Shown here: piece after piece, positions 1 through 64,000 of the stretch
How the letters are laid out: every line of letters begins with the position of its first letter
Numbering within the stretch: the first letter of the stretch is position 1
Assembly (NCBI GenBank): GCA_024742665.1
Contig: JANSYA010000001.1
Span: 570,425 to 634,424, forward strand
DNA from: a bacterium
Lineage (GTDB): Bacteria > Spirochaetota > Leptospiria > Leptospirales > Leptonemataceae
Direction of reading: 5' to 3'
DNA length: 64,000 nt
Program-made: the position numbers and the translations under genes
The notes under the pieces: generated by a model
Database searches by the model: none
Told to the model about the DNA's origin: nothing
What the model saw: only the letters and a program-made list of their open reading frames with translations

Positions 1-23
1 GACAAGTATGTTGTCGAGATGAC

Positions 24-935
24 ATGCCTAATGTCGTTTGGTGGCGCCGGGGAGCCAGAGAAAAAACAGGAGAAATGAAAACAATGATTGAATGGATATT
101 AGTCAACGGTGAGGATTTGCAGTTCGCCGTATTCTTCGGCGCGCTGCTTGTGTTCGGGATGCTGGAAGCTCGCGCTCCGGCGCAGACATCGGCTCGAGTG
201 CAAACAGCGCGCCGGCTGCGCTGGACGCATAATTTTACTTTGACCGCTTTGAATATTGTGGCACTGGGAGCGCTGCCGCTTTCGGGATTGATTGCGGCGG
301 CTTACGCCGACTCCCGGAGCATCGGCCTCTTAAATGAATACGCGACGCCCGCCTGGCTTGCGCTGCTCGCGACTTTGCTCGCGCGGAGTTTTGTTTCGTA
401 TATCATTCATCTATGCAACCATCATATTCCGCTGCTGTGGCGCTTTCATCGCGTACATCATTCGGATCCGGTGCTGGATATTTCGACGACCGTACGATTT
501 CATCCTGCGGAGTTGGCCGTCTCGGCGCTGCCGGTGCTGGCGACGATCGTGGCTCTGGGGCTCCCGGCCTGGGCGCTGCTGGTCTACGAGATTCTCGATG
601 CAGGGGTAAATGTGTTTACGCATGCGAATGTGCGTTTGCCGGACCGGCTGAATCGATTACTATGTTATGTTTTTGTGACACCGGCCATGCATCGAGTCCA
701 TCATTCTTCACGAATGCTGGAAACGAATTCGAATTTCGGCGCGGTCTTTTCGTTCTGGGATCGCCTCTGTGGAACCTACGTGAGCCGAACGCCGTCTGAA
801 CTGGCAGAGCTGCCGATCGGCCTGGAGTACTGGGACGAAGACTGGCGTCAGAGTTTCTGGTGGCTGCTGGGATCTCCAGTCTGGACGCCGGTCGCGAAGT
901 CGGGTCCGCTCGTGGATCGGAAGGTTTCGCTGTGA
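24..935 (+). CDS. Fatty acid hydroxylase / sterol desaturase superfamily membrane protein
   Basis: 303-aa ORF with three histidine boxes typical of di-iron membrane hydroxylases/desaturases (HLCNHH, HRVHHSD, HRVHHSS) and several hydrophobic segments. True start may be the ATG near 78-84. Confidence 0.65.
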   Translation: MPNVVWWRRGAREKTGEMKTMIEWILVNGEDLQFAVFFGALLVFGMLEARAPAQTSARVQTARRLRWTHNFTLTALNIVALGALPLSGLIAAAYADSRSIGLLNEYATPAWLALLATLLARSFVSYIIHLCNHHIPLLWRFHRVHHSDPVLDISTTVRFHPAELAVSALPVLATIVALGLPAWALLVYEILDAGVNVFTHANVRLPDRLNRLLCYVFVTPAMHRVHHSSRMLETNSNFGAVFSFWDRLCGTYVSRTPSELAELPIGLEYWDEDWRQSFWWLLGSPVWTPVAKSGPLVDRKVSL

Positions 936-1280
936 GGTCTCGGAGGCTGCGCGATTCGGCGGCGCTGCGGCGCCTGCACGCCTGGCTTCTTCTCGGTGCG
1001 GGTGGCGAGTTCAGGCCGGAGCGTGCCGCCCGGATCGAAGGCAGGCGCCGCCGTCGTCGCCGGCATCGTCTCCGGCGGATGCTTGCACGGGCGTGGCGAC
1101 ACCGTATGCGTCAGCTCCGCGGCACGTGGACTTTGCCGCACTGAGCCGCTGATATCGTGAAGAAATCACCTGCGCGGAACCCTGAGAGGCAGTCCGTGTA
1201 GGTCGGGGAAGGCGTACTAAAAGGAGGTTAGATCCGCTTAAAGCAGTGGTTCTATTAGTGAAAATGATTTTTCTGGTAAA

Positions 1281-3746
1281 ATGCGCGGTCTTCTACAGAC
1301 ATGCGGCCGGAAGCTCAAGCGCATTGGCCTTGTGCTCGGGATCGCCTCGGCCGTCCTGCTGGCCTGCGCGAATTATTCAACGGAGCCGGGCTATCTGGGC
1401 TTTCTGCTCGCGGCCGGAGGCGACTCCGGGGCCGGCGGGGTTTCCGCAAATCCTGAATTTCAACTCTCCGTCAGCGTAACCGGGATTACAGGCGCGCCCA
1501 CCAATCTGATCGTCCAAAACAGCAACGGCGATACGCTGAGCTTCGGCGCGAACGGCGCTGCTACTTTTGCGACGGCGCTTGTTTCCGGCACGGCTTATTC
1601 GGTGACCATCGCCACTCTGCCCACCGGGCCGGCGCACGCCTGCTCTGTCAGCAGCGGCGTCGGTACGATGGCCGGGGACGTGACCGTAGCTGTGAGCTGT
1701 TCGACTTCCTCATTCGCCGTGCAGGCGGGTGTGAGTGGCCTGGTCGGTACGGTCGTGCTGCAAAACAACGCCGGCGACAATCTAACAGTCAGCGCGAACG
1801 GCACCGCGACGTTCGCGACGGCGCTTGCGGACCTGAGCGCGTACGCCGTGACGGTGCTCACGCAGCCGGCCACGCAAACCTGCGCTGTCAGCGGCGGCGA
1901 CAACGCGGACGGCACCGGTACGATCTCATCGATGAACGAAAGCGTCACCGTAACCTGCGTGACGAATACCTATACAGTGTCCGCCGCTGTGAGCGGTCTG
2001 GTCGGCACGATCGTACTGCAAAACAACGCCGGCGATAATTTAACGATTAACGCGAATGGCACCGCGACTTTCGCGACGCCGATCAACGACGCGACAAATT
2101 ACGCGGTCACGATTTTAACCCAGCCGGCGACGCAAACCTGCGCGGTCTCCGGCGGTGACAATGCGGATGGCACCGGCACAATTTCTTCGATGAACGAAAG
2201 CGTGACCGTGACCTGCGTTACGAATACTTATACGGTCACCGCCAACGTCTCGGGGCTGACCGGCACGCTGGTGCTGCGTAACAACGGCGGCGATAATCTC
2301 ACGGTCACCGCGAATGGCTCGCATGTTTTCGCGACCGCCATTAACGACGGCACCGGATATGCGGTGTCGGTATTTACGCAGCCGACCAACCATACCTGCG
2401 TCGTAACCGGCGGCGACAATGCGCTGGGCGCGGGCACGATCTCTTCGATGAACGAGAGCGTTACGGTCACCTGCGCGCAGACCGCGTTTGTGGTGTCGGC
2501 CACGGTGACGGGTCTGGTGGGCACGCTGGTCTTGCAAAATAACGGCGGCGACAATTTGACGATCACGGCCGACGGCTCGCATAGCTTCGCGACCACTCTC
2601 GCGAACGCCGCGACTTACGCCGTGACTGTATTGAGCAGACCTTCCGCTCAGGTTTGCACGGTTACCGGCGGCGACGACGCGGCGGGCGGCGGCACGATCT
2701 CCTCGATGAACGAGTCGGTGACGGTTACATGTGTGACCACCGCGCCTTCACCGCTCACGAATGTGCAGAGCGGCTCGATCACGATGAGCTCGGCCACGCA
2801 GAACGTGGCCGTAACGCCGGTGGTCATGAGCCGCTCGTTCGTCGTCTGTTATGTTCGTACAAGCGAATCATCCGCGTATTATCAACCGAGCTGTCAGCTC
2901 TCGGCCACGAACCAGGTGACCATTCAGTCGAATCAGGCGCTCGCAACCGCCGTTGTGCAGTGGTATCTGGTGGAATTTACATCGGGCGTGAGTGTACAGC
3001 GCGGTTCGACCACTCTCGCGGGCGGTTCCAGCACTTCGAACGTGACAATCGCGAGCTCGGCGGTCAATAAGTCTTTCGTTGTTTCGACGACGCGTATCAA
3101 CTTGAACAGTACCGGCGCCGATGAACAGCGCACCGTGCGTGCTCGGCTTACCTCCGCGACCAATCTGGAGCTTTCCCGTAACGAAAACACGAACGCCGTA
3201 GTCGTCGAGTGGCAGGTCGTCTATATGGATGCGGCCTTCGTGCAGTCCGGAATTTCGACGATCGCCGGGGGCAGCGGTTCGGCCACAGTCAGTCTGCCGA
3301 CGTCGGTTGATTTGAGCCGGACTTTCGTTCTCACGAATGTTCGGGTAGATGCTGCCAGCAATGGCGGCGATGACGACTACTTTGTCCGGGCCACTCTGTC
3401 CGGAACCAATACTCTGAACTTAAATCGCTTCGCCAGCGCGAGCGCATCGGTGGAGGTCGCGTATTTCGTGGTGGAGATGACCGACGGCAGCTCGGTCCAG
3501 GCGGGCGCCGTGACCACGCCCTTTAATACGACGACTACTATGAGCGCGACGCTCTCGCCGGCCATCGTGCTCAGCCGCTCCGTGCCATTCTTCGGCATCT
3601 CAGTTGGATCGGCCAGCACCCTGCACGTGGATTCGGGATCGTTTACGCCGAATTTCACCAGCACGACCGGACTGCAGTTTACGCGTGTATCGGCCCAGAG
3701 CGTTTCCGCCGCCACTTACTACTACGTGGTTCAGTTTACGCCGTGA
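1281..3746 (+). CDS. Large tandem-repeat lipoprotein (hypothetical surface protein)
   Basis: 821-aa ORF. N-terminus MRGLLQTCGRKLKRIGLVLGIASAVLLAC has a basic n-region, hydrophobic core and lipobox-like LLAC. Five ~86-aa tandem repeats with two conserved Cys each (…VLQNN.GDNLT..ANG..FAT…Y.VT.LTQP…TC.VSGGDN..G.GTISSMNESVTVTC) precede a ~330-aa Ser/Thr/Val-rich C-terminal domain. Confidence 0.75.
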   Translation: MRGLLQTCGRKLKRIGLVLGIASAVLLACANYSTEPGYLGFLLAAGGDSGAGGVSANPEFQLSVSVTGITGAPTNLIVQNSNGDTLSFGANGAATFATALVSGTAYSVTIATLPTGPAHACSVSSGVGTMAGDVTVAVSCSTSSFAVQAGVSGLVGTVVLQNNAGDNLTVSANGTATFATALADLSAYAVTVLTQPATQTCAVSGGDNADGTGTISSMNESVTVTCVTNTYTVSAAVSGLVGTIVLQNNAGDNLTINANGTATFATPINDATNYAVTILTQPATQTCAVSGGDNADGTGTISSMNESVTVTCVTNTYTVTANVSGLTGTLVLRNNGGDNLTVTANGSHVFATAINDGTGYAVSVFTQPTNHTCVVTGGDNALGAGTISSMNESVTVTCAQTAFVVSATVTGLVGTLVLQNNGGDNLTITADGSHSFATTLANAATYAVTVLSRPSAQVCTVTGGDDAAGGGTISSMNESVTVTCVTTAPSPLTNVQSGSITMSSATQNVAVTPVVMSRSFVVCYVRTSESSAYYQPSCQLSATNQVTIQSNQALATAVVQWYLVEFTSGVSVQRGSTTLAGGSSTSNVTIASSAVNKSFVVSTTRINLNSTGADEQRTVRARLTSATNLELSRNENTNAVVVEWQVVYMDAAFVQSGISTIAGGSGSATVSLPTSVDLSRTFVLTNVRVDAASNGGDDDYFVRATLSGTNTLNLNRFASASASVEVAYFVVEMTDGSSVQAGAVTTPFNTTTTMSATLSPAIVLSRSVPFFGISVGSASTLHVDSGSFTPNFTSTTGLQFTRVSAQSVSAATYYYVVQFTP
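1470..2760. repeat. Tandem 258-bp (86-codon) coding repeats, ~5 copies, inside the lipoprotein gene
   Basis: Repeat units recognisable at about 1473, 1731, 1989, 2247 and 2505 (each begins gtgag(t/c)gg(c/t)ctggtcgg(t/c)acg). Copies are 80-90% identical at the protein level. Confidence 0.8.
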
Positions 3747-3816
3747 GCGGCGCGCAGCGCTGCGAAATATATAGAGCGCGCAGCGCTGTGCGATGCGAAT
3801 TCTGCGACGCGCCGAA

Positions 3817-3868
3817 TCACGCCAGCGCTAAGACGCTCTGATTTACGCCAGCGCTAAGACACTGTCGA
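3817..3868. repeat. Tandem duplication of the gltX 3' terminus (two copies of acgccagcgctaagac(g/a)ct)
   Basis: Copy 1 at 3819-3838 and copy 2 at 3845-3864. Both encode …SVLALA-stop on the minus strand. Copy 2 is the actual gltX end; copy 1 lies just downstream. Confidence 0.6.
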
Positions 3869-5489
3869 TGCGCCGCGCGACGGCCTCGTAGCCGAGCAGA
3901 GCGAAGAGCGTGGGCAGTTCGAGGCCCTGCATCGTTCCCGTGACGGCGATGCGGATCGGCATGAACAGGCCGCGGCCTTTCGCGCCGGTCTGTTCGCCTG
4001 CGGCTTTCATTAAGGCGGAGTACTCTTCGGCCTCGGTCGGCTTCTTTTCCAGACACAGATCCCGGAAGGCGGTGACGGCCTGCTTCGCAAGATCGTCGCC
4101 GATTAGCGCGCGGGCTTCGTCGCTTTCGACTTCGATGCTTTCGCGAAAGAGTTCGCGCACATAGGCCGGGAATTCATCGAGAGTGTCGAGATAGACCTTT
4201 ACCGATTCGAAGGTCTGCTTGATCTTCGATTCATTTTCGCCCGAGTCGAGCAGCTTCTTGATCTGCGCATCTTTTTCCAGAAAGACCAGCAGCTCCGGCC
4301 ACAGACGTTCGATGGGCAGGTCGCGAATATATTTATTGTTCAGCCAGTTGAGTTTCGACTTCTTGTTGATGAATTTTTCGAGTTCCTGACGGCTCAGCTT
4401 CGTGGGATCGAAGTCTTCGGGTTCGGCCGCGTCGGCGCCTGCGTCGTTCTTTTCGTCCGGCTGCTTTTGTTGATTTTTTCCACCCTTGCCGCCTTTCGCG
4501 TTTTTGTTGTTGCCTTTATCTTTTCTGCCTTTGTCGATCAAAAAGAAATCGAACATGGCCGGCGCCTTCGAGCACTGCGCGACGTCGAATTTTTTCGCCA
4601 GATCGTCTCCGGGCATGTACTCCACGCCGTCTTTCGGATACCAGCCGAGCAAAGCCATGTAGTTCGATACCGCTTCCGGTAAATAGCCCAGTTCGCGGAA
4701 AAATAGAACGCTCGCCGCCCCGCGTCGTTTCGAGAGCTTCTTTTTGTCGGAGCCTACGATTTCGGAAATGTGGCTGTAGGCCGGCAGCGGAAGATCCAGC
4801 GCTTCGTGAATCAGAATCTGGCGGGGGGTATTCGAAAGATGGCCCACGCCGCGCACGACGTGATTGATTTTCATTTCGGCGTCGTCGATGACCACGGCGA
4901 AGTTGTACGACGGAAAGCCGTTGGATTTTACGATAATAAAATCGCCGATCAGCCGCGAATCGAATTTTACGCGGCCCTGCACGGCGTCCTCGACTACGAT
5001 CTCGCGCGATTCGACGCGAAAACGGATTGCGAATTGTTCGCCGGCCGCTTTGCGTTCGGCGACTTCCTCTTCCGAAAGTCCGCGGCACTTGCCGTCGTAG
5101 ACATGGGGCAATCCCAGGGCTTTGGATTTCTCCTGCTTCGCGCCCAGTTCGGCGTCGGTGCAAAAGCAGGGGTAGGCCTGCTTCGCTTTCACCAGGCGCT
5201 CGACGTAGCCGTTGTACGTGGTCAGGCGCTCCGACTGGCGATAGGGGGTATACGGACCGCCGGCCAGTACGCCTTCGTCTTCGTTGATGCCCAGCCACTT
5301 CATGGAATCGAGAATCAGCACTTCGCTTTCTGCGCTGGAACGTTCCTGGTCGGTGTCTTCGACGCGTACGATAAACTGCCCGCCGGTCGCCTTCGCGTAC
5401 AGGTAGTTGAACAGGGCGGTGCGGGCGCCGCCGATGTGGAGATAGCCCGTGGGGGACGGGGCGAATCGGGTACGAACGGGATCGGTCAT
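3843..5489 (-). CDS. gltX: Glutamate--tRNA ligase (GluRS)
   Basis: 548-aa ORF with class I aaRS HIGH motif (PTGYLHIGGARTALFNY) and KMSKS-type KLSKR. Full catalytic plus anticodon-binding length. Contains a ~45-aa Lys/Gly-rich then acidic insert. Confidence 0.9.
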   Translation of the reverse strand: MTDPVRTRFAPSPTGYLHIGGARTALFNYLYAKATGGQFIVRVEDTDQERSSAESEVLILDSMKWLGINEDEGVLAGGPYTPYRQSERLTTYNGYVERLVKAKQAYPCFCTDAELGAKQEKSKALGLPHVYDGKCRGLSEEEVAERKAAGEQFAIRFRVESREIVVEDAVQGRVKFDSRLIGDFIIVKSNGFPSYNFAVVIDDAEMKINHVVRGVGHLSNTPRQILIHEALDLPLPAYSHISEIVGSDKKKLSKRRGAASVLFFRELGYLPEAVSNYMALLGWYPKDGVEYMPGDDLAKKFDVAQCSKAPAMFDFFLIDKGRKDKGNNKNAKGGKGGKNQQKQPDEKNDAGADAAEPEDFDPTKLSRQELEKFINKKSKLNWLNNKYIRDLPIERLWPELLVFLEKDAQIKKLLDSGENESKIKQTFESVKVYLDTLDEFPAYVRELFRESIEVESDEARALIGDDLAKQAVTAFRDLCLEKKPTEAEEYSALMKAAGEQTGAKGRGLFMPIRIAVTGTMQGLELPTLFALLGYEAVARRIDSVLALA

Positions 5490-5594
5490 GATAGGTGCCA
5501 GTGCATGAGATGGACTGCCGGTGTAAATCGATTCTAGAGCGCGCAGCGCTCTAGTACGGCTCTGCCTCCGGCAGAGTTGCGAGCGCTTTGCGCT

Positions 5595-6080
5595 CTAGTA
5601 CAGCTTCTGCATCCAGCGGGTCAGGCCGGCTTTGAAAACCTGGAGCACTACGGTATAGCTGCCGTTTTCTTCGGGATGGACCAACACGACTTTGCCTTCG
5701 GCCTCGACGAGACGGCGAATCTCCTCGCGGCCGTAGTATCCGATGCGCGAAGAAATAACGCGTTCGCTTTGCATGAGTTCCGTCGCGCGCTGCTTGCCCG
5801 AGTCTTCCCCGAGAATGCGGGCTTCGTCCCGGTCGCCTGCCAGCACGGTGACGTGAACCTGGTAGCTGTTGCTGGAGATCAAACCCTCCCGGCGATAGTG
5901 AGCGGGTAAAGTCGAGTCCGTCGGCAGTCCGCCGCCGCCTTCCAGTTCTACGAAGGGCGGCCGATCGCTGCGGGAATCATTCGCCTGACCGCTCAGGCAC
6001 GCCGTGACATTCCCGATCACCAGCAGGCACAGGCAGGCCAGGCTCAGGTTGCGGATCTTTCTGATCTGTGCGGGCCCCAA
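5595..6080 (-). CDS. Hypothetical lipoprotein
   Basis: In-frame TTG at 6080 gives MGPAQIRKIRNLSLACLCLLVIGNVTAC, a signal peptide with lipobox-like VTAC. The ORF track extends the frame to 6272. No recognisable domain. Confidence 0.45.
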   Translation of the reverse strand: MGPAQIRKIRNLSLACLCLLVIGNVTACLSGQANDSRSDRPPFVELEGGGGLPTDSTLPAHYRREGLISSNSYQVHVTVLAGDRDEARILGEDSGKQRATELMQSERVISSRIGYYGREEIRRLVEAEGKVVLVHPEENGSYTVVLQVFKAGLTRWMQKLY

Positions 6081-6082
6081 CT

Positions 6083-6799
6083 TCAATATCCCGGCGTTTG
6101 CAGGAGCGGAGCCGTTGCGTCCCCGGGGGGGTTGGCTGGATTGTCTTCTGGCGACTCGCGTTGTATGCGCCACTGTCTCTGGTTCTCCGGTTGGAAGGTC
6201 AGGCGTACCGCACGGATTTCCGCCGGCAGATCCCGGTCGCCCGCGCTTTCGATGCGAAAGACGACCGAACAAGCGTCCCGGCTACGATTTTCCTGTAAAG
6301 CAATGAATCCCCGATTCAGCAGGGCGCGGAAATCGACTTCCGCTCGAATCAAATCCCGGGGCGTGAATGCAAAGGGATAGTCCCGATCGAAGGTCGCCGA
6401 CCCCAGCTCCAGTTCGGTGGGTTGATTCGAGATAAGATCCAGGCGGGTGTGCAGCATAACCCGCAGGCTGCGTTCACGGGCCACGCGTTCCGCGGCGCTC
6501 AGGCAGAGTCGGCGACCGCCCTCGGTGCCCCGGGAGGTTTCGTTTACGCCGGTCGATCCGATGGTTTGCAAAACGTGTTTTGAAAGAAAGCCTTCGTCCT
6601 GGAAATTGTAGGTGACGTGGCGTTTTTCCAGAAAGCGGGACGGCTGGCAGCCGGAGGCCGTCGTCGCTGTCATCGCGACCAAACAGACGAACGCGACGCG
6701 CGGAAGCACAGGACGAGACCCGGCGGCGGCTCGTCGATCGCGGTGTTGAGCGCTCGTCAGATTCTCTGCGGCGGCGGTCTCAAATTTCACGCGGAGCAT
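6083..6799 (-). CDS. Hypothetical lipoprotein
   Basis: 238-aa ORF with signal peptide …PRVAFVCLVAMTATTASGC (lipobox-like ASGC). The start may be internal. Sits tandem with the next lipoprotein between rumA-like and gltX. Confidence 0.45.
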   Translation of the reverse strand: MLRVKFETAAAENLTSAQHRDRRAAAGSRPVLPRVAFVCLVAMTATTASGCQPSRFLEKRHVTYNFQDEGFLSKHVLQTIGSTGVNETSRGTEGGRRLCLSAAERVARERSLRVMLHTRLDLISNQPTELELGSATFDRDYPFAFTPRDLIRAEVDFRALLNRGFIALQENRSRDACSVVFRIESAGDRDLPAEIRAVRLTFQPENQRQWRIQRESPEDNPANPPGDATAPLLQTPGY

Positions 6800-6816
6800 G
6801 CCGTCATATTGAGAGT

Positions 6817-8223
6817 TTAGCTTTCTCGCTCAAGAAGAATCAGCACTTCCAGGTGCGGCGTGCGCGGGAAAAAATCGAAGACTTCGACCGCCTGGGCAAC
6901 GTAGCCGCGCTCCAGGAATTTGCCCAGATCGCGGTTGAGAGTCGCGGGATTGCAGCTCGAGTACAGAATCGTGCCGACGCCGGCTTCGGCCAGCAGCGGG
7001 ATCTGCTTTTGATTCATGCCGGCCCGCGGGGGATTGATCAGGGCCAGGCCGGTACCGCGCGGCACCGGCACCGGCCGGCGATACAGGTCGGTGTTTTCGA
7101 AACGGCCTTCGTAGCCGCGGCGCTTGAAGTTGCCCCGGGCCGCCTTCAAGCCGGTCGGAGCATTATCGTAGCCCAGATAATCTCCAAGCAGATCGCGCAT
7201 ATTGCCGCCGAGCAGACCGCTGCCGCAGAAGAGTTCGAGCGTCGCCGGTCGAGCGCCGTCGCTTTCGGAATCTTTCGCGGCGGTCGGAGCGCCGCGGCTA
7301 TCGCGATCGCCAAGCATGCGCCGCGCGGCCTGCAGCCAATCGGAAAGTAAAAACTGATTCGCCTGGAAAAACGCGCCGCCCGGAATCGTCCAGGGCCGGC
7401 CGTCGACTTCGACGGGATCGTCCAGATCCAACTGCAATACGTGATGGCGCGGATTCGCCGAGCGCTTCGCCCGATCGTTGGCTTTCGTGTCGGCGCTGCC
7501 CGTCGTCGCGCTGGCGGCGCTTGCGCGTTCGTTCGGGCTTCCGTCGTCGCCCGTCGTCGCGGTTTCGTTCGCTGCGCTGTCGTCTTTTGCGCGAGCGTCA
7601 GAGTTTGCGTCGCTGGATGCGTTCGCTTCTGAGATCTCTTTTATTTCTTCAAGGATCGCCGCGTTCAAGTCGGGAGCGAGCTGGCGACAGCCCGCATCGC
7701 CGGGCAGTGGCACGATGCGATTGCTGTGCAGTTCGTAAAAGCCAGGCGGCGTGGTTTTCGTTTCACGATGCAGACGCGCCCGCGTGCGATAGCCGTTCGG
7801 CTCGCCGGAGTGCACCTGGAACTGATCGCGTTCGCGGGCGATGTCGATGCAGTTCTGCAAAGATTGAAACTCGGCGATCAGACGCAGCTTGAGTTCGACT
7901 TCGCTTTGATAATCGATGTGGCGAAACGAGCAGCCGCCGCAGCGGGGAAAGACCGCGCAGTCGGATTGCAATCGCTCCGGCGCCGGCTGCTCGACCTTTT
8001 CGACCAGTCCGAAGCAGTGGCGATTGTTCGAGCGGGTGACGCGGGCCTGCACGTCTTCGCCGGGCAGCGCGCCGTGTAAAAAGATGGGAAAGCCCTGTTT
8101 GTTTTCGCTTTCGGGACGGGGCGCGTCAAGATAGCCCAGGCAGAAACCCTGCTGGACCCACTTCTGCGCCCGGACGGACACAAGATCGCCGACTGCGGGG
8201 CCGGCGGATATTTCTTCGGACAT
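6817..8223 (-). CDS. rlmD: 23S rRNA (uracil-C5)-methyltransferase RlmD/RumA family (TRAM + Fe-S + SAM MTase)
   Basis: N-terminal TRAM-like region. Cys cluster FPRCGGCSFRH. MTase motifs LELFCGSGLLG and ILYSSCNPATL. A ~60-aa Ala/Ser/Asp-rich low-complexity insert is present. Confidence 0.75.
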   Translation of the reverse strand: MSEEISAGPAVGDLVSVRAQKWVQQGFCLGYLDAPRPESENKQGFPIFLHGALPGEDVQARVTRSNNRHCFGLVEKVEQPAPERLQSDCAVFPRCGGCSFRHIDYQSEVELKLRLIAEFQSLQNCIDIARERDQFQVHSGEPNGYRTRARLHRETKTTPPGFYELHSNRIVPLPGDAGCRQLAPDLNAAILEEIKEISEANASSDANSDARAKDDSAANETATTGDDGSPNERASAASATTGSADTKANDRAKRSANPRHHVLQLDLDDPVEVDGRPWTIPGGAFFQANQFLLSDWLQAARRMLGDRDSRGAPTAAKDSESDGARPATLELFCGSGLLGGNMRDLLGDYLGYDNAPTGLKAARGNFKRRGYEGRFENTDLYRRPVPVPRGTGLALINPPRAGMNQKQIPLLAEAGVGTILYSSCNPATLNRDLGKFLERGYVAQAVEVFDFFPRTPHLEVLILLERES

Positions 8224-8225
8224 GT

Positions 8226-8549
8226 TCAGGATTCCTGGAACAGGCGGGTCTGATCCGTGCTGTTCTCGTCGGCGTCGTCGTTTTCGACTTCCGATTCACC
8301 GCTGAGAATTGGTTTTTTCTCAAGCGATCCGTCGCTGCGGCGTTCCAGATACTCAAGCTTCTTTTCGGCGCGCGATAGCATCTCGGTGCAAATCTTGCGC
8401 AGCTCCATTCCCGATTCGTAGGCCTTGATCGATTCGTCCAGGCTCATGGCGCCGCTTTCGAGTTTGCGGGTGATCTCTTCGAGCTGTTCGATGGCCTCTT
8501 CGAAACCGATTTCGTTTTTGGAGGCGGAGTCTTTGGTTTTGCGGGGCAT
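8226..8549 (-). CDS. xseB: Exodeoxyribonuclease VII small subunit
   Basis: 107 aa; EAIEQLEEITRKLESGAMSLDESIKAYESGMELRKIC matches the XseB core. Acidic C-terminal tail. Confidence 0.8.
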   Translation of the reverse strand: MPRKTKDSASKNEIGFEEAIEQLEEITRKLESGAMSLDESIKAYESGMELRKICTEMLSRAEKKLEYLERRSDGSLEKKPILSGESEVENDDADENSTDQTRLFQES

Positions 8550-8871
8550 GGCTTTAGCGTGCGGTCGGCTGCCATCCCGTTATGGGGCGTCAGCGATGCG
8601 CTGCATCAAAGCATTGGCCGGGCGCTTGCGGTGACAAGTAAAATCCTGCGGTGCTACACCGGGGCGATTGCCGCCAGGCCGGGCAGCGTGCCGACACTCA
8701 GACGCGACTGTATGGAGTGCGCGGCGCAGTCGCCAGAATTCCCGGCGAGCGCATCAAAACGCGAATGCGGGTGTCGTTAATACTGGTGATATCTTCGACT
8801 GCTGGTGTGCGTACTTTTTTTGATGCTGCACCGCACATAGCGGCAAATTTTATTGAAGTCGAATCGAAGGG

Positions 8872-9348
8872 ATGCAATGTCTGGGCATTACTCCAGTTGC
8901 AGGCGGTAGCATCATGTTCGACCTCAGCCAGCTCAACGATGGGATTCTCGACAACGGGGTCCTTGATTTTTCAGTGCGTTCTTATACGGATAACCGGCTG
9001 GTTTTAGTCGGCAGTTTCGATCTGGCGTACTACCAGGATATTCAAATTGAATTCGGCGGCGTGAGCTTTTTGTCCGTGCCGACCGAATTCTCCGACGCGT
9101 CGTTTCGATGTTTGCGCCGGGAGGAGTGCGGCGAATTGCTCGACTCGTTCTCGGACTATATGCAAGAAGACGATCGTGTTTTCGCGGTGGATCTATCGCG
9201 GTTCTACGACGTGCAAACCCACTACATCGTGGCGAATTCGATTCAGTACGCCTTCGGGAAAGTCTACTATTATCGACGCGACAAGCTGGAACCAGGCGAA
9301 AGCATCGCGCCCTGGGTGCTGGCGTCGCAGCCGCCGGTCACGGGCTAA
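8872..9348 (+). CDS. Hypothetical protein
   Basis: 158-aa ORF with no recognisable motifs. Probable start at the internal Met of MFDLSQL, near 8914. Confidence 0.3.
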   Translation: MQCLGITPVAGGSIMFDLSQLNDGILDNGVLDFSVRSYTDNRLVLVGSFDLAYYQDIQIEFGGVSFLSVPTEFSDASFRCLRREECGELLDSFSDYMQEDDRVFAVDLSRFYDVQTHYIVANSIQYAFGKVYYYRRDKLEPGESIAPWVLASQPPVTG

Positions 9349-9349
9349 G

Positions 9350-10483
9350 TCAGGAACACAGACGCACCAGGTCGCCGAGTTGCTCCGGCGGCTTTTGATC
9401 GCGGCGGGCGAATATTTTTTCGCAGTCGCTGACGAAACGCTGCGCTTCGTAGCGATTCCCTGCCAATCCCCACGAAAGCGGCGGCAGATATTTTGCGGGG
9501 CTGCCGCCGAACACGTTCGACCCCGCGTCCAGTACAGTGCCGGTGTTGAGCATCGTTCCGATGGCGGTCTTTACGCAGTCGCCGATTAACGAACCGAATT
9601 TGATTGTATGAGTGTCGACGGGGTGCCCGTCGATTTGCAATCGAACGGGACCGTAGTTGTTCTTCAGATCGCTCGTCGTCGAAAGCGCGCCCAGATTCAC
9701 CCAGCGACCGAGCACGCTGTGCCCGACGAAACCTTCGTGGTGTTTGTTGCTGAAGGCGTCGAAGATGCTGTTTTCGATTTCGCCGCCCGCTCGAACCTGC
9801 GCTCCCAGAATACAGCCGCCGGTCAGTCTGGCATCGTCGATGCGCGCGTTGGGCCCGACGTACAGCGGACCTTCCAGATAGCTAAAGGGACTTATTTTCG
9901 CGCCCTGGTCGATGACAATCGGTCCGTTGCTGGTATCGAAGATCGAACCGGGCAACACCCGCGCGCTCTCGTGTACGAATAGTTGCAGCGGATCGCCGAC
10001 GATTTGCACGCCGCCGTTACGTAAATCTTTGCGTCGCATCAGCCGATTGGCTTCGACGTTCAGCCACCATTCCAGATCGGCCGTGAGGCGTTTCGGAATG
10101 CGATTGAGTAAATCCAGAACCGGCACATTCGCCGGGGTCAGCACGTCGATGAAACCGTTGATCGCCGGGAAGCGCCGCGGACTGTGCAGATCGAAAATCT
10201 GATCGAGATTTTCACCGAATTTTTCTTCGATTGTATCGACGCTCGGCCAGCCGTAACGATCGGCCAGGCTGCGATACGAATCCAGGCCTTCCACGCCTGC
10301 AAGCAAACGTTCGCGTTCCGGATCCGCGTGAAAATATACGAACTCTCGATCGGGATAGGTTAATCGGGCGCGTTCAAAGCTGCTGTAGATCCCGTCGCGA
10401 AAACTGAAGATCGAGCGAAAGCGCGAGAAGGGCAGCAGTTCCGGCAGATCGACTTCGAGAAATAAAACGGGCTTCATGGCCAT
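9350..10483 (-). CDS. Hexapeptide-repeat (left-handed beta-helix) transferase family protein
   Basis: 377 aa. The central and C-terminal region shows imperfect hexapeptide repeats (…IGDCVKTAIGTMLNTGTVLDAGSNVFGG…, …LGAQVRAGGEIENSIFD…). No nucleotidyltransferase G-x-G-T-R motif, so not GlmU. Lies 3' of glmS-nei on the same strand. Confidence 0.55.
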   Translation of the reverse strand: MAMKPVLFLEVDLPELLPFSRFRSIFSFRDGIYSSFERARLTYPDREFVYFHADPERERLLAGVEGLDSYRSLADRYGWPSVDTIEEKFGENLDQIFDLHSPRRFPAINGFIDVLTPANVPVLDLLNRIPKRLTADLEWWLNVEANRLMRRKDLRNGGVQIVGDPLQLFVHESARVLPGSIFDTSNGPIVIDQGAKISPFSYLEGPLYVGPNARIDDARLTGGCILGAQVRAGGEIENSIFDAFSNKHHEGFVGHSVLGRWVNLGALSTTSDLKNNYGPVRLQIDGHPVDTHTIKFGSLIGDCVKTAIGTMLNTGTVLDAGSNVFGGSPAKYLPPLSWGLAGNRYEAQRFVSDCEKIFARRDQKPPEQLGDLVRLCS

Positions 10484-10558
10484 AGACTGTGAGACTCAGG
10501 GAGTCGGCCGATGCGTCAATAGGTTTTGTCCGATCAGCCGGCCGCGCGCAGTCGCGCT

Positions 10559-11389
10559 CTATTCCGGCTGACAGCGCGGACAATAGTACAGCCGCCGCGA
10601 GGCCACGTCGATTTTTTGAATGCGCGCCCCGCACTCGTAGCAGGTCCGGCCTTCACGAGCGAATACCGCGTGGCGATAGGCGGATCTGGTCGCGCCTTCG
10701 GCCTTTAATCGCGCGACCCGCTCGGCTTCGTTCGTTACGCCCCGGGTGTTGTACGCGCGCCGCGAAATATCCAGGCTTAGCCGGGCGAGGGCTGCGATCT
10801 GCGTCTCGTCCAGATCGCGCGGGCGCCGTTTCGGATGCAGGCCCGCAAAAAATAGAATTTCGCTGCGTAGATAATTGCCCGGCCCCGCGAGAAAACTCTG
10901 ATCCAAATAGAGCGCGCCCAGACCCCGCCCGCGAAAGCGCTGGTCCAGCAGGCGGTCGCGAACCTGCTCCGGCCGCGTCTGCGCGTCGAGCACGTCGGGC
11001 CCCAGGCTGCGCAAAAACGGATGTTCCGCCAGCTCGTCGTCGTGCAGAACCGCGATATTCGAAGCGGAATAGAGCAGCGCCTGGCGATGATGATTTCGCA
11101 GGATCACCCGCAGATCGCGACCGGTCTTCGGTTCGCCGCTCTCTGTCTTGCGCACGAACCACTTGCCGTACAGCTGGTTGTGGCTGTAGATATTCCAACC
11201 GCCTTCGAATCGAATCAGCAGCGCTTTCGCGCGCGGCTCGACGGCATAGACGGTTTTGTTGCGCAGCTTTTTTTCGAAGGGTTTCAGCTCCTCGAACTTA
11301 AACCAGACTTCACGCACGGGTTCGTCTTTGTACGTCAGCGCGCGACGGATCTCGTCTGCGGCCTGCCGGATTTCCGGTCCTTCGGGCAT
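10559..11389 (-). CDS. nei: Endonuclease VIII (Fpg/Nei family DNA glycosylase/AP lyase)
   Basis: Begins MPEGPEIRQAADEI (Nei-type N-terminus with catalytic Pro2/Glu3). SHNQLYG, H2TH region and C-terminal zinc finger CYECGARIQ…YYCPRCQ are present. The ORF-track start at 11437 looks over-extended. Confidence 0.85.
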   Translation of the reverse strand: MPEGPEIRQAADEIRRALTYKDEPVREVWFKFEELKPFEKKLRNKTVYAVEPRAKALLIRFEGGWNIYSHNQLYGKWFVRKTESGEPKTGRDLRVILRNHHRQALLYSASNIAVLHDDELAEHPFLRSLGPDVLDAQTRPEQVRDRLLDQRFRGRGLGALYLDQSFLAGPGNYLRSEILFFAGLHPKRRPRDLDETQIAALARLSLDISRRAYNTRGVTNEAERVARLKAEGATRSAYRHAVFAREGRTCYECGARIQKIDVASRRLYYCPRCQPE

Positions 11390-11471
11390 ATCGAAAAGAT
11401 AGCCATCAAAGTCCCCGCCGCCCGCCGAAACGCGCACCAGTCTGGCCGCGATCCCGGCTATCCTCCGATCA

Positions 11472-13304
11472 TCACTCGACTGTAACGGACTTCGCCAGGT
11501 TGCGGGGCTGATCGGGTTCGCAGCCGCGTTCGACGGCGACGTAGTACGCCAGCAATTGTAGCGGCAGCACAGTCAGCAGCGGGCTGAGCAGTTCCGAACA
11601 TTTCGGAATCGGAAAGGCGTAGTCGGACATCGACTGAATCTTTTCGTCGCCCTCGGTGTAGATCGAAATGATCTTGGCTTTACGCGCGCGGACCTCTTCG
11701 ATATTCGAAAGCATCTTTTCGTAGATATCGCCCTGGGGCGCGATGCAGACCACGGGCACTTCGTCCGTAATCAAGGCGATCGGTCCGTGCTTGAATTCGC
11801 CGCCGGCATAACCGGATGCGTGGATATAAGAAATCTCTTTTAGTTTGAGAGCGCCTTCCAGCGCGGTCGGATGGTTCCAGGAGCGTCCCAGGAAAACGAA
11901 GTCTTTCGTTTCGCGGAAGTCCTTCGCCCATTCTTTAATGACGTCGGCGCGTTCCAGAACGTGTTCCATCATTTCGGGCAGGCGTCGAACTTCTTCGAAG
12001 AGCTCCTGGCGTTCCTCTTTGCCGGTCAGCCACTTGATGCCGCCCACAAAGGTGGCGTACAGCAGCAGATGAATCAATTGCGCCGTATAGGCTTTGGTCG
12101 AAGCTACGCCGATCTCCGGCCCGGCCATCAGGTTGATGAAGGCGTCGGACTCGCGGGCGATCGTGGACTCGGGATTGTTCACGAACGAAAGCACGCGCAA
12201 GAATTTCGCTTTGGCTTCGTAGATGCCGGCGATCGTATCGGCGGTTTCGCCCGATTGGGAAATGGCGATGACTTTCGTGTCGCCCTCGGCGACCGGATTG
12301 CGATAGCGAAACTCCGAAGATAGATCGACTTCGGTGGCGACTTTCGTGAATCGTTCCAGATACATTTTGCCGACCATCCCGGCGTGCCAGGATGTTCCCG
12401 CGCTGGTGATAATCAGGCGGCTCAGGCGAATCAGAAAATCGTTCGAGCCGGCCTTTTCCGGAAAGTTGAGTTTGCCGTTGTCGCCGATGCGATGCTGAAT
12501 GATGCGGCGGAGCATGCCGGGCTGCTCGAAGATCTCTTTGAGCATGAAGTGTTCGTAGCCGCCCTTGTCCAGGTCGGCCGCTTTCACTTCGATCTTCTTC
12601 AGATCGTGAGGAACCGCTTCGCGCTCTTCGTTAAATACATGCAGTTCGTCTTTGGTAATCCAACCCCATTGACCGTTTTCGAAAATATAGTGTTCCCGTG
12701 CGAGAGGCACGACGGCCGGAACATCGCTGGCCAGAAAAGATTCGCCTGCGCCTTTGCCGTAAATCAGAGGCGAGCCGTCGCGCGCAAAGAAAATTCGATC
12801 CGGATCGCCGTCGTGCAGGAGGGCGAAGGAATACCGTCCGGTCAGTCGTTTGATTGTATCGAAGACGGCGTCTTCGATGCTTTTGCCGTCGCGCAGGGCC
12901 TGCTCGACCAGGTGCGGAATCACTTCCGTATCGGTTTCGGAGTGAAAGACGTGGCCTTCGCGCATGAGCTCATGACGCAGCTCGTAATGATTTTCGATGA
13001 TGCCGTTGTGGACGACCGCGATACGTTTCTTTTCGTCGACGTGCGGGTGGGCGTTGGTGCGATTCGCTTCCCCGTGGGTCGCCCAGCGAGTGTGGCCGAT
13101 GCCCATGCGACCTTCGACCGGGTGGTCTCGAAGCATGGATTCGAGAGCCTTGATCTTGCCTTTTTCTTTGCGAATATGCAGCTCGCCCTTGTCGAGCACG
13201 GCGACCCCGGCCGAGTCGTAGCCCCGGTATTCCAGGCGCGTCAGCCCCACAAGTAGTACTGAATCCACAGATTTCGGGCCGATATAGCCTACAATCCCAC
13301 ACAT
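11472..13304 (-). CDS. glmS: Glutamine--fructose-6-phosphate aminotransferase
   Basis: 610 aa. N-terminal MCGIVGYIG (Ntn amidotransferase Cys2), two SIS domains, C-terminus …AKSVTVE. Confidence 0.95.
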   Translation of the reverse strand: MCGIVGYIGPKSVDSVLLVGLTRLEYRGYDSAGVAVLDKGELHIRKEKGKIKALESMLRDHPVEGRMGIGHTRWATHGEANRTNAHPHVDEKKRIAVVHNGIIENHYELRHELMREGHVFHSETDTEVIPHLVEQALRDGKSIEDAVFDTIKRLTGRYSFALLHDGDPDRIFFARDGSPLIYGKGAGESFLASDVPAVVPLAREHYIFENGQWGWITKDELHVFNEEREAVPHDLKKIEVKAADLDKGGYEHFMLKEIFEQPGMLRRIIQHRIGDNGKLNFPEKAGSNDFLIRLSRLIITSAGTSWHAGMVGKMYLERFTKVATEVDLSSEFRYRNPVAEGDTKVIAISQSGETADTIAGIYEAKAKFLRVLSFVNNPESTIARESDAFINLMAGPEIGVASTKAYTAQLIHLLLYATFVGGIKWLTGKEERQELFEEVRRLPEMMEHVLERADVIKEWAKDFRETKDFVFLGRSWNHPTALEGALKLKEISYIHASGYAGGEFKHGPIALITDEVPVVCIAPQGDIYEKMLSNIEEVRARKAKIISIYTEGDEKIQSMSDYAFPIPKCSELLSPLLTVLPLQLLAYYVAVERGCEPDQPRNLAKSVTVE

Positions 13305-13577
13305 ATGCTACCACGGATTTGCAATACAGGCTTTCCTTCAACAACGAAAGGTCTCGAAATTTCCTCCATAGATATTTAGTGTGGCGGAAACGATACAGTC
13401 CGAAATAAAAGACCTTCCGGGAATTCGTCGACCGATCGGCCTGAATTCATACAGCGATGAAATCCTGTCACGGTCGGCCGACTCAGATCTCAAAATAGGT
13501 AGTTCCTGAAGCGCCTCTTTGGTTCCTTGCATACAGGGCATACAGGAAGCGCTATCGCGACCGCCCCCATCGCCATC

Positions 13578-14738
13578 ATGTCAACTTTTATCGCCGCCAC
13601 AGCGACCGCTCTGCCTTCGCACTATTATTCTCAAGACGAGCTGATCGGCGCGTTTCGTGAGATGTGGGCCGGACGCCATTACAACCTGGATCGCCTCGAA
13701 CAATTTCACCGCAACGTTTTGGTCGGCGGTCGCCATCTGGCCCTGACGATTCCGGAGTATTCCGCCCTGAAAGGCTTCGAAGAATCGAATGCCGCCTGGA
13801 CCCGGGTGGCTTTAGAACTTGGCGAAACCGTCGTGCGGGATTTGCTGGAGACGGCGGGCGTCTCGGCCGGCGAAATTCACGAACTTATTTTTACGACGAT
13901 TACCGGTCTGGCGGTTCCTTCGATCGATGCGCGTTTAATGAATCGCATCGATTTTTCGCCGGCTTTGAAGCGGGTCCCGCTCTTCGGTCTGGGCTGTCTC
14001 GCGGGGGCGGCGGGCGTCGCGCGATTGCATGACTATCTCGAAGGCCATCCGACCGAGGCGGGCATTCTGCTTTCCGTCGAGCTGTGCTCTTTGACTTTGC
14101 AGCGCGACGATTTCTCGATTCCGAATATTATCTCAAGCGGTCTGTTCGGAGACGGCGCCGCGGCGATCCTGATGACCGGCAGCGAACATCCCCTGGCCCG
14201 ACGCGCAGCCCGGAGCGAGGCCGGCAACGCTGCGAATGCGAACGGCGATGGCGATGCGAATCAGATTGCCGGAGTGCCGGTCGCGCGTTTGCCCGGGGTC
14301 GTCGACTCGCGCTCGATCTTTTTCCCGGATTCGGAGCGGGTCATGGGCTGGGATTTCGTCGACACGGGTTTTAAGATCGTGCTGTCTTCGGACGTCGCGC
14401 CTTTCGCACGCGAACATTTGCGTCCCGGTCTGGAAGCGTTCTTGCGCGAACACGGACTTGAGATTGACGACATCGAAACCTGGGTGGCGCATCCCGGCGG
14501 GCCGAAAGTAATCGAAGGTATGGCCGAAGGTCTGGGGCTGGAAGCGGACGCCCTGGCGCTTTCGCTCGACAGTCTGACGCGAGTCGGCAATCTATCTTCA
14601 GCGTCGGTGCTCTTTGTATTGCGCGAAACTCTGAAAACGAAATCGCCGTCGCCGGGCAGCTACGGAATTTTGCTGGCGATGGGGCCGGCGTTTTGCGCGG
14701 AGGCGGTGCTTCTGCGCTGGCCAGGATCCGGCGCATAA
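13578..14738 (+). CDS. Type III polyketide synthase (chalcone/stilbene synthase superfamily)
   Basis: From the internal Met MSTFIAATATALPSHYYSQDEL. Thiolase-fold KAS-III/CHS-like with active-site Cys context FGLGCLAGAAG and a C-terminal GFGPG-like region. Carries a ~30-aa Ala/Asn/Asp-rich insert (RRAARSEAGNAANANGDGDANQ). Confidence 0.85.
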   Translation: MSTFIAATATALPSHYYSQDELIGAFREMWAGRHYNLDRLEQFHRNVLVGGRHLALTIPEYSALKGFEESNAAWTRVALELGETVVRDLLETAGVSAGEIHELIFTTITGLAVPSIDARLMNRIDFSPALKRVPLFGLGCLAGAAGVARLHDYLEGHPTEAGILLSVELCSLTLQRDDFSIPNIISSGLFGDGAAAILMTGSEHPLARRAARSEAGNAANANGDGDANQIAGVPVARLPGVVDSRSIFFPDSERVMGWDFVDTGFKIVLSSDVAPFAREHLRPGLEAFLREHGLEIDDIETWVAHPGGPKVIEGMAEGLGLEADALALSLDSLTRVGNLSSASVLFVLRETLKTKSPSPGSYGILLAMGPAFCAEAVLLRWPGSGA

Positions 14739-14791
14739 ACGATACGAGGCCGCGGCCCTGAGGATGGACCGCGCTGCCGTTCACGGATACA

Positions 14792-15406
14792 ATGTTTACG
14801 ACCACGCAATATATTTTTTTCGCGATCGTCGCGCTGATGATCGTGCAGCGTTTGCTGGAACTCCGGCATTCGAAAAAGAACGAAGCCGCGATGATCGCCC
14901 GGGGCGGGCGCGAACATTCGCCAGGCCACTTTCAGTTTATGAAGCTGGTCCATACGTTTTGGTTCGTCGCCATGATCGCCGAAGTCGCGCTGCTGGATCG
15001 CAGTCTGGATTCGAATTTAGATTGGACGATCGCGATTATCGCCCTTGCCGCGACGCTGATCGGCCAGCTCCTGCGTTACGCCGCGATTCGCACGCTTGGT
15101 CCGCGCTGGTCCGTGCGGATCATGACCGTGCCGAATTCGCCGGCTGTCTCCGGCGGCGTCTATCGTTATATCCGACATCCGAATTATCTGGGAGTCATTC
15201 TCGAAATCGCCGCCGTGCCTCTGATTCACGGCGCGTATATTACGGCGATTGTATTTACAATTCTGAATGCGATGGTGTTATGGATTCGTATCGGGGCCGA
15301 AGAGCGCGCTCTGAATCTGGAAAACGGCAGCGACTACGATCAGCGTCTGGCGGGCCGCTCACGTTTCGTCGGGCTTCAAAAATCCGGCTCGGACGGAGAC
15401 GGCTGA
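14792..15406 (+). CDS. Isoprenylcysteine carboxyl methyltransferase (ICMT)-family membrane methyltransferase (BpsB/SrsB-like)
   Basis: 204 aa, multi-TM. C-terminal motif YRYIRHPNYLGVILEIAAVPLIHGAY…EERAL is diagnostic for the ICMT/PEMT family. Immediately downstream of the type III PKS, as in the bpsAB/srsAB pairs. Confidence 0.75.
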   Translation: MFTTTQYIFFAIVALMIVQRLLELRHSKKNEAAMIARGGREHSPGHFQFMKLVHTFWFVAMIAEVALLDRSLDSNLDWTIAIIALAATLIGQLLRYAAIRTLGPRWSVRIMTVPNSPAVSGGVYRYIRHPNYLGVILEIAAVPLIHGAYITAIVFTILNAMVLWIRIGAEERALNLENGSDYDQRLAGRSRFVGLQKSGSDGDG

Positions 15407-15468
15407 AGCGCTGAGTTTCTATTCGCAATCGTAAATCGCTGAATAATAATCGCCAAATATCAAACATC

Positions 15469-15720
15469 ATGGATCGCAAAGAAATAGAACAGGCCGTGGC
15501 CGACGTGCTGCGAACGCACTGCAACGTTACAAAAGAGATTCGCGCCGAATCGCGCCTGGCGGAAGATCTCGGCCTGGATTCGGTTGGTCTGCTGACTATG
15601 GCCGTCGAAGTTGAGAATCATTTCCAGACGGTGCTGGGCGAAGAGCCGGAGCGCCCGCCGCGTACAGTCCATGCGGTCGTCGACCTGATCGAGCAGCGCC
15701 TAACGGAACGTAAGCTTTAA
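15469..15720 (+). CDS. Acyl carrier protein
   Basis: 83 aa; LAEDLGLDSVGLLTMAVEVENHF contains the DSx phosphopantetheine attachment Ser in a four-helix ACP-like context. Confidence 0.8.
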   Translation: MDRKEIEQAVADVLRTHCNVTKEIRAESRLAEDLGLDSVGLLTMAVEVENHFQTVLGEEPERPPRTVHAVVDLIEQRLTERKL

Positions 15721-15729
15721 TTTAAGCAA

Positions 15730-17517
15730 ATGGACGACCAGAAGAAAGCCACTCTCGACGAAATCGCAGACGGCGTGCAAACATTGCCGCAAGCGCTGCA
15801 GGCCGCCGGCTCCGAGGGCGATTGCGGAGTGCATTTTTTTTCGAGAAGCGGCACTGTGGAAAGCCACACGTACTCGGAACTCTATCGCGACTCGCGCAGT
15901 CTGGCGTCGGTGCTGATCGCGGACTATCATCTGCGCCCCGGCGATTCGGTCGCGCTGATCATGTCCACTTCGTACGATCTTGTGCGCGCGCTCTTCGCGG
16001 TGTTGATGGCGCGTGCGACCCCGACCTGTCTGCCGACGCCGCGCCTTGGCCGAATGGCGGACTATCAAGGGGCGACCGCTGCGATGCTTCAGGCCGCCGG
16101 TGCGAAGCTGGTCTTAACCGAAGCGAACTCCGTTAAGAATTTGACGAACATCGTCGCCGCGGTTTCGCCTGCGCCGGCCCTTGCGGCGGTTTCTGAAATT
16201 GTAGCGCCGGACGCTCCGGAAGCTGTGGCGGCTTCGGCGAGCGAAGACGAGGTGGCTCTCGCGGACGAGCTGGCTCTCGAAGACGAGCTGGCGCTCGAAG
16301 ACGAGCTGGCGCTAATTCAATTCTCGAGCGGCACGACCGTTGCGCCGAAACCCGTCGCCTTGACCCACAAAAATATTCTGAGCAATACGCGCTCGATTCT
16401 CGCGAGCTTTCCCGGGGACATTCGCGAGCAGAGTGGTTGCTCCTGGCTGCCTTTGCATCACGACATGGGATTGATCGGCGGACTCTTCGCGGCGGTCGTC
16501 GCCCGGGGCGACATGACTTTCTTGCGACCGGAAGATTTTATCGCGCGGCCGGGAGCCTGGCTGCGAGCTCTCAGTCAGAGCAAAGCTTCGATTTGTCCCG
16601 CTCCGAATTTCGCGCTTCAGATTTGCATCGATCGCGTGCGCGACGAAGAGCTTGCGGAACTGGATTTGAGTCACTGGAAGATCGCGCTGATCGGCGCGGA
16701 GACGGTGCGCGAACCGACCCTGCGCAGATTTTATGAACGCTTTGAGTCGACCGGTTTTCGCTACGAAAGTTTTACGCCGGTGTACGGTCTGGCCGAGGCG
16801 ACCCTGGCCGTGACTTTCAGCGACGTGGAGCGTGCGCCCTCTGGCGTGCGCGTCGATCGCGAGAGTCTGGGCCGGGGCGAAATCCATCTGGCGCATGACG
16901 ACGCGCACGGCGTCGACGTCGTGAGCGTGGGGCGGCCCTTAAGCGGCATTGATCTGGAGTTACGCGACGAAAGCGGCCACGTCCTCGGCGAAGATCGCGT
17001 GGGGCGGATTTTCGTGCGGGGCGATTGCGTCATGGCCGGCTACTTTCGCCGCCCGGACGCGACGGCCGCCGCCGTGCAGGACGGCTGGTTGAATACCGGC
17101 GATCTGGGTTTTATTCACCAGGATGAACTCTTTATCTACGGCCGCGAACGCGACATCATCATATTAAACGGCCGCAACCACGATCCCCAGACGATCGAAT
17201 TCGCCATCGACCAGGTGCCGGGTCTTGATCATGACCGAAGCGCGGCCGTGCCGATTGACGATCCCGATCGAGGCACCGAGAGCTTTGTGGTATTAGTCGA
17301 AAAAGAAAAGGGCCAGGCCCCCGGCGGTCTGGACGCGCTCGCCCAAACCGCGCGCGAAGCCATCATTGCGGAAACCGGTTTGCTGCCGGAGCTGGTAGCC
17401 GTGCTGGCCACCGGTCGTCTGCCGCGCACGACCAGCGGTAAAATCAAACGCGGCGCCGCGCGCAGCCAGTTTTTGGCCGGCGAGCTGGAGCTACTGGCGG
17501 AAAGCCGCCGCTCATGA
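15730..17517 (+). CDS. Fatty acyl-AMP ligase / long-chain acyl-CoA synthetase family (adenylate-forming enzyme)
   Basis: 595 aa. AMP-binding motif I FSSGTTVAPKPVALTHKNI; downstream A-domain motifs YGLAEAT and …TGDLGF…, C-terminal Lys. Contains an Asp/Glu/Ala/Leu-rich insert encoded by an 18-bp tandem DNA repeat. Confidence 0.8.
   Translation: MDDQKKATLDEIADGVQTLPQALQAAGSEGDCGVHFFSRSGTVESHTYSELYRDSRSLASVLIADYHLRPGDSVALIMSTSYDLVRALFAVLMARATPTCLPTPRLGRMADYQGATAAMLQAAGAKLVLTEANSVKNLTNIVAAVSPAPALAAVSEIVAPDAPEAVAASASEDEVALADELALEDELALEDELALIQFSSGTTVAPKPVALTHKNILSNTRSILASFPGDIREQSGCSWLPLHHDMGLIGGLFAAVVARGDMTFLRPEDFIARPGAWLRALSQSKASICPAPNFALQICIDRVRDEELAELDLSHWKIALIGAETVREPTLRRFYERFESTGFRYESFTPVYGLAEATLAVTFSDVERAPSGVRVDRESLGRGEIHLAHDDAHGVDVVSVGRPLSGIDLELRDESGHVLGEDRVGRIFVRGDCVMAGYFRRPDATAAAVQDGWLNTGDLGFIHQDELFIYGRERDIIILNGRNHDPQTIEFAIDQVPGLDHDRSAAVPIDDPDRGTESFVVLVEKEKGQAPGGLDALAQTAREAIIAETGLLPELVAVLATGRLPRTTSGKIKRGAARSQFLAGELELLAESRRS
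16244..16315. repeat. In-frame 18-bp tandem repeat (gacgagctggc(t/g)ctcgaa ×~3.5) encoding (D/E)ELAL(E/A) units in the FAAL gene
   Basis: Units at 16265-16282, 16283-16300 and a partial unit 16301-16315, plus a related degenerate unit 16244-16264. Protein reads ALADELALEDELALEDELALIQ. Confidence 0.8.
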
Positions 17518-18839
17518 GCGCGGCCCGTGAATACCAGGCTGTGATTGTCGGCGGCGGACCGGCCGGGCTTGCCGCGGGGATCGTGCTGGCTCGCAGCGGA
17601 ATTTCGACGCTGCTCTTAGAAAGGCGGACATTGCCCTACGCGAAAGTTTGCGGCGAAGGTCTGATGCCTGTGGGACTGCGGGCTCTGGAAAGTCTGGGGG
17701 TGGATCTTTCGCAATCGCCGAACGAAGTCGGCCTGCCCTTTCGGGGCATTCGATATCGCGACTGCGGAACCGGTCGCGCGGCGGAGGCGGATTTCGCCGA
17801 AGGTCCGGGGCGCGGTGTGCCTCGCAGAATTCTCGCGGCGCGTTTGCTCGCCGCCGCAAAACAGCATGAGCTGCTCGAAATTCGCGACGGCGTTTTGTGC
17901 GAAGCTTTGCGGCGCACAGCGGACGGCGCCTGGGAAATTCGAGCCGGCGAAAGCGTCTTTCGCGCGTCGCTTTTGATCGGCGCGGACGGCATTCATAGCT
18001 TCGCGCGCCGGGCCGCAAGGCTTGATCGAGATAGTGCGCGCAATGATCCGCGGCGCTGGGGCGCGCGCTGGCACTTTCCGATTGCGCCCTGGACCGACGG
18101 CTTCGTTGAAGTGCGTCTTCTGGCGCAGACGCCCGGAGTGGAATGTTATATTACGCCGGTCGGCGAACATGAAACCGGCGTGGCCTTTTTGTGGGACCGC
18201 CAGAGTTTTCGACCGGCCGGCGGCGATACTCTGCTTGCGTCTTTGCTGGCGATCTTTCCCGAAGTTGCCGCGCGAGTGCGGGATCTCACGCCGCTGAGCG
18301 ACGGCGGGGCGATCGGTCCGCTGCTGCATCGCACGCGGGCGGTGAGCGGGTCGGGCGTCGCTTTGATCGGCGATGCCGCGGGCTATCTGGACGCCGCGAC
18401 CGGCGAAGGCCTGAGTCTGGCCTTCGAGGCGGCGCTCGCTCTGGAGAACACGGTTGTGCCGGCGCTCGGTGCAGCGGCACGATCGAATGCTTCGAATGTG
18501 GCGAGTGGGGCGAATGAATCGGAGGCAGCGTCAAGCGCGGCTGCGGCTATCGGTGCGATGGCAACGGACGCTCGCGCCTGCAGACGACGCGAGCTGGATC
18601 GGGCCCTGCGGGCGTACTCCCGGGAGCACCGGCGCATTACCGCGAATTATTATCTGACGACGCGGCTGGTTTTGTGGCTCGGTCGCCGGCCGCGCTGGAT
18701 GCGTCGGGTTATCGCGGGATTGGGAGCGAGCCCGGCTTTCTTTCAGCGAGTGCTGTCGGTGAACATGGGCACGCGCGGCGTCTTTGCAGTAAGCCCTGGC
18801 GCCCTCTTAAGATTTCTTAAGGGATTAAGGGCGCATTAA
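17514..18839 (+). CDS. FAD-dependent oxidoreductase (geranylgeranyl-reductase / flavin monooxygenase family, SrsC-like)
   Basis: N-terminal Rossmann dinucleotide motif VIVGGGPAGLAAGIVLARSGISTLLLER. GD-type FAD motif LIGDAAGYLDAATGEGL. Start codon overlaps the FAAL stop (ATGA). Ala/Ser-rich low-complexity insert near the C-terminus. Confidence 0.75.
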   Translation: MSAAREYQAVIVGGGPAGLAAGIVLARSGISTLLLERRTLPYAKVCGEGLMPVGLRALESLGVDLSQSPNEVGLPFRGIRYRDCGTGRAAEADFAEGPGRGVPRRILAARLLAAAKQHELLEIRDGVLCEALRRTADGAWEIRAGESVFRASLLIGADGIHSFARRAARLDRDSARNDPRRWGARWHFPIAPWTDGFVEVRLLAQTPGVECYITPVGEHETGVAFLWDRQSFRPAGGDTLLASLLAIFPEVAARVRDLTPLSDGGAIGPLLHRTRAVSGSGVALIGDAAGYLDAATGEGLSLAFEAALALENTVVPALGAAARSNASNVASGANESEAASSAAAAIGAMATDARACRRRELDRALRAYSREHRRITANYYLTTRLVLWLGRRPRWMRRVIAGLGASPAFFQRVLSVNMGTRGVFAVSPGALLRFLKGLRAH

Positions 18840-18853
18840 GCGCGTCAGGCGCG

Positions 18854-19771
18854 TTAAGGAAATCTTGAATCGTATCGTTTGTTGATGCGATCCGCTTCGG
18901 CGCTCGTCCGATTCTCGGCGGTATCTGCGGCATCGCCGTCTTCGTCGGCCCTGTCAGGATCCTGATCCGATTTTTCGCCCGATTTTTGATGCGTTTTTTG
19001 ATATTCTTTTTGGTGCGCTCGCAGATCGACGATGATCTTTAGCATCACCCAGACGCCCGCCAGAGTCGTAATGGCCTGGCCCGGAAACATCTGCGAGAAA
19101 CCGACAAGAGCGAAGGCGCCCAGGATGATCGTCAGATGCATGAGGATGATGCGACCGTAGGGTTTTGCGAAGAGGTCCATCACGCCGGTGGCGTAGTATT
19201 CGCGGCCGCGGATAAAATGCACGAAAAACGAAACGCCGTGACTGCCGATCAGGCCGGCTACGCCGATGGCAATCGGACTGCCGATGATTTGCCTGAAACC
19301 GCACTCGCCCGCGGCGATGACTTCCGGACCGCAGCCCAGCAGATTGGAAAGTTTGTCCGCGCCGATGAGCTCGGCTGGATTGTTCGCGCCGCTTCCGACC
19401 GCGGCGGCGATTTCGGGCATGAAGGTCAGAAAGACCGCGTGCCCGGCCATGAAACCGCCGAAGTGGGCGCAGAAAAACGCGCCCAGGGGAATCATACCGA
19501 GGAGCGCGATTGGTTGAAAGGCACCGGTCTTGCTATGGGAAATCGCCATCGACATCGCGATCAGATTGATGACGCCGATGATCGCGCTTTCCGCCCAGTA
19601 GATCCAGAGGATCTCCATCACCGACCATTCGAAAAAAAGCACTCCGAGCAGCGGCAGCAGATTGCCGACGACTAAGGCCAGGCCGGTGATCTTCGGATTG
19701 CGGCTGCCGGCGGCCAGAAATGGAAAGGCGATGACCAGCAGACGAAAGAGCAGGTGCGTGGAACGGTTCAT
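18854..19771 (-). CDS. Polytopic integral membrane protein (hypothetical)
   Basis: 305 aa, about 8 predicted TM helices, acidic C-terminal tail. Convergent with the PKS cluster; no diagnostic motif. Confidence 0.45.
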   Translation of the reverse strand: MNRSTHLLFRLLVIAFPFLAAGSRNPKITGLALVVGNLLPLLGVLFFEWSVMEILWIYWAESAIIGVINLIAMSMAISHSKTGAFQPIALLGMIPLGAFFCAHFGGFMAGHAVFLTFMPEIAAAVGSGANNPAELIGADKLSNLLGCGPEVIAAGECGFRQIIGSPIAIGVAGLIGSHGVSFFVHFIRGREYYATGVMDLFAKPYGRIILMHLTIILGAFALVGFSQMFPGQAITTLAGVWVMLKIIVDLRAHQKEYQKTHQKSGEKSDQDPDRADEDGDAADTAENRTSAEADRINKRYDSRFP

Positions 19772-19813
19772 AGGAAAGTGTTACGGCCTGGCGTGCTTTG
19801 CCGCGCACGAAGC

Positions 19814-20680
19814 TTAGCGTTTCAGGTCCTTCAAAAAGTCGGCGAAGGCCGCTTCGTATCGTTTTTTGGAAACCAGAAAAGCGTCGTTGTGGCCGCCTTG
19901 AATTTCAAGTAAAGTTTTGCGTTTCGTACGGGCGGCCGCATGCAGCCGTTCGGCGTGAGCAAAGGGCACCAGGCGATCCTGTCGACCGTGAATGATCAGC
20001 ACGGGCAAATCCTCGCCGTTCACATCTTTCAGCGCGTGCGTGCGCAGTCGTTCCAGGCTTTCGAAGCGGTTGCGGGCTAATAGCGAAACCGGTAAGAACC
20101 AATAAACTTCGGCGCCGACGTCCACCGCGGAGGTAAAGGTGGATTCCAGAATCAGCGCCCGGGCCGGTCGTCGCGCGGCCAGATCGACGGCCATGGCCCC
20201 GCCCAGGGATCGTCCGAAATACAGCACGCGCTCCGCAGGAATCTTCAGAGTGTTCCGGAGATAGTCCAGGGCGGCATGGGCGTCGGCGTATAGACCGGCT
20301 TCGTCTGGAATCCCTGTGCTCTCGCCGTAGCCGCGATAGTCGTAGATGAATACCGAAATTCCCAGTTGGTGCAGCTGGCGCAAAGACCTCAGGTTGTGCG
20401 AAAGATTGCCCGCGTTTCCGTGGGAGTACAGCAGCACGAACGATGACGATTCGTCCGGGGATTCTTCCGCGGCCGGTAAGTACCAGGCGTGCAAGCGCTC
20501 GCCGGTCGGAGTCGGGACCCTGTGTTCCTGCACCGAAAGTCCGTAGTCGGCCGGCGCGTAGGCGTGCCGGCGAATCGGATGGTAGGTCAGTTGGTCCTGG
20601 ATTGAATAGACGTAGGCGTTGAGAGCGGCGTACGACAGGCCGATCGCCGCGAGCAAGGACAGGAGAATTTTTCGAAACAT
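19814..20680 (-). CDS. Secreted alpha/beta hydrolase (COG1073-like)
   Basis: Start at the Met of MFRKILLSLLAAIGLSYAA (signal peptide); the longer ORF would abut the asnS start. Motifs LLYSHGNAGN, nucleophile elbow GRSLGG, downstream catalytic D/H. Confidence 0.7.
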   Translation of the reverse strand: MFRKILLSLLAAIGLSYAALNAYVYSIQDQLTYHPIRRHAYAPADYGLSVQEHRVPTPTGERLHAWYLPAAEESPDESSSFVLLYSHGNAGNLSHNLRSLRQLHQLGISVFIYDYRGYGESTGIPDEAGLYADAHAALDYLRNTLKIPAERVLYFGRSLGGAMAVDLAARRPARALILESTFTSAVDVGAEVYWFLPVSLLARNRFESLERLRTHALKDVNGEDLPVLIIHGRQDRLVPFAHAERLHAAARTKRKTLLEIQGGHNDAFLVSKKRYEAAFADFLKDLKR

Positions 20681-20736
20681 ACAGGCGGCGCTTAAAAAAA
20701 CTTGTCTTCGCGCATGCTTGAAGCGCACCATCAATT

Positions 20737-22152
20737 ATGCAACGAATATTGATCCGCGACGTGCTCCAGCTCCCGGGAGACGACCGATCGATTCAGGTCG
20801 CCGGCTGGGTCCGGACCCGACGGGATTCCAGGGGCGGCTTTTCCTTTCTTGAAATCAACGACGGCTCGACGATCAAAAATATCCAGATCGTGGCGGAAGC
20901 TACGCTGGCGAACTATGAATCCGAGATTTTGACTGCGACCACCGGGGCGAGCGTTTTCGTTTCCGGAACGCTCAAAGCGTCCCCCGGCAAAGGCCAGTCG
21001 GTCGAGATTCACGCCGGGTCGGTGACGGTGCTGGGCGGCGCGGACGCTTCGTTTCCGATTCAAAAAAAGCGCCACAGCTTCGAATATCTACGCGAGATCG
21101 CGCATCTGCGTCCGCGCACGAATACCTTCGGCGCGGTCTTTCGCCTGCGCAACGCCATCAGCTTCGCGATCCACAAATTCTTTCAGGAAAACGGTTTCTA
21201 CTATATTCACACGCCGATCATTACCGGCAACGACGCCGAGGGCGCGGGCCAGCTCTTTCACGTTACGAATTTCGATTTGGATCAGGTGCCGAAGCGCGAT
21301 CAAGAGCCAGGTCGTGGCGGCGTCGCCTTCGAAAAAGACTTTTTCGGCGCTCCCGTGCATTTGACCGTCAGCGGCCAGCTGGAAGGCGAAGCCTACGCGA
21401 TGTCGCTTGGTCGGATTTATACTTTCGGTCCGACCTTTCGCGCAGAAAATTCGAATACTTCGCGGCACTTAGCGGAGTTCTGGATGGTCGAGCCGGAGAT
21501 GGCCTTCGCGACCCTCGAAGACGACGCGCAGTTGGCGGAAGATTTTTTACGCTACGTTTTTAAGTACGTGCTCGAACACAGCCGCGACGATCTGGAGTTT
21601 TTCAATCAGTGGATCGATAAATCCTGTCTGGCTCGTTTGGAAAGCCTGGCCGATAGTCCCTTCGAACGCATGAGTTACACCGAAGCCGTGACGATTCTGG
21701 AGCAGGCCGCGCAGACGAAGTCTAAGAAATTCGAATTCCCGGTCGCCTGGGGCCGCGATCTGCAGAGCGAGCACGAACGTTATCTATGCGAAGAGCACGT
21801 CGGCAAGCCGGTGATTTTAACGGATTATCCTAAAGAAATTAAAGCTTTCTATATGCGCCTCAACGATGATGACAAAACCGTGCGGGCCATGGACGTGTTG
21901 GTGCCCGGCGTCGGAGAGATCATCGGCGGCAGCGAACGTGAAGATCGTCTGGACGTGCTGGAAGCTCGAATGCGCGATCACGGACTGGAGCCGGACGCTT
22001 ATCAGTGGTATCTGGATTTACGCCGCTACGGTTCGACGCCCCATGCCGGTTTTGGCCTGGGCCTGGAACGGCTGGTGCAGTTTATTTCCGGAATGGAGAA
22101 TATTCGCGATGTTGTGCCTTTCCCGCGGACTCCCGGCAATGCCTCTTTTTAG
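20737..22152 (+). CDS. asnS: Asparagine--tRNA ligase
   Basis: 471 aa. N-terminal OB anticodon-binding region (…[24 protein letters not shown]…). Class II motifs [24 protein letters not shown] and [10 protein letters not shown], plus an asparaginyl-type C-terminus. Confidence 0.9.
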
Positions 22153-22249
22153 TTCATGCCCTGCCTATCTTGCACTCTCCGCCCGATCGGCCTTGCGTTT
22201 CAATTGCGGGTGAGCGAAAGGCTTCGAAAAGGTCGCGGGCGATGCCGAT

Positions 22250-22288
22250 TAAAAAGGCTGGTATCCAGCGCTTGCGGTGTGCTATAAT
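22250..22288 (+). promoter_or_regulatory. Sigma70-like promoter with extended -10 (TGcTATAAT) directly upstream of the PAS-GGDEF-EAL gene
   Basis: tgtgCTATAAT at 22278-22288. The -35 is poor. The predicted TSS is only a few nt before ATG 22303, implying a leaderless mRNA or a downstream start. Confidence 0.4.
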
Positions 22289-22302
22289 GCGGCCCGGCTT
22301 TC

Positions 22303-24906
22303 ATGCACTCGATCAATAATAGAAATTATCGGCCGCAGCCGCCTTCGCCTTCCGCGGCGGAGCGGCGGACTCTACCGCTCTGGCGGCGCCTGCATATTCA
22401 GTGGCGCGCCTGGTTTTCCAGCGTTGATCCGCGATACGAATCCGTGTATCTGGAGTGCATGCAAATCATTCGCGACGAGCCGCAGCTGCAATTGCAGTCG
22501 ATCTTTTTTGGAATCTACGATGAGCTGGAAAAGACCGGCGATGAAGAAGCGCTGCGCCAGTTCGCCGAGAGTGGACTGGAAGACGAATCCGGTCGGCGCT
22601 ATCGTTATTTTCACGCCGCCGTCGCCGTAAAAAACTTCTGGGAAGAATGGGGGGCCATGCGCCTTTCGGGCCGGCAGCATCTGGCCGACATTCGCGGCGA
22701 TCGTCCCGGCTCGATGGCTTACGATTATTTCTTTCGCGCGGGCCGCGACGGTTCCAGCAGCCCGTATCAGATCCAGGATCGCGCGGCGATGGCGGGCTAT
22801 GTTGTCAAAAGCATGCAGCTGGACGATTCAGCGTCCACGCGGGGCTGGGTGCGTCGTCTGGCGCTCCTCTTGTGCGGCAACAAACATCAGCGCCTGGCGC
22901 GCATGCTGCTATGGGTCAATCAGGCGCGAATTTTTCACACCGTCGACGTGCGCGATTCGGACCCGCGCGAAGAGCTCGAAGCCGACGCGCCGGTCCAGTC
23001 GAAGCGCATCGGTTTGATTATGTTTGTTTCGAAGCGGCGCGAGCTGCCGCCGGAGCTGATCGAGGCTGCGGCCTTTCGACTGCGCTGCACATTTTATGAT
23101 TCGCATTTGATTCGCTCAAGAGCGAAGCGGGCTCTGAAGATTCGCGATGAGATGTTTTTGAGTCTGGTCAGCACTATGCCGATCGGTCAAATCGTTCACG
23201 ATTCGCAGCAGGTCCTGTTCGCCAATCCAGCGGCGCTCAAGCTGCTGGGCGCGACGCGGATGGACGAAGTCGCGCGTCGGCCGCTGATGGAACTCGTCGA
23301 TCCGGAGTATCGCGAAAAAGTCTGGGAGCGCGTGCGACTGCTGCGAAACTCTCCGACCGGTACGAGTGTCGACTTGATGGACGAACGATTGACTCGTATC
23401 GACGGCACGCCGATCGACGTCGAGGTCATGGGGGTGCGCGTCGATTATTTCGGCACGGACGCCATTCAGATTATCTTTCGTGACATCAGCGATCGCAAGC
23501 GCATGGAGAACGAGCGCGAACGCCATCGCCTCTACGATTCTCTGACGGGCTTGCCGAACCGCTCGCTCTTTCTGGACCGCCTCGACCAGGCGATCTTGCG
23601 CGCGCAGACCGGGACGCCCGGCGCGGCGAATGCGGGCGCCGCCCGGGAGGAGGAGGATATCGACAGTCCCGCTTTTGGCGGCGAAGCGCCGGCGATTACC
23701 GGACAGGCGTACTCGGGACCGCTGATCGGCGTGCTCTATATAGACATCGATAATTTTCGACAGGTCAACGATCTCTTTCAGTTTCAGGCCGGCGATGAGT
23801 TGCTTTGCGAAATTACAGCGCGAATGGAGCAGTTCGTGCCGTCGGAGTTTACTTTCTCGCGGCTGACCGGCGACAAGTTCTGCGTTTTTCTGCCGCATAT
23901 CGAAGGAACGGAGCAGGCGGTCTTCTTCGCGGAAGGCATGCAGGATCTCTTTCGATTGAAACCCTTCGAAGTTCGCGGCGAGCAAATCCCGCTGACCTTC
24001 AGCGCGGGCATTTCATTTTATCCGATCGACGGCAGCACCGCTTCCGAGCTGCTCAGTCAGTGCGAGGTGGCTCTGGCTCGCGCGAAGCGCAACAAGAATC
24101 AGCTGCAGTTGTATAACCGGGCTATGAACGTGCGCACCGCGGCCCTTTTCGAATTGGAAAAGGATTTGCTGCGGGCGATGTCGGCCAACGAATTTCTGGT
24201 GTACTTTCAGCCTCAGGTCGATTCGCGGCTGGGGATCGTTCGCGGCGTGGAAGCTCTGATCCGCTGGAACCATCCCGAGCGGGGCATTGTCTCTCCGGGG
24301 GAGTTCATTGTAATCGCGGAAGAGCGCGGGCTGATTCTGGAAATCGGCGAGTGGATGCTCGAAGAATCTCTGGCGCAAATCCGGCGCTGCCATCTTGACG
24401 GCGCGCCCGATCTGGAACTGTCGGTGAATGTCACGCCGCGGCAGCTGGAACATCCGGAATTCGTGAATATGGTTCGGAGCCGCATTCGACGCACGGATGT
24501 AGATCCGGAGCTGTTGAAATTTGAAATCGTCGAGCGGGGCATTGTCGAAGAAAACGAGCGAGTGCGTCGCGCTATGAACGAGCTGGCCGGCATTGGCATT
24601 CGCTTTCACGTCGACGATTTCGGAACCGGCGGCGCGGCGATTACCTATCTGCGTAATTTCCCGATCGATACGATTAAGGTCGACAAGTCTTTCGTGCAGG
24701 ATCTCGAAAGACACGAAGGCCTGGTGCGCGGTCTGGTGGCCTTCGCGGAAAACCTGGGTTTACAAACAATCGTGGAAGGAGTCGAGACGCGCGAGCAGCT
24801 CGACTTTTTCGAAGCCCTTGGATGTCGTTATTACCAGGGTTTCTATTTCGCGCGACCGATGCCTTCGAGCGAGTGCAGCGACTTCATTAGAAACTTCAAG
24901 ATCTGA
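22303..24906 (+). CDS. Multidomain c-di-GMP signalling protein: unknown N-terminal domain, PAS, degenerate GGDEF, EAL phosphodiesterase
   Basis: PAS-like segment …IVHDSQQVLFANPAALKLLGAT…IIFRDISDRK. GGDEF fold with RLTGDKFCVF in place of RYGGEEF, i.e. a degenerate cyclase site. EAL domain with EALIRWNHPERG, DDFGTG and Q.G.YF. The N-terminal ~280 aa are unassigned. Confidence 0.85.
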   Translation: MHSINNRNYRPQPPSPSAAERRTLPLWRRLHIQWRAWFSSVDPRYESVYLECMQIIRDEPQLQLQSIFFGIYDELEKTGDEEALRQFAESGLEDESGRRYRYFHAAVAVKNFWEEWGAMRLSGRQHLADIRGDRPGSMAYDYFFRAGRDGSSSPYQIQDRAAMAGYVVKSMQLDDSASTRGWVRRLALLLCGNKHQRLARMLLWVNQARIFHTVDVRDSDPREELEADAPVQSKRIGLIMFVSKRRELPPELIEAAAFRLRCTFYDSHLIRSRAKRALKIRDEMFLSLVSTMPIGQIVHDSQQVLFANPAALKLLGATRMDEVARRPLMELVDPEYREKVWERVRLLRNSPTGTSVDLMDERLTRIDGTPIDVEVMGVRVDYFGTDAIQIIFRDISDRKRMENERERHRLYDSLTGLPNRSLFLDRLDQAILRAQTGTPGAANAGAAREEEDIDSPAFGGEAPAITGQAYSGPLIGVLYIDIDNFRQVNDLFQFQAGDELLCEITARMEQFVPSEFTFSRLTGDKFCVFLPHIEGTEQAVFFAEGMQDLFRLKPFEVRGEQIPLTFSAGISFYPIDGSTASELLSQCEVALARAKRNKNQLQLYNRAMNVRTAALFELEKDLLRAMSANEFLVYFQPQVDSRLGIVRGVEALIRWNHPERGIVSPGEFIVIAEERGLILEIGEWMLEESLAQIRRCHLDGAPDLELSVNVTPRQLEHPEFVNMVRSRIRRTDVDPELLKFEIVERGIVEENERVRRAMNELAGIGIRFHVDDFGTGGAAITYLRNFPIDTIKVDKSFVQDLERHEGLVRGLVAFAENLGLQTIVEGVETREQLDFFEALGCRYYQGFYFARPMPSSECSDFIRNFKI

Positions 24907-24980
24907 AGGGCTGAGGGACTCAAGTTCTGGGCGACCAGCGGCCTGGCCTTCACTTTATACGATCGCGGGGGAAATTCAGC

Positions 24981-26366
24981 TCAGCCGGGCAGGCGCCAGT
25001 GCCAGGCTTTCGGTCGCACGAAGCTGCGAATTCCTTCTTCCCCGAGAGTTACGCCGATGCCCGAATCGCCGCGGCCGGACCAGGGCAGGCGCGGGCTGAC
25101 GCGATCGCAGCAGTTCCAGTAGACGGTGCCGGAGTTGATCTTCGTTAAGATGCCGTGTGCGCGATCGGGATCTTTCGTGAAGACTCCCGCGGTCAGGCCG
25201 TAGGGCGTATCGTTCATCATGCGAATCGCTTCGCGATCGTCGCTCACGCGCTGGATGCCGATCACCGGGCCGAAGCTTTCTTCGCTCATGATTTTCATGT
25301 CGTGGCTGACGTCGGTGACGACCGTTGGTTCGAAATAATAGCCGCGGCGGTTCATGGTGTTGCCGCCGATTAAAATCTTGCCGCCCTTCGTGCGTGCGTC
25401 TTCCACCTGCTGCTTTAAGACCATCAGTTGTTCTTTGCGCGACAGCGGTCCGATGTAGGTGTTCTCGTCGAGAGGATCGCCGACCTGAAAACCGCGCACG
25501 GTTTCTACGAAGGCTTCAACGAATTGATCGTAGATTTTTTCATGCACGTACACGCGTTCGACCGCGCAGCAGCTCTGGCCGGTATTATAAAAAGCGCCGT
25601 CGGCCACCGCCGCCGCGGTCGTTGCCGGATCGACGTCGTCGCAAATATAGGCCGGGTCTTTGCCGCCGAGCTCCAGCTGCAATCGCGTAAATCTACGTGA
25701 GACGATGTCCGCGATTGCGCGCCCGGTGCGATAAGAACCGGTAAAAAACACGCCTCCGACCGGCCATTTCAACATTTCCTGTCCCGCGAAGGCGCCGCCG
25801 ATGATCGGAATAAAAATTTCATCGGGCAGGTCCGACTGGTACATCACTTCGGCGATCGACATTCCGGTTAAACATGCAAACTCTGAAGGTTTGTACAGTA
25901 CCGCGTTACCGGTCAGGATCGCCGGTACGAATACGTTCGATCCCACGAAATACGGATAATTCCAGGCGGAAATATTCGCGACGACTCCCAGGGGTTCGTA
26001 GGTGATGTGTTCGCCGGTGCGTCCGTCTTCAGCGGCCGCCGGCTCGACGGCCACGTCGTCCGCCAGCACGTCGCGGAAGTGATCGATGAAAAACTGCACG
26101 CGGGCCGTGGTTGCGAGAATTTCCGAGCGCGCCTGGCTGATCGGTTTGCCGGTCTCTTCGCTCTGGGTGCGGGCCAGCGTGTCGGCTTCGGCCGTCAGGG
26201 CGTCTTTGAAATTCGTCATGATCCGCGCTCGATCGTCGAGGGGGCGTTCCATCCATTCCAACTGCGCCGACATCGCGCGGTTGTACTTCTCGATAATGGA
26301 ACGGCTATCGTCGGTTTCGAGTTCCGTGATCAGCTCTTCAGTGGCGGGATTGACGACTTTCAGCAT
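24981..26366 (-). CDS. NAD(P)-dependent aldehyde dehydrogenase
   Basis: From the Met of MLKVVNPATEE. ALDH motifs LELGGKDPAYI and FYNTGQSCCAVERVYVHE (catalytic Cys). The ORF track extends the start into the upstream repeat via a GTG. Confidence 0.85.
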   Translation of the reverse strand: MLKVVNPATEELITELETDDSRSIIEKYNRAMSAQLEWMERPLDDRARIMTNFKDALTAEADTLARTQSEETGKPISQARSEILATTARVQFFIDHFRDVLADDVAVEPAAAEDGRTGEHITYEPLGVVANISAWNYPYFVGSNVFVPAILTGNAVLYKPSEFACLTGMSIAEVMYQSDLPDEIFIPIIGGAFAGQEMLKWPVGGVFFTGSYRTGRAIADIVSRRFTRLQLELGGKDPAYICDDVDPATTAAAVADGAFYNTGQSCCAVERVYVHEKIYDQFVEAFVETVRGFQVGDPLDENTYIGPLSRKEQLMVLKQQVEDARTKGGKILIGGNTMNRRGYYFEPTVVTDVSHDMKIMSEESFGPVIGIQRVSDDREAIRMMNDTPYGLTAGVFTKDPDRAHGILTKINSGTVYWNCCDRVSPRLPWSGRGDSGIGVTLGEEGIRSFVRPKAWHWRLPG

Positions 26367-26393
26367 ACGAATTCCAACTATTCTCAGGCGCGC

Positions 26394-26492
26394 GGCGCGC
26401 CACCTGATCAGCATCACTATTTAAGAGGCGAGTCACAGCGGTCCTGGGACCGCACGGCGCGCCGCCTGATCAGCATCACTATTTAAGAGGCG
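26394..26492. repeat. Two 37-bp direct repeats (one mismatch) flanking a 25-bp spacer containing a palindrome (gcggtcctgggaccgc)
   Basis: Copy 1 is 26394-26430, copy 2 is 26456-26492 (ggcgcgcc(a/g)cctgatcagcatcactatttaagaggcg). Copy 2 encodes the last residues and TAG stop of the upstream amidotransferase gene. Copy 1 sits just 5' of the ALDH start. Confidence 0.7.
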
Positions 26493-27375
26493 CGCCCTGA
26501 GCCGCGATCATTTTTTGCCGTTTCTGGCGACGCGCATCGGTTTCCGACAAGAACTCAATCATAAGCGCGTCAGCCGCGAGCAGGCCGTCGCCTGCCACCT
26601 GGAATTCCGGATGCCATTGCACGCCGACGACATAGGGCGTTTCGCCTGCGAAGTCCGCGTTCTTAAAGCCCGCGAGCTGAGCGACTTCCGACGGTCGGGT
26701 CAGGCGCACGGCTTCGATAATATCGTCTTCGGTGGACAGCGCTTCGACCGCGAGTCCAGCCCCGACAGACTTGATCGCCTGGTGGTGAATGGAAATGATT
26801 CGGCCGCCGCTGCGGGCTTCGCCGTAGTACTTACTGTAGAGCCTGGCAATGCCCGAGTCGTTTTCAAAAACGATGTCGTGTTGCAGCTGATCGTACTGTT
26901 CCCAGTCGCGATGAACTAAGGCTCCCGGAATTTGTTCGCCAATATCCTGGTAGAGGCTGCCGCCGAGGGCCACGTTGATGATCTGGTGTCCGCGACAGAT
27001 GCCGAGGACCGGTTTGCCGGCGCGCATGCAGGCTTCGATCAATTCGATTTCGTAGCGGTCGCGATAGAGGTCGCCGTTCCACTCCGGACGCAGGGCGCTT
27101 TCGCCGTAGCTTTCGGGACATACGTCGCTGCCGCCCTGCAGTAGCAGCCCGTCGATTTGTTCTAAGAGCAGTTCGGTGGATATGCCGCCGTGAGCCGCCG
27201 GGATCAGAATGGGCAGGGCGCCGTTCGCCATCAGCCATTGGAGCATCGACTCTTCGGCGTAGACCAGGCGTTTGCCTTTGAAAATCGGCCGGGTCGGATC
27301 GTGGTGAAAAAAGCAGGCCGAGACGCCGATGCGCAGCGGCTTTGCTCTGTCGTGGTTGAATTCAGTCGTCGACAT
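26479..27375 (-). CDS. Class I glutamine amidotransferase-like gamma-glutamyl hydrolase (PuuD / peptidase C26 family)
   Basis: 298 aa. Catalytic Cys context GICRGHQIINVALGG and His context VGVQWHPEF. C-terminal extension relative to PuuD. Confidence 0.75.
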   Translation of the reverse strand: MSTTEFNHDRAKPLRIGVSACFFHHDPTRPIFKGKRLVYAEESMLQWLMANGALPILIPAAHGGISTELLLEQIDGLLLQGGSDVCPESYGESALRPEWNGDLYRDRYEIELIEACMRAGKPVLGICRGHQIINVALGGSLYQDIGEQIPGALVHRDWEQYDQLQHDIVFENDSGIARLYSKYYGEARSGGRIISIHHQAIKSVGAGLAVEALSTEDDIIEAVRLTRPSEVAQLAGFKNADFAGETPYVVGVQWHPEFQVAGDGLLAADALMIEFLSETDARRQKRQKMIAAQGAPLK

Positions 27376-27393
27376 CTTGGGTTGGGTTTGAAA

Positions 27394-28581
27394 TTACGAT
27401 GCCAGCGCGGCTTCGTACATCTTACGAAAATCTTCGCTCGTAACTTCACGCGGGTTCAGGCTATGGCAGACGTCGAGCTCGGCGTACTTCACAAGCTCGT
27501 CCAGGTCTTCGTTCTTGACGCCTTCGCTTTTTAGTCCGGTCGGCATGCCGACGTCCGCTTTGAGCTGCACGAGCCAGTCGACGAAACCGGCCGGGCTCTC
27601 TTTCGGAGCGCGGACGACTCGCGCCATCTCGGTAAAAATCTTTTCTATTTCGGGACCGGCCTGCGTATTGAATTCCATCGCGTACGAAATCATAATGCCG
27701 TTCGCCAGGCCGTGATGCAGATCGTTTACGGTCGAAAGCGAGTGCGCGAGGCTGTGAGTCACGCCCAGACCCTTTTGAAAAGCTACTGAACCCATCATCG
27801 ATGCGTTCAGCAGCAGGCCGCGGGCGTGGATATGCTCCGGAGTCGGGCCGGTTTTCTCGTTGGCGAAGCGCACGCAGTCGCGCAGGCTCGCTGCCGCCAG
27901 ACGCATGCCTTCCATGGCCAGGCCGTCGCAAAAAGGCTGAAATCCCTTCGCCAGCCGCGCTTCAACGTTGTGAGTCAGCGCGTCCATGCCCGTCGATGCG
28001 GTGACCGCTGCGGGTAAACCCAGAGTCAATTCAGGATCGGCGAAGACCGCGACGGGTAGAATCGCGGGCGAAAAAATGATGCGCTTAAAATGCGTGTCGT
28101 CTTCGGCGATTACTGTGCTGCGGCCGACTTCGCTGCCCGTGCCGGCGGTCGTTGGCAGAGCGACCATCACCGGGATTTTTTCGGCCAGGATCGGGCGCGC
28201 GCCTTCGCGTTCGTCTTCGTAGTCGAAGAGCGTACCTTCGTGATCGACCATCACCGCGACGGCTTTCGCCACATCGATGGCCGCGCCGCCGCCGAGAGCG
28301 ATGATGCTGTCTGCGCCGTGCTCGCGATAGCTTTCGACGCCGGCGGTCACGTCGCTTTCGCAGGGATTGCCGGGGCGTCCGCCGTGCAGGCCGCACATCA
28401 GGCCGTCTTTATTCAGGTCCGCCTGGAATTCTTTGCAGAAGGGCAGGGCGGCGATGGTCGCGTCGGTGATGATGATCGGGCGGTCGACGCCGCGGGCTTT
28501 CATTTCGCGCGCGACCAGGTGCCGTGCCCCCGCTCCGAAAAAGATTTGAGTCGGAAAACTATAGCGATGGATTTCTTTCAT
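27394..28581 (-). CDS. Iron-containing (group III) alcohol dehydrogenase
   Basis: 395 aa. N-terminal GAG…RPIIITD. Fe-ADH signatures GGGAAIDVAKAVAV and the metal-binding His cluster (…THSLAHSLS…HHGLANG…). Confidence 0.85.
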   Translation of the reverse strand: MKEIHRYSFPTQIFFGAGARHLVAREMKARGVDRPIIITDATIAALPFCKEFQADLNKDGLMCGLHGGRPGNPCESDVTAGVESYREHGADSIIALGGGAAIDVAKAVAVMVDHEGTLFDYEDEREGARPILAEKIPVMVALPTTAGTGSEVGRSTVIAEDDTHFKRIIFSPAILPVAVFADPELTLGLPAAVTASTGMDALTHNVEARLAKGFQPFCDGLAMEGMRLAAASLRDCVRFANEKTGPTPEHIHARGLLLNASMMGSVAFQKGLGVTHSLAHSLSTVNDLHHGLANGIMISYAMEFNTQAGPEIEKIFTEMARVVRAPKESPAGFVDWLVQLKADVGMPTGLKSEGVKNEDLDELVKYAELDVCHSLNPREVTSEDFRKMYEAALAS

Positions 28582-28667
28582 AGTAAGTGTGGGGTCGCAG
28601 ACGATTTACGCTGCTGAGCTTTTATACTGCAAAGATCTGAATCTATCCGAACCTTCGGGTGCGCCTC

Positions 28668-30041
28668 TTAAATGATCTCGAAGTAGCGCTTGAGCTCCCA
28701 GTCGGTGACGACCTGACCGGCCTGCTTCCATTCCCAGAATCGGGTGGTCGTGAAGTGTTCGACGAATTCATCGCCGAAGAGCTCTTTCGCGATCGCGGAA
28801 TCCTGCATGAGCTGCGCCGAGTCTCGCAGATTGTTCGCCAGGCGCGGCGCGTCGGTGACTTCGTAGGCGTTGCCGGAAACCGGATCCGCTTTGAGCTCCA
28901 GTTTGTTTTCGATGCCGTACAGGCCCGCAGCCAGATACGCCGCGACCGCCAGATAGGGATTGATGTCGGCGCCGCCGATGCGGCCTTCGACGCGCGTGCT
29001 CTTTTGCGATCCGCGAATTACCCGTAACGACGCCGTGCGATTGTCGACGCCCCAGGTGACGGTGGTCGGGGCCCAGAAGCCTTCGACCAAACGTTTGTAG
29101 CTGTTTACGTTCGGCGCGAGCATCGGTAGAATCTGCGGCAGGCAGTGAATCAATCCGGCCATATACTGGCGAAAGACTTCGCTCATATTATGCGGATCGT
29201 TCGCGTCGTAGAAGGCGCTCGCGGTACCGTCGGCGTTCCACAGGCTCTGGTGTATATGGCCGCTCGATCCGGGCAGCTCGGTATTCCAGCGGGCCATAAA
29301 CGTGGGAATCACGCCGAAGCGGTAGCCGATTTCTTTCGCGGCGGTCTTAAACAACACTCCCCGATCCGCGGCTTCTAAGGCGTCGGCGACGTAAATGCCG
29401 GCTTCATAAACTCCCGGTCCGGTTTCGGTGTGCAGTCCTTCCAGGGGCACGCCGAATTCGCTCATCTCGTCCATCAGGGTTTTGAAATAGGGCTGACCAT
29501 AAGAACTGCGCAGGAGCGAATAGCCGAACATACCCGGCGTGAGCGACTGCAGATTGCGAAAGCCTTTATCGTTCAGGCTCTGGGGCGTTTCCTGAAAATT
29601 AAAAAACTCCAGCTCGATTCCGCACATCGCGCTGAAACCCATGTCGCGGCCTTTTTTGATCACGCGTTTGAGCAGCTGTCGCGGACAGACCGCCAGCCCC
29701 TGGCCGTCGGCGTCGCCGAAGTCGCCGAGAAAAAGCGGCGTGTGATCGTCCCAGGGAATGGTGCGATAGGTGCCTTCGTCGATGCGCGCTTCGGAATCGG
29801 GATAGCCCGTGTGCCAGCCGGTGAATTTGACGTGGTCGTAACATACGTCGGCCGAATCCCAGCCGAAGACCACGTTGCAAAATCCGAAGCCGCCGTCGAG
29901 GGCCGACAGGAATTTATCAACGTGGATGTACTTGCCGCGCATGATGCCGTCAATGTCGGTGATCGCGACTTTGATTTTCTGTGTGCCGGATTTTTTGATT
30001 TCGGTAATGAGTTGTTCGCGCGTGAGTTTGTGTGTGGCCAT
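28668..30041 (-). CDS. Glutamine synthetase family protein (gamma-glutamyl-amine ligase, PuuA-like)
   Basis: 457 aa. GS catalytic-domain motifs (…FGYSLLRSS…, HIHQSLW, NPYLAVAAYLAAGL). First gene of a same-strand operon with Fe-ADH, GATase-hydrolase and ALDH. Confidence 0.8.
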   Translation of the reverse strand: MATHKLTREQLITEIKKSGTQKIKVAITDIDGIMRGKYIHVDKFLSALDGGFGFCNVVFGWDSADVCYDHVKFTGWHTGYPDSEARIDEGTYRTIPWDDHTPLFLGDFGDADGQGLAVCPRQLLKRVIKKGRDMGFSAMCGIELEFFNFQETPQSLNDKGFRNLQSLTPGMFGYSLLRSSYGQPYFKTLMDEMSEFGVPLEGLHTETGPGVYEAGIYVADALEAADRGVLFKTAAKEIGYRFGVIPTFMARWNTELPGSSGHIHQSLWNADGTASAFYDANDPHNMSEVFRQYMAGLIHCLPQILPMLAPNVNSYKRLVEGFWAPTTVTWGVDNRTASLRVIRGSQKSTRVEGRIGGADINPYLAVAAYLAAGLYGIENKLELKADPVSGNAYEVTDAPRLANNLRDSAQLMQDSAIAKELFGDEFVEHFTTTRFWEWKQAGQVVTDWELKRYFEII

Positions 30042-30239
30042 GTGCTTCGCCTGTTAGAAAAATCTGATACTGGAAATTGAAAGAGCGGGATATGAAAATC
30101 GTCTGAATTAAGAGTCAGTGCGGCTCCAATGTGATTCACAGATTTTGGAAGCCGGACCGCGCGATGATTTAAGCCGCGCCAGACCCTGAGTCCCGAATTC
30201 CGGAGGATCTGACCATCTTTTTTTCGGATTCGGCCCGCT

Positions 30240-31091
30240 CTATTTCTGAACGATTCTGTCGTGGCTCCGAGCGAAGTCGTAAAATACGTCTCGGATTTTG
30301 TCGGGCTCGTCGGTCATCAGTCCGTCCGCGCCGCGCTCGAGCAGGCGACGGGCTTCGTCGGCGTCGTTCACCACCCAGTAATCCAATCGCAGCCTCGCGG
30401 CGTGAGCGCGTCGGATCAGACGGGGGCCGTCAAAGCGCACGCGCTGTCCGATCCACCGCCGCAGTCCGCGTCCGCCTTCGCCATGTAAGGGCAGCTGCAG
30501 CGCGTGGCCGGCGATGCTGCGGCGACGCAATAGAAATTCGGGATAGAAACGCAGACGCATGAGGTCCTGTACGGACACGCCGGTTTCGCCCGGATAGCCG
30601 AGGCGCCGCACGTGTCGGATGATCTCGGCGTCGAAGCTGTTTAAGACAACGCGGCCGACCGCGCCACAATCCTGAATCAGGTTGAGCACCTCGCGCACGA
30701 CGTCGATTTCGTGCTGCTTGATGTCGACGTTGATCACCGTTCTCGGAAAGGCGTTCAGCACCGTGCGAAAGAGCGGCGCCTGGTAGGCGCGATTCAGTTT
30801 GCCGAATAAAAATTTTTTGCCGACATTCCAGCTTTGAATTTCGGCGTAGCTGCATTCCGCTACGAGTTTATCGACGCCGGCCATGCGAAAGCCCGTCGCG
30901 TCGTGGTGTACGACGATCTGCCCGTCCGCCGTGCGATGCACATCCATCTCCAGGTGAGTGGCGCCGTCCTTGAGCGCTCGTTCGAAGGCCGGCATCGTAT
31001 TTTCCGGATGAATGCGATTCGCGCCGCGATGGGCATAGAGTCGAAGATCCGGCAGTTTCGTTTCGGAGTGTGGAGCGGGTGCGGGGTTCAT
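30240..31091 (-). CDS. Glycerophosphodiester phosphodiesterase (GDPD/UgpQ family)
   Basis: From the Met of MNPAPAP. GDPD motifs YAHRGANRIHPENTMPAFERA and LEMDVHRTADGQIVVHHD. The ORF-track start at 31271 adds ~60 non-conserved residues. Confidence 0.8.
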   Translation of the reverse strand: MNPAPAPHSETKLPDLRLYAHRGANRIHPENTMPAFERALKDGATHLEMDVHRTADGQIVVHHDATGFRMAGVDKLVAECSYAEIQSWNVGKKFLFGKLNRAYQAPLFRTVLNAFPRTVINVDIKQHEIDVVREVLNLIQDCGAVGRVVLNSFDAEIIRHVRRLGYPGETGVSVQDLMRLRFYPEFLLRRRSIAGHALQLPLHGEGGRGLRRWIGQRVRFDGPRLIRRAHAARLRLDYWVVNDADEARRLLERGADGLMTDEPDKIRDVFYDFARSHDRIVQK

Positions 31092-31343
31092 GCGCGCGTC
31101 ATCAGTTAGAATCATGCAGGACGTTAGAGTCACCGATCGGAAGCAATTTTTTCGGATCCCGCTCGCATCGCCATGAAAAAAACGACGGTTGGTGAAGATT
31201 TGTCGTTTTGCTTTCGTCGAATATCTGGTTTGGCCTTCCAGACCCCCCGCGACTGAATGAAGGCGTTGCACAGGATTGTCCGGGAATCCCGCGCGCGTAT
31301 TCGAATCAGCGTGTATATTTTCGATTTTTTGAGGGGTTGATTT

Positions 31344-32657
31344 ATGAGTACCACAGACAACGAGTATCGCGTGCAGAATTATGTACGGCGACGCAAAAAA
31401 CTGAGCGGTTTGATTTTCGAAACGGCGCTACCAAACGAATATCTTGTTCGCATGGGCACCGGAAAACCGCAGCCGATCCTGGGCGGCCGCAAGCTGCGCT
31501 TCTTCGGAATGCGGCGGTATCTACGAATTCCGGCATCGGTACAGACTTTAGAATTCGCGACCGACAACGCGAATATTCATTTCCAGGGATTGGGAATCGA
31601 AGGTTTCGCCGCCTGGCAGATCAATGCACAGAATCCGGTCCAGGCGCTCACGACGCTCGACCTCTTCGACGAAAACGATCCGATGGGTCGCACCAATCAC
31701 GAACTGCGCACGATTTGCGTGGAAGCAGTGCGCCACGTGATCGCCAATATGACCATCGAAGATGCGCATCGTAAGAAAGAGGAGATTGCGCGTGAGTTAA
31801 AGAAACAATTGCAGCAGGTTGAAAAAAACTGGGGCATCGTCTTTCACCAGGTCGGCATTCGCAGCGTGAAAGTGATGTCCACTTCCGTCTTTCACGACTT
31901 GCAGGCGAAGTATCGCAACGAGCTGCGGCTGGAGTCCGAACGCACGCAGGTGCAAACCGATCGCGAAATCGAGCAGGAAAAGAATCAGGTGCGCGAAGTC
32001 AGCGAGATGGAACGCCTGGCCACGGACCATAAGCTGGAAAGCGCCAGCCAGGAACAGTTGGCTAAGCGGCGGGAAGTGGCGATGAACGACGAGCAACGCT
32101 TTCAGATGACTGAGCTGCAGAATCATTCGGAGCTGGAAAAAAATCGCCTGCAAGAGGAGCAGAATCGCAAACTTCAGGAGCAGGTCAACAGTAGCGCTCT
32201 GCATCGCGAAGAGCTGGAAGGGGCCCGCGAAACGGCGGAACTCGAGCACGAAGTGGAACAGCGCCGGTTGGAACTCGAAGTCCAACGCAAGCGCGAACTG
32301 GAGCTGCAGCTGAAAGAACTGGAAGTGCGTAGCAAGGAAATGGAGGAGCGGATCATGGAGATCGACCTCAAGGCCGAACGCGTTCAGCGCGAAATCAGCC
32401 AGCACTACAGTCCGGAGTATCTACGCGCTCGCGCCATTGAAACTCTGCCGAAAGTCGCCGCGGAGATGAAAGTCGATCGCTATACCGTTTGGGATTCGGG
32501 CGGAGCCGGCGGAGCAAGTGTCTCCCCGCTGAGCCGTACGATTCAGGAAGTCGTTTCGATTCTGGGCGATAGCGAATTCGCGGGACTGTTTCAAACTGCG
32601 CTGGGTGCGAAACTCAAAGGCGGCGGCGAAAGCCCGGAGCCGTCCGGCAAAGATTGA
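31344..32657 (+). CDS. Flotillin-like SPFH/band-7 domain protein with long coiled-coil
   Basis: 437 aa. N-terminal SPFH-like fold region followed by a highly charged heptad region rich in E/R/K/Q/L (…ELEHEVEQRRLELEVQRKRELELQLKELEVRSKEMEER…), as in flotillins/YqiK. Confidence 0.55.
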   Translation: MSTTDNEYRVQNYVRRRKKLSGLIFETALPNEYLVRMGTGKPQPILGGRKLRFFGMRRYLRIPASVQTLEFATDNANIHFQGLGIEGFAAWQINAQNPVQALTTLDLFDENDPMGRTNHELRTICVEAVRHVIANMTIEDAHRKKEEIARELKKQLQQVEKNWGIVFHQVGIRSVKVMSTSVFHDLQAKYRNELRLESERTQVQTDREIEQEKNQVREVSEMERLATDHKLESASQEQLAKRREVAMNDEQRFQMTELQNHSELEKNRLQEEQNRKLQEQVNSSALHREELEGARETAELEHEVEQRRLELEVQRKRELELQLKELEVRSKEMEERIMEIDLKAERVQREISQHYSPEYLRARAIETLPKVAAEMKVDRYTVWDSGGAGGASVSPLSRTIQEVVSILGDSEFAGLFQTALGAKLKGGGESPEPSGKD

Positions 32658-32777
32658 AATCGCGATCTTGATTTGCATCGCGAGCGAATGGCCGCGTCGT
32701 CCTTTTGGGGCGGCGCGGTTTTTTTAGCCACGGATTCCACGAATGCCACGCCATCGGAGCAATCCGTGGCCGGGCCC

Positions 32778-33545
32778 TCAGTCTGAGCTTACCCGCATCG
32801 CCAGGGCGTAAAAGCGCGCAATTGGATAGATCGAAATCGCGCTGAAGATATGCCACAGAGCGTGACCCTGCCAGAGATGATCTTCGGGGTCGCACCAGTT
32901 GCGGCTGAAGTCGAGATAAGAGCAGTACGCGGCGAGTCCCATCAGGGCGAGCCCCGCCGACCACCAGAGATAGCGGCCGTCGCCGTTGGTTCCATAGAAT
33001 GCGTGATTGCGTCGCAATAAAAATACGACGGCTTCGCTGCCGAGAATCGCGACGATATTCCAGGTGACGATCGCCTGGATCGGGATATCCAGAGCGGGGA
33101 CATAAAACAACAGCCAGAAATTCAGCGCGATCAGGACGCCGTATAAAATCGTATGGCCGCGCACATTCGAAACGACGCCCAGTCGCCGCAGATTCCAGGC
33201 GATCAGCAGCGATGTATAAAAGAACATGCCGTAGAAATCGAAGAGCTGGCTGATATAATTATTCGTGGCGTGATAGATCAGCGAAAGCGCGCCCATCATA
33301 AAGACGACGATGCCGAGTTCGCGGAGCTGATAGCCCGGGCGGGAACCGCCGGAGCGATAGCGCCAGGCGACAATCACCGCCACAATCAAATAGGCGACAT
33401 TGCTGAAAGTATTCGCCGGTTCTTCGACGTGTCCGCAAAGGCGTTCTTCGCACCACTTAACGTTGGGCGGTCCGTAGGTTTCGCGGTACTCATCGTACGG
33501 ACATTGTTCGACGGGGAATTCACCAGACATGGACATGATCAGAGA
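32778..33545 (-). CDS. Alkaline ceramidase (ACER/CREST superfamily) homologue, 7-TM hydrolase
   Basis: Start at MSMSGEFP. N-terminal VKWCEERLCGHVEEPANTFSNVAYL matches the ACER DWCE…NT.SN motif. Multiple TM helices and C-terminal HALWHIFSA His pair. Confidence 0.55.
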   Translation of the reverse strand, partial: SLIMSMSGEFPVEQCPYDEYRETYGPPNVKWCEERLCGHVEEPANTFSNVAYLIVAVIVAWRYRSGGSRPGYQLRELGIVVFMMGALSLIYHATNNYISQLFDFYGMFFYTSLLIAWNLRRLGVVSNVRGHTILYGVLIALNFWLLFYVPALDIPIQAIVTWNIVAILGSEAVVFLLRRNHAFYGTNGDGRYLWWSAGLALMGLAAYCSYLDFSRNWCDPEDHLWQGHALWHIFSAISIYPIARFYALAMRVSSD

Positions 33546-33747
33546 CCATGCGAAGCGGAGCGCAAGTAGAATAATCGTTCCGATGGGACCGGGCGGACAG
33601 AGAAATCGCAATCGCCAGCGGCTGGCTATGCAGGAGCGCCAGCGGACGAAGCGCGCTTTTTCCGCACACAAAAAAGAGGAAGCCTTCCGACTTCCCCTTC
33701 TCGAAGATCAGCCGACGCAAGCATCGGCCATTCTTTTAATCTTAATC

Positions 33748-35019
33748 TTATTCCTGGCCGATTACGAAGGTCATGTTCGTCGTGGCGCTGCCGCCGATGT
33801 TGAGCATGATGCCGTTCTTCGAACCTTCCACCTGGTAGCCGCCGGCCTGGCCGGTAACCTGCTTGTGGATGTCGAGGGCCATGCGAACGCCGGAAGCGCC
33901 CACGGGGTGACCCGCGCCGATCAGACCGCCGCTCGGATTGATCGGCTTCTTACCGGTCCGGGCGATGGTGCCGTCTTCAATCGCCTGATGTTCTTCGCCC
34001 GGCTTCGTAATGCCGAAGGCGGAGATGGCGGCGTATTCGCTGGAAGTAAAGCAGTCGTGAGTTTCGATGACGTCCATCTGGTCGATGTCGAGACCGGCGC
34101 GATCGTACGCATCTTTTACAGCCTGGCGCGTCCAGGGCAGGATATAGTCGTTGCCTTTGGACTCAGCGACTTTGTTTACGAACTGCATCGGAGCGACGCG
34201 ATGGCCCCAGCCTTTGAGTACGGACATGCTTTCCAGTTTCTTGCCGGACTTTTTGGCGAACTCTTTCGCGTACTCGGGGCTCGCGATGACCATCAGCGCC
34301 GCGCCGTCGGTAACCTGCGAACAGTCGGTGATCGCCAGACGACCGCCGACGGCCATGTTGTAATCGCCGCCGCGGGTATTGGCGTGCTCTTTGTTCATGA
34401 ACCAGGAGCGCGTTTGCGCCCGCGGGTTGGTCTTCGCGTTGTCGTAATTAATCCGCGAGATTTCCGCGAAGCCTTCCATGATACGGTCTTCTTTGACGTG
34501 GCTGTTGCGCTCGACGATTACGTCGGCCAGCTTGCCGAATAATTTCGGAAACGGAAACTCAATGCCCTTCGCTTCTTTTTCGTAGTAGGCGGCCGTGCCC
34601 AGGAAATCGCCGCCGACCGCGGAGTTGACGGTCTTCATCACTTCGAGACCGACGATGATGCAGACGTCGTAGTCTCCAGCGCGGATTTTCGTACCGGCCG
34701 CGTCAAGTGCCACCGAACCAGAGGCGCAGGCCGCTTCGTAGCGTCCGCCCGGCACGCCGTAAAACGCGGGATGCACTTCGGTCAGGAAGGCGCCCAGGTG
34801 ACCCTGGTTCGCGTACTGCTCGGCGTCGAAATTGCCGACGAAAACGCCCACGCGGTTTTCTTTGTTCAAACGTTTGATTTCATCGTAGTCCAGGCCGACT
34901 GCCGCCAGGCCGTCTTCGACGATTTCGCGAAACATGGATACGAAGGTCTTGCCTTCTTTGGTCCAGTTGCGCTGGAAGTCGGTCTGAGCCCCGCCCAGAA
35001 TGTAAGGTTTGATACTCAT
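33748..35019 (-). CDS. Thiolase-like protein (SCP2-type / nonspecific lipid-transfer thiolase)
   Basis: 423 aa. Thiolase fold with active-site Cys context (…[16 protein letters not shown]…) and a C-terminal [15 protein letters not shown]-type Gly-rich loop. Confidence 0.7.
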
Positions 35020-35367
35020 AATTGCCTCTCCGATATTAGAACACGAAAACCAATCGAACCGCTGAAATCCCGCCGGCTCGATGTCGTTCGTCGCACTTGA
35101 TCACACTATATATAGATGAAAGTCCGCCGGATGCGTTACGAAAAGCGATCCAGTGCTCCATCCGATTTTGCGGGAGGTCAGAGTATATTCAGCGGGTTCT
35201 CCGGCAATCAAATTCTCCCGGGACCGCCGGGCCGAAGTCACGCCAACTGCCGATCAGAATTGCAGCAGCACTGAAAAAGGCGGGCCCGCGGCAGTTGAAA
35301 ACCGCCCCGGTGCCCGCCGCCGGAAGATTGTGTTCCGTAAATCAACAGATAGAATGATGCAAGCGCT

Positions 35368-36780
35368 GTGCCTCTGAGGGTCTGCCGGTATGGACGGATA
35401 TGCGGTCCATTCTGCGCCGGGGCCTGCCAGAGTGGCAGCGATGCGCCAATCCGTCGGAGTCGATCGGAGCCGGGTGTCGACTCTGGCAGACTTCCGCAGA
35501 TCCGTCAAGGCGCGGGCGTTCCAGGAATTGTTTTGACGTGCTCCCGGCGAGGGCGGGAATGCGTTGTGTTTCGTATTGCAAATTATGCGGCGCGGTATGC
35601 GGCGCGGCACTGGATTCCGGCGTTTGCGCTGTGTGGACTGACGATCGGCTGCGGGCAGATTGTCGGTTCGCTTACGGCCGAAGCCCGCGAGCCGATGAAA
35701 TTGCCCGTGGAATTTCGCGTGGCCGAATCCCACGCGAATCTATTCGCGCCCCTGGCCGGACGCCGTTCAATTCCCCGCAATAATCTGGACGCCGCCTTCG
35801 GCGCGATGCTGGAACACGGCGACGCCTACTGTGCGATGCTGTATCGCCAGCAGAAATTCGACCGGACCGCCGCCGCGAAGTTTATCGAAAGCGATCGTCT
35901 GGACGCCTTTCGCGCGTCGCATCGGTCCAGCTATGTCAGCAAGCTGATCGCGGGCTGCTTTAACTTTTTTATTATGAACGATATCCGGCCTTTCCTGGAT
36001 TTCGAATTGGCCCGGTCGCTCTATCCGGATTTTAGCTACGATTGCTATAGCGTTGGCTTCATGCAGCCCTATATCATGCACAATATCCTCGGCTGCGATA
36101 CTCTACAGATGCTCGACATCGACTGGCGCATTCACGCGGCCCACTGGCAGCTGCTGCGCATGTACGGCGAAGGCGCCTTCGGCGATCGCAAAGCGGCCCT
36201 CGCCGCGATCAAAAAATTGGAACTGGGGTGGATCGCGTTTTCCGGACCGCTCAAACGACGCAATGCCGTGGGGCTCGCGACTCTGTGTCGTCGCAATCAG
36301 GAATTGTGCCTGGACCATCTCGTGCGCTTCCAGGCCGGAGTCCGGCGGCTGGACGGCGTGCGTCTGGATCTCGCGGCCCTGCACGACGGCGAGTTTCGCA
36401 TAAGCGATTCATCTTCTCGTGGAGACGGCGAAAGCGCCGATTTGAAAATCGTTTATTTGAGCAACGCGATCGAAGGCGTGTATACGACGCGGGCCCAGTT
36501 CAATCTATTGCTTGCGCGGGTCGCCGGAAGTCTGCCGGAGAACGGCCGTGCGATTTATATCTATCACGCCGCGGGTACGCGCTCGCTTGGTTTCTATGAG
36601 CAGCGGCGCACCGATGACACTGTCGCCGGCTACGAAATCAAAACCGTGTGCAAGGACGAGTATCGCCGTCGCGACGCGAACAACGAACTGGAAAGCTATA
36701 CGACCCACTTCGAACGCATCAGCCCGACGAAACGCCCCGGATCGTGCCAGGCCGCCCTGCGTCGCGCGAAGCTGATTTAA
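35368..36780 (+). CDS. Hypothetical protein, possibly secreted/lipoprotein
   Basis: 470-aa ORF with no recognisable motifs. A possible signal peptide …RHWIPAFALCGLTIGC appears if translation starts at an upstream GTG. Start uncertain. Confidence 0.35.
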   Translation: MPLRVCRYGRICGPFCAGACQSGSDAPIRRSRSEPGVDSGRLPQIRQGAGVPGIVLTCSRRGRECVVFRIANYAARYAARHWIPAFALCGLTIGCGQIVGSLTAEAREPMKLPVEFRVAESHANLFAPLAGRRSIPRNNLDAAFGAMLEHGDAYCAMLYRQQKFDRTAAAKFIESDRLDAFRASHRSSYVSKLIAGCFNFFIMNDIRPFLDFELARSLYPDFSYDCYSVGFMQPYIMHNILGCDTLQMLDIDWRIHAAHWQLLRMYGEGAFGDRKAALAAIKKLELGWIAFSGPLKRRNAVGLATLCRRNQELCLDHLVRFQAGVRRLDGVRLDLAALHDGEFRISDSSSRGDGESADLKIVYLSNAIEGVYTTRAQFNLLLARVAGSLPENGRAIYIYHAAGTRSLGFYEQRRTDDTVAGYEIKTVCKDEYRRRDANNELESYTTHFERISPTKRPGSCQAALRRAKLI

Positions 36781-36880
36781 GTGATGCCGCGCGAAAGCGA
36801 TCCTGAAAACGGCGATCCCGTATTAAGCGAAATAGAATTCGGTGAAATAGAATTCGGCGAAAAAAATAGCCGGCGATGAA

Positions 36881-37654
36881 TCAGGAATGTCCGGCCCGGC
36901 TCAGGCTCAATAAAGTAGTCGAGCGCTCACGAATGCCTTCGATGTCGACATAGACCGGCACCCGGTACTCCGCCACAATGCTGATGTCCAGTCCGTCCGC
37001 GTTTTTATCGTTCGCCTGCGGTCGATGCGTTCTTCCCGGATCCGCCAGCAGGTTGCGCTGATTGAATGCCAGAGATCTGCGCACCAGTTGCAGCGCGTCG
37101 CTTGCGAATTGCTCTTCGTAAAAGACGTCGCCGGCGATTAAGACATCGAAGCCGTTTAAGAAATCATCGCTTAGTTTCAAGACGTCGCCGACCAGCCATT
37201 CGCACCGCGCCGCTACATCGTTCGCCTGCGCCGTGCGCTCCGCGAGCTTCGGCCCCATCGGATCCAGATCGATGCCCGTGACAGTCGCCCCGACTTTCGC
37301 CGCCGCGACCGCCGCCAGACCGCTGCCCGTCGCGACGTCCAGCGTCCGCAGACCGCGAAATTCATCGGGATGATCGAGAATATAACGGGCCAGGGCGCGG
37401 CTGCCCGGCCAGACAATGCCCCAGAAGGGTAGGGGCGTCATCGCGTCAGCCCGTTCGCAGCTCATCTTCCAGAGATCGTTTAAGCGGCGCGTATTATAGG
37501 CCTGGAGTTCGGGCGCCAGCAGATCGGGGGCGAGGGCCGCGAAGTCTCGCATATATTCCGCCAGGAAATCTTCGCACAGACTTTCGTCGAAGCGCGCGGT
37601 GTACCCGCGAGGCCCGCCGGTCGGTCCGTTTCGATTATTTCGGCGGCGCTTCAT
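36881..37654 (-). CDS. Class I SAM-dependent methyltransferase (Methyltransf_16 / METTL21-like)
   Basis: 257 aa; SAM motif I LRTLDVATGSGLAAVAAAKVGATVTGIDLD and an acidic post-I residue. No specific substrate is inferable. Confidence 0.65.
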   Translation of the reverse strand: MKRRRNNRNGPTGGPRGYTARFDESLCEDFLAEYMRDFAALAPDLLAPELQAYNTRRLNDLWKMSCERADAMTPLPFWGIVWPGSRALARYILDHPDEFRGLRTLDVATGSGLAAVAAAKVGATVTGIDLDPMGPKLAERTAQANDVAARCEWLVGDVLKLSDDFLNGFDVLIAGDVFYEEQFASDALQLVRRSLAFNQRNLLADPGRTHRPQANDKNADGLDISIVAEYRVPVYVDIEGIRERSTTLLSLSRAGHS

Positions 37655-37657
37655 CTT

Positions 37658-38209
37658 TCAGAGCAGGGCGCCGTATTCTTCGCGCAGAATTTTACGATGG
37701 CGTTTGTACTCCGGATCGAAGCGTTCTACAAGGGTCCAGAAATCCGGGCCGTGGCCCCGGTGATGGATATGAGCGAGTTCGTGCACGATTAAATAACGTG
37801 TTAATTCCGGCGGCAGCTGCGCCGCCCGCAGATTCAGCATAATGCGCCGCGTATGATGGGAGCAACTGCCCCAGCGCGTATTCGCCCGGCGCACCGTCAG
37901 CTTCCACAGAGGCATTCCCATCTCCTGCGTGATCGCTTCGAAGATCGGCGTGAGTTTGCGCAGGGCTGTGCGGCGATCCGGTTCCGGCGGTATTTCACGC
38001 GAGCCGCGGGCTTCGTTCAGTCGCAGGCGACGATTCACGAAGCGCCGGTGTTTGCGAATCAGGCCTTCGGCGAATTCCTGATTTTCGTTTTTTCGATCGC
38101 CGATGATGATTTCGACGCGGTTTTCTCTGGTGACGCCCAGGCGATAGCCGCCGCGAAATTTGCGATCGAAATGGATGATATAGTCGGGATACTCCGGCGC
38201 CGGATTCAT
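37658..38209 (-). CDS. YgjP-like (DUF45) zinc metallopeptidase / M48-WLM family
   Basis: 183 aa; C-terminal HEXXH LIVHELAHIHHRGHGPDFW typical of the YgjP/SprT-like family. 3-bp gap to the downstream methyltransferase. Confidence 0.7.
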   Translation of the reverse strand: MNPAPEYPDYIIHFDRKFRGGYRLGVTRENRVEIIIGDRKNENQEFAEGLIRKHRRFVNRRLRLNEARGSREIPPEPDRRTALRKLTPIFEAITQEMGMPLWKLTVRRANTRWGSCSHHTRRIMLNLRAAQLPPELTRYLIVHELAHIHHRGHGPDFWTLVERFDPEYKRHRKILREEYGALL

Positions 38210-38241
38210 TGCGGTTTGTTGCGAATTATCGCGAGGGCGAT

Positions 38242-39183
38242 TCAGGCGGGCTTGCGAATTTCGTAGCCGACCACCGGAAAGTGCACGATCACTTCGCCGG
38301 CGCGTTCATCGATGCGGCGCAGGGCGATTTCATTGCCGACCAGTTTTACCAGCTCGCCCTGCACGGGATCGAAGCCGTAATCGGTCGCGACGATTTCGAT
38401 CGTGTCCCCCGCTTTCCATTCGGGGTGTTCGACGAGGGCCTGATCCGGCGGAGGCGGCGGCGTTTTTTTCGCGAGTTCGACCGCGGCCGCGCTTTCGAGT
38501 TGATCGACAGGATCCTGGCGAAAGCCGTCGATGCGTTTGATCCATTCTTTCACGCGCGGATATTCGGCAAAAGGATCCTCTACGTTTGCGCGGTTTTGAA
38601 TGAACCACATGACGTGATGGGACGCGAAGTCCGCGATGCTCGGCGAAGGTCCGCAGATGTACGGACCCTCATGGCCCAGCTGAACCTCCAGCGGGCCGAT
38701 AAAAGAATCGAAGTGCGTCGGAGCGAGGTCCGGCGGCACATGAATGACGCGCGAATCCTGCATCATCTTCGTGCGGTCTTTTAACAGGCCGACCATCTCC
38801 CGGCGCGACATGCCTTCCGGAGCTCTCGCCGTCCCGCCGCCCTGGGGCTGGAACACGAGCATCGCGGCGATGCGAAACAGCGTCTGGTCCGCGAAGGCCG
38901 CGATCATGCGCGAAGCGCCGGCCACCGGAGCGGGATAGAGCGTCGGCTCCGGTTTCAAACGTTCCAGCACGTCGGCGATCAGATTCGTATCGCAATAGAT
39001 GTGCGCGCCGATTTGCAAGAGCGGCGCTTTGCGGTAGCCGCCGGTCAGCGCGAGCTGGTCCGGTTTGGGCAGAACCTGCGGTTGCAGCACGGAACGATAG
39101 GCGAGTCCTTTGAATCCCAGGATGGTGCGAATTTTTTCGGAGTAGGGCGAAGCTTCGTAGTGATGTAAAATCAGTTCGTTCAT
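38242..39183 (-). CDS. Glutathione S-transferase family protein
   Basis: 313 aa; N-terminal thioredoxin-like GST domain (MNELILHHYEASPYSEKIRTIL…), C-terminal helical domain. Confidence 0.6.
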   Translation of the reverse strand: MNELILHHYEASPYSEKIRTILGFKGLAYRSVLQPQVLPKPDQLALTGGYRKAPLLQIGAHIYCDTNLIADVLERLKPEPTLYPAPVAGASRMIAAFADQTLFRIAAMLVFQPQGGGTARAPEGMSRREMVGLLKDRTKMMQDSRVIHVPPDLAPTHFDSFIGPLEVQLGHEGPYICGPSPSIADFASHHVMWFIQNRANVEDPFAEYPRVKEWIKRIDGFRQDPVDQLESAAAVELAKKTPPPPPDQALVEHPEWKAGDTIEIVATDYGFDPVQGELVKLVGNEIALRRIDERAGEVIVHFPVVGYEIRKPA

Positions 39184-39251
39184 TCAAAGGCCTTATCGTG
39201 TTATAGTATAGTCGTGGAATTGGGCAGAATCTAAATGATCCCCGGGAGCCG

Positions 39252-40598
39252 TCATCCAGAATCTCGTAAAATTCCCCGGAGCGCCAGCAGGCCTGCGATC
39301 GGTCCCGGCGCGAGGACGACGAACAACCACGCCGGATTGCTGATCGTCGTCGCCCACCAGCCGAGCACTTCGATACTGACGATCGTTAAAGCAAAGCCGA
39401 TCGAATTGACGATAGTCAGAGCGGAACCCACCAGCTCGCGGGGAGCGGTCGCGGCGACGAGCGCGGAGAACTGAGGCGAGTCGCCGATGACGGTGAAGCC
39501 CCACAGCAGCATGCCGGCCAGAGCCAGGGGAAGCGGCACCACGTCCCAAAAGAGCAGCGGCGAAAGCAGGCACATTCCGCCGGAAATCGCCAGCTGCGAG
39601 AAAGCCACCCGGGCGCTGCCGATCCGCAGGGAAATATAGCCGCCGATCGCGCAGCCGAAAAAACCGATCGCGATTATCAGAAAACTCCACAGAGAGATAT
39701 TCGCATCGCCGACGCTGATGGCGTGTCCAGGCGCGCTTTTCGAAAAGAGCGCGGCCAAAAAGATCGGCGTAAAGGCCCAGAAGGCGTAGAGCTCCCACAT
39801 GTGGCCGAAATAACCGAGCGCCGCCCGGCGAAAGTCGCCGTCGCGAAAGATCGTGAAAATCGTCGGAGCGGAGCTCGTTAGTGCGGGCGTCGCACTAACT
39901 GAATGTGAAAATGGATTAGCTTGTGATATATTCTCCCTCGGCTGCTGATCTTCATATTCGCTTTTGTGCTCGCGTGCCGGCTCGCGCTTCTGTAAAAACG
40001 GGCCGTCGGGAACGAGTATATAGAGCGCGAAACCGCCCACGACCGCCAGCAGCGAAACCAGTCCCAGAATGATGCGGGCGCGCTCAGGACCGCCCGCCGC
40101 CGTTGCCTCAAGCAGCCCCGCCGATCCGAGAGCCTGCAGCAAATGCGGAAAGGCCGTGCCCAGCACGAGGGCGCCGACCAGCAGGCCGAGAGCGCTGCCC
40201 AGTCCGCGTTCGTACCAGCCGGCGGCGACCTTCATGCCCACCGGGTAGATGCCGGCCAGAAAGAACCCCGTGCAAAATCGCATGATCATCAGCGAAGCGA
40301 CGTCCCAGGCGACATAGGCCCCGGCCAGATTCGCCAGCGCTCCCGCGAGACTGGAGAGCAGAAACACCAGGCGGGGCGAGGCGCGATCGGCGACGGCGAA
40401 TAGAGCGAATACAAGCGTCCCGCAGATAAAACCGAGCTGCACCGCCTGGGTGATCCACTGGAGTTCCCTGGCGCCGCCCGCGCCGGCCAGTTGCAAATCT
40501 CCGAGCACCGCGTTGCCTGCGAACCAGAGCGAGGTGCCGGCGAACTGCGAAAATACAATCGCGGGCAGTAACATTGCGTGGCCGGGGCGCTGAGTCAT
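39252..40598 (-). CDS. MFS transporter
   Basis: 448 aa, about 12 TM segments; MFS-type loop motifs. A cytoplasmic central loop carries a charged insert. Confidence 0.75.
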   Translation of the reverse strand: MTQRPGHAMLLPAIVFSQFAGTSLWFAGNAVLGDLQLAGAGGARELQWITQAVQLGFICGTLVFALFAVADRASPRLVFLLSSLAGALANLAGAYVAWDVASLMIMRFCTGFFLAGIYPVGMKVAAGWYERGLGSALGLLVGALVLGTAFPHLLQALGSAGLLEATAAGGPERARIILGLVSLLAVVGGFALYILVPDGPFLQKREPAREHKSEYEDQQPRENISQANPFSHSVSATPALTSSAPTIFTIFRDGDFRRAALGYFGHMWELYAFWAFTPIFLAALFSKSAPGHAISVGDANISLWSFLIIAIGFFGCAIGGYISLRIGSARVAFSQLAISGGMCLLSPLLFWDVVPLPLALAGMLLWGFTVIGDSPQFSALVAATAPRELVGSALTIVNSIGFALTIVSIEVLGWWATTISNPAWLFVVLAPGPIAGLLALRGILRDSG

Positions 40599-40789
40599 TG
40601 CATGTTAAGAAACGGTTCGCCGCCAATGGTTACGATTTCGCGATGCGTCCCGAGAGCTCGTTTCGAATTAATCGATTGACGTACGGCGCGGCGCGGCGCC
40701 AGAATCGGCCCCGCGTTGTTCGATAAACGTCGCACTGGAACTGCGCTTTCGCTCAGCCTCAAGCTCCGGTCCGGGATAGAAGGATTCTC

Positions 40790-42157
40790 ATGATTCGCAA
40801 ATATTTCATCGCCGCACTGCTCTGTATTGCGATCGTCTGGAACGGTCCCGCTTTCGCCTGGAGCGAACACGCCCTGGGCGCCTATCCGGCCCTGGGGGCT
40901 CTGCCCGAGATCGCGGATGCCGGCGATATTCGAGTCGAACGCTTCGAAGACTTTTTGCGCGCCGAGCAGGCCGGGCTGGTGGAAGTGCTCAAAGAGCAGG
41001 AGCAGTGGGCCCGGGAAAATATGTCGGCTTACGCTCCGCTGCCGGCCGAGTTCGAATTCCAGGTCGGTCCGGATGGAGAGAGCGATGCGGATCTGCGCCA
41101 GCGCTTCTTGCAGGCCCTGCGCGTACATCCCGGCGTGCGTCTGGAATATTACGTACAGCTTTTGCCCGGACGCAAGTGCGTGAATCGTCCGCGGCTTTCG
41201 CACTTGAAAGTGAGCGTCTTCAGTGAAGCCAACAGCGGTTCATTGGCGCGTCTTCGTTTCTGCGCTCTGCGCCCGGGCGGCGCGGTCAGCCCGCTGGAAG
41301 TGGCGGCGACGGCGATCGACGAACCGGACTTCGGCCACGACATCAATCTCTGGGAAGACAGTCCCTCGGAGTTCGGACCGACTTTTAATTTCGGGAATCT
41401 ATCTTTCGGCGATCCCAAGCTGTACTATGCGACCCAGGCGCCCTTTCATATGGGCTTTTATCATGAGTCCTGGCTGTTGTACGCGGTGGCCGGTTTTATC
41501 AAGCGGACCTATCCCGACTATCGCACGCGGCTCTATGAGCGACTGGCGCGTTACGCTTTCGAAACGGGCCACGACTACTGGGGCTACCGTTTTATGGGCT
41601 GGGGCCTGCACTACGTCACCGATCTCACGCAGCCTTATCACGCGACCGTCGTCCCCGGACTGAGCACGGCCTATATGCTCTGGATCAATTTCATCGCCAC
41701 GATCGGCTTTACCGAAGCGAAAGACGATGCGATCCAGCTGGTCTCGAACCGGCACACGGCGCTCGAAGAATTTCAAATGCAGATGATGCATCGCGCGTAT
41801 CGCAAAGAGCTGGAGGACCCGGAAGCCGCGCCGAATCCGGTGATCGCCGCCGCGACGCGTACGGAGCTCGACGCCGCGACTCCGCCCTACGACGATGATT
41901 ATTTTCGCGACGTGCTCAGCGCCGAGTCGCACGCCCAGGCCGACATGATCGACGAAGCGCTCTCGGCGTACATGCCCCCCGAATTCGTGAACGATCCCGA
42001 CTATCGCTTTTCCGCGGGACAGCGCGGCGAAGTTTATAATGAAGTCGCGAAAAACCGCAAAGACGCGGTCGAAAAAATGAACAAGGCTTTGATTCAGCTC
42101 TTCGAAAGATTTGGCGTGCATTCCCGGGCGTACGCGCGCTCGATTCTTGCGCGCTGA
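40790..42157 (+). CDS. Secreted protein, Zn-dependent phospholipase C / S1-P1 nuclease superfamily-like
   Basis: Signal peptide MIRKYFIAALLCIAIVWNGPAFA, then mature N-terminus WSEHA (the W1…H pattern that ligands Zn in PLC/P1). Later His/Asp clusters: DEPDFGHD, FHMGFYHESW, HDYWGYRFMGWGLHYVTDLTQPYHA. Confidence 0.4.
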   Translation: MIRKYFIAALLCIAIVWNGPAFAWSEHALGAYPALGALPEIADAGDIRVERFEDFLRAEQAGLVEVLKEQEQWARENMSAYAPLPAEFEFQVGPDGESDADLRQRFLQALRVHPGVRLEYYVQLLPGRKCVNRPRLSHLKVSVFSEANSGSLARLRFCALRPGGAVSPLEVAATAIDEPDFGHDINLWEDSPSEFGPTFNFGNLSFGDPKLYYATQAPFHMGFYHESWLLYAVAGFIKRTYPDYRTRLYERLARYAFETGHDYWGYRFMGWGLHYVTDLTQPYHATVVPGLSTAYMLWINFIATIGFTEAKDDAIQLVSNRHTALEEFQMQMMHRAYRKELEDPEAAPNPVIAAATRTELDAATPPYDDDYFRDVLSAESHAQADMIDEALSAYMPPEFVNDPDYRFSAGQRGEVYNEVAKNRKDAVEKMNKALIQLFERFGVHSRAYARSILAR

Positions 42158-42265
42158 AATCGTATCGATATGAAATAGAGCGATAAAGCGATCGAACGCA
42201 CAGACAGGACGCCGCCAGCAACTCGCAGCGCGGAATCCGGGAGTGCGCACGTTACGCGAAAGGCC

Positions 42266-43924
42266 ATGACTTCCATCTTTCGAAAACTACGCGAAGCCGG
42301 CCGCGGATTCAAAGATCGCCTGCGCGGCGCCGGCAGCGGCGATTCTTCGGAGACGCCGGCCGCCGCCGAAACCACGGATCCATCGCGCGCCGCGAGCGCG
42401 CCGCCGATTCCGCCGCAAGATCTGGAGCGCATGCAGCAGCTCGGTCGCCTGCGGGTCATCGAACCCTTCGAAGGCTGGCAGCACTTAGAGGCGGTTCGTA
42501 AAACCATGACCTCGATTGAAAAGGGCGTGGACCGCGCTCTGGACTGGGGCCGCGGAGTGCGCGACAATCTTAAAGAGCGCGACTCAGTGCGCAAAGCGGG
42601 CGCCTGGATATCCCGGCAAACTTCGAGCGCGAGTGCGGACGGCGAAAATGAGAGCGAAGGCGGGCTCGGCCAGGCCGCCAGAAAGGCCGTCGCTCCAGCC
42701 CGGGATTTCGCTCAGCGAAGCTACCGCGACGCGGGGGAGTGGCTGCGAACCACGGGCCTGGAGAACGTGCAGGAAACTCTGGAGTATCTGCTCGCGCATG
42801 ATCCGGCGGCCTGGGTGCGCAAGCGGGCCGCGAAGATTCTGAATCGTCCCGAACTGAAATCCGTGCGCGATTCCGAAGCGGCCTTCGCCGCCATGCGCGA
42901 ACTATCGCCGGAGGAACGCGAGCAACTGGTCGACGAGCTGTATCCCTATGATTTGCCGGGCTTTGCGCCGTACATGAAAGCCGTGGATCTTACGGTCAAC
43001 GTGGGACTCGGAGCGGTGGTCGCGACGAATCTGCCCGGCACCGGTTCGCTCGTACATCTGATTAATATGATCAAAACGATCTTTAAGATCGCCCACCGTC
43101 TGCATATGATGTCGACGATTCACGGCGCCGCGATTCGCGACCCGAACGCCTTGTTTGTAGTCAGCGCGAAAATTCTACAGTCCCTCCAGGGCTGGGAGGC
43201 GGCGGCCGATCACCGTCCCCTGGATTCGGCGGTGCTCGACGAGCTGTACGCCGCGGCCGGCGACGACGAAGCCCGGGCCCTGCCGGCCCTGTTGGGCGCG
43301 TCGCTCAAAAAGGATTTGTATATCAGCGTGCCCGGAGTCGGAACTGTAGGCGTCGGCAAGATCAGCCTGGACGACGCGCGTCTCGATCACTATATCCGCG
43401 CCTTCGTCAACAGCCACTTCGATCGTCGCCGGCTGGACGCGAGCTACGGTCCCGAGCGCGTCGCGGGGCGGATCGCGGAATTCGCGGCCGTGTACGCCGC
43501 CTTTCGCCGCCGGGATTATTTTCCAGAGATGCGTCGCCGCCTGAAAGCCCGGGATGAGGCCGAACACCGCCGTCAGGAAGAGCAGGAAAATCAGAAACGC
43601 GAGCGGGAGCAGCAGCAAGCGGAAAAACAGACGGCGGCAGTGGCCGGAAAAATGAAGGCGGCAGCGAGTCGCCTGTTTCGCAATATATCCCGCGGCTACG
43701 CGGCGATCGCGAAAGACGAATACTTCGAAGAGCTATCGGAGACTCTGGATCAATACGCCCGGGAAGTCTACAATCGACGCGCGGCCCGGCTGGATGCCGA
43801 TGGTGCGAAGCCGGCCGGCGGGAATGATGCGCGAGCTTCGCTACAGGCGAATGCAACGGAAGCCCGCTGGCAGGAAGGCGACGTGCTGATCGAGCGCGAA
43901 GTCGACGGCATGCTTGCGGGATAA
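42266..43924 (+). CDS. EcsC-family-like protein with long charged N- and C-terminal extensions
   Basis: Central segment NVGLGAVVATNLPGTGSLVHLINMIKTIFKIAHRLHMM resembles the conserved EcsC core. The C-terminus is a charged coiled-coil (…RRQEEQENQKREREQQQAEKQ…). Confidence 0.4.
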   Translation: MTSIFRKLREAGRGFKDRLRGAGSGDSSETPAAAETTDPSRAASAPPIPPQDLERMQQLGRLRVIEPFEGWQHLEAVRKTMTSIEKGVDRALDWGRGVRDNLKERDSVRKAGAWISRQTSSASADGENESEGGLGQAARKAVAPARDFAQRSYRDAGEWLRTTGLENVQETLEYLLAHDPAAWVRKRAAKILNRPELKSVRDSEAAFAAMRELSPEEREQLVDELYPYDLPGFAPYMKAVDLTVNVGLGAVVATNLPGTGSLVHLINMIKTIFKIAHRLHMMSTIHGAAIRDPNALFVVSAKILQSLQGWEAAADHRPLDSAVLDELYAAAGDDEARALPALLGASLKKDLYISVPGVGTVGVGKISLDDARLDHYIRAFVNSHFDRRRLDASYGPERVAGRIAEFAAVYAAFRRRDYFPEMRRRLKARDEAEHRRQEEQENQKREREQQQAEKQTAAVAGKMKAAASRLFRNISRGYAAIAKDEYFEELSETLDQYAREVYNRRAARLDADGAKPAGGNDARASLQANATEARWQEGDVLIEREVDGMLAG

Positions 43925-44063
43925 AGGGAAAGTCAGGCTGTAGTCAGCAGCGTAATGCGTTTGCTGTACGCACCGTTCGAATCTCGCCGCCGTGGCCCGT
44001 AACGATCAAGCGCTTCGTCTTTCTTCGCTATCGCGAATTTTTCGCCTGCGCCCGGCGCGAAAC

Positions 44064-44306
44064 TCAGCTGCCGGCTTTCGCTACGTGTTCTTTGAACTGT
44101 CCGAGCAGCTCTTCGGTACCCGTGAACAGCAGTTCAATCTGATCTTTTTCGAGATCATAGATGACGGGCGTTTTCAGATAGCGAGTGAATTCTTCTTTGC
44201 CGAGATTCGCGGATTGATCGCGCAGAAAAGAATACCAGGTGGCCAGAATCACTTTCAAATGCGTGATTTCTTTTACGGGGAGAGAGATTGCTTTATCCTG
44301 TTCCAT
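44064..44306 (-). CDS. Small hypothetical protein (80 aa)
   Basis: Short ORF with a 4-bp gap to the upstream lipoprotein gene on the same strand. No motifs. Confidence 0.3.
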   Translation of the reverse strand: MEQDKAISLPVKEITHLKVILATWYSFLRDQSANLGKEEFTRYLKTPVIYDLEKDQIELLFTGTEELLGQFKEHVAKAGS

Positions 44307-44309
44307 ATC

Positions 44310-44795
44310 TTAATTGCCGCCAGTCCACCGATTCACCGGATTCAAATAGCAGCGAAACGCCTCGTAGTTACAGTTTGAAGAAAGGGCCACGCCGTTTCGC
44401 ACGTAGTCCGCACAGTTGTTCACGTCCGACAGACGATAGCCGCTTTTCGCATCAATATTAAAACTCAGCTGAATCAGAGGTTCGGCCAGCTCCCGGAATA
44501 GAATCTGGTTTCCCAGAAAATCCGGACTGCTCGAATTCGTCAGAGTGCCCCGTCGCTGGGAACAAATGATCGTACCCGCAATTACCGAATCGGCGATGAT
44601 ATCCGTCGCCTCGTCGCCGCCGATCACCCCGGCGATATAGAGCCCGTCCGTTCCACAGGCCGGCAGAGCGATCAACAAAAGCGTGAACAACACAGCCGCA
44701 AATCGAAGCCGGGCGCTGTCCGCACTGTCGTCGTCGATTTCAGACGCGAGCGCCGGGGCCCGGTCTTTGCTGTTGTTTCGCCAGAGAACCTTCAT
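44310..44795 (-). CDS. Hypothetical lipoprotein
   Basis: Signal peptide with lipobox (…FTLLLIALPACG). Start probably internal to the ORF. Confidence 0.4.
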   Translation of the reverse strand: MKVLWRNNSKDRAPALASEIDDDSADSARLRFAAVLFTLLLIALPACGTDGLYIAGVIGGDEATDIIADSVIAGTIICSQRRGTLTNSSSPDFLGNQILFRELAEPLIQLSFNIDAKSGYRLSDVNNCADYVRNGVALSSNCNYEAFRCYLNPVNRWTGGN

Positions 44796-44937
44796 ACCTT
44801 CTTGGACGGATTTCTCACCGCTGGTTCTTCAAAATACATGCTCGAAAAACTACTGTCACAGACTACACAGGGGACGGTATTTGTAAAATACAATTAAGCA
44901 GCCCCGGTCTTTCGGAGGCCGCGATTCCCGGCGGCGA

Positions 44938-45957
44938 TCAAAAATGATAGCCGACCGAAAACTGCCACTCGACCACGCCGGCCGGAAATTCGACCGGATT
45001 CTTCAGCACAGAAGCCTGGACCAGCCCGAGATTCGGTTCAAACACCGTCTGGGGCGCGACAAATGTATTTACGCTGGAAAGCGGGGTGATGCTGCCGTCG
45101 CGCAAATACCAGAACTCGCCGTCGCCGCCGTTGATCGTCCCGTTCCATTGCCCCAGATAGGTGTAGGTCGCGCGCAGGCCCGTGCGCAGGAATATCGATT
45201 CCGTGATATAGCGCCGCAATCCCAGCTCCAGCCTGGCGATGGTGCCCTGGTTCGAGATCTGGTTGATATTGTACGGCAAAAACTGGTTCGGCGAAAGCAG
45301 CTGGCCTTCCCCGCGCCAGCGCGCCGTTGGAACCAGGCCGAAACCGAATCCGCCTTCCCACTGCCACCGGCGCAGGGGCCGAAAGAAATCCATCTCGCCT
45401 ATATAGTGATAGGTGAACATGAAGTACGGAATATCGAAAGTAAAGCTCAGGTTGGTCAGGGCCAGGTCGCTGCGAAACTCCGTCAGCTGCTGCTCGGGCA
45501 CGACGAACTGTCCGATCGTAATGCCGAAGTATGAGGTCTCATCGTCGAAGATGCCCAGGCGCACGAAGGCTTCGACGGAATGGAAGTCCGAAAAGTCGTC
45601 GGTCTGCACCGTATTCAAAACATTGGGCGCGACCGAGGTGCGAAATTTACGCATGCCGCGCGTCAGACGATCTTCCGAGCGCTGGCCGGCCGCGACAGTC
45701 GCGCCGAGTTCGACCGGAATCGCGGACAGGGCTGCGGGCAGGGTCAGCAGGATCAGTCCGCCGGCCAGGAGCGATGTAAATAATACGGCGGCTGAATTCG
45801 ACCGGCTCCGATTGTGGCCGGCCGTCGAATGCGATTCCGGGGCAGCGCGAAAGCGACCCCGCGATTTTAATTGACAGGCCCCCGAGCAGCCACTTGCATT
45901 CTGTCCGGTTTTATATGAACGAACTGCTCTATTTTCCCGAATCTCTCGTGCTCGCAT
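44938..45957 (-). CDS. Putative outer-membrane beta-barrel protein
   Basis: Signal peptide AAVLFTSLLAGGLILLTLPAALSA; the true start is probably near 45800 rather than 45957. Alternating amphipathic strands. C-terminus …EWQFSVGYHF ends in Phe as in OMP beta-barrels. Confidence 0.45.
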   Translation of the reverse strand: MRAREIRENRAVRSYKTGQNASGCSGACQLKSRGRFRAAPESHSTAGHNRSRSNSAAVLFTSLLAGGLILLTLPAALSAIPVELGATVAAGQRSEDRLTRGMRKFRTSVAPNVLNTVQTDDFSDFHSVEAFVRLGIFDDETSYFGITIGQFVVPEQQLTEFRSDLALTNLSFTFDIPYFMFTYHYIGEMDFFRPLRRWQWEGGFGFGLVPTARWRGEGQLLSPNQFLPYNINQISNQGTIARLELGLRRYITESIFLRTGLRATYTYLGQWNGTINGGDGEFWYLRDGSITPLSSVNTFVAPQTVFEPNLGLVQASVLKNPVEFPAGVVEWQFSVGYHF

Positions 45958-48056
45958 TTCTGCTTCTGGTATTGCTGAGCGGGGTCTACCTGACCATCAA
46001 ATTCTTGCCCATTTTGCCGCTGGGATTTCTGTTCAAGTTCCCTTTAGTGGCGAAATCCCTGGTCGGTAATCTGGATCCCGGCCCCGCCGGCATGCGTCTG
46101 TCGCCGGGACGGGCGTGGGTTCTGGGATCGGCCTACGATTCGATCGTCGGCGCGGGGCTCGGCGCGGTCTTCGCTCACGCTGTGGCCGGACCCGGGGCGC
46201 TGGTCTGGATCATCGTCGTGAGCGCGCTGGTGGGATCGGTGACCTTCGCCATCGCGACAGTGGCGCGCACGGTCGCGGCGGGCGGAGTGACGCTGCAGCT
46301 GTACTATGCGTTAAGCGGCATTGCGATTCCGTTGGTCGTGCTGGTGTTGGTATCGCAGAAGCTCGCCTTCGCGTACGCCTTTCTGGGCGTCGGCTTGATT
46401 TTCTGGATCGGCCGCGGCGGCATTCCCCGGGCCGGGATATTCGCGCGCTATTCGTATGTGATCGCGGTGATAGCCCTGCTGGCCGGAGCGGTGCAGCTGG
46501 CTCTGGGCGTCGGCTTCGCGGTGCCGATCGCCATGAACCCGGCTGAGATCGCCCTGTTGGCGGTGCCCTCCGGGATGCCGGAGTTCTTTCGCATGGTTAC
46601 GGCGACGGGCGTCTTTTTTATTCTGAGCGGCGCGGGTTCGCTGCGCGTGCTGAGCTACGCGACTTTGAATGCGGCACCGGTTTCGCCCCTGGCATCTGCC
46701 CGGGTGGGGCTGGCCTTCGTTTTCGGGCCGCTGATTTCGGCGCTGATTGCCGTGGCGGTTTTCGCCGCCCTGGCTACCGGAGACGCGGTCGCGATTCTCT
46801 CGCGCCCGGAAGACTACTGGCTGCTGTGGACCGGCGTGATCGTCCTGAGTCTGTGCGGCCTGGTCGGTGCATACATGGGATCTGAAATCGGCGCGGAGTC
46901 GGAAGTGCGTCACGGCATCGCCGCCGCGCAGGATTCCGCCTACGGCTATCGTTTTACGAACCGGGGCCGCCTGCGGGCGATTCTGTGGAGCGCGGGCGCT
47001 TTCGTATGGCTGGGCGCTCTGTACCTGGGCGACGAAACGTCGGTGCTGCCGGCCTTAGTCCTGCCTCTGACGATCTACGTCACAATTGGTCTCGGAGCGG
47101 CAGCCGCCATCGCCGCGATTTTGTACGCCTATTTTCGTGCGAACTTCGCGACCCGGGCCCTGCGGGAGATCAAAAACGATCCGGACTGGCGGCCGCAGTT
47201 CGGCCGCGATTTACAGCTGCTGCTCTTTCATCTGCTGCCGACGAATCTGGTCAGCCGTCTCTTCGGCCACATCGCAGAGCTGAAACTTCCGAAGGCTCTG
47301 CTGCACCCATTGCTGCGCTGGTACGCGAAGACCTTTCGCGTGAATCTGGACGAGGCGGGCAAGCCCCTCGAAGAGTACGAAAGCCTGAATCTCTTTTTTA
47401 CCCGGGAGCTGAAGCCCGGACTGCGGCCCATTGACGGGCGCAAAGCCGGCGTGGTTTCCCCCGTCGACGGCGTGCTTTCGCGCTTCGGTCCGATCGAAAA
47501 CGGCACGTTGATCCAGGCGAAGGGCCTCGACTATCGATTGGAGGATCTGCTGGCGGGTTCCGAATTCGTCTCTCAATTTGAGGGCGGGCACTATGCGGTG
47601 ATCTATCTGAGCCCGCGGGACTACCATCGCATTCACTCTCAGCTTGGCGGCACGATTCTCGGCTACGACTATGTTCCCGGGCGACTGTTCCCGGTGAATC
47701 TGCTGGCGGTGAACGGCATTCGCGATCTCTTTCCGAAGAACGAACGCCTGACCACGTACATTCAAAACGAAGACGGCCTCACGGCGCTGGTCAAAGTCGG
47801 CGCCACGAACGTCGGCAAGATTACAGTCGTTTACGATTCCGCCGTCCAGGCCAACCGCTGGTTTCGTCAGGGCGCGCTGCATCGCTATCGCGATCACGAG
47901 CGGGTCAGCGTGGAGCGGGGCGGCGAACTCGCGCGCTTTGAAATGGGTTCGACGGTCGTGCTGCTCTTCGAACGCGGGCGCTTTCAATTCAGCGACCGCG
48001 TGCATGAAGATATGACCGTGCAGCTCGGGGAGTGGATCGGAACGATGCGGGGTTGA
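45894..48056 (+). CDS. psd: Fusion protein: N-terminal polytopic membrane domain (~430 aa, unassigned) + phosphatidylserine decarboxylase proenzyme
   Basis: C-terminal ~290 aa align with Psd: …RWYAKTFRVNLDEA…, YLSPRDYHRIHS, VNGIRDLFPKNERL and the self-cleavage site FEMGSTVVLLFE (GST motif). The N-terminal region is Ala/Gly/Leu/Val-rich with about 10 TM helices, and there is no stop between the two parts. Confidence 0.8.
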   Translation: MHSVRFYMNELLYFPESLVLAFLLLVLLSGVYLTIKFLPILPLGFLFKFPLVAKSLVGNLDPGPAGMRLSPGRAWVLGSAYDSIVGAGLGAVFAHAVAGPGALVWIIVVSALVGSVTFAIATVARTVAAGGVTLQLYYALSGIAIPLVVLVLVSQKLAFAYAFLGVGLIFWIGRGGIPRAGIFARYSYVIAVIALLAGAVQLALGVGFAVPIAMNPAEIALLAVPSGMPEFFRMVTATGVFFILSGAGSLRVLSYATLNAAPVSPLASARVGLAFVFGPLISALIAVAVFAALATGDAVAILSRPEDYWLLWTGVIVLSLCGLVGAYMGSEIGAESEVRHGIAAAQDSAYGYRFTNRGRLRAILWSAGAFVWLGALYLGDETSVLPALVLPLTIYVTIGLGAAAAIAAILYAYFRANFATRALREIKNDPDWRPQFGRDLQLLLFHLLPTNLVSRLFGHIAELKLPKALLHPLLRWYAKTFRVNLDEAGKPLEEYESLNLFFTRELKPGLRPIDGRKAGVVSPVDGVLSRFGPIENGTLIQAKGLDYRLEDLLAGSEFVSQFEGGHYAVIYLSPRDYHRIHSQLGGTILGYDYVPGRLFPVNLLAVNGIRDLFPKNERLTTYIQNEDGLTALVKVGATNVGKITVVYDSAVQANRWFRQGALHRYRDHERVSVERGGELARFEMGSTVVLLFERGRFQFSDRVHEDMTVQLGEWIGTMRG

Positions 48057-48150
48057 GAGCGAGAACCCGGTACCTGCGCTTTTGCTGTGATCAGTGAAGG
48101 CGCCGGCCCCGGTACCTGCGCGAAGCGCCGCGCGCGCTTTCGATATGCAT

Positions 48151-48182
48151 AAAAAAACCCGACACGTTAGCGCCGGGTTTTT
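48151..48182. terminator. Candidate bidirectional rho-independent terminator (A-run, short GC hairpin, T-run)
   Basis: aaaaaaacccgacacgttagcgccgggttttt sits between the convergent psd-fusion and 5S rRNA genes. The stem is imperfect. Confidence 0.4.
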
Positions 48183-48221
48183 GATGTCTCTTTTCAGAGA
48201 ATTTTAGTAACTATAAGTGCT

Positions 48222-48340
<119 letters not shown>

Positions 48341-48347
48341 AGGACAG

Positions 48348-48374
48348 TCAATACCAGGTGGGCCTGGAGGTCAA
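48348..48374 (-). promoter_or_regulatory. Candidate sigma70 promoter for the stand-alone 5S rRNA gene
   Basis: On the minus strand: TTGACC (plus 48369-48374), 15-16 nt spacer, TATTGA(c) (plus 48348-48353). The predicted TSS coincides with the mature 5S 5' end. Confidence 0.3.
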
Positions 48375-48419
48375 CTACAAACGGGTTATGAGCAGCAAAA
48401 AATACCCCTGAACTGAAAA

Positions 48420-48484
48420 AAAATTTCCGGGTATTTTGGGGCGATCTTGGCGGCGGGGATGGCTGCCAAATACCCGGAAATTTT
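48420..48484. promoter_or_regulatory. Near-perfect 18-bp inverted repeat (aaaatttccgggtattt(t)gg) with 27-bp spacer upstream of 5S rRNA
   Basis: Left arm 48420-48439, right arm 48466-48484. Lies 80-145 nt upstream of the 5S 5' end. Overlaps a dubious 104-aa ORF (48447-48761). Confidence 0.5.
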
Positions 48485-48808
48485 CTTTCAGGCGCCGGCC
48501 ATGCAGGCCATGGTGCTCGCAGCGCTGCCGCTATTCATAGTGAAGCTGGAGCAAGTCGTCCTGCTTCTGCGAATGGACCGGCCCCGCGAAGCTCGCGTAA
48601 GTAATTTTTTTAATTCAGCAAATCGATACAACGCGGACGCCGCCCGGCGAATGCTCGGCGCCGGCTTCATGCTGATGACTTATAACTCAGACGTCTGGCG
48701 CGATTCCGCTCCTGAAAATACTCCCGCGATTGCATCGCGCTCCCGGGAAACTCTTGCGTGAAAACGAAGGATTCGACTTGATTGGGCATCTGAACTGTCG
48801 GCGAGTAA

Positions 48809-50068
48809 ATGAAAGGCGATAAAAAAAAGAGCGAAGTGTCCACGGTCCTGAAGTGGTTCTGTTCTGAAGGCTGTACTCTGGCTTCGCCGATGGATATGCT
48901 GAACGGTCTGATCCAGGAATTGAATCGTGACGGTTTTGAGATTCGACGTTCGCATATTTTCATCCGAACGATCCATCCGCAGATCACGGTCGAAGCCTAT
49001 CGATGGTATCGCGAAAGCCACGTTACGGCTCACGTCTTAAGAAAATATCAGTACGAAAGTTTGTGTCAGAAATATCCCGGCGGTCAGGTCATCCGGGATC
49101 TCATGTCGCACGGAGTGCTGGAGAGCGAGGGCTTTCTGAATAGCCCCGTCTGTCGGGTCGCGATGACCGGCGAAGAGTTTCGCAAACGAATCCGCCCCGG
49201 CGATGAAGGATCCGATTTTCCGATCTTCAAGCAGTTGATCGCGGACGGAGTGACCGACTATCTCGTTCTGCCGATGTCCTTCAGTCTGGGAGTATTCAAC
49301 GCGATTTTTTGGGATACAGACAAAGCCGACGGCTTTGCTCGTTCGGAAATCAATGTGTTGCGCGCATTGATGCCTATGTTGACGAAATATTTTGAAGCGC
49401 ATCTGGAACGACAGACCGGCAGGGTTTTGCTGGCCGCGTACTTAGGGCAGCGCACCAGCCAGAAGGTGCTGGAAGGCAGGATCAAACGAGGCGACTCGGA
49501 AGAGATCGAAGCCGCAATCTGGTTCTCGGATCTCCGGGTTTTTTCGAATCTATCGAACAGCTATGAAGCCCCGGAGATCATAGAGTGGCTGAATAAATAC
49601 TTCGAGATTGGGGCCGACGCGGTGGAAGCGAATAAGGGCGAAGTGCTGAAATTCGTCGGCGACGCGGTGCTCGCAATCTTCCCGATATCAAAAGGCAGCT
49701 CCCGCGAAACCGTATGCGAAGCGGTGCTGCAATCGGTCAGCCTGACGCACGATGCCATGGCGCGCTGGAATCGTGCGCGGGTACAAGAGCAGCGGCCGGA
49801 GCTTCGTCACGGCGTCGGTTTGAATATTGGATTGATTCAGTATGGAAATATCGGAGCATCGCGGCGGCTGGATTTCACCGCGATCGGTTCGGCTGTGAAC
49901 CTTGCTTCACGAATCGAAGGTATGTGCGCCTCTCTCGGGCGACAGACACTGGTCTCTGAAGAGTTCGCGTCGTTTTGCGCCTGCGATTTGGATTTCGCGG
50001 GCGAGCATACGATCAAAGGTTTTGCGGAGCCGCAAAAGATTTATACTGTGGCGAATTCACACTCTTGA
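48809..50068 (+). CDS. Class III adenylate/guanylate cyclase with N-terminal sensor-like domain
   Basis: C-terminal CHD domain motifs FSDLRVFS, KFVGDAVLAIFP, GVGLNIGLIQYGNIG, AIGSAVNLASRIEG. The N-terminal ~200 aa are unassigned. Confidence 0.75.
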   Translation: MKGDKKKSEVSTVLKWFCSEGCTLASPMDMLNGLIQELNRDGFEIRRSHIFIRTIHPQITVEAYRWYRESHVTAHVLRKYQYESLCQKYPGGQVIRDLMSHGVLESEGFLNSPVCRVAMTGEEFRKRIRPGDEGSDFPIFKQLIADGVTDYLVLPMSFSLGVFNAIFWDTDKADGFARSEINVLRALMPMLTKYFEAHLERQTGRVLLAAYLGQRTSQKVLEGRIKRGDSEEIEAAIWFSDLRVFSNLSNSYEAPEIIEWLNKYFEIGADAVEANKGEVLKFVGDAVLAIFPISKGSSRETVCEAVLQSVSLTHDAMARWNRARVQEQRPELRHGVGLNIGLIQYGNIGASRRLDFTAIGSAVNLASRIEGMCASLGRQTLVSEEFASFCACDLDFAGEHTIKGFAEPQKIYTVANSHS

Positions 50069-50171
50069 GTTGCGTTCGCCGAACACGAAAGGCCTGAGCT
50101 AAGTCGAAGCCATAAGTAAAGCCGTACTCACAGGTCGCGCAAGGGCGGCGAACTCGTCGAATCGGGTGAGA

Positions 50172-51416
50172 TCAGAACTGGTTCCAATAACCCGCCCGAC
50201 TTACCGCGTCACAGAAGCGACCCTGCGCGCCAGTAGCGATCTTCAACACGAGCGGACTATTCGAAGGAATGCCGTAGATGAAACCGTTCGCCGCAAGCAC
50301 GCCGTCGTTCCATTCAAAGGCTCCCGCGCCGACGCCGTTGATTCGCTCGAAATTTTCCGTATCGGGATCGATAATCAAAACGTCTCCGGCCGTGTTCGGT
50401 ATCCCGTAGATGCGACCGTCGGATCCGAGCACGCCTCCCTGATAGCCGCCCGTCGTAACGCTGAAGGTGCTGGTCGTGTCTGTGAACGGATCGATGACAA
50501 GCACGCTGGTTTCTGAGAGCGGCATGCCGTAGATTTTTCCGTTCGGCGCCAGCACGCCGCCGGTCCACTTGCTGGTCCCCGCGCCGGGGGAGGCCAGGGT
50601 GTAGGTCGTATTGGCGACCGGATCGATTACGAGAATGGTCGCGGCGTCGCGCGGGATGGCGTAGATCTTTCCATTCGGCGCGAGCACTCCGCTCCAGTAG
50701 TCGTCGGGCGTGGCGCCGACGTGGGGAATCGTCGCGACCGTATTCGTCGCCGGATCGATCACGAGCACCGACGTCGTCGCGTTGTCGTTCGGGATCCCGT
50801 AGATCTTGCCGTTCGGCGCGAGCACGCCGCCCTTCCAATCCGAGGTGCCCGTTCCCGGGGCGACGATCGTCGTCGTAGCGTTGGTCGCCGGATCGAAAAC
50901 AAGCACGCCGGGCTCCGACCACGGAACGCCGTAGATCTTGCCGTTCAAGCCGACCGCGCCGCCGATAAAATCGTTTGCGCCGCTGCCCGGGGAAGGGATC
51001 AACCCGGTCGCGTCGTTGTTTGGATCGATGAGCAGAATATTCGCCTGGTCAAAAGGGAAGCCGTAGATCAGGCCCTGGGGACTCAGAACGCCGCCGTACC
51101 ATTTGTCGGTGCCGGCCGCCGGCGCCGCGAAGGTCGAGGCCGACGCCGGGCCGGTGCGTCCGAGTGCGGCCTGCGTTCGTAAATGATTCTCGACGAGGGG
51201 CCAGAACGCCGGCTGGATCAGCTGCTCCCGCGAGAGCAGACAGGGATCCGGCGCGTAGAGCGCGAAGGCCAGGGCCGGGTTGCACAGGCCGTCGCGCGAG
51301 TCGCATTCAAGCGACAGCAGATTGTCGCAGGACGGGCCCGCCAGTAGCGCAAGGCCAAGGCCAAGGGCGAGCGGCGTCAGGCGGCCAGGAAATTTTCGCA
51401 GGGATAAATCCAGCAT
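50172..51416 (-). CDS. Secreted beta-propeller-like repeat protein (hypothetical)
   Basis: Start at MLDLSL… with signal peptide (LALGLGLALLAGPSC). Seven or eight ~45-aa repeats with core W.GGVLAPNGKIYGIP and …VLVIDP.TNT. The ORF-track N-terminus beyond 51416 is probably not translated. Confidence 0.5.
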   Translation of the reverse strand: MLDLSLRKFPGRLTPLALGLGLALLAGPSCDNLLSLECDSRDGLCNPALAFALYAPDPCLLSREQLIQPAFWPLVENHLRTQAALGRTGPASASTFAAPAAGTDKWYGGVLSPQGLIYGFPFDQANILLIDPNNDATGLIPSPGSGANDFIGGAVGLNGKIYGVPWSEPGVLVFDPATNATTTIVAPGTGTSDWKGGVLAPNGKIYGIPNDNATTSVLVIDPATNTVATIPHVGATPDDYWSGVLAPNGKIYAIPRDAATILVIDPVANTTYTLASPGAGTSKWTGGVLAPNGKIYGMPLSETSVLVIDPFTDTTSTFSVTTGGYQGGVLGSDGRIYGIPNTAGDVLIIDPDTENFERINGVGAGAFEWNDGVLAANGFIYGIPSNSPLVLKIATGAQGRFCDAVSRAGYWNQF

Positions 51417-51893
51417 ACGGCGAATCAATATTGGAGCAAATTTCCCGGGCAATCCCCCGCCCCCGTGGGTGGTTAAATTGGCGGGGGCAACCCCGTACCA
51501 GGCGGCAGCCAGTCGGTTGAGCGCGAAGCGCGCCACGATCATAGCACAAAAAAGATTTAGCGGCAAGCGAAAAGCGTCACACCCGCATGCTATGATATGA
51601 TCGGGGAAACGCGCGTTCCTGCTGCCTGGTTTTATGTCGTGGCGGGTTATGGCCGGATTTCAAGAATCAGATTCGGATCAGTCGCAAATTGTTTTTCTGA
51701 ATTTCGATGAATTGTGTTCAGCAGCAGGGAGACCGCCGGCATGCGGTTGAGCTCGCAGAGGCGATCGAAGATTTGCGCGCGCGGGCGGACATCGAATGTC
51801 GACCGGAAAGCCGCTTACTCTGGAGATGCGCACCATACGATCTGCTTCTCCCGGTATTCCCCGGCAATAACGTCATCGGTTCTGGTCGCGACG

Positions 51894-52706
51894 CTACGCG
51901 GTTTCATCGCTGCGATCTTTCCCAAAGCATTGCTGATACATCCGCCGATAGTGTTCTCGATCCCCGCGGAATTCAAGGCGACGATCTTGAGAGGCGCAAA
52001 ACCGAATAAAGGGATCAAACTCGGCTCGCGTCCACGCCGGAAGTTCCAGTTTGTGATGCATGTCGAAAACGCACATTTCGAATGATTCCACCCATTGCTC
52101 TGCGTGTTCGCGAGGACTCAGGTTCTTCTGCGGGCGGCCGATCAAATCGATCCATTCGCCGCGGAAAAAATCGGCCGGCGGCGCTAAGTCCATATGAACG
52201 GAGTAGAACAGAGCCCCCGTGATCTTATCCAGCAGGTCGAGGGATTGCGACAGTTCGTTCCAGTAGTCATCAAATTTCGCGGATCGCAACCAGAGCATTT
52301 CCGATAAACACCGGCTGGAAAGCACTGGATCCTGATTCCGGTATACCGATTCGTATGCGTCTTCCAGGTAAGGCGCATTCTCTCGTTTCGAAAATTTACC
52401 GAAATTATAGACCGTGGCCGCTCGAACGGATAAGTTCGGATAGTCCAGCTTCGCCGCCATTGCGTCGAAGAAACCGGCGAGGCGCAGGTATCGATCGTAT
52501 CGCTCCAGGTCGCTGTTCGTCAGATCGGAACCGATCGCAATATCCCGCGCGAAGGTAATCGTGAAATTGTAGAATTCTGGATCGGTCGTCGATGCGGCCA
52601 GCCGGGTCAGTTCGGCGGCCAGTGCGTCCGCGCCGTAGTAATCGAAGACCTGCTTGAAACTCAAGTCGAAAGTATAATCCCGGATCAGTTTTTCAATGCT
52701 TTGCAC
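51894..52706 (-). CDS. Hypothetical protein
   Basis: 270-aa ORF, helical and Asp/Tyr/Phe-rich. No diagnostic motif. Confidence 0.3.
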   Translation of the reverse strand: MQSIEKLIRDYTFDLSFKQVFDYYGADALAAELTRLAASTTDPEFYNFTITFARDIAIGSDLTNSDLERYDRYLRLAGFFDAMAAKLDYPNLSVRAATVYNFGKFSKRENAPYLEDAYESVYRNQDPVLSSRCLSEMLWLRSAKFDDYWNELSQSLDLLDKITGALFYSVHMDLAPPADFFRGEWIDLIGRPQKNLSPREHAEQWVESFEMCVFDMHHKLELPAWTRAEFDPFIRFCASQDRRLEFRGDREHYRRMYQQCFGKDRSDETA

Positions 52707-52758
52707 GCGAACCTCAATGAGCCTTTGCTGAAGTATCGCCTCGCCGCGGCGCGCCCAC

Positions 52759-53238
52759 TCAGGCGTCTAAGTTGCGTTTGCCGTACACGAAGCGCCAGAG
52801 ATTCGCGAGCAGGCCGCGGCTGTTTTCTTCGCCGATGCGTTCGAGCAGGCGAGCCTGCGCCTGTTCCCAGAGGGGCAGCGCCCTTTGCAAAACGCCGTGA
52901 CCGAGAGAAGTAATGCGCACTGTCCGCTGGCGTTTGTCGTCGGCGGCGTGCGAATACGAAATCCACTCTTCTTTTTCGAGGGGTTTGAGATTTCGCGTGA
53001 GCGTCGTGCGATCCATCACCAGCAGTTCGGCCAGGCGCGTGATCGGCAGGTCTTCGTGGCGGGCGACCGTCGCCAGAATATGAAACTGAGTCGAGCGCAG
53101 TCCGGTCGGTTCGAGAATCGTATCGTAGTGTTTGGTCACCATGCGCGTGGCCTTGCGCATATTAAAACCCACGCAGGTGACTCCGACGCGTTTTAGCCGC
53201 CGGCGATAGACCTGATCTTCTCCAGTAAATAGGTTCAT
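52759..53238 (-). CDS. MarR-family transcriptional regulator
   Basis: Start at MNLFTGE. Winged-HTH region LRSTQFHILATVARHEDLPITRLAELLVMDRTTLTRNLKPLEKEEWI. The upstream-extended ORF (to 53334) is probably not translated. Confidence 0.75.
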   Translation of the reverse strand: MNLFTGEDQVYRRRLKRVGVTCVGFNMRKATRMVTKHYDTILEPTGLRSTQFHILATVARHEDLPITRLAELLVMDRTTLTRNLKPLEKEEWISYSHAADDKRQRTVRITSLGHGVLQRALPLWEQAQARLLERIGEENSRGLLANLWRFVYGKRNLDA

Positions 53239-53343
53239 TGTTTCATTATCCGCGGCGGGTCGCGCAACGCGGAGTGACGCCGGCCTCCACACGCGTCCGT
53301 CCTGGACGAGTGTGGAGGCTGCCGGACCCTCCATGGCCCGGCA

Positions 53344-53467
53344 ACGGCATCACCCCGCGCTCCGCTCCGCTGAGCCGCGAATGATTCAATGGCTCAGCGG
53401 CGTAGACGGCATCATCCCGCACCGCGCTTCGCTGAACCACGAATAATTCAACAGTTCGTGGAGTGTG
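53344..53467. repeat. Two tandem ~62-bp repeats, each containing its own short inverted repeat, upstream of marR-like gene
   Basis: Copy 1 (53344-53405): acggcatcaccccgcgc…gctgagccgcgaatgattcaatggctcagc. Copy 2 (53406-53467): acggcatcatcccgcac…ccacgaataattcaacagttcgtgg. Internal IRs are gctgagcc/ggctcagc and ccacgaa/ttcgtgg. Confidence 0.6.
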
Positions 53468-53481
53468 ATAAAAATAGGACG

Positions 53482-53518
53482 AAAAAAACGCGGCGTCGCA
53501 TCTGTTTGCGACGCCGCG
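53482..53518 (-). terminator. Rho-independent terminator downstream of the fadA-like thiolase
   Basis: Perfect 12-bp stem cgcggcgtcgca / tgcgacgccgcg with a 6-nt loop. On the minus strand it is followed by a run of 7 T (plus-strand aaaaaaa at 53482-53488). Confidence 0.8.
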
Positions 53519-53588
53519 GGGGGTTCATATTAGTTCGACAGCGCCGCCGGCATTTCTGCGGACGGCGCTTCCGTTCGAAAGCAGCCGA

Positions 53589-54812
53589 TCAGTTCTTCAA
53601 CTGCATGTTCTCGATTACGGTAGCGATGCCCATGCCGCCGCCGATGCACAGAGTCACCAGACCGTAACGTTTGTTCTGACGGATCAGTTCTTCGGTCAGG
53701 GTGCCGAGCAGAATCGCGCCGGTGCCGCCCAGGGGATGGCCGAGAGCGATCGCGCCGCCGTTGACGTTGATCTTTTCGTCCGGAATATTAAAGTTCTTCT
53801 GAACATACAGAACGACAGCCGCGAAGGCTTCGTTGATTTCCCACAGGTCGATGTCGTCGGCTTTCAGGCCGGCTTTTTCGAGCGCGATTTCAGAAGCTTT
53901 GACCGGGCCGGTCAGCATGATGGTCGGCTCGCTGCCTACAGTACCGATCGATACGATGCGGGACTTCGGCGTAAGATTGTTGGCCTTCGCCGCCGCGTCG
54001 TTGCCGATCAGGACGGTCGCCGCGCCGTCGACTACGCCCGAAGCGTTGCCGAGAGTGTGCACGTGATTGATCGCTTTGAGGTCCGGGTAGGTTTTCAGTG
54101 CGACCGCATCGAGCTCTTTTTCGCCGATGGTCTTGAAGACCGGGCCCAGCTTGGCGAGAAAATCGTAATTCGATTCAATGCGCGGGTGCTCGTCGTCGGT
54201 TACGACTCCGCCTTTGCCGTCGGGCACGCCGACGATCTGATCTTTGAAGATCCCGGCTTTGATGGCTTTGTCGGCTTTTTCCTGGGAGGCGACGGCGAAG
54301 CGGTCGACCTGCTCGCGGGTGAAACCTTCGCGAGTCGCGATCAGGTCAGCGGAAATGCCCTGGGGCACCAGGTTGTAGTGCTCGGCGATGACCGGGTTGC
54401 CGATGCTCATGTCGAGACCGGAGATATCGTCACCCATTTTCACGCGGGACATGGACTCCACGCCGCCCGCGACGACCAGATCCTGCATACCGGAAGCGAC
54501 CGCGCCGACCGCGTTGTTGATGGCCTGGAGGCCGGAACCACAGAAGCGGTTTACGGTGTAGCCGGGAACGTTTTCGGGCCAATCAGCGGCCATTACAGAG
54601 TAACGCGCGATACATGCGCCCTGTTCGCTGACCTGGGAAACACAGCCCAGAATCACATCCTCGACTTTCTCGGGGTTCAGCTTATTGCGCTCCGCGAGCG
54701 CTTTCAGGGTAAATCCCGCCAGATTCTGGGGGTGTTCGTGGGCGATATTGCCTCGTTTCTTGCCTTTGCCGCGGGGAGTGCGGACTGCATCAAATACATA
54801 TACGTTTTCCAT
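53589..54812 (-). CDS. fadA: Acetyl-CoA C-acyltransferase (3-ketoacyl-CoA thiolase)
   Basis: 407 aa. [17 protein letters not shown]-terminus, active-site Cys [12 protein letters not shown]-terminal CIGGGMGIA. Strong SD (GGAGGaaataATG). Confidence 0.9.
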
Positions 54813-54855
54813 TATTTCCTCCGGTTCCTTTCGGTATTCTTCTTTTCCAAAGCGC

Positions 54856-54890
54856 GTGTATATGCACGCTTTTTATATGTGCATATACAC
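54856..54890. promoter_or_regulatory. Perfect 12-bp inverted repeat gtgtatatgcac-N11-gtgcatatacac in the thiolase 5' region (operator-like)
   Basis: Located 45-80 bp upstream of the fadA-like start. An AT-rich TATAT core lies within a GC-rich genome. Confidence 0.5.
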
Positions 54891-55236
54891 GGAAGTGGCC
54901 TGAGATTGCCAGCAAAAAATTCAGGAATGAGAAGATTCGATGTCGAAGGGATTCCAGGCGCGACGAACAGAGCGGCGCTGGATTATGTCGCATTGGCCCG
55001 GCAACTGCGTGAACTGCGGTCACAGCATGGCACCCGGGTCGGGAAAATCAGAGCCCGCCAGCGTCCGGGCCGAAGTGCGATATCATTGCAAAACGCCAAT
55101 CCGCATCCGTAGCAGCCCGGCCGGGCTGCGCAGGTCCGCGCCTGCGTGGACTCCCGAAAGCTGTAGCAAAATCAGACCTCAGAGAATTCTAAACAGGAAT
55201 CCGGGTCTGTGATGACCGTGACCGGGGGCGCGCCGC

Positions 55237-55455
55237 TTAGATAATGCCGCCGCCGATCATCAGGCGCAGGCCGCCGATGACGATCACCACGACGCAGATA
55301 ATCAGGCCGGTCTTCTTTTCGGCCAGCGCGCCGATAATTGCGCCGATGCCCGCCACGAAGAGGGCGCCCCAGTTGAGCCAGCCCAGCAGCGGAATAAAAC
55401 CGGGGAACATGAATACGGCGGCCAGCAGGCCCATGATGATCGAAATAACGTTCAT
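55237..55455 (-). CDS. Small hydrophobic membrane protein (72 aa, 2 TM)
   Basis: Gly/Ile/Leu-rich ORF with two predicted TM helices. Function unknown. Confidence 0.35.
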   Translation of the reverse strand: MNVISIIMGLLAAVFMFPGFIPLLGWLNWGALFVAGIGAIIGALAEKKTGLIICVVVIVIGGLRLMIGGGII

Positions 55456-55514
55456 GAAACGAAGATAAGCGCGGGCGGGTCCGTCTGCAACTGCCTTTTG
55501 TAAGTGTGGCGGCT

Positions 55515-55940
55515 TTACTGCTGCTGGTTTTGTTGAACTTGTTCGCTCTGTTCGACGTCGCCGGATTGCCGTTCGAGGGGCGGCTGTTCGTTCCCGGGCC
55601 GGGCGGCCTGATATCCGTCGCCGTCGCGGTCGCTATGGCCGAGATCGCGTTCCGGATCGATGCGATCGCGGACTAACTGTTTCAAATGTTTCAGCTCCGG
55701 AAAGCCGCCCGCCGCTTTGCGCGAGTAGATCAGTTCGCCGTCCAGTCGCACGTCGAAGGTGCCGCCCGTTCCGGGGACTAAAGCCACTTCCGCGAGTTCT
55801 GTGGGAAAGGTCGTCAACAATTCCTGGGCGGTCCAGCCGGCGCGCAGGAGCCAGCGACACATCGTGCAATACTCGATTTCAACGCGCGGCGAGCGGCGGT
55901 CGGAATTGGGAGCGGAACTTTCGTGCGGCGTTTCATTCAT
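55515..55940 (-). CDS. Rdx-family (SelW/SelT-like) thioredoxin-fold protein, Cys form
   Basis: 141 aa; VEIEYCTMCRWLLRAGW is the Rdx CxxC/CxxU redox motif (Cys in both positions, no in-frame TGA). Unusual Gln-rich C-terminal tail. Confidence 0.55.
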   Translation of the reverse strand: MNETPHESSAPNSDRRSPRVEIEYCTMCRWLLRAGWTAQELLTTFPTELAEVALVPGTGGTFDVRLDGELIYSRKAAGGFPELKHLKQLVRDRIDPERDLGHSDRDGDGYQAARPGNEQPPLERQSGDVEQSEQVQQNQQQ

Positions 55941-55976
55941 GGAGTGGGACTCAGGCTAAGTTAGATTGCGTGCATA

Positions 55977-57269
55977 TTAGAGAGATTGGCCGCCGCCGTT
56001 CGTATAAGAGTCCAGGCGCTGAAAACTTTCGCGAATCGCGTTCACGAAGGCGCCGCGGCCGAGAATAAAAGACGTAACATGCCCCATGTCGATCCAGTGG
56101 AGCTGCGAGCCCGGACGCAGATTGTGAGTGATCGCCGTCGAGTACGCGGGAATATAGGCGTCGCGACGACCGCCGACGATTACGCAGGTTTCCGGAGCCG
56201 GCGGCGGAGCGAGATGCCGCAGATCGGAAGCGTCGAGCACGTGGCCCAGGAGTTCGCGGGCGCTGTAGCGATCGGCGAAGGGATTGGTGCGTTCGAGGGT
56301 CTGCCAGTCGCAGCAGCTGCTGAGAATGCCTTCGGTATACACCGGCGAAGCGGAGTGCGATGGAATGCAGGCCGCCACCGCCAGGGGCTCCGGATGTCTT
56401 GCGCTGACTGCCAGGGCCATATAGCCGCCCATGCTCACGCCGGTAACGCCCAGGCGGCGAAAGCCCATTGTATGAAAGTATCGTAGCAATGCGAGGGCTT
56501 CGTCCTGAGCGGCGCGCGACATCTGCAGCAGCTCCTGGACCGTCGCGGAGTTGCTGCTATCGCGGCCGGGCATGCGGCGGCTGCCGTAAAAGGGATTTTC
56601 TAAGATCGCCGAAGCGATGCCGAGCTTGCTCAGCGGTTCGGCGAGGGCCATGCGCCGCCGTGCGAAACCCTCGTCGCCGGTGGCGGCGAAGTGCAAAACG
56701 AGCGGCGGATTTTCGACCTTTTTCGAAAGGGGCGGGAGGATCAGCTGGATTCGCGCTTCCTGAATCGGCTCCGGCAGAGTATGCACGATGCGTTCGTTTT
56801 TTGAGCGGGCGCCGCGATTCGATCCTCCGCCTCGTGGGCTCCACTCATAGCGGAAAGGGCTCTGGAATCGGCCGATTTGATGCGAGGGGCGGTCGGCGGC
56901 CGGCGTCGGCTCCGAGGACCAATCGATTTCGATCGACGGCACTTTTGCGGCCGGTCCGTGGTTCAGGCGGAGGGGGTCGGTCGACAGGATGTGTTCCAGC
57001 AGTTGGGGGTCGCCCCACCCATGGGAAAAAAAGGGCTTTCGGTTGGCCAGGGAGACGTAGAGTTTATCTATCGTGCGCACGTTAAGTGCAGCACTGTGCG
57101 GTATCGATTTTTCTTCAATTAAATCACGCCTTTCACGGATTTCTATTTTTCTACGGATAATCAGCCGGCCAGGAGCCCCGATGTTTTTTCGCGCAAAGCA
57201 GGAAGTATATGACGATTTGAGCAATCCGGATTCGCCCGAGAACAAAGAAATCCTGGCGACCTGGCGCAT
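55977..57269 (-). CDS. Alpha/beta hydrolase fold protein
   Basis: Nucleophile elbow GVSMGG in the context LGVTGVSMGGYMALAVSARHPE. The start is probably internal, since the long ORF overlaps the divergent kinase gene. Confidence 0.5.
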   Translation of the reverse strand: MRQVARISLFSGESGLLKSSYTSCFARKNIGAPGRLIIRRKIEIRERRDLIEEKSIPHSAALNVRTIDKLYVSLANRKPFFSHGWGDPQLLEHILSTDPLRLNHGPAAKVPSIEIDWSSEPTPAADRPSHQIGRFQSPFRYEWSPRGGGSNRGARSKNERIVHTLPEPIQEARIQLILPPLSKKVENPPLVLHFAATGDEGFARRRMALAEPLSKLGIASAILENPFYGSRRMPGRDSSNSATVQELLQMSRAAQDEALALLRYFHTMGFRRLGVTGVSMGGYMALAVSARHPEPLAVAACIPSHSASPVYTEGILSSCCDWQTLERTNPFADRYSARELLGHVLDASDLRHLAPPPAPETCVIVGGRRDAYIPAYSTAITHNLRPGSQLHWIDMGHVTSFILGRGAFVNAIRESFQRLDSYTNGGGQSL

Positions 57270-58473
57270 CGCACTGGCGGTCGGCCTGCTGGGGACCGTC
57301 GCAGGATTGCCCTCGGATCTGGAGAATATTCCGGAGCAGTATCACGCCGTGGCGTACGCCGTGCGCGGAACGCACCTGGTCTGTATTGTGGCTTTGCTGC
57401 TGATCGCCTGGATGCGCCCGCTGATCGTACTGAGAAATCATTCGAGTATCGCGGTGATCATCATCGGTTCGGTGTACGTTTACCTGACCTGGCTCGACGC
57501 GACTTCCGGCAATATTACGGGGTCCGGCTATCATCGTAGTTTGATTATGCCAAGCATCGCGCTGATGGTCTTTCGCCGCATGCGCCTCTGGATTCAAACC
57601 GGCGCGCTGGTCTTCGCGGTTGTGTACTACGGCGTGGTCATTAGTTATACATACGATCTTTCGCTTTTCGGCGAAAGCGAAGCCGAAAGAAAATTTCAGG
57701 ATATTTTAATGGATCTGACTCAGATTCATTTGATTTTGCTGCTGGTCTTTCGTCGCTACCGTACTTATCAGTATGAAGAGCTACGGCTGCGCGATCTGCT
57801 GAACCGCGCGAACGATGCGAAATCGGAAGTGATCGCCAAAGTCAATCATGAGTTGCACGTGCCCTTGCTTGGCATTCTGGCGAATCTGGACAGCCTGGAA
57901 CAAAAGATCGGCGACACGAACGAAACCGCGCGCGCGCGTCGGATTATTGATCGCACCCACAATTATTGTGTGTATCAAAAGACTCTAATCCATAATATGA
58001 TCTACGCTTCGGCCGCGGAAGGTCACGATCCCTTTTTTATCGATCGGGAAGATTCCGCCGGCTTGCGCGAGTGCTACGGTCGCTCGACGGATCTTGTGCG
58101 CGATATTCACGACGGAGAAATTCATACGGAAGAATTGCCAGACGTATTCGTCGCCTGTCAGAACGAAATTTTGATGATCGTGCTGGTCAATATTCTTTCG
58201 AACTGCGCCGAACATTCCAGTAATGTGCGAGTCTCCTGGGGTACGGAGGGCGGTCTCGTTGAAATGAAAACCGAAAACGATCTGGTTACGCCTCTGGACC
58301 TGGATGGGATCTTCGATAAGTGGACGACGACTCGCCAGGATAAAACCAAGCCGATCCTCGGCCTGGGATTGAATATCGCGCGCGATTTGATCCAGAAGAT
58401 CGGCGGCGACATTCAAGTTCGACAGGACGGACAGGTATTCTATCTTAATATGCGGCTGCCGATTTTGGCCTGA
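57181..58473 (+). CDS. Membrane sensor histidine kinase
   Basis: From MFFRAKQEV. About 6 TM helices, coiled linker, H-box VNHELHVPLLGIL, N-box NILSNCAEHS, G-boxes GLGLNIARDLIQKIGGDI. Confidence 0.8.
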   Translation: MFFRAKQEVYDDLSNPDSPENKEILATWRIALAVGLLGTVAGLPSDLENIPEQYHAVAYAVRGTHLVCIVALLLIAWMRPLIVLRNHSSIAVIIIGSVYVYLTWLDATSGNITGSGYHRSLIMPSIALMVFRRMRLWIQTGALVFAVVYYGVVISYTYDLSLFGESEAERKFQDILMDLTQIHLILLLVFRRYRTYQYEELRLRDLLNRANDAKSEVIAKVNHELHVPLLGILANLDSLEQKIGDTNETARARRIIDRTHNYCVYQKTLIHNMIYASAAEGHDPFFIDREDSAGLRECYGRSTDLVRDIHDGEIHTEELPDVFVACQNEILMIVLVNILSNCAEHSSNVRVSWGTEGGLVEMKTENDLVTPLDLDGIFDKWTTTRQDKTKPILGLGLNIARDLIQKIGGDIQVRQDGQVFYLNMRLPILA

Positions 58474-59123
58474 ATGTACGGCAGTCCATAGTGAATATCC
58501 AGGTCGATGATTGCGACTTGAGTCTGACCGATATAATCGCGAGTGCTGCCGAGAGGCGTCGTTTCGATTTGTAAAAAGCGATTCAGATAGGCATTGATTT
58601 GATCGTCGCTTTCGAGCAGCGCGATGCGTCCATTGTGAGGGGCGACCGCGCGAAAGAGATGCTTTACGATAGTCCGCATGATTTCGATTCCCACGCGCCA
58701 GCTATAGTTCTGCGCGACCAGGAATTCCGTGTCGACGCACATCTGGCTTACATGCCAGACGGACTCCGCCGGGACTCCCCGTTGATGGGCTATGACCGCC
58801 GGGTCGATGTGGAAAATCTTTTCGGTCGCCAGGCGCATATCCGGGCTCCACTGAGCCGCCCGCATCGCGCCCACAATGCGGCCTCCGGGAATGCGCGCTG
58901 CGATAAAAAAGCCGGTCGTCGCCAGGCTTTGCTCTTCTGAGAGCATAGTGCGATAATCCGCTTCCGACGGCCGCCATTGCTGCCGTTTGCCGATGCGTTT
59001 GACAAAATGGTTGAATACGAAATTCGTAAAGGATTCGATAGAATCTTTCCCGATTTGCAGATATTCTACGCCCTGACGTGCTTCGATGACGCGGTTCGCG
59101 GGGGGTGTGGGCAATGGGTACAT
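58440..59123 (-). CDS. Putative GNAT-fold N-acyltransferase (acyl-amino-acid synthase / OlsB / LuxI-like), tentative
   Basis: 227 aa. Pattern FVFNHFVKRIGKRQQW…EADYRTML…FFIAAR.PGGRIVGAMR resembles the VF…W / E.D.yD / hydrophobic-R core of acyl-ACP-dependent N-acyl synthases. Weak evidence. Confidence 0.3.
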   Translation of the reverse strand: MYPLPTPPANRVIEARQGVEYLQIGKDSIESFTNFVFNHFVKRIGKRQQWRPSEADYRTMLSEEQSLATTGFFIAARIPGGRIVGAMRAAQWSPDMRLATEKIFHIDPAVIAHQRGVPAESVWHVSQMCVDTEFLVAQNYSWRVGIEIMRTIVKHLFRAVAPHNGRIALLESDDQINAYLNRFLQIETTPLGSTRDYIGQTQVAIIDLDIHYGLPYIQAKIGSRILR

Positions 59124-59193
59124 TTTCGCATTCCTTCAGAGAAAAATTGGTTTTCGATTAATTGACTGACAGGAAACCTTTGTTAAGATTAGC

Positions 59194-59865
59194 TTGAGTG
59201 GAATTATGACGACGCAGCGGCCGTACAGAGTATATCTGATCGATGACGAAGTGATTGTGCGCGCCTGGCTGAAGGAGCGGATCGCCGAGGCGGAGGATCT
59301 GGAGTGTATCGGGGAAGCGCGAAACGGTCTCCATGCCCGGAACTTTCTGGAAGAATTTGATGGGGAAATCGATCTGGTCGTACTCGATCTGGCTATGCCC
59401 GAACGAGACGGTTTCGCCGTGCTCGAAGATTTGAGCCGTCTGCAGCCGCGAGCGCGAGTGCTGATTTATACGCAGCACCGGGATCCGGAATACGTTCGGC
59501 GAAGTAAAAAGTACGCTCATGGTTATATGCTCAAAGATGAGCCGGTCTCGCGGATCATGCCGGTCCTGAGGGATTTAATTCAGGGCGAAGCTTATTTTTC
59601 GCCCGGCGTCGCGGTGGCGCGCGAAGCTTCGCGTTCCGACCAGGTCGTTACGGATTTTCGTATGAAGCTCACGAAGCTTACGCCCAGCGAACGCGAAGTC
59701 GTGCTGTGCGCCGCTCGCGGGATGACCAGTCGAGACGCTGGAAAGTATTTGAATAAAAGCCATCGGACGGTAGAAGAGCAGCTGCGAAAGATTTACAAGA
59801 AGCTCGACGTTAATAATAAGGCCGAGCTGGCGCAGTTCGCGGTGCGTTCCGACCTGATCCAATAG
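59194..59865 (+). CDS. Response regulator, NarL/FixJ (LuxR-type HTH) family
   Basis: REC domain (LIDDEVIVRAWL…, phospho-acceptor context DLVVLDLAMPERDG). C-terminal LuxR HTH LTPSEREVVLCAARGMTSRDAGKYLNKSHRTVEEQLRKIYKKLDV. Confidence 0.85.
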   Translation: MSGIMTTQRPYRVYLIDDEVIVRAWLKERIAEAEDLECIGEARNGLHARNFLEEFDGEIDLVVLDLAMPERDGFAVLEDLSRLQPRARVLIYTQHRDPEYVRRSKKYAHGYMLKDEPVSRIMPVLRDLIQGEAYFSPGVAVAREASRSDQVVTDFRMKLTKLTPSEREVVLCAARGMTSRDAGKYLNKSHRTVEEQLRKIYKKLDVNNKAELAQFAVRSDLIQ

Positions 59866-60133
59866 ATTTTTTAATATCGGACAATAGATTTTTTCGGGCG
59901 CAAGTTAGCGGATTGCAAATTTTATAGATTATTGTAGTCCTTTAGTATTAGATCGGGGTCGATTCGGAAAATAATTCTGCTCACGTGTAGAGGCGTGCAT
60001 TTCGCGCAGTCGGAGTCGCGGCGGAACCGGCCGCATTTCGGGAATTGTTCTCGCGGTCCCGCGAATTTTTCGCGAACCTCCAGATCCCGGCCGGCGTCAT
60101 AATTGGACGCAGTCTGAAAATTTCAGGAAGAAT

Positions 60134-60652
60134 ATGAACATGCTGAATCATTTGAACGCTCAAAAAACGGAAGCTGTGAATTCGCCTTTCGCGCTCTCGC
60201 TCCCCGTCATATCCGGGATCAGACGCCTCCGGTCGCTCGGTCTGGCGACTCTCGCGATTTGCGCTTTCGTACTGTACGCTTCCGCCGGCGCCGGCGAAAT
60301 CAAAGCCGCCGCCGCTCCCGACGAAGAGAAAGAACTCACCGAAGCCGAAAAAATCGAGCTGTTGATTACGCGGGTCGCGAATTCAGGCGGAGTATTCGTG
60401 CGCAACGGCAGCGAACATTCCGCATCGGCCGCCGCCGCTCATATGCGGATGAAATACTCGCGGGCCGGGGGTTTGATCAAAACCGCTCGGAATTTTATTC
60501 AGCACATCGCGACGAAGTCGTCGATTACCGGCCGGCCCTATCTGATTCGATTTCCCGACGGTCGCGAATACAAATCCGCCGAATGGTTGCAGGCGCGCCT
60601 GGCGGAAATCGAGAGCGCGACCGCCGAAGAGTGCTGTTCGCTCAAACGCTGA
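60134..60652 (+). CDS. Secreted hypothetical protein (DUF5329-like)
   Basis: Signal peptide …LATLAICAFVLYASAGAG. Mature part has the LI.RV.NSGGVFVRNGSEHS…AHMRMKY…FIQHIATKSSITGRPYLIRFPDG…SAEWL pattern I associate with DUF5329. Moderate-low confidence. Confidence 0.35.
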   Translation: MNMLNHLNAQKTEAVNSPFALSLPVISGIRRLRSLGLATLAICAFVLYASAGAGEIKAAAAPDEEKELTEAEKIELLITRVANSGGVFVRNGSEHSASAAAAHMRMKYSRAGGLIKTARNFIQHIATKSSITGRPYLIRFPDGREYKSAEWLQARLAEIESATAEECCSLKR

Positions 60653-61253
60653 GAGCTTCGATATCGTTCGTGTTTTCGCCGTCCGGCGTGGAGGCGGCCC
60701 CGGCGTCAGCATCGGGCGGATTGAATTTCTGCATGGTCAGCACGAGATAGACGCGTCCGAGATATTTACGTTCACGACGATCGCGCAGAAAGAAAATCAT
60801 AATGTACTGCCGATAAATATTCGAGTCGATCGGAATCATCTTGTGATTCAGACTCTCCGGCGGAGTCAGCTCGACGTTGAAGCCGCCGTCCTGTAACTCG
60901 AATACGATATTCGAGGCCATCTGGTTGCTGAACTCTAAAATCACGGAGTCGGCCATGCCCTTCAGATTGGGATCGATCTGGTAGCGTTCCGCGATGCGCG
61001 GCAGCAGCTTCAGTTTCGTATAGCCGTCCATGCAGAAATAGATCTGGCCGTTTACGTCGCCTTCGAAGCCGATGCGCGAACAGCTTTCATAGCAAAGCCC
61101 TTCGTTCTTGGAAGGCCCGTAGGCTTCTTTGTCCGCGCTCAGAAACAGGTTCTCCTTAAAGAAGTCGGAGCAGACCCGATTGAGCGTCAGAATGATCTTT
61201 TCGTCGAGTAAGGGATCCATTTGAGTCGCGCGCGAATTAGTCCCGATTCGCAA
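60642..61253 (-). CDS. Hypothetical protein
   Basis: 203-aa ORF with no diagnostic motif. Overlaps its neighbours by a few codons on both sides. Confidence 0.3.
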   Translation of the reverse strand: MRIGTNSRATQMDPLLDEKIILTLNRVCSDFFKENLFLSADKEAYGPSKNEGLCYESCSRIGFEGDVNGQIYFCMDGYTKLKLLPRIAERYQIDPNLKGMADSVILEFSNQMASNIVFELQDGGFNVELTPPESLNHKMIPIDSNIYRQYIMIFFLRDRRERKYLGRVYLVLTMQKFNPPDADAGAASTPDGENTNDIEALSV

Positions 61254-63399
61254 ATTGACGGAAGACGACGGCGCCGCTCTGCACCGAGTCGTACTGGCGC
61301 AGGCGGTTGAGTCCGGTCTTCTCGCTTTGCTCTAAAGCCGTGCCGGCCTGGCGAAACCATTCGTAGGCCGAGGCGGGGCCCGCGCCGTCGTCGTTTAGCA
61401 GGGCGCAGCCCGCGTTGACGTCGACGGCTTCCTGCTCGCGCACGAATTCCAGAAATTCTCCCAGCCGGCGTTCCAGTTCTTCCAGCGGCAGCTCCGGTCC
61501 CAGGGCCGCGAAAACGTCGGCGGCGACGCGATACAAACGAAAGGGCGCGGCGAAAAAGGATCGCAGGCCCAGGCCGAAGAGGCGTCCGCTGTCGGGATTG
61601 CTGCGGCCGCGAAAGCGCAATAATATGAGCATGCGTCCGTTTTTAATTTCACGTTTCAGCGAGTATTCGTGCAGCAGATCGCGGTGAAAGCTGAGGCCGT
61701 TGCTTAAAGTACTTTCCGGATCACTTACGGCTTCTTCGAATACGCGCGCCTGGAACAGGCTTTCGCCGAATTTTCGAATCTCATACCAGGCCGCGCTGAG
61801 CGTTTCGGCGTTGTACATCGGCCGGTCCGATTTCATGCAGATCAATCCGAGAACTCCGGGCGTGCCCTGCGGTGCCTGACGACAGGGCACCGGAAAATAA
61901 ATTTCCCGGCCTTCTTCCATGACGACGTAGCGGCCGTCTTCCAGCTGCTTGACCAGGTGGTGCGCGGCCGGTTCCGAGCCGAGAGCGGCGCCGGAAATAA
62001 AAACGCTGCCGCTGCGGCGCAGGGTCGGATGAAAGCGCCCGCGCCGATTTCTTAAATACAGCGTCGCGGTTGCATGTGTCGCCAGGTCGGTCACCGCGGT
62101 CAAAAATCCCCGGGCAAAACTTTCGATATCCGCGATCTGTTCCGGATAACCCTGCTGCTCGTGAAAGCGATAATAACGAAAATCGAAAAGCGAGCTTTGA
62201 TTGTCGAAGCCGCGGCCCGCGCCCTTCGCTGCCGGCCAGAAGTCCAGATCTTCCGCCTGAATCTTCTGGCGTAGCGGTTGCATTACCGACTGAAAGCCCG
62301 GCAGGTTCCAGCGCTCCTGTTCGAATTCGTAGCGCGTCGCGTCGCGTTCCCCGGCTTCGGCCTCAAGGGCCGCGATCTTTTTGCGCAGGCTTTGTTCTTC
62401 GTGCGCATTTAGCGGAGCCTGGAAAACAAAATTCGCGGGATCGGAAAGAATCTGGAAGCGGCGTTCCCCCGCCGGTGAAAGCGACGGCGCGGGTTCCGTG
62501 GATTTTTCGACTCCCCCGGAAAAGTCGGATTCGTCGATGGCTTCCGACGGACTCTGGTGGAGCGCGTCTGCGGTTGTTTCGTCGTAGAGTTCCGCATCGT
62601 GTGATGCTTGCTCGTCGTCGTTCATTGACAGAGGACGATTCGGGTCCGGCCAGGTTTCGTCGGTGAATACAAGCCGTCGCGGACGCGATTTGTTTCGGGC
62701 GCGGCGCGCCAGAGGTTCCCGCAGGCTGAGCAAGACCATCGCCAGTCCCGCGATGATCGCCGCGCCGGCAATGTACGGAGCGGCCGCGTCGAAGCGCAAG
62801 TACGCCAGCCGCGATACGGAGTGGGGCACGCCGAAAAGATTGGAGAAGCGTCGCCCGCCCACATAGATCTGTTCATACGCGATCGTAATCGCGACTTCTT
62901 CGATTAGCTCCGGCCCTTTGAGGATTTGTACGGGAAAGGTTTTATAATAATAGCGGCCGAAGCTGCCCAATTCGGGCGCGCGGGCTCCGGCTTCGGCCAT
63001 CTCCCTGGCGATGATCGCTTCGCGCGCGACTCGATCTTCCAGTTCCTGAACGTTGCCGAAAGTGATGCGGCCCGCGTCGTACGAACGATGAATCGAAACG
63101 CCGCCCCGGGATTCAATGCGCAGATAAGCCAGCTCGTACTTATCCATCAGGGCCTGGCCGGCGGAGTACAGCCGACCGGCGTTGTTCTGGTAGTCCTGGA
63201 AGCTCTTACGAACGTCCATCAGCAGGCGGTCCGTCGGCGGATGGCGGTCCGCGGCGGGGCTGATGGGGAGATAGTTGGAGAGTGCGAGGCCCGGCGTGCC
63301 GTACATCGCCATCGCCCCGAATAGCACCAGCGCGCAGCCGCCGGCCAGGCCGGTGGCTATCAGAGCTGTGCGCAGTCGTTTGCGTGTGCCTGTCTTCAC
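61237..63399 (-). CDS. Membrane-anchored hypothetical signalling protein (two TM segments; C-terminal degenerate GGDEF-like region?)
   Basis: 720 aa. N-terminal TM, periplasmic-like ~200 aa, second TM, acidic linker, then a C-terminal ~350 aa in which …MLILLRFRGRSN… occupies the position of a GGDEF motif. Weak. Confidence 0.35.
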   Translation of the reverse strand: MKTGTRKRLRTALIATGLAGGCALVLFGAMAMYGTPGLALSNYLPISPAADRHPPTDRLLMDVRKSFQDYQNNAGRLYSAGQALMDKYELAYLRIESRGGVSIHRSYDAGRITFGNVQELEDRVAREAIIAREMAEAGARAPELGSFGRYYYKTFPVQILKGPELIEEVAITIAYEQIYVGGRRFSNLFGVPHSVSRLAYLRFDAAAPYIAGAAIIAGLAMVLLSLREPLARRARNKSRPRRLVFTDETWPDPNRPLSMNDDEQASHDAELYDETTADALHQSPSEAIDESDFSGGVEKSTEPAPSLSPAGERRFQILSDPANFVFQAPLNAHEEQSLRKKIAALEAEAGERDATRYEFEQERWNLPGFQSVMQPLRQKIQAEDLDFWPAAKGAGRGFDNQSSLFDFRYYRFHEQQGYPEQIADIESFARGFLTAVTDLATHATATLYLRNRRGRFHPTLRRSGSVFISGAALGSEPAAHHLVKQLEDGRYVVMEEGREIYFPVPCRQAPQGTPGVLGLICMKSDRPMYNAETLSAAWYEIRKFGESLFQARVFEEAVSDPESTLSNGLSFHRDLLHEYSLKREIKNGRMLILLRFRGRSNPDSGRLFGLGLRSFFAAPFRLYRVAADVFAALGPELPLEELERRLGEFLEFVREQEAVDVNAGCALLNDDGAGPASAYEWFRQAGTALEQSEKTGLNRLRQYDSVQSGAVVFRQFANRD

Positions 63400-63490
63400 T
63401 CGACTATTAACGGTCGAGAAAGCTTCACGCGGCAGAATTTTTTTTGGACGCCGGCGGAGCGCCCCGGCCCGAATTGTTTTCGAATCGAGC

Positions 63491-64000
63491 TTATTGCTTT
63501 TTCTTGTTCATCGCGTCGAGCAGCTGCTGTCCGAAGCTGGACGTGCCGCTGGCGATGTCGTCTTTTTGCGATTCCATGTATTCTTCGTACTCGGCGCGGC
63601 TGTCTGCCTCGGCCACTTTCGAATAGGACAGGGAGATGCGCTCGCGCTCGCGATCGATGCGGGCGACCATGACCCGAATTTCCTGACCGCGTTCGAAGGC
63701 CGATTCGATGCGCTGGCCGCGCGGAACGCCGCTTTCGGACATGGGAATCAGGCCCGTGAAGTTGTCGGTCAAACGCACGAAGGCGCCGAAGTCTTTCAGG
63801 CTTTCAATGGTGCCCGCGACGATTTCGCCTTCGCGGAAGGGCAGCTCGCCCTGCCAGGGGTTTTGCAGCATCGCGCGGCGCGAAAGCGTAATGCGATCTT
63901 CTTTCCAGTCGATGGCGATTACTTTCACGCGCACGCTTTCGCCGGTCTTAACCACCTGCGAGGGATGGTTAACGCGGGTGAAGTCGAGTTCTGAAATCGG
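63491..64000 (-). CDS. rpsA: 30S ribosomal protein S1, C-terminal part (5' end lies beyond window)
   Basis: S1-domain repeats: …FTRVNHPSQVVKTGESVRVKVIAIDWKEDRITLS… and GEIVAGTIESLKDFGAFVRL. The reading frame stays open to the window edge. Confidence 0.7.
   Translation of the reverse strand, partial: PISELDFTRVNHPSQVVKTGESVRVKVIAIDWKEDRITLSRRAMLQNPWQGELPFREGEIVAGTIESLKDFGAFVRLTDNFTGLIPMSESGVPRGQRIESAFERGQEIRVMVARIDRERERISLSYSKVAEADSRAEYEEYMESQKDDIASGTSSFGQQLLDAMNKKKQ

Follow-up and report, generated by a model that had tools for sequence, protein, structure and literature searches.

Within a 64,000-nucleotide stretch of the genome of an uncultured Leptospirales (Spirochaetota) bacterium, hereafter the window, we identified a gene whose product we are inclined to regard as a modular envelope lipoprotein, built as an anchor, a stalk and a binding tip and acting as an adhesin or lectin. 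The complete coding sequence (1281..3746, plus strand) is a single open reading frame of 821 aa, identical to NCBI MCR9141099.1, 'MAG: hypothetical protein NXI24_02525'. The gene appears to be monocistronic. The intergenic region that follows it (3747..3842) carries a GC-rich, terminator-like palindrome with an AT loop and leads to the convergent gltX gene (3843-5489, minus strand); a promoter/terminator scan remained at chance level and was uninformative. The neighbours in the window are FA_hydroxylase, MarR, TPR-SpoIIE, two-component and tRNA methyltransferase genes in addition to gltX, and this context, with regulatory and housekeeping genes on one side and gltX on the other, yielded no functional clue. 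A prophage or defence-island setting was considered and rejected because the flanking genes are housekeeping or regulatory, and the gene does not lie within a phage structural cluster, the location by which a phage tail receptor-binding protein was to be recognized. No paralogue was found elsewhere in the 64-kb window, and scanning genomes with this single protein returned one locus only, L002. Syntenic orthologues of 815-822 aa are located beside gltX in several Leptospirales assemblies.

The N-terminus bears the hallmarks of a type II (lipoprotein) signal peptide (1281..1367, plus strand), with a positively charged n-region (R2, R10, K11, K13, R14), the h-region IGLVLGIASAVLLA and an L-L-A-C lipobox in which Cys29 is the predicted lipidated residue. 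Residues 19-29 (LGIASAVLLAC), together with Arg2, match the regular expression of PROSITE PS51257, {DERK}(6)-[LIVMFWSTAG](2)-[LIVMFYSTAGCQ]-[AGS]-C, which places the Cys at positions 15-35 and a K/R within the first seven residues. This agrees with the initial annotation, which had called the protein a lipoprotein, and lipidation at Cys29 is thus predicted from the pattern. The lipobox of orthologue P0002 reads ITAC, and that of P0004 is an atypical VTHC. The tether that follows (aa 30-56, 1368..1448, plus strand) comprises a conserved motif immediately after the Cys and then a Gly/Ser/Ala-rich spacer; the motif, A-N-Y-STEP-G-Y-L-G-F-L, is common to eight Leptospirales lipoproteins bearing the same C-terminal head.

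The tether gives way to a tandem array with a 258-bp period (TRF score 808), and mapping the unit boundaries and Cys positions bore out the proposal of five 86-aa repeats with two Cys apiece. All lie on the plus strand: R0 (aa 57-142, 1449..1706, Cys121/Cys140), R1 (aa 143-228, 1707..1964, Cys201/Cys226), R2 (aa 229-314, 1965..2222, Cys287/Cys312), R3 (aa 315-400, 2223..2480, Cys373/Cys398) and R4 (aa 401-486, 2481..2738, Cys459/Cys484). The repeats had been described as near-identical, at 80-90% protein identity. Identity among R1-R4 is in fact 62-81% for protein and 65-76% for DNA, synonymous and non-synonymous codon differences being roughly equal in number, and R0 is a divergent copy sharing 40-44% identity with them. 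The array therefore comprises a divergent R0 and four units that resemble one another, without any two being near-identical. The longest exact DNA match between units reaches 20 nt, for adjacent units, and does not exceed 12 nt at greater distances.

These figures bear directly on the view, advanced in the initial annotation, of a recently expanded or homogenised array whose copy number varies by strain or phase, making the protein a variable surface antigen. Tandem 258-bp units in a surface-type protein would fit this view, as would the existence of distant relatives with 0 or 1 stalk units, which indicates that stalk length shifts over long evolutionary time. Yet the low DNA identity and the abundant synonymous differences between units speak against recent expansion or homogenisation, and with no exact match between repeats longer than 20 nt, the units are poor substrates for recombination or slippage. 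In addition, the nearest relative of each repeat is its positional counterpart in the orthologues that other Leptospirales assemblies encode: same-position repeats are 71-94% identical across orthologues, versus 57-81% between repeats inside one protein, a pattern that we read from the alignments as positional orthology without concerted evolution and that implies an old and stable five-copy array. Five units are present in all three orthologous lineages (69-80% identity), and two strain variants that are 99.6% identical are both 815 aa long with five units. Four full-length orthologues, and a fifth, error-rich assembly (L013), where frameshifts break up the gene and the end of R0 plus R1-R4 are visible, are all consistent with this number. 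Taken together, these results largely refute the variable-array view, which we now regard as very improbable. Collapse or expansion of the repeats during assembly, which had been named as a possible artefact, is likewise unlikely, because the repeats share so little exact identity and because the same five-unit architecture recurs in independent assemblies, L002 (a 6.4-Mb contig) and L008/L009 (two runs).

Regarding the fold of the stalk repeats, the predicted model of R2 and R3, computed jointly, displays the topology of a CnaB/prealbumin-like beta-sandwich. The suggestion of Ig-like modules thus holds as far as the beta-sandwich is concerned, and the label needs refining towards the CnaB/prealbumin type. 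In 32 aligned repeat pairs all four Cys are invariant, which supports the proposed disulfide-type pairing and suggests that each repeat probably contains one disulfide. An intramolecular Lys-Asn/Asp isopeptide bond is present in many CnaB domains, albeit not in all; no Lys occurs anywhere in aa 57-486, so that such a bond is not available here. No Pfam match, including Cna_B (PF05738), was obtained, and a PDB search with the repeat profile came back empty. The reported lack of resemblance to Big_2/Lig-type domains was also borne out, since hmmscan found 0 Pfam-A families, Big_2 (PF02368) included, whether the query was the entire protein (E<=1) or one repeat alone (E<=10). Against PHROGs, the stalk repeat gave a weak match to phrog_24736, a family of unknown function. 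It is not related to the units of the C-terminal head (hhalign probability <1%).

The region beyond the stalk had been described as a distinct C-terminal domain. It is indeed distinct from the stalk, but it is not a single domain: it consists of four homologous units of ~82 aa, 19-35% identical to one another (hhalign probability 99.0-99.5%, E 1e-18 to 1e-23). On the plus strand, these are U1 (aa 491-568, 2751..2984), a six-stranded beta unit with an extra Cys pair, Cys523/Cys538, kept in many family members; U2 (aa 569-650, 2985..3230), which begins with an invariant V-Q-R-G and ends with an invariant W-Q-V; U3 (aa 651-735, 3231..3485); and U4 (aa 736-821, 3486..3743), which forms the C-terminus of the protein. 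The C-terminal repeats and their lectin-like and phage-tail-like affinity had been missed in the initial annotation. The 335-aa head (aa 487-821) is predicted to fold as one compact all-beta module of four units of six strands each (pLDDT 92.3, pTM 0.92). In this model, single units appear to resemble H-type lectins and the receptor-binding knobs of phage tail fibres and pyocins, and knobs of phage tailspikes, tail fibres and pyocins are numerous among their structural neighbours. Foldseek searches of BFVD matched tail fibre and minor tail proteins with significant E-values; as the TM-scores do not exceed 0.32, these matches are a weak hint only. The complete four-unit head is without a match in the PDB, and the arrangement of its units is known from the predicted model only. 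Searches with sequences and profiles were equally barren: Pfam/NCBIfam scans of the whole protein, single repeats and head gave nothing usable, the H_lectin HMM (PF09458) was unmatched, the head at E<=10 hit only a spurious T6SS_Tgi2PP (E 0.04), PDB sequences queried with the protein or with profiles A1 and A3 gave chance-level matches only, and a PHROGs scan of the head and seven stand-alone homologues found no match.

The head nonetheless belongs to a large family. We defined membership from alignment A1, seeded with the query, by the presence of all four units, V-Q-x-G starts and W/Y-x-V-x-E/F ends, all of which the window protein displays. A profile search recovered 7,049 representatives of 50%-identity clusters at E<=1e-3, of which 1,445 at E<=1e-30. 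The four units of the head are always inherited together, homologues aligning over profile positions ~5-333. Its invariant residues are R88, W158, Q159, R230, D249 and R316 (head numbering). It is found behind lipoprotein leaders, behind a type IV prepilin leader in P0165, on T9SS Por_Secre_tail cargo in P0187 and with a Peptidase_S74 tail-fibre chaperone in P0183, and it co-occurs with fn3, cadherin-like and FG-GAP domains; as judged from these annotations, its domain contexts are all extracellular or tip-located. Two stand-alone, signal-less homologues, P0141 and P0146, lie within phage structural clusters, one coming after genes for tape measure, tail fibre and BppU_N minor tail proteins, the other sharing its cluster with genes for portal and major head proteins. 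Both are ~30% identical to the head over its full length (domain E ~1e-34 to 1e-36). Among Leptospirales, the head-only lipoprotein P0133 overlaps an epimerase gene in a DegT/epimerase/GT2/OmpA sugar-biosynthesis (envelope-polysaccharide) cluster, and paralogous relatives carry 0, 1 or 5 stalk repeats. H-type-lectin-like domains have been documented at pilus tips (TcpB/CofB) and in phage tail proteins (PMC9565799, PMC3094311).

Several known systems resemble parts of this architecture. The closest to the stalk are the CnaB stalks of Gram-positive MSCRAMM adhesins and pilins (S. aureus Cna and the SdrD B repeats, the B. anthracis TIE protein 6fwv, and the T-antigen pilins of S. pyogenes), although they share no sequence similarity with it. 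In place of a Lys-Asn/Asp isopeptide staple, the five Lys-free repeats carry an invariant Cys pair; and whereas MSCRAMMs are attached through a C-terminal LPXTG sortase link, the lipid anchor is here N-terminal and the binding head C-terminal, so that the polarity is reversed, in a diderm spirochaete rather than a Gram-positive host. For the head, close parallels are H-type lectins (Helix pomatia agglutinin, the C-terminal domain of discoidin I/II, SLL-2; PF09458) and the TcpB/CofB tips. Known H-type lectins are non-covalent trimers of one unit, whereas the head fuses four diverged units that are inherited together. Phage and pyocin knobs (the Pam1 tailspike RBD 7eea, the R2 pyocin fibre 6cu2/6cl6 and AP22 gp53 4mtm) are likewise trimers with one domain per chain; unlike them, the window protein is a lipoprotein encoded on the chromosome outside any phage context, and no PHROG family covers its head. 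Finally, the LigA/LigB surface adhesins of Leptospira are lipoproteins from a spirochaete too, and they likewise combine a long run of beta-sandwich repeats (~85-90 aa each) with a C-terminal region that does not look repetitive. However, Lig arrays are made of Big_2 domains, whereas the repeats described here are CnaB/prealbumin-like and probably contain disulfides, and the C-terminal module is unrelated.

We propose that the protein is exported by Sec and SPase II, and that lipidation of Cys29 would anchor its N-terminus in a membrane. After the short conserved tether, the five tandem CnaB-type (prealbumin-like) domains, each probably held by a single disulfide, would give a rather rigid stalk of roughly 15-20 nm, as estimated from typical domain lengths. 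The compact head, at the distal C-terminal end of the stalk, would be the functional part, most likely binding a ligand on another surface. This ligand is probably a glycan, in keeping with the position of the head-only P0133 inside a sugar-biosynthesis cluster. Because the head is shared with phage tail proteins, a binding function at the surface is probable, and we infer outer-surface exposure, ligand binding and the nature of the ligand from this relationship and from the architecture. A surface adhesin-like architecture, in line with the initial annotation, is plausible; the accompanying idea of a variable antigen, based on copy-number variation, is unsupported.

We know of no way to predict the sorting of spirochaete lipoproteins from sequence, so the protein could also face the periplasm as a structural lipoprotein, its stalk spanning this compartment and its head binding the cell's own peptidoglycan or envelope polysaccharide as a tether or spacer. 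The oxidising periplasm would suit disulfide-stapled domains equally well, the head-only P0133 is encoded in an envelope-polysaccharide cluster, and the gene is conserved in synteny beside housekeeping genes in several Leptospirales. Nevertheless, the same head is carried by pilin-type leaders, T9SS cargo and phage tail-cluster proteins, all exposed outside the cell, the five-domain stalk by our estimate exceeds the length needed to cross the periplasm, and the varying number of stalk repeats in paralogous relatives is typical of projecting adhesins; we therefore hold the periplasmic location to be rather unlikely. Less likely still is that the head is a domesticated receptor-binding module of phages, which phage tails either supplied or received, and that it recognizes the surface glycans of other bacteria in kin or prey recognition or co-aggregation, or serves as a decoy or shield against phage adsorption. 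The full-length similarity to P0141 and P0146, the many phage and pyocin knobs among structural neighbours and the BFVD matches all point in this direction. However, the gene sits outside any prophage or defence island, flanked by gltX, tRNA methyltransferase, MarR and two-component genes, the head is without PHROG matches, and the direction of transfer and any role in defence are speculative. Moreover, this possibility largely falls within the adhesin or lectin explanation that we favour.

More tentatively, the head may represent an undescribed family in which four diverged H-type-lectin-like beta-sandwiches are fused within one polypeptide, a 'pseudo-oligomer in one chain' serving as a portable receptor-binding tip exchanged between phage tails and bacterial lipoproteins, type IV pilin-like proteins and T9SS cargo, and mounted in Leptospirales on a lysine-free, disulfide-stapled CnaB-like stalk. 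If true, the protein would be a diderm, lipid-anchored, reversed-polarity counterpart of the Gram-positive MSCRAMM adhesins. As a modular binding protein of the surface or envelope, the protein is of a common type, but its two domain families are covered neither by curated libraries (Pfam-A 2025 and NCBIfam 20, as well as PHROGs v4 for the head) nor by solved structures. The head family is large and links phage tails with lipoproteins, pilin-like proteins and T9SS cargo. A definition of this family would therefore improve the annotation of many 'hypothetical' proteins, and it could point to a glycan-recognition module common to phages and their hosts. The array also illustrates that tandem repeats need not imply phase variation, its units being anciently diverged and positionally conserved. 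For Leptospirales, the protein offers a candidate adhesin architecture that is independent of Lig.

The predicted lipoprotein is encoded by a sole long open reading frame (1281..3746, plus strand, 821 aa) in a window of 58.6% GC. An N-terminal match to the PROSITE lipoprotein pattern (LGIASAVLLAC, including Cys29, with Arg2 near the start) precedes a stalk of five 86-aa units, defined by protein alignment on the plus strand: R0 (aa 57-142, nt 1449-1706), R1 (aa 143-228, nt 1707-1964), R2 (aa 229-314, nt 1965-2222), R3 (aa 315-400, nt 2223-2480) and R4 (aa 401-486, nt 2481-2738). Tandem Repeats Finder recovered the 258-bp period across 1740-2565 (score 808), and two cysteines are present in every unit. 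These data confirm the reading frame, the lipoprotein N-terminus, the five units and the cysteine pairs described in the initial annotation. Its description of the repeats as near-identical was wrong: R1-R4 share 62-81% identity at the protein and 65-76% at the DNA level, and R0 is only 40-44% identical to them. Exact DNA matches reach at most 20 nt between neighbouring units and at most 12 nt at larger offsets, and synonymous and non-synonymous codon differences among R1-R4 are about equal in number.

The protein is identical to NCBI MCR9141099.1 ('MAG: hypothetical protein NXI24_02525 [bacterium]', 1.69-Mb contig), and a further copy is found in a Logan assembly of SRR18498043. The only relative in the genome collection lies on L002, a 'Leptospirales bacterium' MAG contig of 6.44 Mb. 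Its 815-aa product, P0312, shares 81% identity with the window protein across the C-terminal part and is 99.6% identical to the full-length orthologue P0002 (815 aa, 80% identity). Further orthologues are P0004 (822 aa, 69% identity, found in two runs) and a frameshift-broken copy (P0313 + P0121) on the 2x long-read contig L013. All occupy the same site, where the gene lies downstream of a TPR-SpoIIE gene and converges on gltX. When the repeats were compared in a 15 x 15 identity matrix, every repeat was closest to the same-position repeat of the orthologues (e.g. 94% for R2 and 88% for R3 between the window protein and P0002, 71% for R4 between the window protein and P0004), units within one protein being 57-81% identical. 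The five-unit array is thus older than these lineages and, contrary to the earlier proposal, has not been homogenised. Unit number is equal in all orthologues, including two near-identical strain variants, which leaves neither recent expansion nor phase variation by copy number with a basis and also makes assembly collapse or expansion unlikely. Stalk length is fixed among these orthologues; P0122 (L010 201-1598, 465 aa), in which a lipobox and just one stalk repeat accompany the head, shows that it varies among distant relatives (0, 1 or 5 units).

On L013 (ENA ctg26435_2x_l), a low-coverage contig, frameshifts break up almost all genes, those for gltX, TPR-SpoIIE and the lipoprotein among them, so short cluster members of the lipoprotein family can stem from sequencing errors and need not be genuine truncated alleles. 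A 26-nt tandem duplication spans the last codons and stop of gltX (…LALA-stop) and is kept in three Leptospirales loci (window 3806-3860, L002 about 9060-9110, L008 about 7510-7560). Just upstream, at 3745-3790, lies a GC-rich palindrome with an AT loop, common to the window and L002. Between gltX and a tRNA U5-methyltransferase gene, two hypothetical proteins without Pfam domains are encoded on the minus strand (window 5595-6799; 5595..6272 and 6083..6799; 163 and 238 aa long in the gene calls of locus L001); their position is conserved in L001, L008 and L013.

The stalk repeat matched no Pfam or NCBIfam family, even as single units at E<=10, and no PDB relative was found by single-sequence or profile search. 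It is very common as a metagenomic tandem domain (4,299 hits), the top 117 proteins, mostly from Myxococcota and Polyangia and labelled 'large repetitive protein', carrying 8-15 copies each, repeated every 83-86 aa. Modelled with AlphaFold2 (mean pLDDT 96.1), R2-R3 has a predicted CnaB-type fold, with PitA, S. pyogenes T-antigen pilins, the Mobiluncus adhesin 5u6f, CnaB2 8bdw, the SdrD and Cna B repeats and the transthyretin-like domain of carboxypeptidase D as structural neighbours. Domains of this type build the isopeptide-stabilised stalks of Gram-positive adhesins. Isopeptides are impossible here, since lysine is absent from all five units; across an alignment of 32 repeat pairs, all four cysteines are invariant, and the invariant pair likely staples each unit by a disulfide. 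The mature protein (window 1368-3743, pI ~4.25) has a single lysine in 792 residues, as do P0002 and P0004, a depletion that may be linked to protease resistance or to avoidance of isopeptide or other modification chemistry. A weak match of the repeat (window 1965-2160, residues 3-65 of R2-R3) to phrog_24736 (E 5.5e-8, function unassigned) indicates that this CnaB-like repeat is also present in some phage proteins.

The C-terminal third, previously taken for one distinct domain, comprises four homologous units of ~82 aa (19-35% mutual identity) that start with V-Q-x-G and finish with W/Y-x-V-V-E/F. Their family profiles match one another (hhalign probability 99.0-99.5%, E 1e-18 to 1e-23) and do not match the stalk repeat. 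A word-indexed search returned only 50 relatives; an exhaustive profile search raised this to 7,049 cluster representatives (E<=1e-3), with 1,445 at E<=1e-30. Nearly all homologues have all four units, and none has a Pfam domain in this region. The AlphaFold2 model (33-sequence alignment, pLDDT 92.3, pTM 0.92, 4 x 6 strands) indicates one compact module. Structural neighbours of the units include phage and pyocin receptor-binding domains: the Pam1 tailspike RBD 7eea (7.3), the R2 pyocin fibre 6cu2/6cl6 (6.7), K1 depolymerases and AP22 gp53. BFVD Foldseek matches were phage tail fibre and minor tail proteins, with low TM-scores.

The head follows a lipoprotein leader in Leptospirales and Leptospira MAGs, either alone (P0133, P0135, P0136, P0137) or after one stalk unit (P0122). 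The motif C-[AG]-x-Y-x(4)-G-[YF]-[LF]-G-x-L, starting at the lipobox cysteine (window 1365-1410, aa 29-44), is present in 8/8 Leptospirales lipoproteins with the four-unit head, regardless of stalk length (these five, the window protein, P0002 and P0004), and may be a tether or sorting signal. Elsewhere the head follows a type IV prepilin leader (P0165, Patescibacteria) or a pilin-like TM segment (P0124), and co-occurs with fn3, cadherin-like/Big_9, FG-GAP, Por_Secre_tail (T9SS) and the Peptidase_S74 tail-fibre chaperone domain. P0141 (L005 10001-11050; also L006 and L007) and P0146 (L003 10001-11098) consist of the head alone, signal-less (349-365 aa), inside phage structural clusters: P0141 follows genes for a tape measure, a PHROG tail fibre, a BppU_N minor tail protein and a 684-aa protein, and P0146 follows portal and major head genes. 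No PHROG family covers either protein. Head-only P0133 (398 aa; L011 5001-6197, L012 2758-3954) overlaps the 3' end of an NAD-dependent epimerase gene in a DegT aminotransferase/epimerase/GT2 glycosyltransferase/OmpA cluster, which hints at a link between the head and envelope polysaccharide. In the literature, type IVb pilus tips (TcpB/CofB) bear H-type-lectin-like domains (PMC9565799), and a putative phage tail protein is reported to contain an H-type lectin domain (PMC3094311).

Taken together, these results lead us to favour, with slightly better than even confidence, a lipid-anchored ligand-binding protein in which a lipid anchor and tether would carry a five-domain, disulfide-stapled stalk, and a four-unit lectin-like head would bind a ligand, probably a carbohydrate, at the outer surface. 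The sequence analysis shows the anatomy, the predicted folds, the homology to phage tail-cluster proteins and the stability of the array, while lipidation, disulfides, exposure at the outer surface and the type of ligand are inferred. This layout resembles that of Gram-positive MSCRAMMs and pilus-tip adhesins, with three differences: a reversed polarity, with the anchor N-terminal and the head C-terminal, a predicted lipid anchor instead of a sortase link, and a putative disulfide staple instead of isopeptides. The main rival, an envelope tether facing the periplasm, appears improbable. A related and still less probable possibility is a domesticated phage receptor-binding protein serving in recognition or as a decoy. 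Phase variation by copy number is essentially refuted.

Beyond the stalk-plus-head reading, we tentatively propose that phages and bacterial surface systems exchange the head as a portable receptor-binding tip. A head of four units in a single chain, in common with phage tail proteins, was absent from the libraries and papers searched. Stalk-plus-head binding proteins are a well-known kind, and both stalk and head belong here to uncurated families without solved structures. The protein is of use for annotation and offers an adhesin candidate for Leptospirales, and leaves current understanding in place.

Follow-up and report, generated by a model that had tools for sequence, protein, structure and literature searches.

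Does the compact group of five genes found in an uncultured member of the Leptospirales direct the synthesis of a phenolic lipid, and does it represent a new type of system or a known one in a further host? The window in which this question arose is a stretch of 64,000 nucleotides taken from a metagenome-assembled genome (MAG) of this order with a GC content of roughly 58%. The original prediction, made from the letters of the window, read the genes as a type III polyketide synthase (PKS) cluster of the srsABC/bpsAB kind in which a dedicated acyl-activating enzyme and a carrier protein supply the starter, and all the tests available to us support this reading. The five genes are a real operon, predicted to convert a fatty acid into a phenolic lipid or quinone with a long chain, and we consider it probable that the cluster is a phenolic-lipid operon of the ftp type, with the srsABC/pkqABC module at its core, and that its product is formed by the pathway proposed below.

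Organisation of the cluster

All five genes lie on the + strand within 13527/13578–18839, in the order type III PKS, ICMT-family methyltransferase, acyl carrier protein (ACP), fatty acyl-AMP ligase (FAAL) and FAD flavoprotein. The ORFs and the domain matches bore out the five co-directional genes at the positions first given for them, and profile searches yielded a significant domain assignment for each protein; gene order and domain identities are matters of direct observation. The junctions measure 53, 62, 9 and −4 bp, the last being an ATGA overlap between the FAAL and flavoprotein genes, which comes near to the gaps of 0–60 bp and the one overlap described originally; the operon status of the genes we infer solely from this spacing. 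A 216-aa ORF at 14764–15414, which overlaps the methyltransferase gene in another frame and is without family support, was treated as a high-GC artefact.

The PKS gene and glmS (− strand) diverge from an intergenic region (13305–13577) that presumably carries the operon promoter together with the 5′ UTR. It contains sequence blocks conserved with the closest MAG, L001, and partly with L016, as well as a 9-bp direct repeat (13529–13546) upstream of the PKS ATG. A scan of 13200–19900 for sigma-70 promoters and terminators gave counts that did not exceed those of shuffled sequence, with no promoter in 13305–13577 and nothing useful upstream of the PKS gene, and the Rfam search of the intergenic region returned no match.

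The polyketide synthase and the methyltransferase

The first gene (13578–14738, + strand) encodes a type III PKS of 386 aa that matches Chal_sti_synt_N (E 6e-13) and Chal_sti_synt_C (E 6e-17). The longest ORF opens at TTG 13527; this start was rejected in favour of ATG 13578, which is the most likely one because all homologues begin there, because a publicly available annotation of the identical contig also has 386 aa, and because indels that break the frame separate the candidate starts in the DNA alignment with L001. The closest solved structure is M. tuberculosis Pks11 (4jao, 7e-86), with CylI at 2e-74. The Cys-His-Asn triad, proposed for inspection in the original prediction, is directly observed: Cys157, His322 and Asn355 in the numbering of the long ORF (Cys140, His305 and Asn338 from ATG 13578) align with the triad of Pks11 and are invariant across 31 homologues. 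Cys157 matches a position that is Ser in 4jat, the sole difference between 4jao and 4jat seen in the aligned sequences.

Equally invariant across the 31 homologues is Trp275 (Trp258 from the ATG), which aligns with W230 of Pks11. In ArsB this Trp (W281) is reported to be indispensable for making resorcinols, and FtpA, SrsA, PKS10 and PKS11 are reported to have it conserved (PMC5916927, PMC9927152). The predicted product of the PKS is an alkylresorcylic acid or alkylresorcinol. The same machinery could instead close the ring by lactonisation and give alkylpyrone methyl ethers, in the manner of bpsAB, rather than resorcinol-derived quinones: PKSs of this type III clade commonly produce mixtures of tri-/tetraketide pyrones and resorcinols in vitro, MMAR_2470 yields pyrones only (PMC12329547), Pks11, the closest solved relative, bears the name 'alpha-pyrone synthesis polyketide synthase-like', and two-gene PKS–ICMT loci are common among the relatives of the cluster. 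The presence and invariance of the resorcinol-marker Trp nevertheless speak against this outcome, as does the co-conservation of a ring-modifying flavoprotein, found also in srs and pkq, operons that form quinones, and we regard lactonisation as quite unlikely.

The resorcinol-type ring would then be modified by the product of the second gene (14792–15406, + strand), an integral-membrane, SAM-dependent methyltransferase of the ICMT family (PF04140) and of the SrsB/FtpB type, with 4–5 hydrophobic segments. The concern that it might be a PEMT-type phospholipid methyltransferase of unrelated genomic context is answered by the scores (ICMT 97 bits, 8.6e-28, versus 36 bits for PEMT) and by the position of the gene, which stands beside the PKS gene in nearly all relatives and directly after it in over 70 of the 80 related loci. 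The closest solved structure is Ma-ICMT (4a2n), with which the RHPNY (128) and EE (170–171) motifs align. In a related planctomycete operon the methyltransferase seems to C-methylate, not O-methylate (PMC10896814).

The carrier protein and the acyl-AMP ligase

The third gene (15469–15720, + strand) codes for a stand-alone ACP of 83 aa (PP-binding PF00550, 7.9e-6, 26.5 bits against a cut-off of 20.8), whose phosphopantetheine-attachment residue Ser38, in the motif LGLDSVG, is kept in 13 of 13 aligned homologues. The FAAL gene (15730–17517, + strand; 595 aa, AMP-binding 9e-57) starts 9 bp after its end. The top 18 PDB matches of the ligase, among them 7r7f, 3kxw, 3pbk and FadD23/32/28, are without exception FAALs or loading domains of the FAAL type, and its core motifs are FSSGTTVAPK (198), YGLAEAT (352), TGDLG (456) and SGK571IKR. 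The top NCBIfam match is NF006624 'fatty acyl-AMP ligase' (1e-124, 417 bits), under the 600-bit cut-off; because the scores of this protein and of the PKS both fall below the NCBIfam equivalog cut-offs, neither is assigned to an exact functional family.

The hallmarks of the FAAL class include a FAAL-specific helix and a blocked CoA pocket (PMC8460268). In the MAFFT alignment the FAAL-specific insertion, sought as a check of the original prediction, is directly visible as 27 residues (approximately 370–396; 16837–16917, + strand) that have no counterpart in E. coli FadD (L081), a true acyl-CoA ligase; the insertion is present in the FAALs of related clusters and aligns with the same stretch of 7r7f. 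Since the enzyme is a FAAL and not an acyl-CoA ligase, the acyl group would be passed to the ACP, and the loading of a fatty acid by such a FAAL–ACP pair has been demonstrated for M. xanthus (PMC8460268). The FAAL gene also contains an in-frame 18-bp tandem repeat (16242–16310, + strand; 3.8 copies, TRF score 110) encoding DELALE-like units in a loop that is variable and lies upstream of the P-loop motif; L001, L016 and the remaining homologues, whose length varies at this point, do not have the repeat, and it is probably neutral.

The flavoprotein

The last gene (17514–18839, + strand) encodes an FAD-dependent flavoprotein of 441 aa (FAD_binding_3, 6.5e-18), of the SrsC/PkqC/FtpE type and presumably a ring hydroxylase, with the motifs GGGPAG (13), GADGIHS (156) and IGDAAGY (285). 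It aligns over its full core, FAD motifs included, with the flavoproteins of the PKS–ICMT–FMO loci of Streptomyces, Kitasatospora and Mycobacterium, with 36–44% core identity to the third gene of these loci, which resemble srsABC in their architecture, SrsC of S. griseus lying outside the set. The AlphaFold model (pLDDT 95) has a PHBH-type fold, and since Foldseek matches it about equally well to PqsL, phenol halogenases, UbiH, geranylgeranyl (GG) reductase and squalene epoxidase, the fold leaves the chemistry unsettled. The top NCBIfam match, the GG-reductase superfamily TIGR02032 (residues 8–307), reaches 90.7 bits with a cut-off of 158.8. With so weak a GG-reductase match and so ambiguous a fold, it is the precedent of SrsC, and only this, that points to hydroxylation, and the chemistry of the flavoprotein is the least certain step of our interpretation.

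The protein may instead be a GG-reductase-like reductase, another oxidoreductase or a halogenase acting on the alkyl chain or the ring, in which case a methylated alkylresorcinol and not a quinone would be formed. Apart from TIGR02032 being the first-ranking family, a K-x-C-G-E-G motif, which we take to resemble the CGEG motif of GG reductases, does not vary among 70 homologues, and homologues go under the name 'menaquinone-9 beta-reductase' in some sources. Foldseek ranks the GG reductase 3oz2 and the phenol halogenases equal to the monooxygenases, and the work on the planctomycete operon leaves open what the corresponding oxidoreductase does (PMC10896814). Membership of the GG-reductase family is, however, not indicated, as the TIGR02032 score is well under the cut-off and Foldseek ranks no GG reductase above monooxygenases or halogenases, while the halogenase motif WxWxIP is not conserved in the family consensus. 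The end-to-end alignment with the actinomycete flavoproteins, whose operons are reported to lead to benzoquinones (PMC9927152), also favours the hydroxylase, and a role other than hydroxylation appears to us unlikely.

Conservation and genomic neighbourhood

The arrangement PKS–ICMT–ACP–FAAL–flavoprotein recurs far beyond chance: about 30 of the 80 related loci, each representing a species, have the five genes with order and orientation unchanged. These loci represent at least nine phylum-level groups (Spirochaetota, Planctomycetota, Myxococcota, Bacteriovoracaceae, Gemmatimonadota, Acidobacteriota, Vulcanimicrobiota, Xenobia and Burkholderiales), and the co-conservation in related genomes, whose absence would have counted against the original prediction, is directly observed, as is conservation as a unit. 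In the loci where tblastn had missed it, an HMM built from cluster ACPs detects an ACP gene located between those for the ICMT and the FAAL. The distances of PKS, ICMT and FAAL are correlated (Spearman 0.52–0.58, Mantel p about 0.001), and the nearest neighbours of all four enzymes of the window come from the same loci. In the unbootstrapped NJ tree of the PKS, the extended form with FAAL and ACP occurs in at least four clades; the PKS of the window groups with Leptospirales, a Planctomycetota MAG and Chloroflexota, and not with the myxococcal clade.

These data bear on the idea that the FAAL and the ACP serve another pathway, for example one that acylates lipids or lipopeptides, and merely adjoin an srsABC-like trio that uses acyl-CoA. 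Stand-alone FAALs are indeed known in other lipid contexts (PMC12820801), srsABC, pkqABC and hidABC function with no FAAL or ACP of their own, and both genes are missing from many relatives of the cluster. In the window, however, both genes are interleaved between the methyltransferase and flavoprotein genes with junctions of 9 and −4 bp, this interleaved order is the one that recurs in the roughly 30 genomes, the FAAL distances track those of the PKS, and direct hand-over has its precedent in M. xanthus (PMC5707447). We judge such an independent role to be highly improbable, and treat the FAAL and the ACP as the starter supply of the PKS.

The cluster had been thought unusual for a Leptospira-like genome, which holds only to a slight degree: it is present in at least three further MAGs of the Leptospirales or Leptospiraceae, two of them (L001 and L016) in the same slot between glmS and an aminoacyl-tRNA synthetase (aaRS) gene, while we found no paper mentioning it for the order, the literature linking type III PKSs with Leptospira or Leptospirales by incidental co-mentions only. 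Recent horizontal acquisition is unsupported, because the GC and GC3 values of the five genes are broadly like those of the flanking housekeeping genes and because the chromosomal slot is shared with L001 and L016.

The neighbours of the cluster are glmS, fpg, a DUF6498 gene, a hydrolase gene and an aaRS gene, and no type I FAS (fatty acid synthase) or PKS gene was found in the cluster or adjoining it. The membrane protein (DUF6498) and the alpha/beta hydrolase encoded downstream had been suggested as partners in export or tailoring; this suggestion lost its support, because their position is conserved only in L001 and is occupied by unrelated genes in L016 and L006, and both were rejected as cluster members.

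Comparison with known systems

The operon type is already known, its M. xanthus example having been characterised in 2011, and it occurs in many bacterial phyla. The M. xanthus ftp operon (Hayashi et al. 2011, ChemBioChem 12:2166) is reported to comprise FtpA, FtpD, a cognate ACP, a methyltransferase and a monooxygenase. These five functions are those of the window cluster, and the ORF organisation is also the same, as judged from PMC5006271 rather than by direct alignment. The type III PKS FtpA accepts an acyl-ACP that is produced by FtpD, a FAAL (PMC5707447), and antiSMASH revealed in an acidobacterium the same ORF organisation as in the M. xanthus alkylresorcylic-acid cluster (PMC5006271). 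The starter supply, held in the original prediction to depart from the textbook form, has thus already been published and is phylogenetically widespread.

Myxococcaceae/Archangiaceae loci (L019, L011 and L017) have the order PKS–ICMT–ACP–FAAL–FMO identical to that of the window, whereas identity to the MAG loci L019 and L011, taken as proxies for ftp, the Ftp sequences themselves being outside the alignment, is only about 39–50%. The window also differs from ftp in its host, a MAG of the spirochaete phylum, and from myxococcal ftp in the lineage-specific low-complexity inserts of its PKS, FAAL and flavoprotein.

The srsABC operon of Streptomyces griseus and pkqABC of Mycobacterium smegmatis have the PKS, the ICMT methyltransferase and the flavoprotein in the same relative order, with the methyltransferase straight after the PKS, and they share the resorcinol-marker Trp with the window; identities to Streptomyces, Kitasatospora and Mycobacterium loci are 47–50% for the PKS, 37–44% for the methyltransferase and about 40% for the core of the flavoprotein. 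In srsABC the methyltransferase and the hydroxylase turn an alkylresorcinol into a benzoquinone (PMC9927152, PMC6669644). Both operons lack FAAL and ACP and use acyl-CoA or FAS-derived starters, and the actinomycete flavoproteins, of about 337 aa, are without the long C-terminal helical extension seen in the window. Because ACP and FAAL genes stand between its methyltransferase and flavoprotein genes, the window cluster has the extended (ftp) form.

Compared by description, bpsAB of Bacillus subtilis also has a membrane methyltransferase gene after that for a type III PKS, and BpsA is reported to accept acyl-ACP (PMC5707447). The operon differs in lacking a flavoprotein and any FAAL or ACP of its own, and alkylpyrone methyl ethers are among its products. 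The starter of Azotobacter vinelandii arsABCD comes from a dedicated type I FAS. This system resembles the window in its carrier-protein starter and yields alkylresorcinol and alkylpyrone lipids, but it has no ICMT or flavoprotein genes and its starter does not come from a FAAL and an ACP, whereas the window has no type I FAS nearby; its type III PKSs take the starter straight from the carrier protein, not from CoA (PMC5707447). The cyanobacterial hidABC and the planctomycete operon make methylated, hydroxylated alkylresorcinols by three functions (PMC6836626, PMC10896814), in the opposite order, methyltransferase–oxidoreductase–PKS, and without FAAL or ACP, as compared by description; the family and regiochemistry of their methyltransferases may differ from those in the window. 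The cluster opens no new mechanism and no new class of system.

Proposed pathway and biological meaning

The chemistry set out here, like the chain length, regiochemistry and physiological role of the product, is predicted. The FAAL would adenylate a free long-chain fatty acid and, as homology and the FtpD/FtpC precedent suggest, load the acyl group onto the ACP by way of the phosphopantetheine arm at Ser38, the phosphopantetheinyl transferase having to come from elsewhere in the genome. The PKS would load the chain from acyl-ACP onto Cys140 and add three malonyl-CoA, or possibly methylmalonyl-CoA, units, and aldol condensation aided by Trp258 would close the ring to an alkylresorcylic acid or alkylresorcinol. 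The methyltransferase may then methylate the ring; by analogy with SrsB, decarboxylative O-methylation would give an alkylresorcinol methyl ether. Hydroxylation by the flavoprotein would lead to a methoxy-alkylhydroquinone, auto-oxidising to an alkyl-methoxy-benzoquinone, and the product would probably be retained in the membrane, acting there as a phenolic lipid with a structural or protective role, or else as an electron-carrying polyketide quinone.

An uncultured Leptospirales lineage is thus added to the hosts of a known phenolic-lipid/polyketide-quinone operon, and our survey finds that the form extended by FAAL and ACP is common across phyla and that its genes travel as one unit. As a tentative and rather doubtful extension, high-GC Leptospirales may have vertically kept this operon in the slot between glmS and the Asp/Asn-tRNA synthetase gene, and it would convert scavenged free fatty acids, through the FAAL, into a methoxy-alkylbenzoquinone serving as an alternative respiratory carrier, a polyketide quinone comparable to those of mycobacterial biofilms and Streptomyces spores, or into a phenolic lipid of the envelope. 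If this were true, it would be the first respiratory polyketide quinone or envelope phenolic lipid of such kind reported for the spirochaete phylum, and a product of either sort, respiratory quinone or envelope lipid made from scavenged fatty acids, would offer a modest insight into the physiology of these bacteria.

Gene organisation of the cluster

The region 13527–18839 carries five co-directional ORFs on the + strand, and each of the five has a significant family match: a type III PKS (13578–14738; Chal_sti_synt_N, 6.3e-13, and Chal_sti_synt_C, 6.4e-17), an ICMT-family methyltransferase (PF04140, 8.6e-28, 97 bits, with PEMT reaching only 36 bits), a PP-binding carrier protein (ACP; 7.9e-6, over the curated cut-off), an AMP-binding enzyme (9.2e-57) and a flavoprotein (17514–18839; FAD_binding_3, 6.5e-18). 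The junctions measure 53, 62 and 9 bp and are followed by a 4-bp ATGA overlap between the genes of the AMP-binding enzyme (FAAL) and the flavoprotein. Since the ORFs, their family matches and the junction spacings were found as described, the original prediction gave an accurate account of this region.

For the PKS, TTG 13527 was rejected as the start. The gene almost certainly begins at ATG 13578 (386 aa), because an equivalent Met opens every homologue, a publicly available gene call for this same contig is also 386 aa long, and aligning the DNA with that of the nearest relative reveals, between the two candidate starts, indels that break the frame. A 216-aa ORF in another frame (14764–15414, + strand) spans the whole ICMT gene; no family match supports it, and it is probably an artefact of listing ORFs in high-GC DNA. 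In the divergent glmS/PKS intergenic region (13305–13577), blocks such as AGTGTG.CG.A..GATACAGT, GAAATCCTGTCACG and TCAAAATAGGTAGTTCC are kept in the related genome L001 and partly in another, L016, and the 9-bp direct repeat GCATACAGG occurs twice at 13529–13546. This region had no match in Rfam; the conserved blocks and the repeat may represent promoter or regulatory sites.

Properties of the encoded proteins

The solved structures closest to the PKS are M. tuberculosis Pks11 (7e-86) and CylI (2e-74). In the numbering that counts from TTG 13527, Cys157, His322 and Asn355 are unchanged in 31 homologues, and Cys157 aligns with a residue that is Ser in 4jat, this position being the sole difference seen between the aligned sequences of 4jao and 4jat. 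Trp275 occupies the position of Pks11 W230 in the alignment. A Trp at the ArsB W281 position has been reported to be essential for resorcinol formation and conserved in FtpA, SrsA, PKS10 and PKS11 (PMC5916927; PMC9927152).

The adenylating enzyme is, judging from its sequence, a FAAL. Its best 18 PDB matches are without exception FAALs or loading domains of the FAAL type, and its top NCBIfam model is "fatty acyl-AMP ligase". A stretch of 27 residues (about 370–396), common to the FAALs of related clusters, has no counterpart in the alignment with E. coli FadD (L081), a true acyl-CoA ligase, and is the FAAL-specific insertion. The ACP has its attachment Ser38 inside a conserved LGLDSVG motif, while the methyltransferase has 4–5 hydrophobic segments and aligns with Ma-ICMT (4a2n), the RHPxY and EE motifs included.

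Each of the three large enzymes has a lineage-specific stretch of low complexity in a variable loop. In the PKS it is an Ala/Asn/Gly-rich insert of some 30 residues (~14187–14285), shared with L001 alone, and in the flavoprotein an Ala/Ser-rich one of about 30 residues (~18465–18563), modelled within a long helix at lower pLDDT. The FAAL gene contains an in-frame 18-bp tandem repeat (16242–16310; 3.8 copies, TRF score 110) encoding DELALE-like repeats, which is unique to the window; the closest relatives lack it and vary in loop length. These inserts are probably neutral.

The flavoprotein and the proposed pathway

The chemistry of the flavoprotein is the weakest step of the pathway, assigned as it is by precedent alone. 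The protein contains the motifs GxGxxG, GADG and GDAAGY and has an entry in NCBI nr, named generically "MAG: FAD-dependent monooxygenase [bacterium]". It could instead be a reductase or another oxidoreductase: its best NCBIfam match, although under the cut-off, is the geranylgeranyl-reductase superfamily, a K-x-C-G-E-G motif at residues 44–49, which we take to resemble the CGEG signature of geranylgeranyl reductases, is unchanged in 70 homologues, and source annotations of the family range over monooxygenase, oxidoreductase and "menaquinone-9 beta-reductase". The confident AlphaFold model (pLDDT 95) is about equally close (TM 0.6–0.72) to phenol and pyrrole halogenases, to PqsL, 3nix and geranylgeranyl reductase, and to UbiH and squalene epoxidase. 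The core of the protein aligns with the third gene of the PKS-ICMT-FMO loci of Streptomyces, Kitasatospora and Mycobacterium, and because of this homology to actinomycete quinone-forming operons a role as ring hydroxylase is retained as the most likely one.

With the flavoprotein as ring hydroxylase, a linear pathway running from FAAL through ACP, PKS and methyltransferase to the flavoprotein is the best-supported scheme. A free fatty acid would be activated by the FAAL and loaded on the ACP; the PKS would use this acyl-ACP starter, add three C2 or C3 units and close the chain by aldol condensation to an alkylresorcylic acid or alkylresorcinol, the ring of which would then be methylated by the ICMT-type enzyme and hydroxylated by the flavoprotein to a hydroquinone/quinone. 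There are precedents for these steps. M. xanthus FtpA takes acyl-ACP made by the FAAL FtpD (PMC5707447), and fatty acid loading by an M. xanthus FAAL-ACP pair was obtained in vitro (PMC8460268). In S. griseus, an operon-encoded methyltransferase and hydroxylase turn alkylresorcinol into a benzoquinone (PMC9927152; PMC6669644). SrsB reportedly carries out a decarboxylative methylation of alkylresorcylic acid.

Conservation and chromosomal setting

Among 80 species-representative loci encoding a PKS relative, about 30 keep the complete five-gene set with order and orientation unchanged, ~18 have the PKS-ICMT-FMO form and ~19 PKS-ICMT only, some of these last being incomplete loci. A few apparent "PKS-ACP-ICMT" orders were discarded as artefacts of stop-to-stop segment starts, the true order being different. 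Loci with the five-gene form carry the labels Leptospirales, Planctomycetota, Myxococcota, Bacteriovoracaceae, Gemmatimonadota, Acidobacteriota, Vulcanimicrobiota, Xenobia and Burkholderiales. In an NJ tree built from the PKS without bootstrapping, this form is found in at least four clades, and the window PKS groups with L001, L016, a third related genome (L006), one MAG of the Planctomycetota and sequences from Chloroflexota. Pairwise distances correlate among PKS, ICMT and FAAL (Spearman 0.52–0.58; Mantel p about 0.001) and the window's nearest relatives are the same loci for all four enzymes; therefore, the genes of the cluster evolve as a unit.

The nearest species-level genome is L001, a MAG labelled Leptospirales (identity 85% for PKS, 93% for glmS and 90% for the tRNA synthetase), with further matches in L016 (labelled Leptospirales) and L006 (labelled Leptospiraceae). 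The cluster is a settled chromosomal trait of the lineage and not a recent island, because the slot that it occupies, flanked by glmS and a tRNA synthetase gene of the Asp/Asn type, is shared by the window, L001 and L016, its wider surroundings are housekeeping genes (GluRS, tRNA methyltransferase, Fpg), and the five genes broadly resemble their flanks in GC and GC3. The GC content is ~58% throughout the window. A large PAS-GGDEF-EAL signalling protein encoded directly downstream of the synthetase gene (22303–24906, +) appears unrelated to the cluster.

Two genes on the – strand converge on the cluster, encoding a DUF6498 polytopic membrane protein (18854–19771) and a secreted alpha/beta hydrolase that has a hydrophobic segment at its N-terminus (19814–20734). 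Their suggested role as export or tailoring partners did not hold: both are kept only in L001 and are absent from L016, L006 and other phyla, and they lie outside the cluster. L006 has an acyltransferase and NhaA at that position. In L016, two convergent genes between the cluster and the synthetase gene (12930–15052 of that locus) resemble, by eye from their translations, selenophosphate synthetase (SelD) and tRNA 2-selenouridine synthase (SelU).

Relation to known operons and biological meaning

The window cluster shows every sequence-level feature by which an ftp-type operon is defined and is organised like the M. xanthus alkylresorcylic-acid cluster, and its original interpretation as an srsABC/bpsAB-like phenolic-lipid pathway with added starter supply was correct. 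It contains the srsABC/pkqABC module of S. griseus and M. smegmatis but, unlike these operons, has ACP and FAAL genes inserted; arsABCD differs in having a type I FAS, which the window cluster lacks, while hidABC and the planctomycete operon differ in gene order. In an acidobacterium associated with Moorea, antiSMASH had earlier revealed the same organisation (PMC5006271). Our literature search found no paper linking type III PKS clusters to Leptospirales, so that this host range is undocumented in the literature searched; given the broad distribution of the five-gene form, such a host is only mildly surprising.

Products of this kind are, reportedly, phenolic lipids of the envelope in S. griseus and Azotobacter. 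In Streptomyces spores and in mycobacterial biofilms under hypoxia, polyketide quinones serve as alternate electron carriers (PMC9927152; PMC12329547), and nothing in the content of the window favours the envelope-lipid role over the electron-carrier one. The cluster belongs to a known operon family and is not novel in kind; its host is an uncultured Leptospirales genome.

Follow-up and report, generated by a model that had tools for sequence, protein, structure and literature searches.

A pathway that degrades ethanolamine via gamma-glutamylated intermediates was published for Chromohalobacter and Agrobacterium, as summarized in later papers (Vetting et al., 2015, as cited in PMC6529630, PMC10132767 and PMC9397018), and an ethanolamine cluster listed for Phaeobacter sp. 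MED193 has the layout RpiR-GGAH-EtoVWX-ETAGA-GAADDH-GETADH (PMC10132767, 2023). Krysenko et al. (2019, PMC6529630) showed that the Streptomyces coelicolor ligase GlnA4 (SCO1613), encoded within the cluster SCO1610-1615, acts as a gamma-glutamylethanolamide synthetase. The Chromohalobacter cluster has the order RpiR-FGase-TRAP-GS-ALDH-FeADH, a layout shared with Paracoccus sp. TOH, and in both clusters the alcohol dehydrogenase was confirmed to be of the iron-containing type (Fe-ADH). The published ethanolamine pathway comprises the same four activities as a cassette located in the 64-kb stretch of Leptospirales DNA analysed here (the window) (PMC6529630, PMC9397018, PMC10132767).

Gene content and organization of the cassette

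Four minus-strand ORFs occupy positions 24981-30041 of the window (Table 1), with exactly the coordinates given in the preliminary description. Their order (ligase, Fe-ADH, hydrolase, ALDH) and orientation, also described there, are borne out by ORF coordinates and Pfam domains, as is the statement that no regulator or transporter gene lies within the block. The intergenic gaps are 86, 18 and approximately 112 nt long and contain no terminator-like hairpin on the minus strand. From this layout we infer that the four genes are co-transcribed as an operon. A point against the proposed operon is that a sequence search found no promoter-like site on this strand. Alignments with characterized homologues indicate that the catalytic residues are intact in all four enzymes. 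Translation of the ALDH most likely starts at the ATG at position 26366 (MLKVVNP...) and not at the GTG at 26417 (478-aa ORF, 24981-26417), because of the alignment with orthologues and a 461-aa product called in a relative.

Table 1. Features of the cassette and its upstream region in the window.
Feature	Position	Strand	Basis
GS-like ATP-dependent gamma-glutamyl ligase, 457 aa; predicted glutamate--ethanolamine ligase (gamma-glutamylethanolamide synthetase-like)	28668..30041	-	Pfam Gln-synt_C, 325 bits
Iron-containing alcohol dehydrogenase, 395 aa; predicted gamma-glutamylethanolamide dehydrogenase	27394..28581	-	Pfam Fe-ADH + ADH_Fe_C
Peptidase_C26/class I GATase-type gamma-glutamyl amidohydrolase, 298 aa; predicted gamma-glutamylglycine hydrolase	26479..27375	-	Pfam Peptidase_C26, 168 bits + GATase
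NAD(P)-dependent aldehyde dehydrogenase, 461 aa; predicted gamma-glutamyl-aminoacetaldehyde dehydrogenase	24981..26366	-	Pfam Aldedh, 440 bits
Glycerophosphodiester phosphodiesterase (GDPD), 283 aa from ATG 31091; probable accessory gene	30240..31091	-	Pfam GDPD, 113 bits
Conserved non-coding element; candidate promoter/operator of the cassette	30182..30224	-	Invariant blocks in three related loci

The Fe-ADH scores below every NCBIfam equivalog cut-off (best model: 4-hydroxybutyrate dehydrogenase, 313 of 500 bits), and its Asp and His metal ligands align with those of FucO. Sequence identity amounts to 36.5% with the Fe-ADH from the TRAP-type ethanolamine cluster of Paracoccus and to 30.7% with FucO. 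The ALDH retains the catalytic Cys (GQSCCAVER) and Glu (LELGGK) and shares 37.7% identity with the ALDH of the Paracoccus cluster and 29% with PuuC; its best NCBIfam models are succinic semialdehyde and aminobutyraldehyde dehydrogenase, all under cut-off. In the hydrolase, the Cys nucleophile (GICRGHQ) and the His-x-Glu motif (WHPEF) align with the PuuD triad, and among solved structures the enzyme is closest to Lin1909, to 7d4r (a 'probable glutamine amidotransferase' of P. aeruginosa) and to PuuD. As it reaches 81 of the 266 bits of the PuuD equivalog cut-off, this enzyme is classified by sequence as a member of the Peptidase_C26 family (PF07722) and not as a PuuD orthologue.

A GDPD gene is located 198 nt upstream of the ligase on the same strand, and the two genes are also neighbours in relatives with ligases 82% and 90% identical to that of the window. 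The GDPD domain begins at residue 21, and the protein is apparently cytoplasmic. In the spacer between the two genes, the blocks AAAAAAAGATGGTCAGAT ... GGACTCAGGGTC are invariant in three related loci and the remaining spacer diverges, which makes this element a candidate promoter or operator of the cassette. No homologue of the Eat permease was identified across the 64-kb window. From established GDPD chemistry, ethanolamine and serine are the only amine-bearing compounds that such an enzyme would release. A cytoplasmic GDPD in the place of the permease suggests that ethanolamine is released inside the cell in the lineage of the window, probably from glycerophosphoethanolamine, and such an intracellular supply would explain a locus without a permease.

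Sequence and phylogeny of the ligase

Public records label ligases of this kind 'glutamine synthetase' or 'glutamine synthetase family protein'. The window ligase scores below the cut-offs of the NCBIfam GlnA, GlnIII and GGputSyn models, including the type I GS model TIGR00653 (222.5 bits, cut-off 429.15) and the PuuA model NF045547 (187 bits, cut-off 650), and its sequence identity is 28% with E. coli GlnA and 30% with PuuA. Its best PDB matches are 11zs (300 bits, 37% identity) and 5dm3 (270 bits, 34% identity), the latter with a 95% identical Chromohalobacter protein as its nearest database relative, and true GS structures score at most 180 bits. The metal, ATP and glutamate ligands are all kept in the alignment (E129, E131, E212, E220, H269, E357, R321, R339, R344 and R359). 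In contrast, three ammonium-site positions of GS are replaced clade-wide, E327 by Trp, Y179 by Phe and N264 by Pro; the flap position E327 is occupied by Phe in 5dm3 and 11zs. A Tyr residue aligns with the adenylylation site Tyr397, but in a GNAYE context instead of NLYDLPPEE, and a Tyr is also found at the equivalent position of the Chromohalobacter-type ligase.

In a neighbour-joining (NJ) tree, the window ligase belongs to a clade of its own (97% bootstrap), which together with a proteobacterial group is placed sister to the group of Chromohalobacter-type plus Streptomyces-type ligases (99%). PuuA and GlnA fall outside this larger clade, and IpuC is likewise outside the clade holding the window ligase. 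Clustering with GlnA, which the preliminary description named as an outcome that would refute its proposal, was therefore not observed, in agreement with the 28% identity, the score of 222 versus 429 bits and the E327 to Trp replacement. In the same tree, the window ligase is not within the clade of experimentally characterized gamma-glutamylethanolamide synthetases, to which it is 34-37% identical, and in the alignment the two clades carry different residues around the amine site; specificity is therefore not transferable by homology. The protein is predicted to work like the Csal_0679/GlnA4 type, yet is not an orthologue. Gene contexts are mixed in the closest proteobacterial sister group (46-48% identity): some of its ligases adjoin an aminotransferase and a polyamine-type (spermidine/putrescine) ABC transporter, and a GMC oxidoreductase accompanies one of them. 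Evidently, the substrate has shifted within the wider ligase clade.

Distribution and synteny of the ligase clade

In a scan for the ligase clade, the species-representative genomes with matches numbered at least 596 and came from Bacteroidota, Bdellovibrionota, Myxococcota, Burkholderiales, Planctomycetota and Leptospirales. The cassette occurs in the same order, flanked by unrelated sequence, in Bdellovibrionota, Myxococcota, Bacteroidota, Burkholderiales, Planctomycetota and other groups, and because this order recurs across phyla, the four-gene arrangement is far beyond chance. Partner genes were counted over 61 GTDB loci that extend 4 kb or more downstream of the ligase. Fe-ADH is the most constant partner (42/61 loci, always immediately downstream), followed by ALDH (36/61) and C26 (30/61); all three are found together in 29 loci, 28 of which have the order of the window.

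A same-strand permease is encoded directly upstream of the ligase in 28 of 72 loci, including that of a Turneriella MAG, which also belongs to the Leptospirales. All 27 permeases extracted match TIGR00908, 'ethanolamine permease' (E <= 1e-100), and the three that were scored singly pass its curated cut-off (406-450 bits versus 381.75). The name of TIGR00908 is itself based largely on genome context. Like the window, several other cassette carriers have no permease at the locus.

Proposed pathway and alternative substrates

The cassette probably represents a B12-independent ethanolamine catabolic operon that proceeds via gamma-glutamylation; the substrate and each reaction are predictions. The GS-like ligase would use ATP to couple ethanolamine to the gamma-carboxyl group of glutamate, and the free alcohol of the resulting gamma-glutamylethanolamide would be converted by the Fe-ADH to gamma-glutamyl-aminoacetaldehyde and further by the ALDH to gamma-glutamylglycine. 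Cleavage by the C26 hydrolase would then yield glycine and regenerate glutamate, with the predicted net reaction ethanolamine + ATP + 2 NAD(P)+ -> glycine + ADP + Pi + 2 NAD(P)H. Such a pathway would proceed without free aminoaldehyde or acetaldehyde and would need neither cobalamin nor a microcompartment. The preliminary description had proposed an amino alcohol that is glutamylated, oxidized twice and then deglutamylated, a scheme that is supported here and is the same as the published ethanolamine pathway. Ethanolamine, its first example, is favoured by the ethanolamine permease upstream of 28 of the 72 orthologous cassettes.

It is conceivable, but unlikely, that the same chemistry acts on another amino alcohol or hydroxy-amine, at least in permease-less lineages such as that of the window; candidates include 3-aminopropanol (yielding beta-alanine), 4-aminobutanol (yielding GABA), 1-amino-2-propanol, serinol and alaninol. 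The divergent amine pocket of a ligase only distantly related to the characterized type (34-37% identity), the lack of a permease in the window and the similarity of the C26 enzyme to PuuD, which acts on gamma-Glu-GABA, are consistent with such a substrate. The best models of the Fe-ADH (4-hydroxybutyrate dehydrogenase) and the ALDH (succinic semialdehyde and aminobutyraldehyde dehydrogenase) point in the same direction, and the C4 matches to 4-hydroxybutyrate and succinic semialdehyde dehydrogenase count against ethanolamine. However, all of these matches are well under their cut-offs, the permease directly preceding the cassette elsewhere argues for ethanolamine, GDPD would release no amines other than ethanolamine and serine, and no GABA/beta-alanine aminotransferase, which would be needed to use those products, was found nearby. 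A related proposal, which we regard as doubtful, is that the cassette serves nitrogen salvage within an island for scavenging lipid head groups and that the ligase clade, large and uncharacterized, uses an amino alcohol other than free imported ethanolamine, e.g., a head-group- or sphingoid-derived amine released intracellularly; this would represent a new substrate class for GS-like ligases. The proposed members of the island are the GDPD, a ceramidase-like membrane hydrolase, an SPFH protein and a thiolase, and the lineage would be one of lipid-feeding Leptospirales.

Puu-type gamma-glutamylation of polyamines or diamines, with an unrelated or auxiliary Fe-ADH, is very improbable. Although the cassette includes a PuuD-like hydrolase and a PuuC-like ALDH, and some sister-group ligases adjoin an aminotransferase and a spermidine/putrescine transporter, the 187 bits obtained with the gamma-glutamylputrescine synthetase model are far under its 650-bit cut-off, and the ligase is 30% identical to PuuA. 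Furthermore, the cassette contains no oxidase or aminotransferase that could convert a gamma-glutamyl diamine to the aldehyde, the Fe-ADH, the most constant partner, immediately follows the ligase (42/61 loci), and no Pot-type transporter was identified in 80 loci of the window's clade. The database annotation of the ligase, its fully kept catalytic core and the Tyr aligned with Tyr397 might imply a true glutamine synthetase that assimilates ammonium and has unrelated neighbours. This reading can be considered extremely improbable, given the distance of the ligase from E. coli GlnA (28% identity, 222 bits versus the TIGR00653 cut-off of 429), the clade-wide replacement of Glu327, Tyr179 and Asn264, and a gene neighbourhood with Fe-ADH, C26 and ALDH that is kept across phyla. 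The aligned Tyr, moreover, is not in an NLYDLPPEE context and is shared with the Chromohalobacter-type ligase.

Implications for ethanolamine turnover

Ethanolamine is a head group of membrane lipids. The 'glutamine synthetase' labels in public records hide the probable catabolic role of this ligase clade, and if the ethanolamine assignment is true, conversion of ethanolamine to glycine without cobalamin or a microcompartment would be common (at least 596 species-representative genomes) and surveys based only on eutBC would underestimate environmental ethanolamine turnover. The GDPD-linked cassette further points to hydrolysis of phospholipid head groups that feeds directly into nitrogen salvage, reminiscent of what has been demonstrated in marine Phaeobacter.

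Comparison with known systems

The cassette follows the protect-oxidize-deprotect logic of the E. coli Puu pathway (PuuA, PuuB, PuuC and PuuD); its hydrolase belongs to the PuuD family (32% identity, triad kept) and its ALDH to the PuuC superfamily. 'Puu-like', the term used in the preliminary description, was overstated and holds just as an analogy, with a ligase that is only 30% identical to PuuA and falls outside the PuuA clade. In contrast to Puu, a PuuB-type oxidase is lacking and an Fe-ADH is found in its position; the predicted substrate is therefore an alcohol-bearing amine and not a diamine, and the predicted product glycine and not GABA. In the isopropylamine (Ipu) pathway, a small monoamine is likewise the substrate of a GS-like ligase, the gamma-glutamylisopropylamide synthetase IpuC (approximately 38% identical to the window ligase), and the Paenarthrobacter Ipu cluster also encodes a GATase, an SDR and an ALDH. 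However, that cluster needs a P450, a ferredoxin and a reductase to hydroxylate the glutamylated amine, none of which is encoded in the cassette.

With the S. coelicolor cluster the cassette shares a GS-like ligase (approximately 37% identity), an ALDH and a GATase/C26-type hydrolase. Alcohol oxidation is assigned to a short-chain dehydrogenase in Streptomyces, in contrast to the Fe-ADH of the window, and the Streptomyces cluster has a dedicated regulator, EpuRI. In other Streptomyces the ligase adjoins a permease, for which comparison with the Eat permease gave no match at E < 1e-5.

The system of Chromohalobacter salexigens, Agrobacterium and Phaeobacter shares with the cassette its four activities, its Fe-ADH and ALDH families and its predicted chemistry. 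Its ligases form one larger clade with those of the window type, apart from PuuA and GlnA, but in separate subclades (34-37% identity). Furthermore, the Chromohalobacter-type hydrolase is an N-formylglutamate amidohydrolase (PF05013) instead of a Peptidase_C26, the gene order is ligase-ALDH-ADH instead of ligase-ADH-hydrolase-ALDH, and uptake by a TRAP transporter and an RpiR regulator have no counterpart in the cassette. As these prototype clusters already use an Fe-ADH, the earlier view of this enzyme as a novel replacement of the amine oxidase was overstated. The chemistry has been known since 2015, and the cassette is an uncharacterized but widespread version of a known system.

Organization of the cassette

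The preliminary description had listed a glutamine synthetase (GS)-like ligase, an iron-containing alcohol dehydrogenase (Fe-ADH), a class I GATase-type hydrolase and an aldehyde dehydrogenase (ALDH) in this order, and ORFs, domains and coordinates agree with it; the domain content of the block (24981-30041) likewise bears out that no regulator or transporter is encoded within it. Alignment with orthologues places the ALDH start at ATG 26366, which yields a protein of 461 aa and intergenic gaps of 86, 18 and approximately 112 nt. A convergent PAS-GGDEF-EAL gene lies downstream of the cassette. Within the scanned region (24700-31500), no minus-strand terminator-like hairpin was found in the cassette gaps and no minus-strand sigma-70-like promoter was detected, both results being weakly informative for a Leptospirales-like genome. 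An Rfam search of the whole window identified no riboswitch or leader near the operon, the only match being a 5S rRNA gene elsewhere.

Coordinates of the cassette and of features in its surroundings (window positions, except for L001, a relative whose ligase is 82% identical to that of the window)
Feature	Position	Strand	Content
GS-like ligase, 457 aa	28668-30041	minus	glutamine synthetase catalytic domain only
Fe-ADH, 395 aa	27394-28581	minus	iron-containing alcohol dehydrogenase
Hydrolase, 298 aa	26479-27375	minus	Peptidase_C26/class I amidotransferase type
ALDH ORF, 478 aa	24981-26417	minus	aldehyde dehydrogenase
Direct repeat, 42 nt	26389-26430 and 26451-26492		95% identical, 62-nt spacing
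Spacer element	30182-30224	minus	blocks AAAAAAAGATGGTCAGAT and GGACTCAG(G/T)GTC
Genes adjoining GDPD and cassette	31344-35019		SPFH/Band_7 protein, ceramidase-family membrane protein (PF05875), thiolase
Same gene set in L001	L001 5114-8837		SPFH/Band_7, PF05875, thiolase
Additional ORF in L001, 213 aa	L001 12620-13261		between Fe-ADH and C26 genes
720-aa ORF	45894-48056	plus	phosphatidylserine decarboxylase domain in C-terminal 220 residues
5S rRNA gene	48223-48339	minus	no 16S or 23S rRNA gene nearby (Rfam)
Putative biosynthetic genes in a row	13527-18839	plus	type III polyketide synthase (chalcone/stilbene synthase-like), AMP-binding enzyme, FAD-dependent monooxygenase

The 42-nt repeat looks like a small tandem duplication, which copies the terminal codons of the C26 gene, stop included, together with the following sequence into the C26-ALDH spacer and carries a GGCGCGCC palindrome; it was recovered by a repeat search, although Tandem Repeats Finder returned nothing at this junction. 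The additional ORF of L001 is absent from the window and has no Pfam or NCBIfam match.

None of the four cassette proteins reaches the curated cut-off of an NCBIfam equivalog model. Judged from conserved residues, the three partner enzymes look intact: the Cys and His-x-Glu triad of the C26 protein align with PuuD, the Fe-ADH contains Asp/His metal ligands as in FucO, and the ALDH retains its catalytic Cys and Glu. For the ALDH, no useful PDB match was obtained at E ≤ 1e-80.

Active site and phylogeny of the ligase

In alignments, the ligase conserves all metal, ATP and glutamate ligands of GS, and the ammonium site is altered throughout its clade (flap Glu327 to Trp, Tyr179 to Phe and Asn264 to Pro). 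It shares 28% identity with E. coli GlnA and 30% with PuuA, and scores 222 bits against the type I GS model (cut-off 429 bits) and 187 bits against the gamma-glutamylputrescine synthetase model (cut-off 650 bits). The best solved relative is PDB 11zs (37% identity, 300 bits), a recent structure whose only label is 'Glutamine synthetase, catalytic domain', followed by the Chromohalobacter-type structure 5dm3 (34%); between 11zs and 5dm3, identity amounts to 55%. A transfer of pocket residues from the Chromohalobacter-type ligase was rejected, as these residues differ from one clade to the other.

In a distance-based neighbour-joining tree (96 sequences, 100 bootstraps), the window clade is monophyletic (97%) and joins a sister group of proteobacterial ligases with 46-48% identity to that of the window (100%). 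This pair is placed sister to the Chromohalobacter-type and Streptomyces-type ligases, where the 99% support applies to the grouping of the latter two and not to the node joining the window pair, and where the Streptomyces sequence is called GlnA4-type from gene context only. IpuC also branches outside, as do GlnA and PuuA, two of the references against which the preliminary description had proposed to place the GS-like protein.

Distribution and synteny of the ligase clade

Homologues with 60-90% identity occur in Leptospirales, Bdellovibrionota, Myxococcota and other MAGs. At least 596 ligase relatives were confirmed among species-representative genomes; the best 80 of them are 54-63% identical to the window ligase and belong to Bacteroidota (Chitinophaga, Pedobacter, Mucilaginibacter), Burkholderiales, Bdellovibrionota, Myxococcota, Planctomycetota, Verrucomicrobiota and Turneriella. 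Neighbours were counted by tblastn and HMM searches, greedy ORF calling being unreliable in high-GC loci. Among the 61 loci whose downstream sequence extends for 4 kb or more, profile searches identified an Fe-ADH in 42, an ALDH in 36 and a C26 protein in 30; all three co-occur in 29 loci, 28 of which share the order of the window. The flanking genes are unrelated between phyla, and the cassette thus behaves as a self-contained module.

A same-strand APC permease lies directly upstream of the ligase in 28 of the 72 loci with enough upstream sequence, including one MAG of Turneriella, a member of the Leptospirales. All 27 extracted permeases match the 'ethanolamine permease' model TIGR00908 (E ≤ 1e-100), and three that were scored individually (406, 427 and 450 bits) exceed its curated cut-off of 381.75.

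Other contexts were also observed. The ligase orthologues of Mucilaginibacter (L021, L024, L029, L035-L038, L040, L051 and L058; 57-59% identity) lack Fe-ADH, C26 and ALDH partners and may have another role. Their neighbours are an upstream 336-aa protein, resembling type II glutamine synthetases on visual inspection, a 345-aa protein without annotation and a HAD-IIA hydrolase. In the sister group, some ligases occur next to a class III aminotransferase and a Pot-type (polyamine) ABC transporter, and one next to a GMC oxidoreductase and a PuuD-like hydrolase instead, which indicates that the oxidation step is swapped modularly within the ligase lineage and that the substrate can shift. The sister-group loci with these pairings are located on plasmids (Rhodobacteraceae M382, L010; Rhizobium leguminosarum, L099; Pseudorhizobium flavum, L100).

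Genomic neighbourhood and potential ethanolamine supply

No homologue of the ethanolamine permease Eat is encoded within the 64-kb window. A glycerophosphodiester phosphodiesterase (GDPD) gene is located on the same strand, 198 nt upstream of the ligase, an adjacency shared by relatives with ligases of 82% and 90% identity. GDPDs that act on glycerophosphoethanolamine yield glycerol-3-phosphate and ethanolamine. Read from ATG 31091, the protein comprises 283 aa with its catalytic domain beginning at residue 21, too close to the N terminus to accommodate a signal peptide; with such an activity, it would supply the cassette with ethanolamine from inside the cell.

The two blocks of the spacer element between GDPD and ligase are invariant in the window and the two relatives L001 and L097, while the surrounding spacer varies in sequence and length, and the element may represent a candidate promoter or operator of the cassette. 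A sigma-54 promoter, considered here by eye, was rejected, as in L001 the distance between GG and GC deviates by one and the window lacks TTGC.

The SPFH, ceramidase-family and thiolase genes may constitute a lipid-scavenging neighbourhood. Phosphatidylserine decarboxylases produce phosphatidylethanolamine, and the 720-aa ORF thus relates to lipid head groups as well; its N-terminal ~500 residues have no Pfam match. rRNA genes are unlinked in Leptospira, and the solitary 5S rRNA gene is consistent with this layout and with the best protein matches, which are affiliated with the Leptospirales. The polyketide synthase genes form a putative small secondary-metabolite or alkylresorcinol-type cluster.

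Proposed pathway and comparison with known systems

The cassette probably converts ethanolamine to glycine: the ligase would glutamylate ethanolamine, the two dehydrogenases would carry out successive oxidations, and deglutamylation would release glycine. The same chemistry acting on another amino alcohol is the main alternative and is rather unlikely; it is supported by low identity to characterized ligases, by the differing pocket residues and by the best matches of both dehydrogenases, which are to C4-type models at sub-threshold scores. A function in polyamine metabolism is very improbable, as the cassette contains neither an oxidase nor an aminotransferase, and the active-site changes together with the conserved synteny leave hardly any likelihood for a true glutamine synthetase.

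The route proposed for ethanolamine is of a pathway type that is already known. The published route leads via gamma-glutamylethanolamide, gamma-glutamylacetaldehyde and gamma-glutamylglycine to glycine and glutamate in the same four steps, and has been described for Chromohalobacter salexigens and Agrobacterium (Vetting et al. 2015, as reported in citing papers), for Streptomyces coelicolor with GlnA4 (PMC6529630) and for Phaeobacter sp. MED193, in which phosphatidylethanolamine induces the cluster proteins (PMC10132767). A Pseudomonas putida fitness preprint concerns EutBC and not the gamma-glutamylation pathway. In the literature collection searched, including its papers mentioning gamma-glutamylethanolamide, no publication on the ligase clade of the window was found.

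The closest database relative of 5dm3 is a Chromohalobacter protein (95% identity), whose locus encodes RpiR, FGase, TRAP DctQMP, the GS-like protein, ALDH and Fe-ADH, a layout also present on a Paracoccus plasmid; a Streptomyces plasmid carries a permease, GS-like protein, C26 hydrolase, ALDH and SDR. An Fe-ADH following a gamma-glutamyl ligase is therefore a known design and not a new replacement of the oxidase. What is new is a distinct, very widespread and uncharacterized ligase clade, a hybrid parts list that combines the Fe-ADH of the proteobacterial prototype with the C26 hydrolase of the actinobacterial one, and, in the Leptospirales lineage of the window, a form without permease that would be linked to GDPD.
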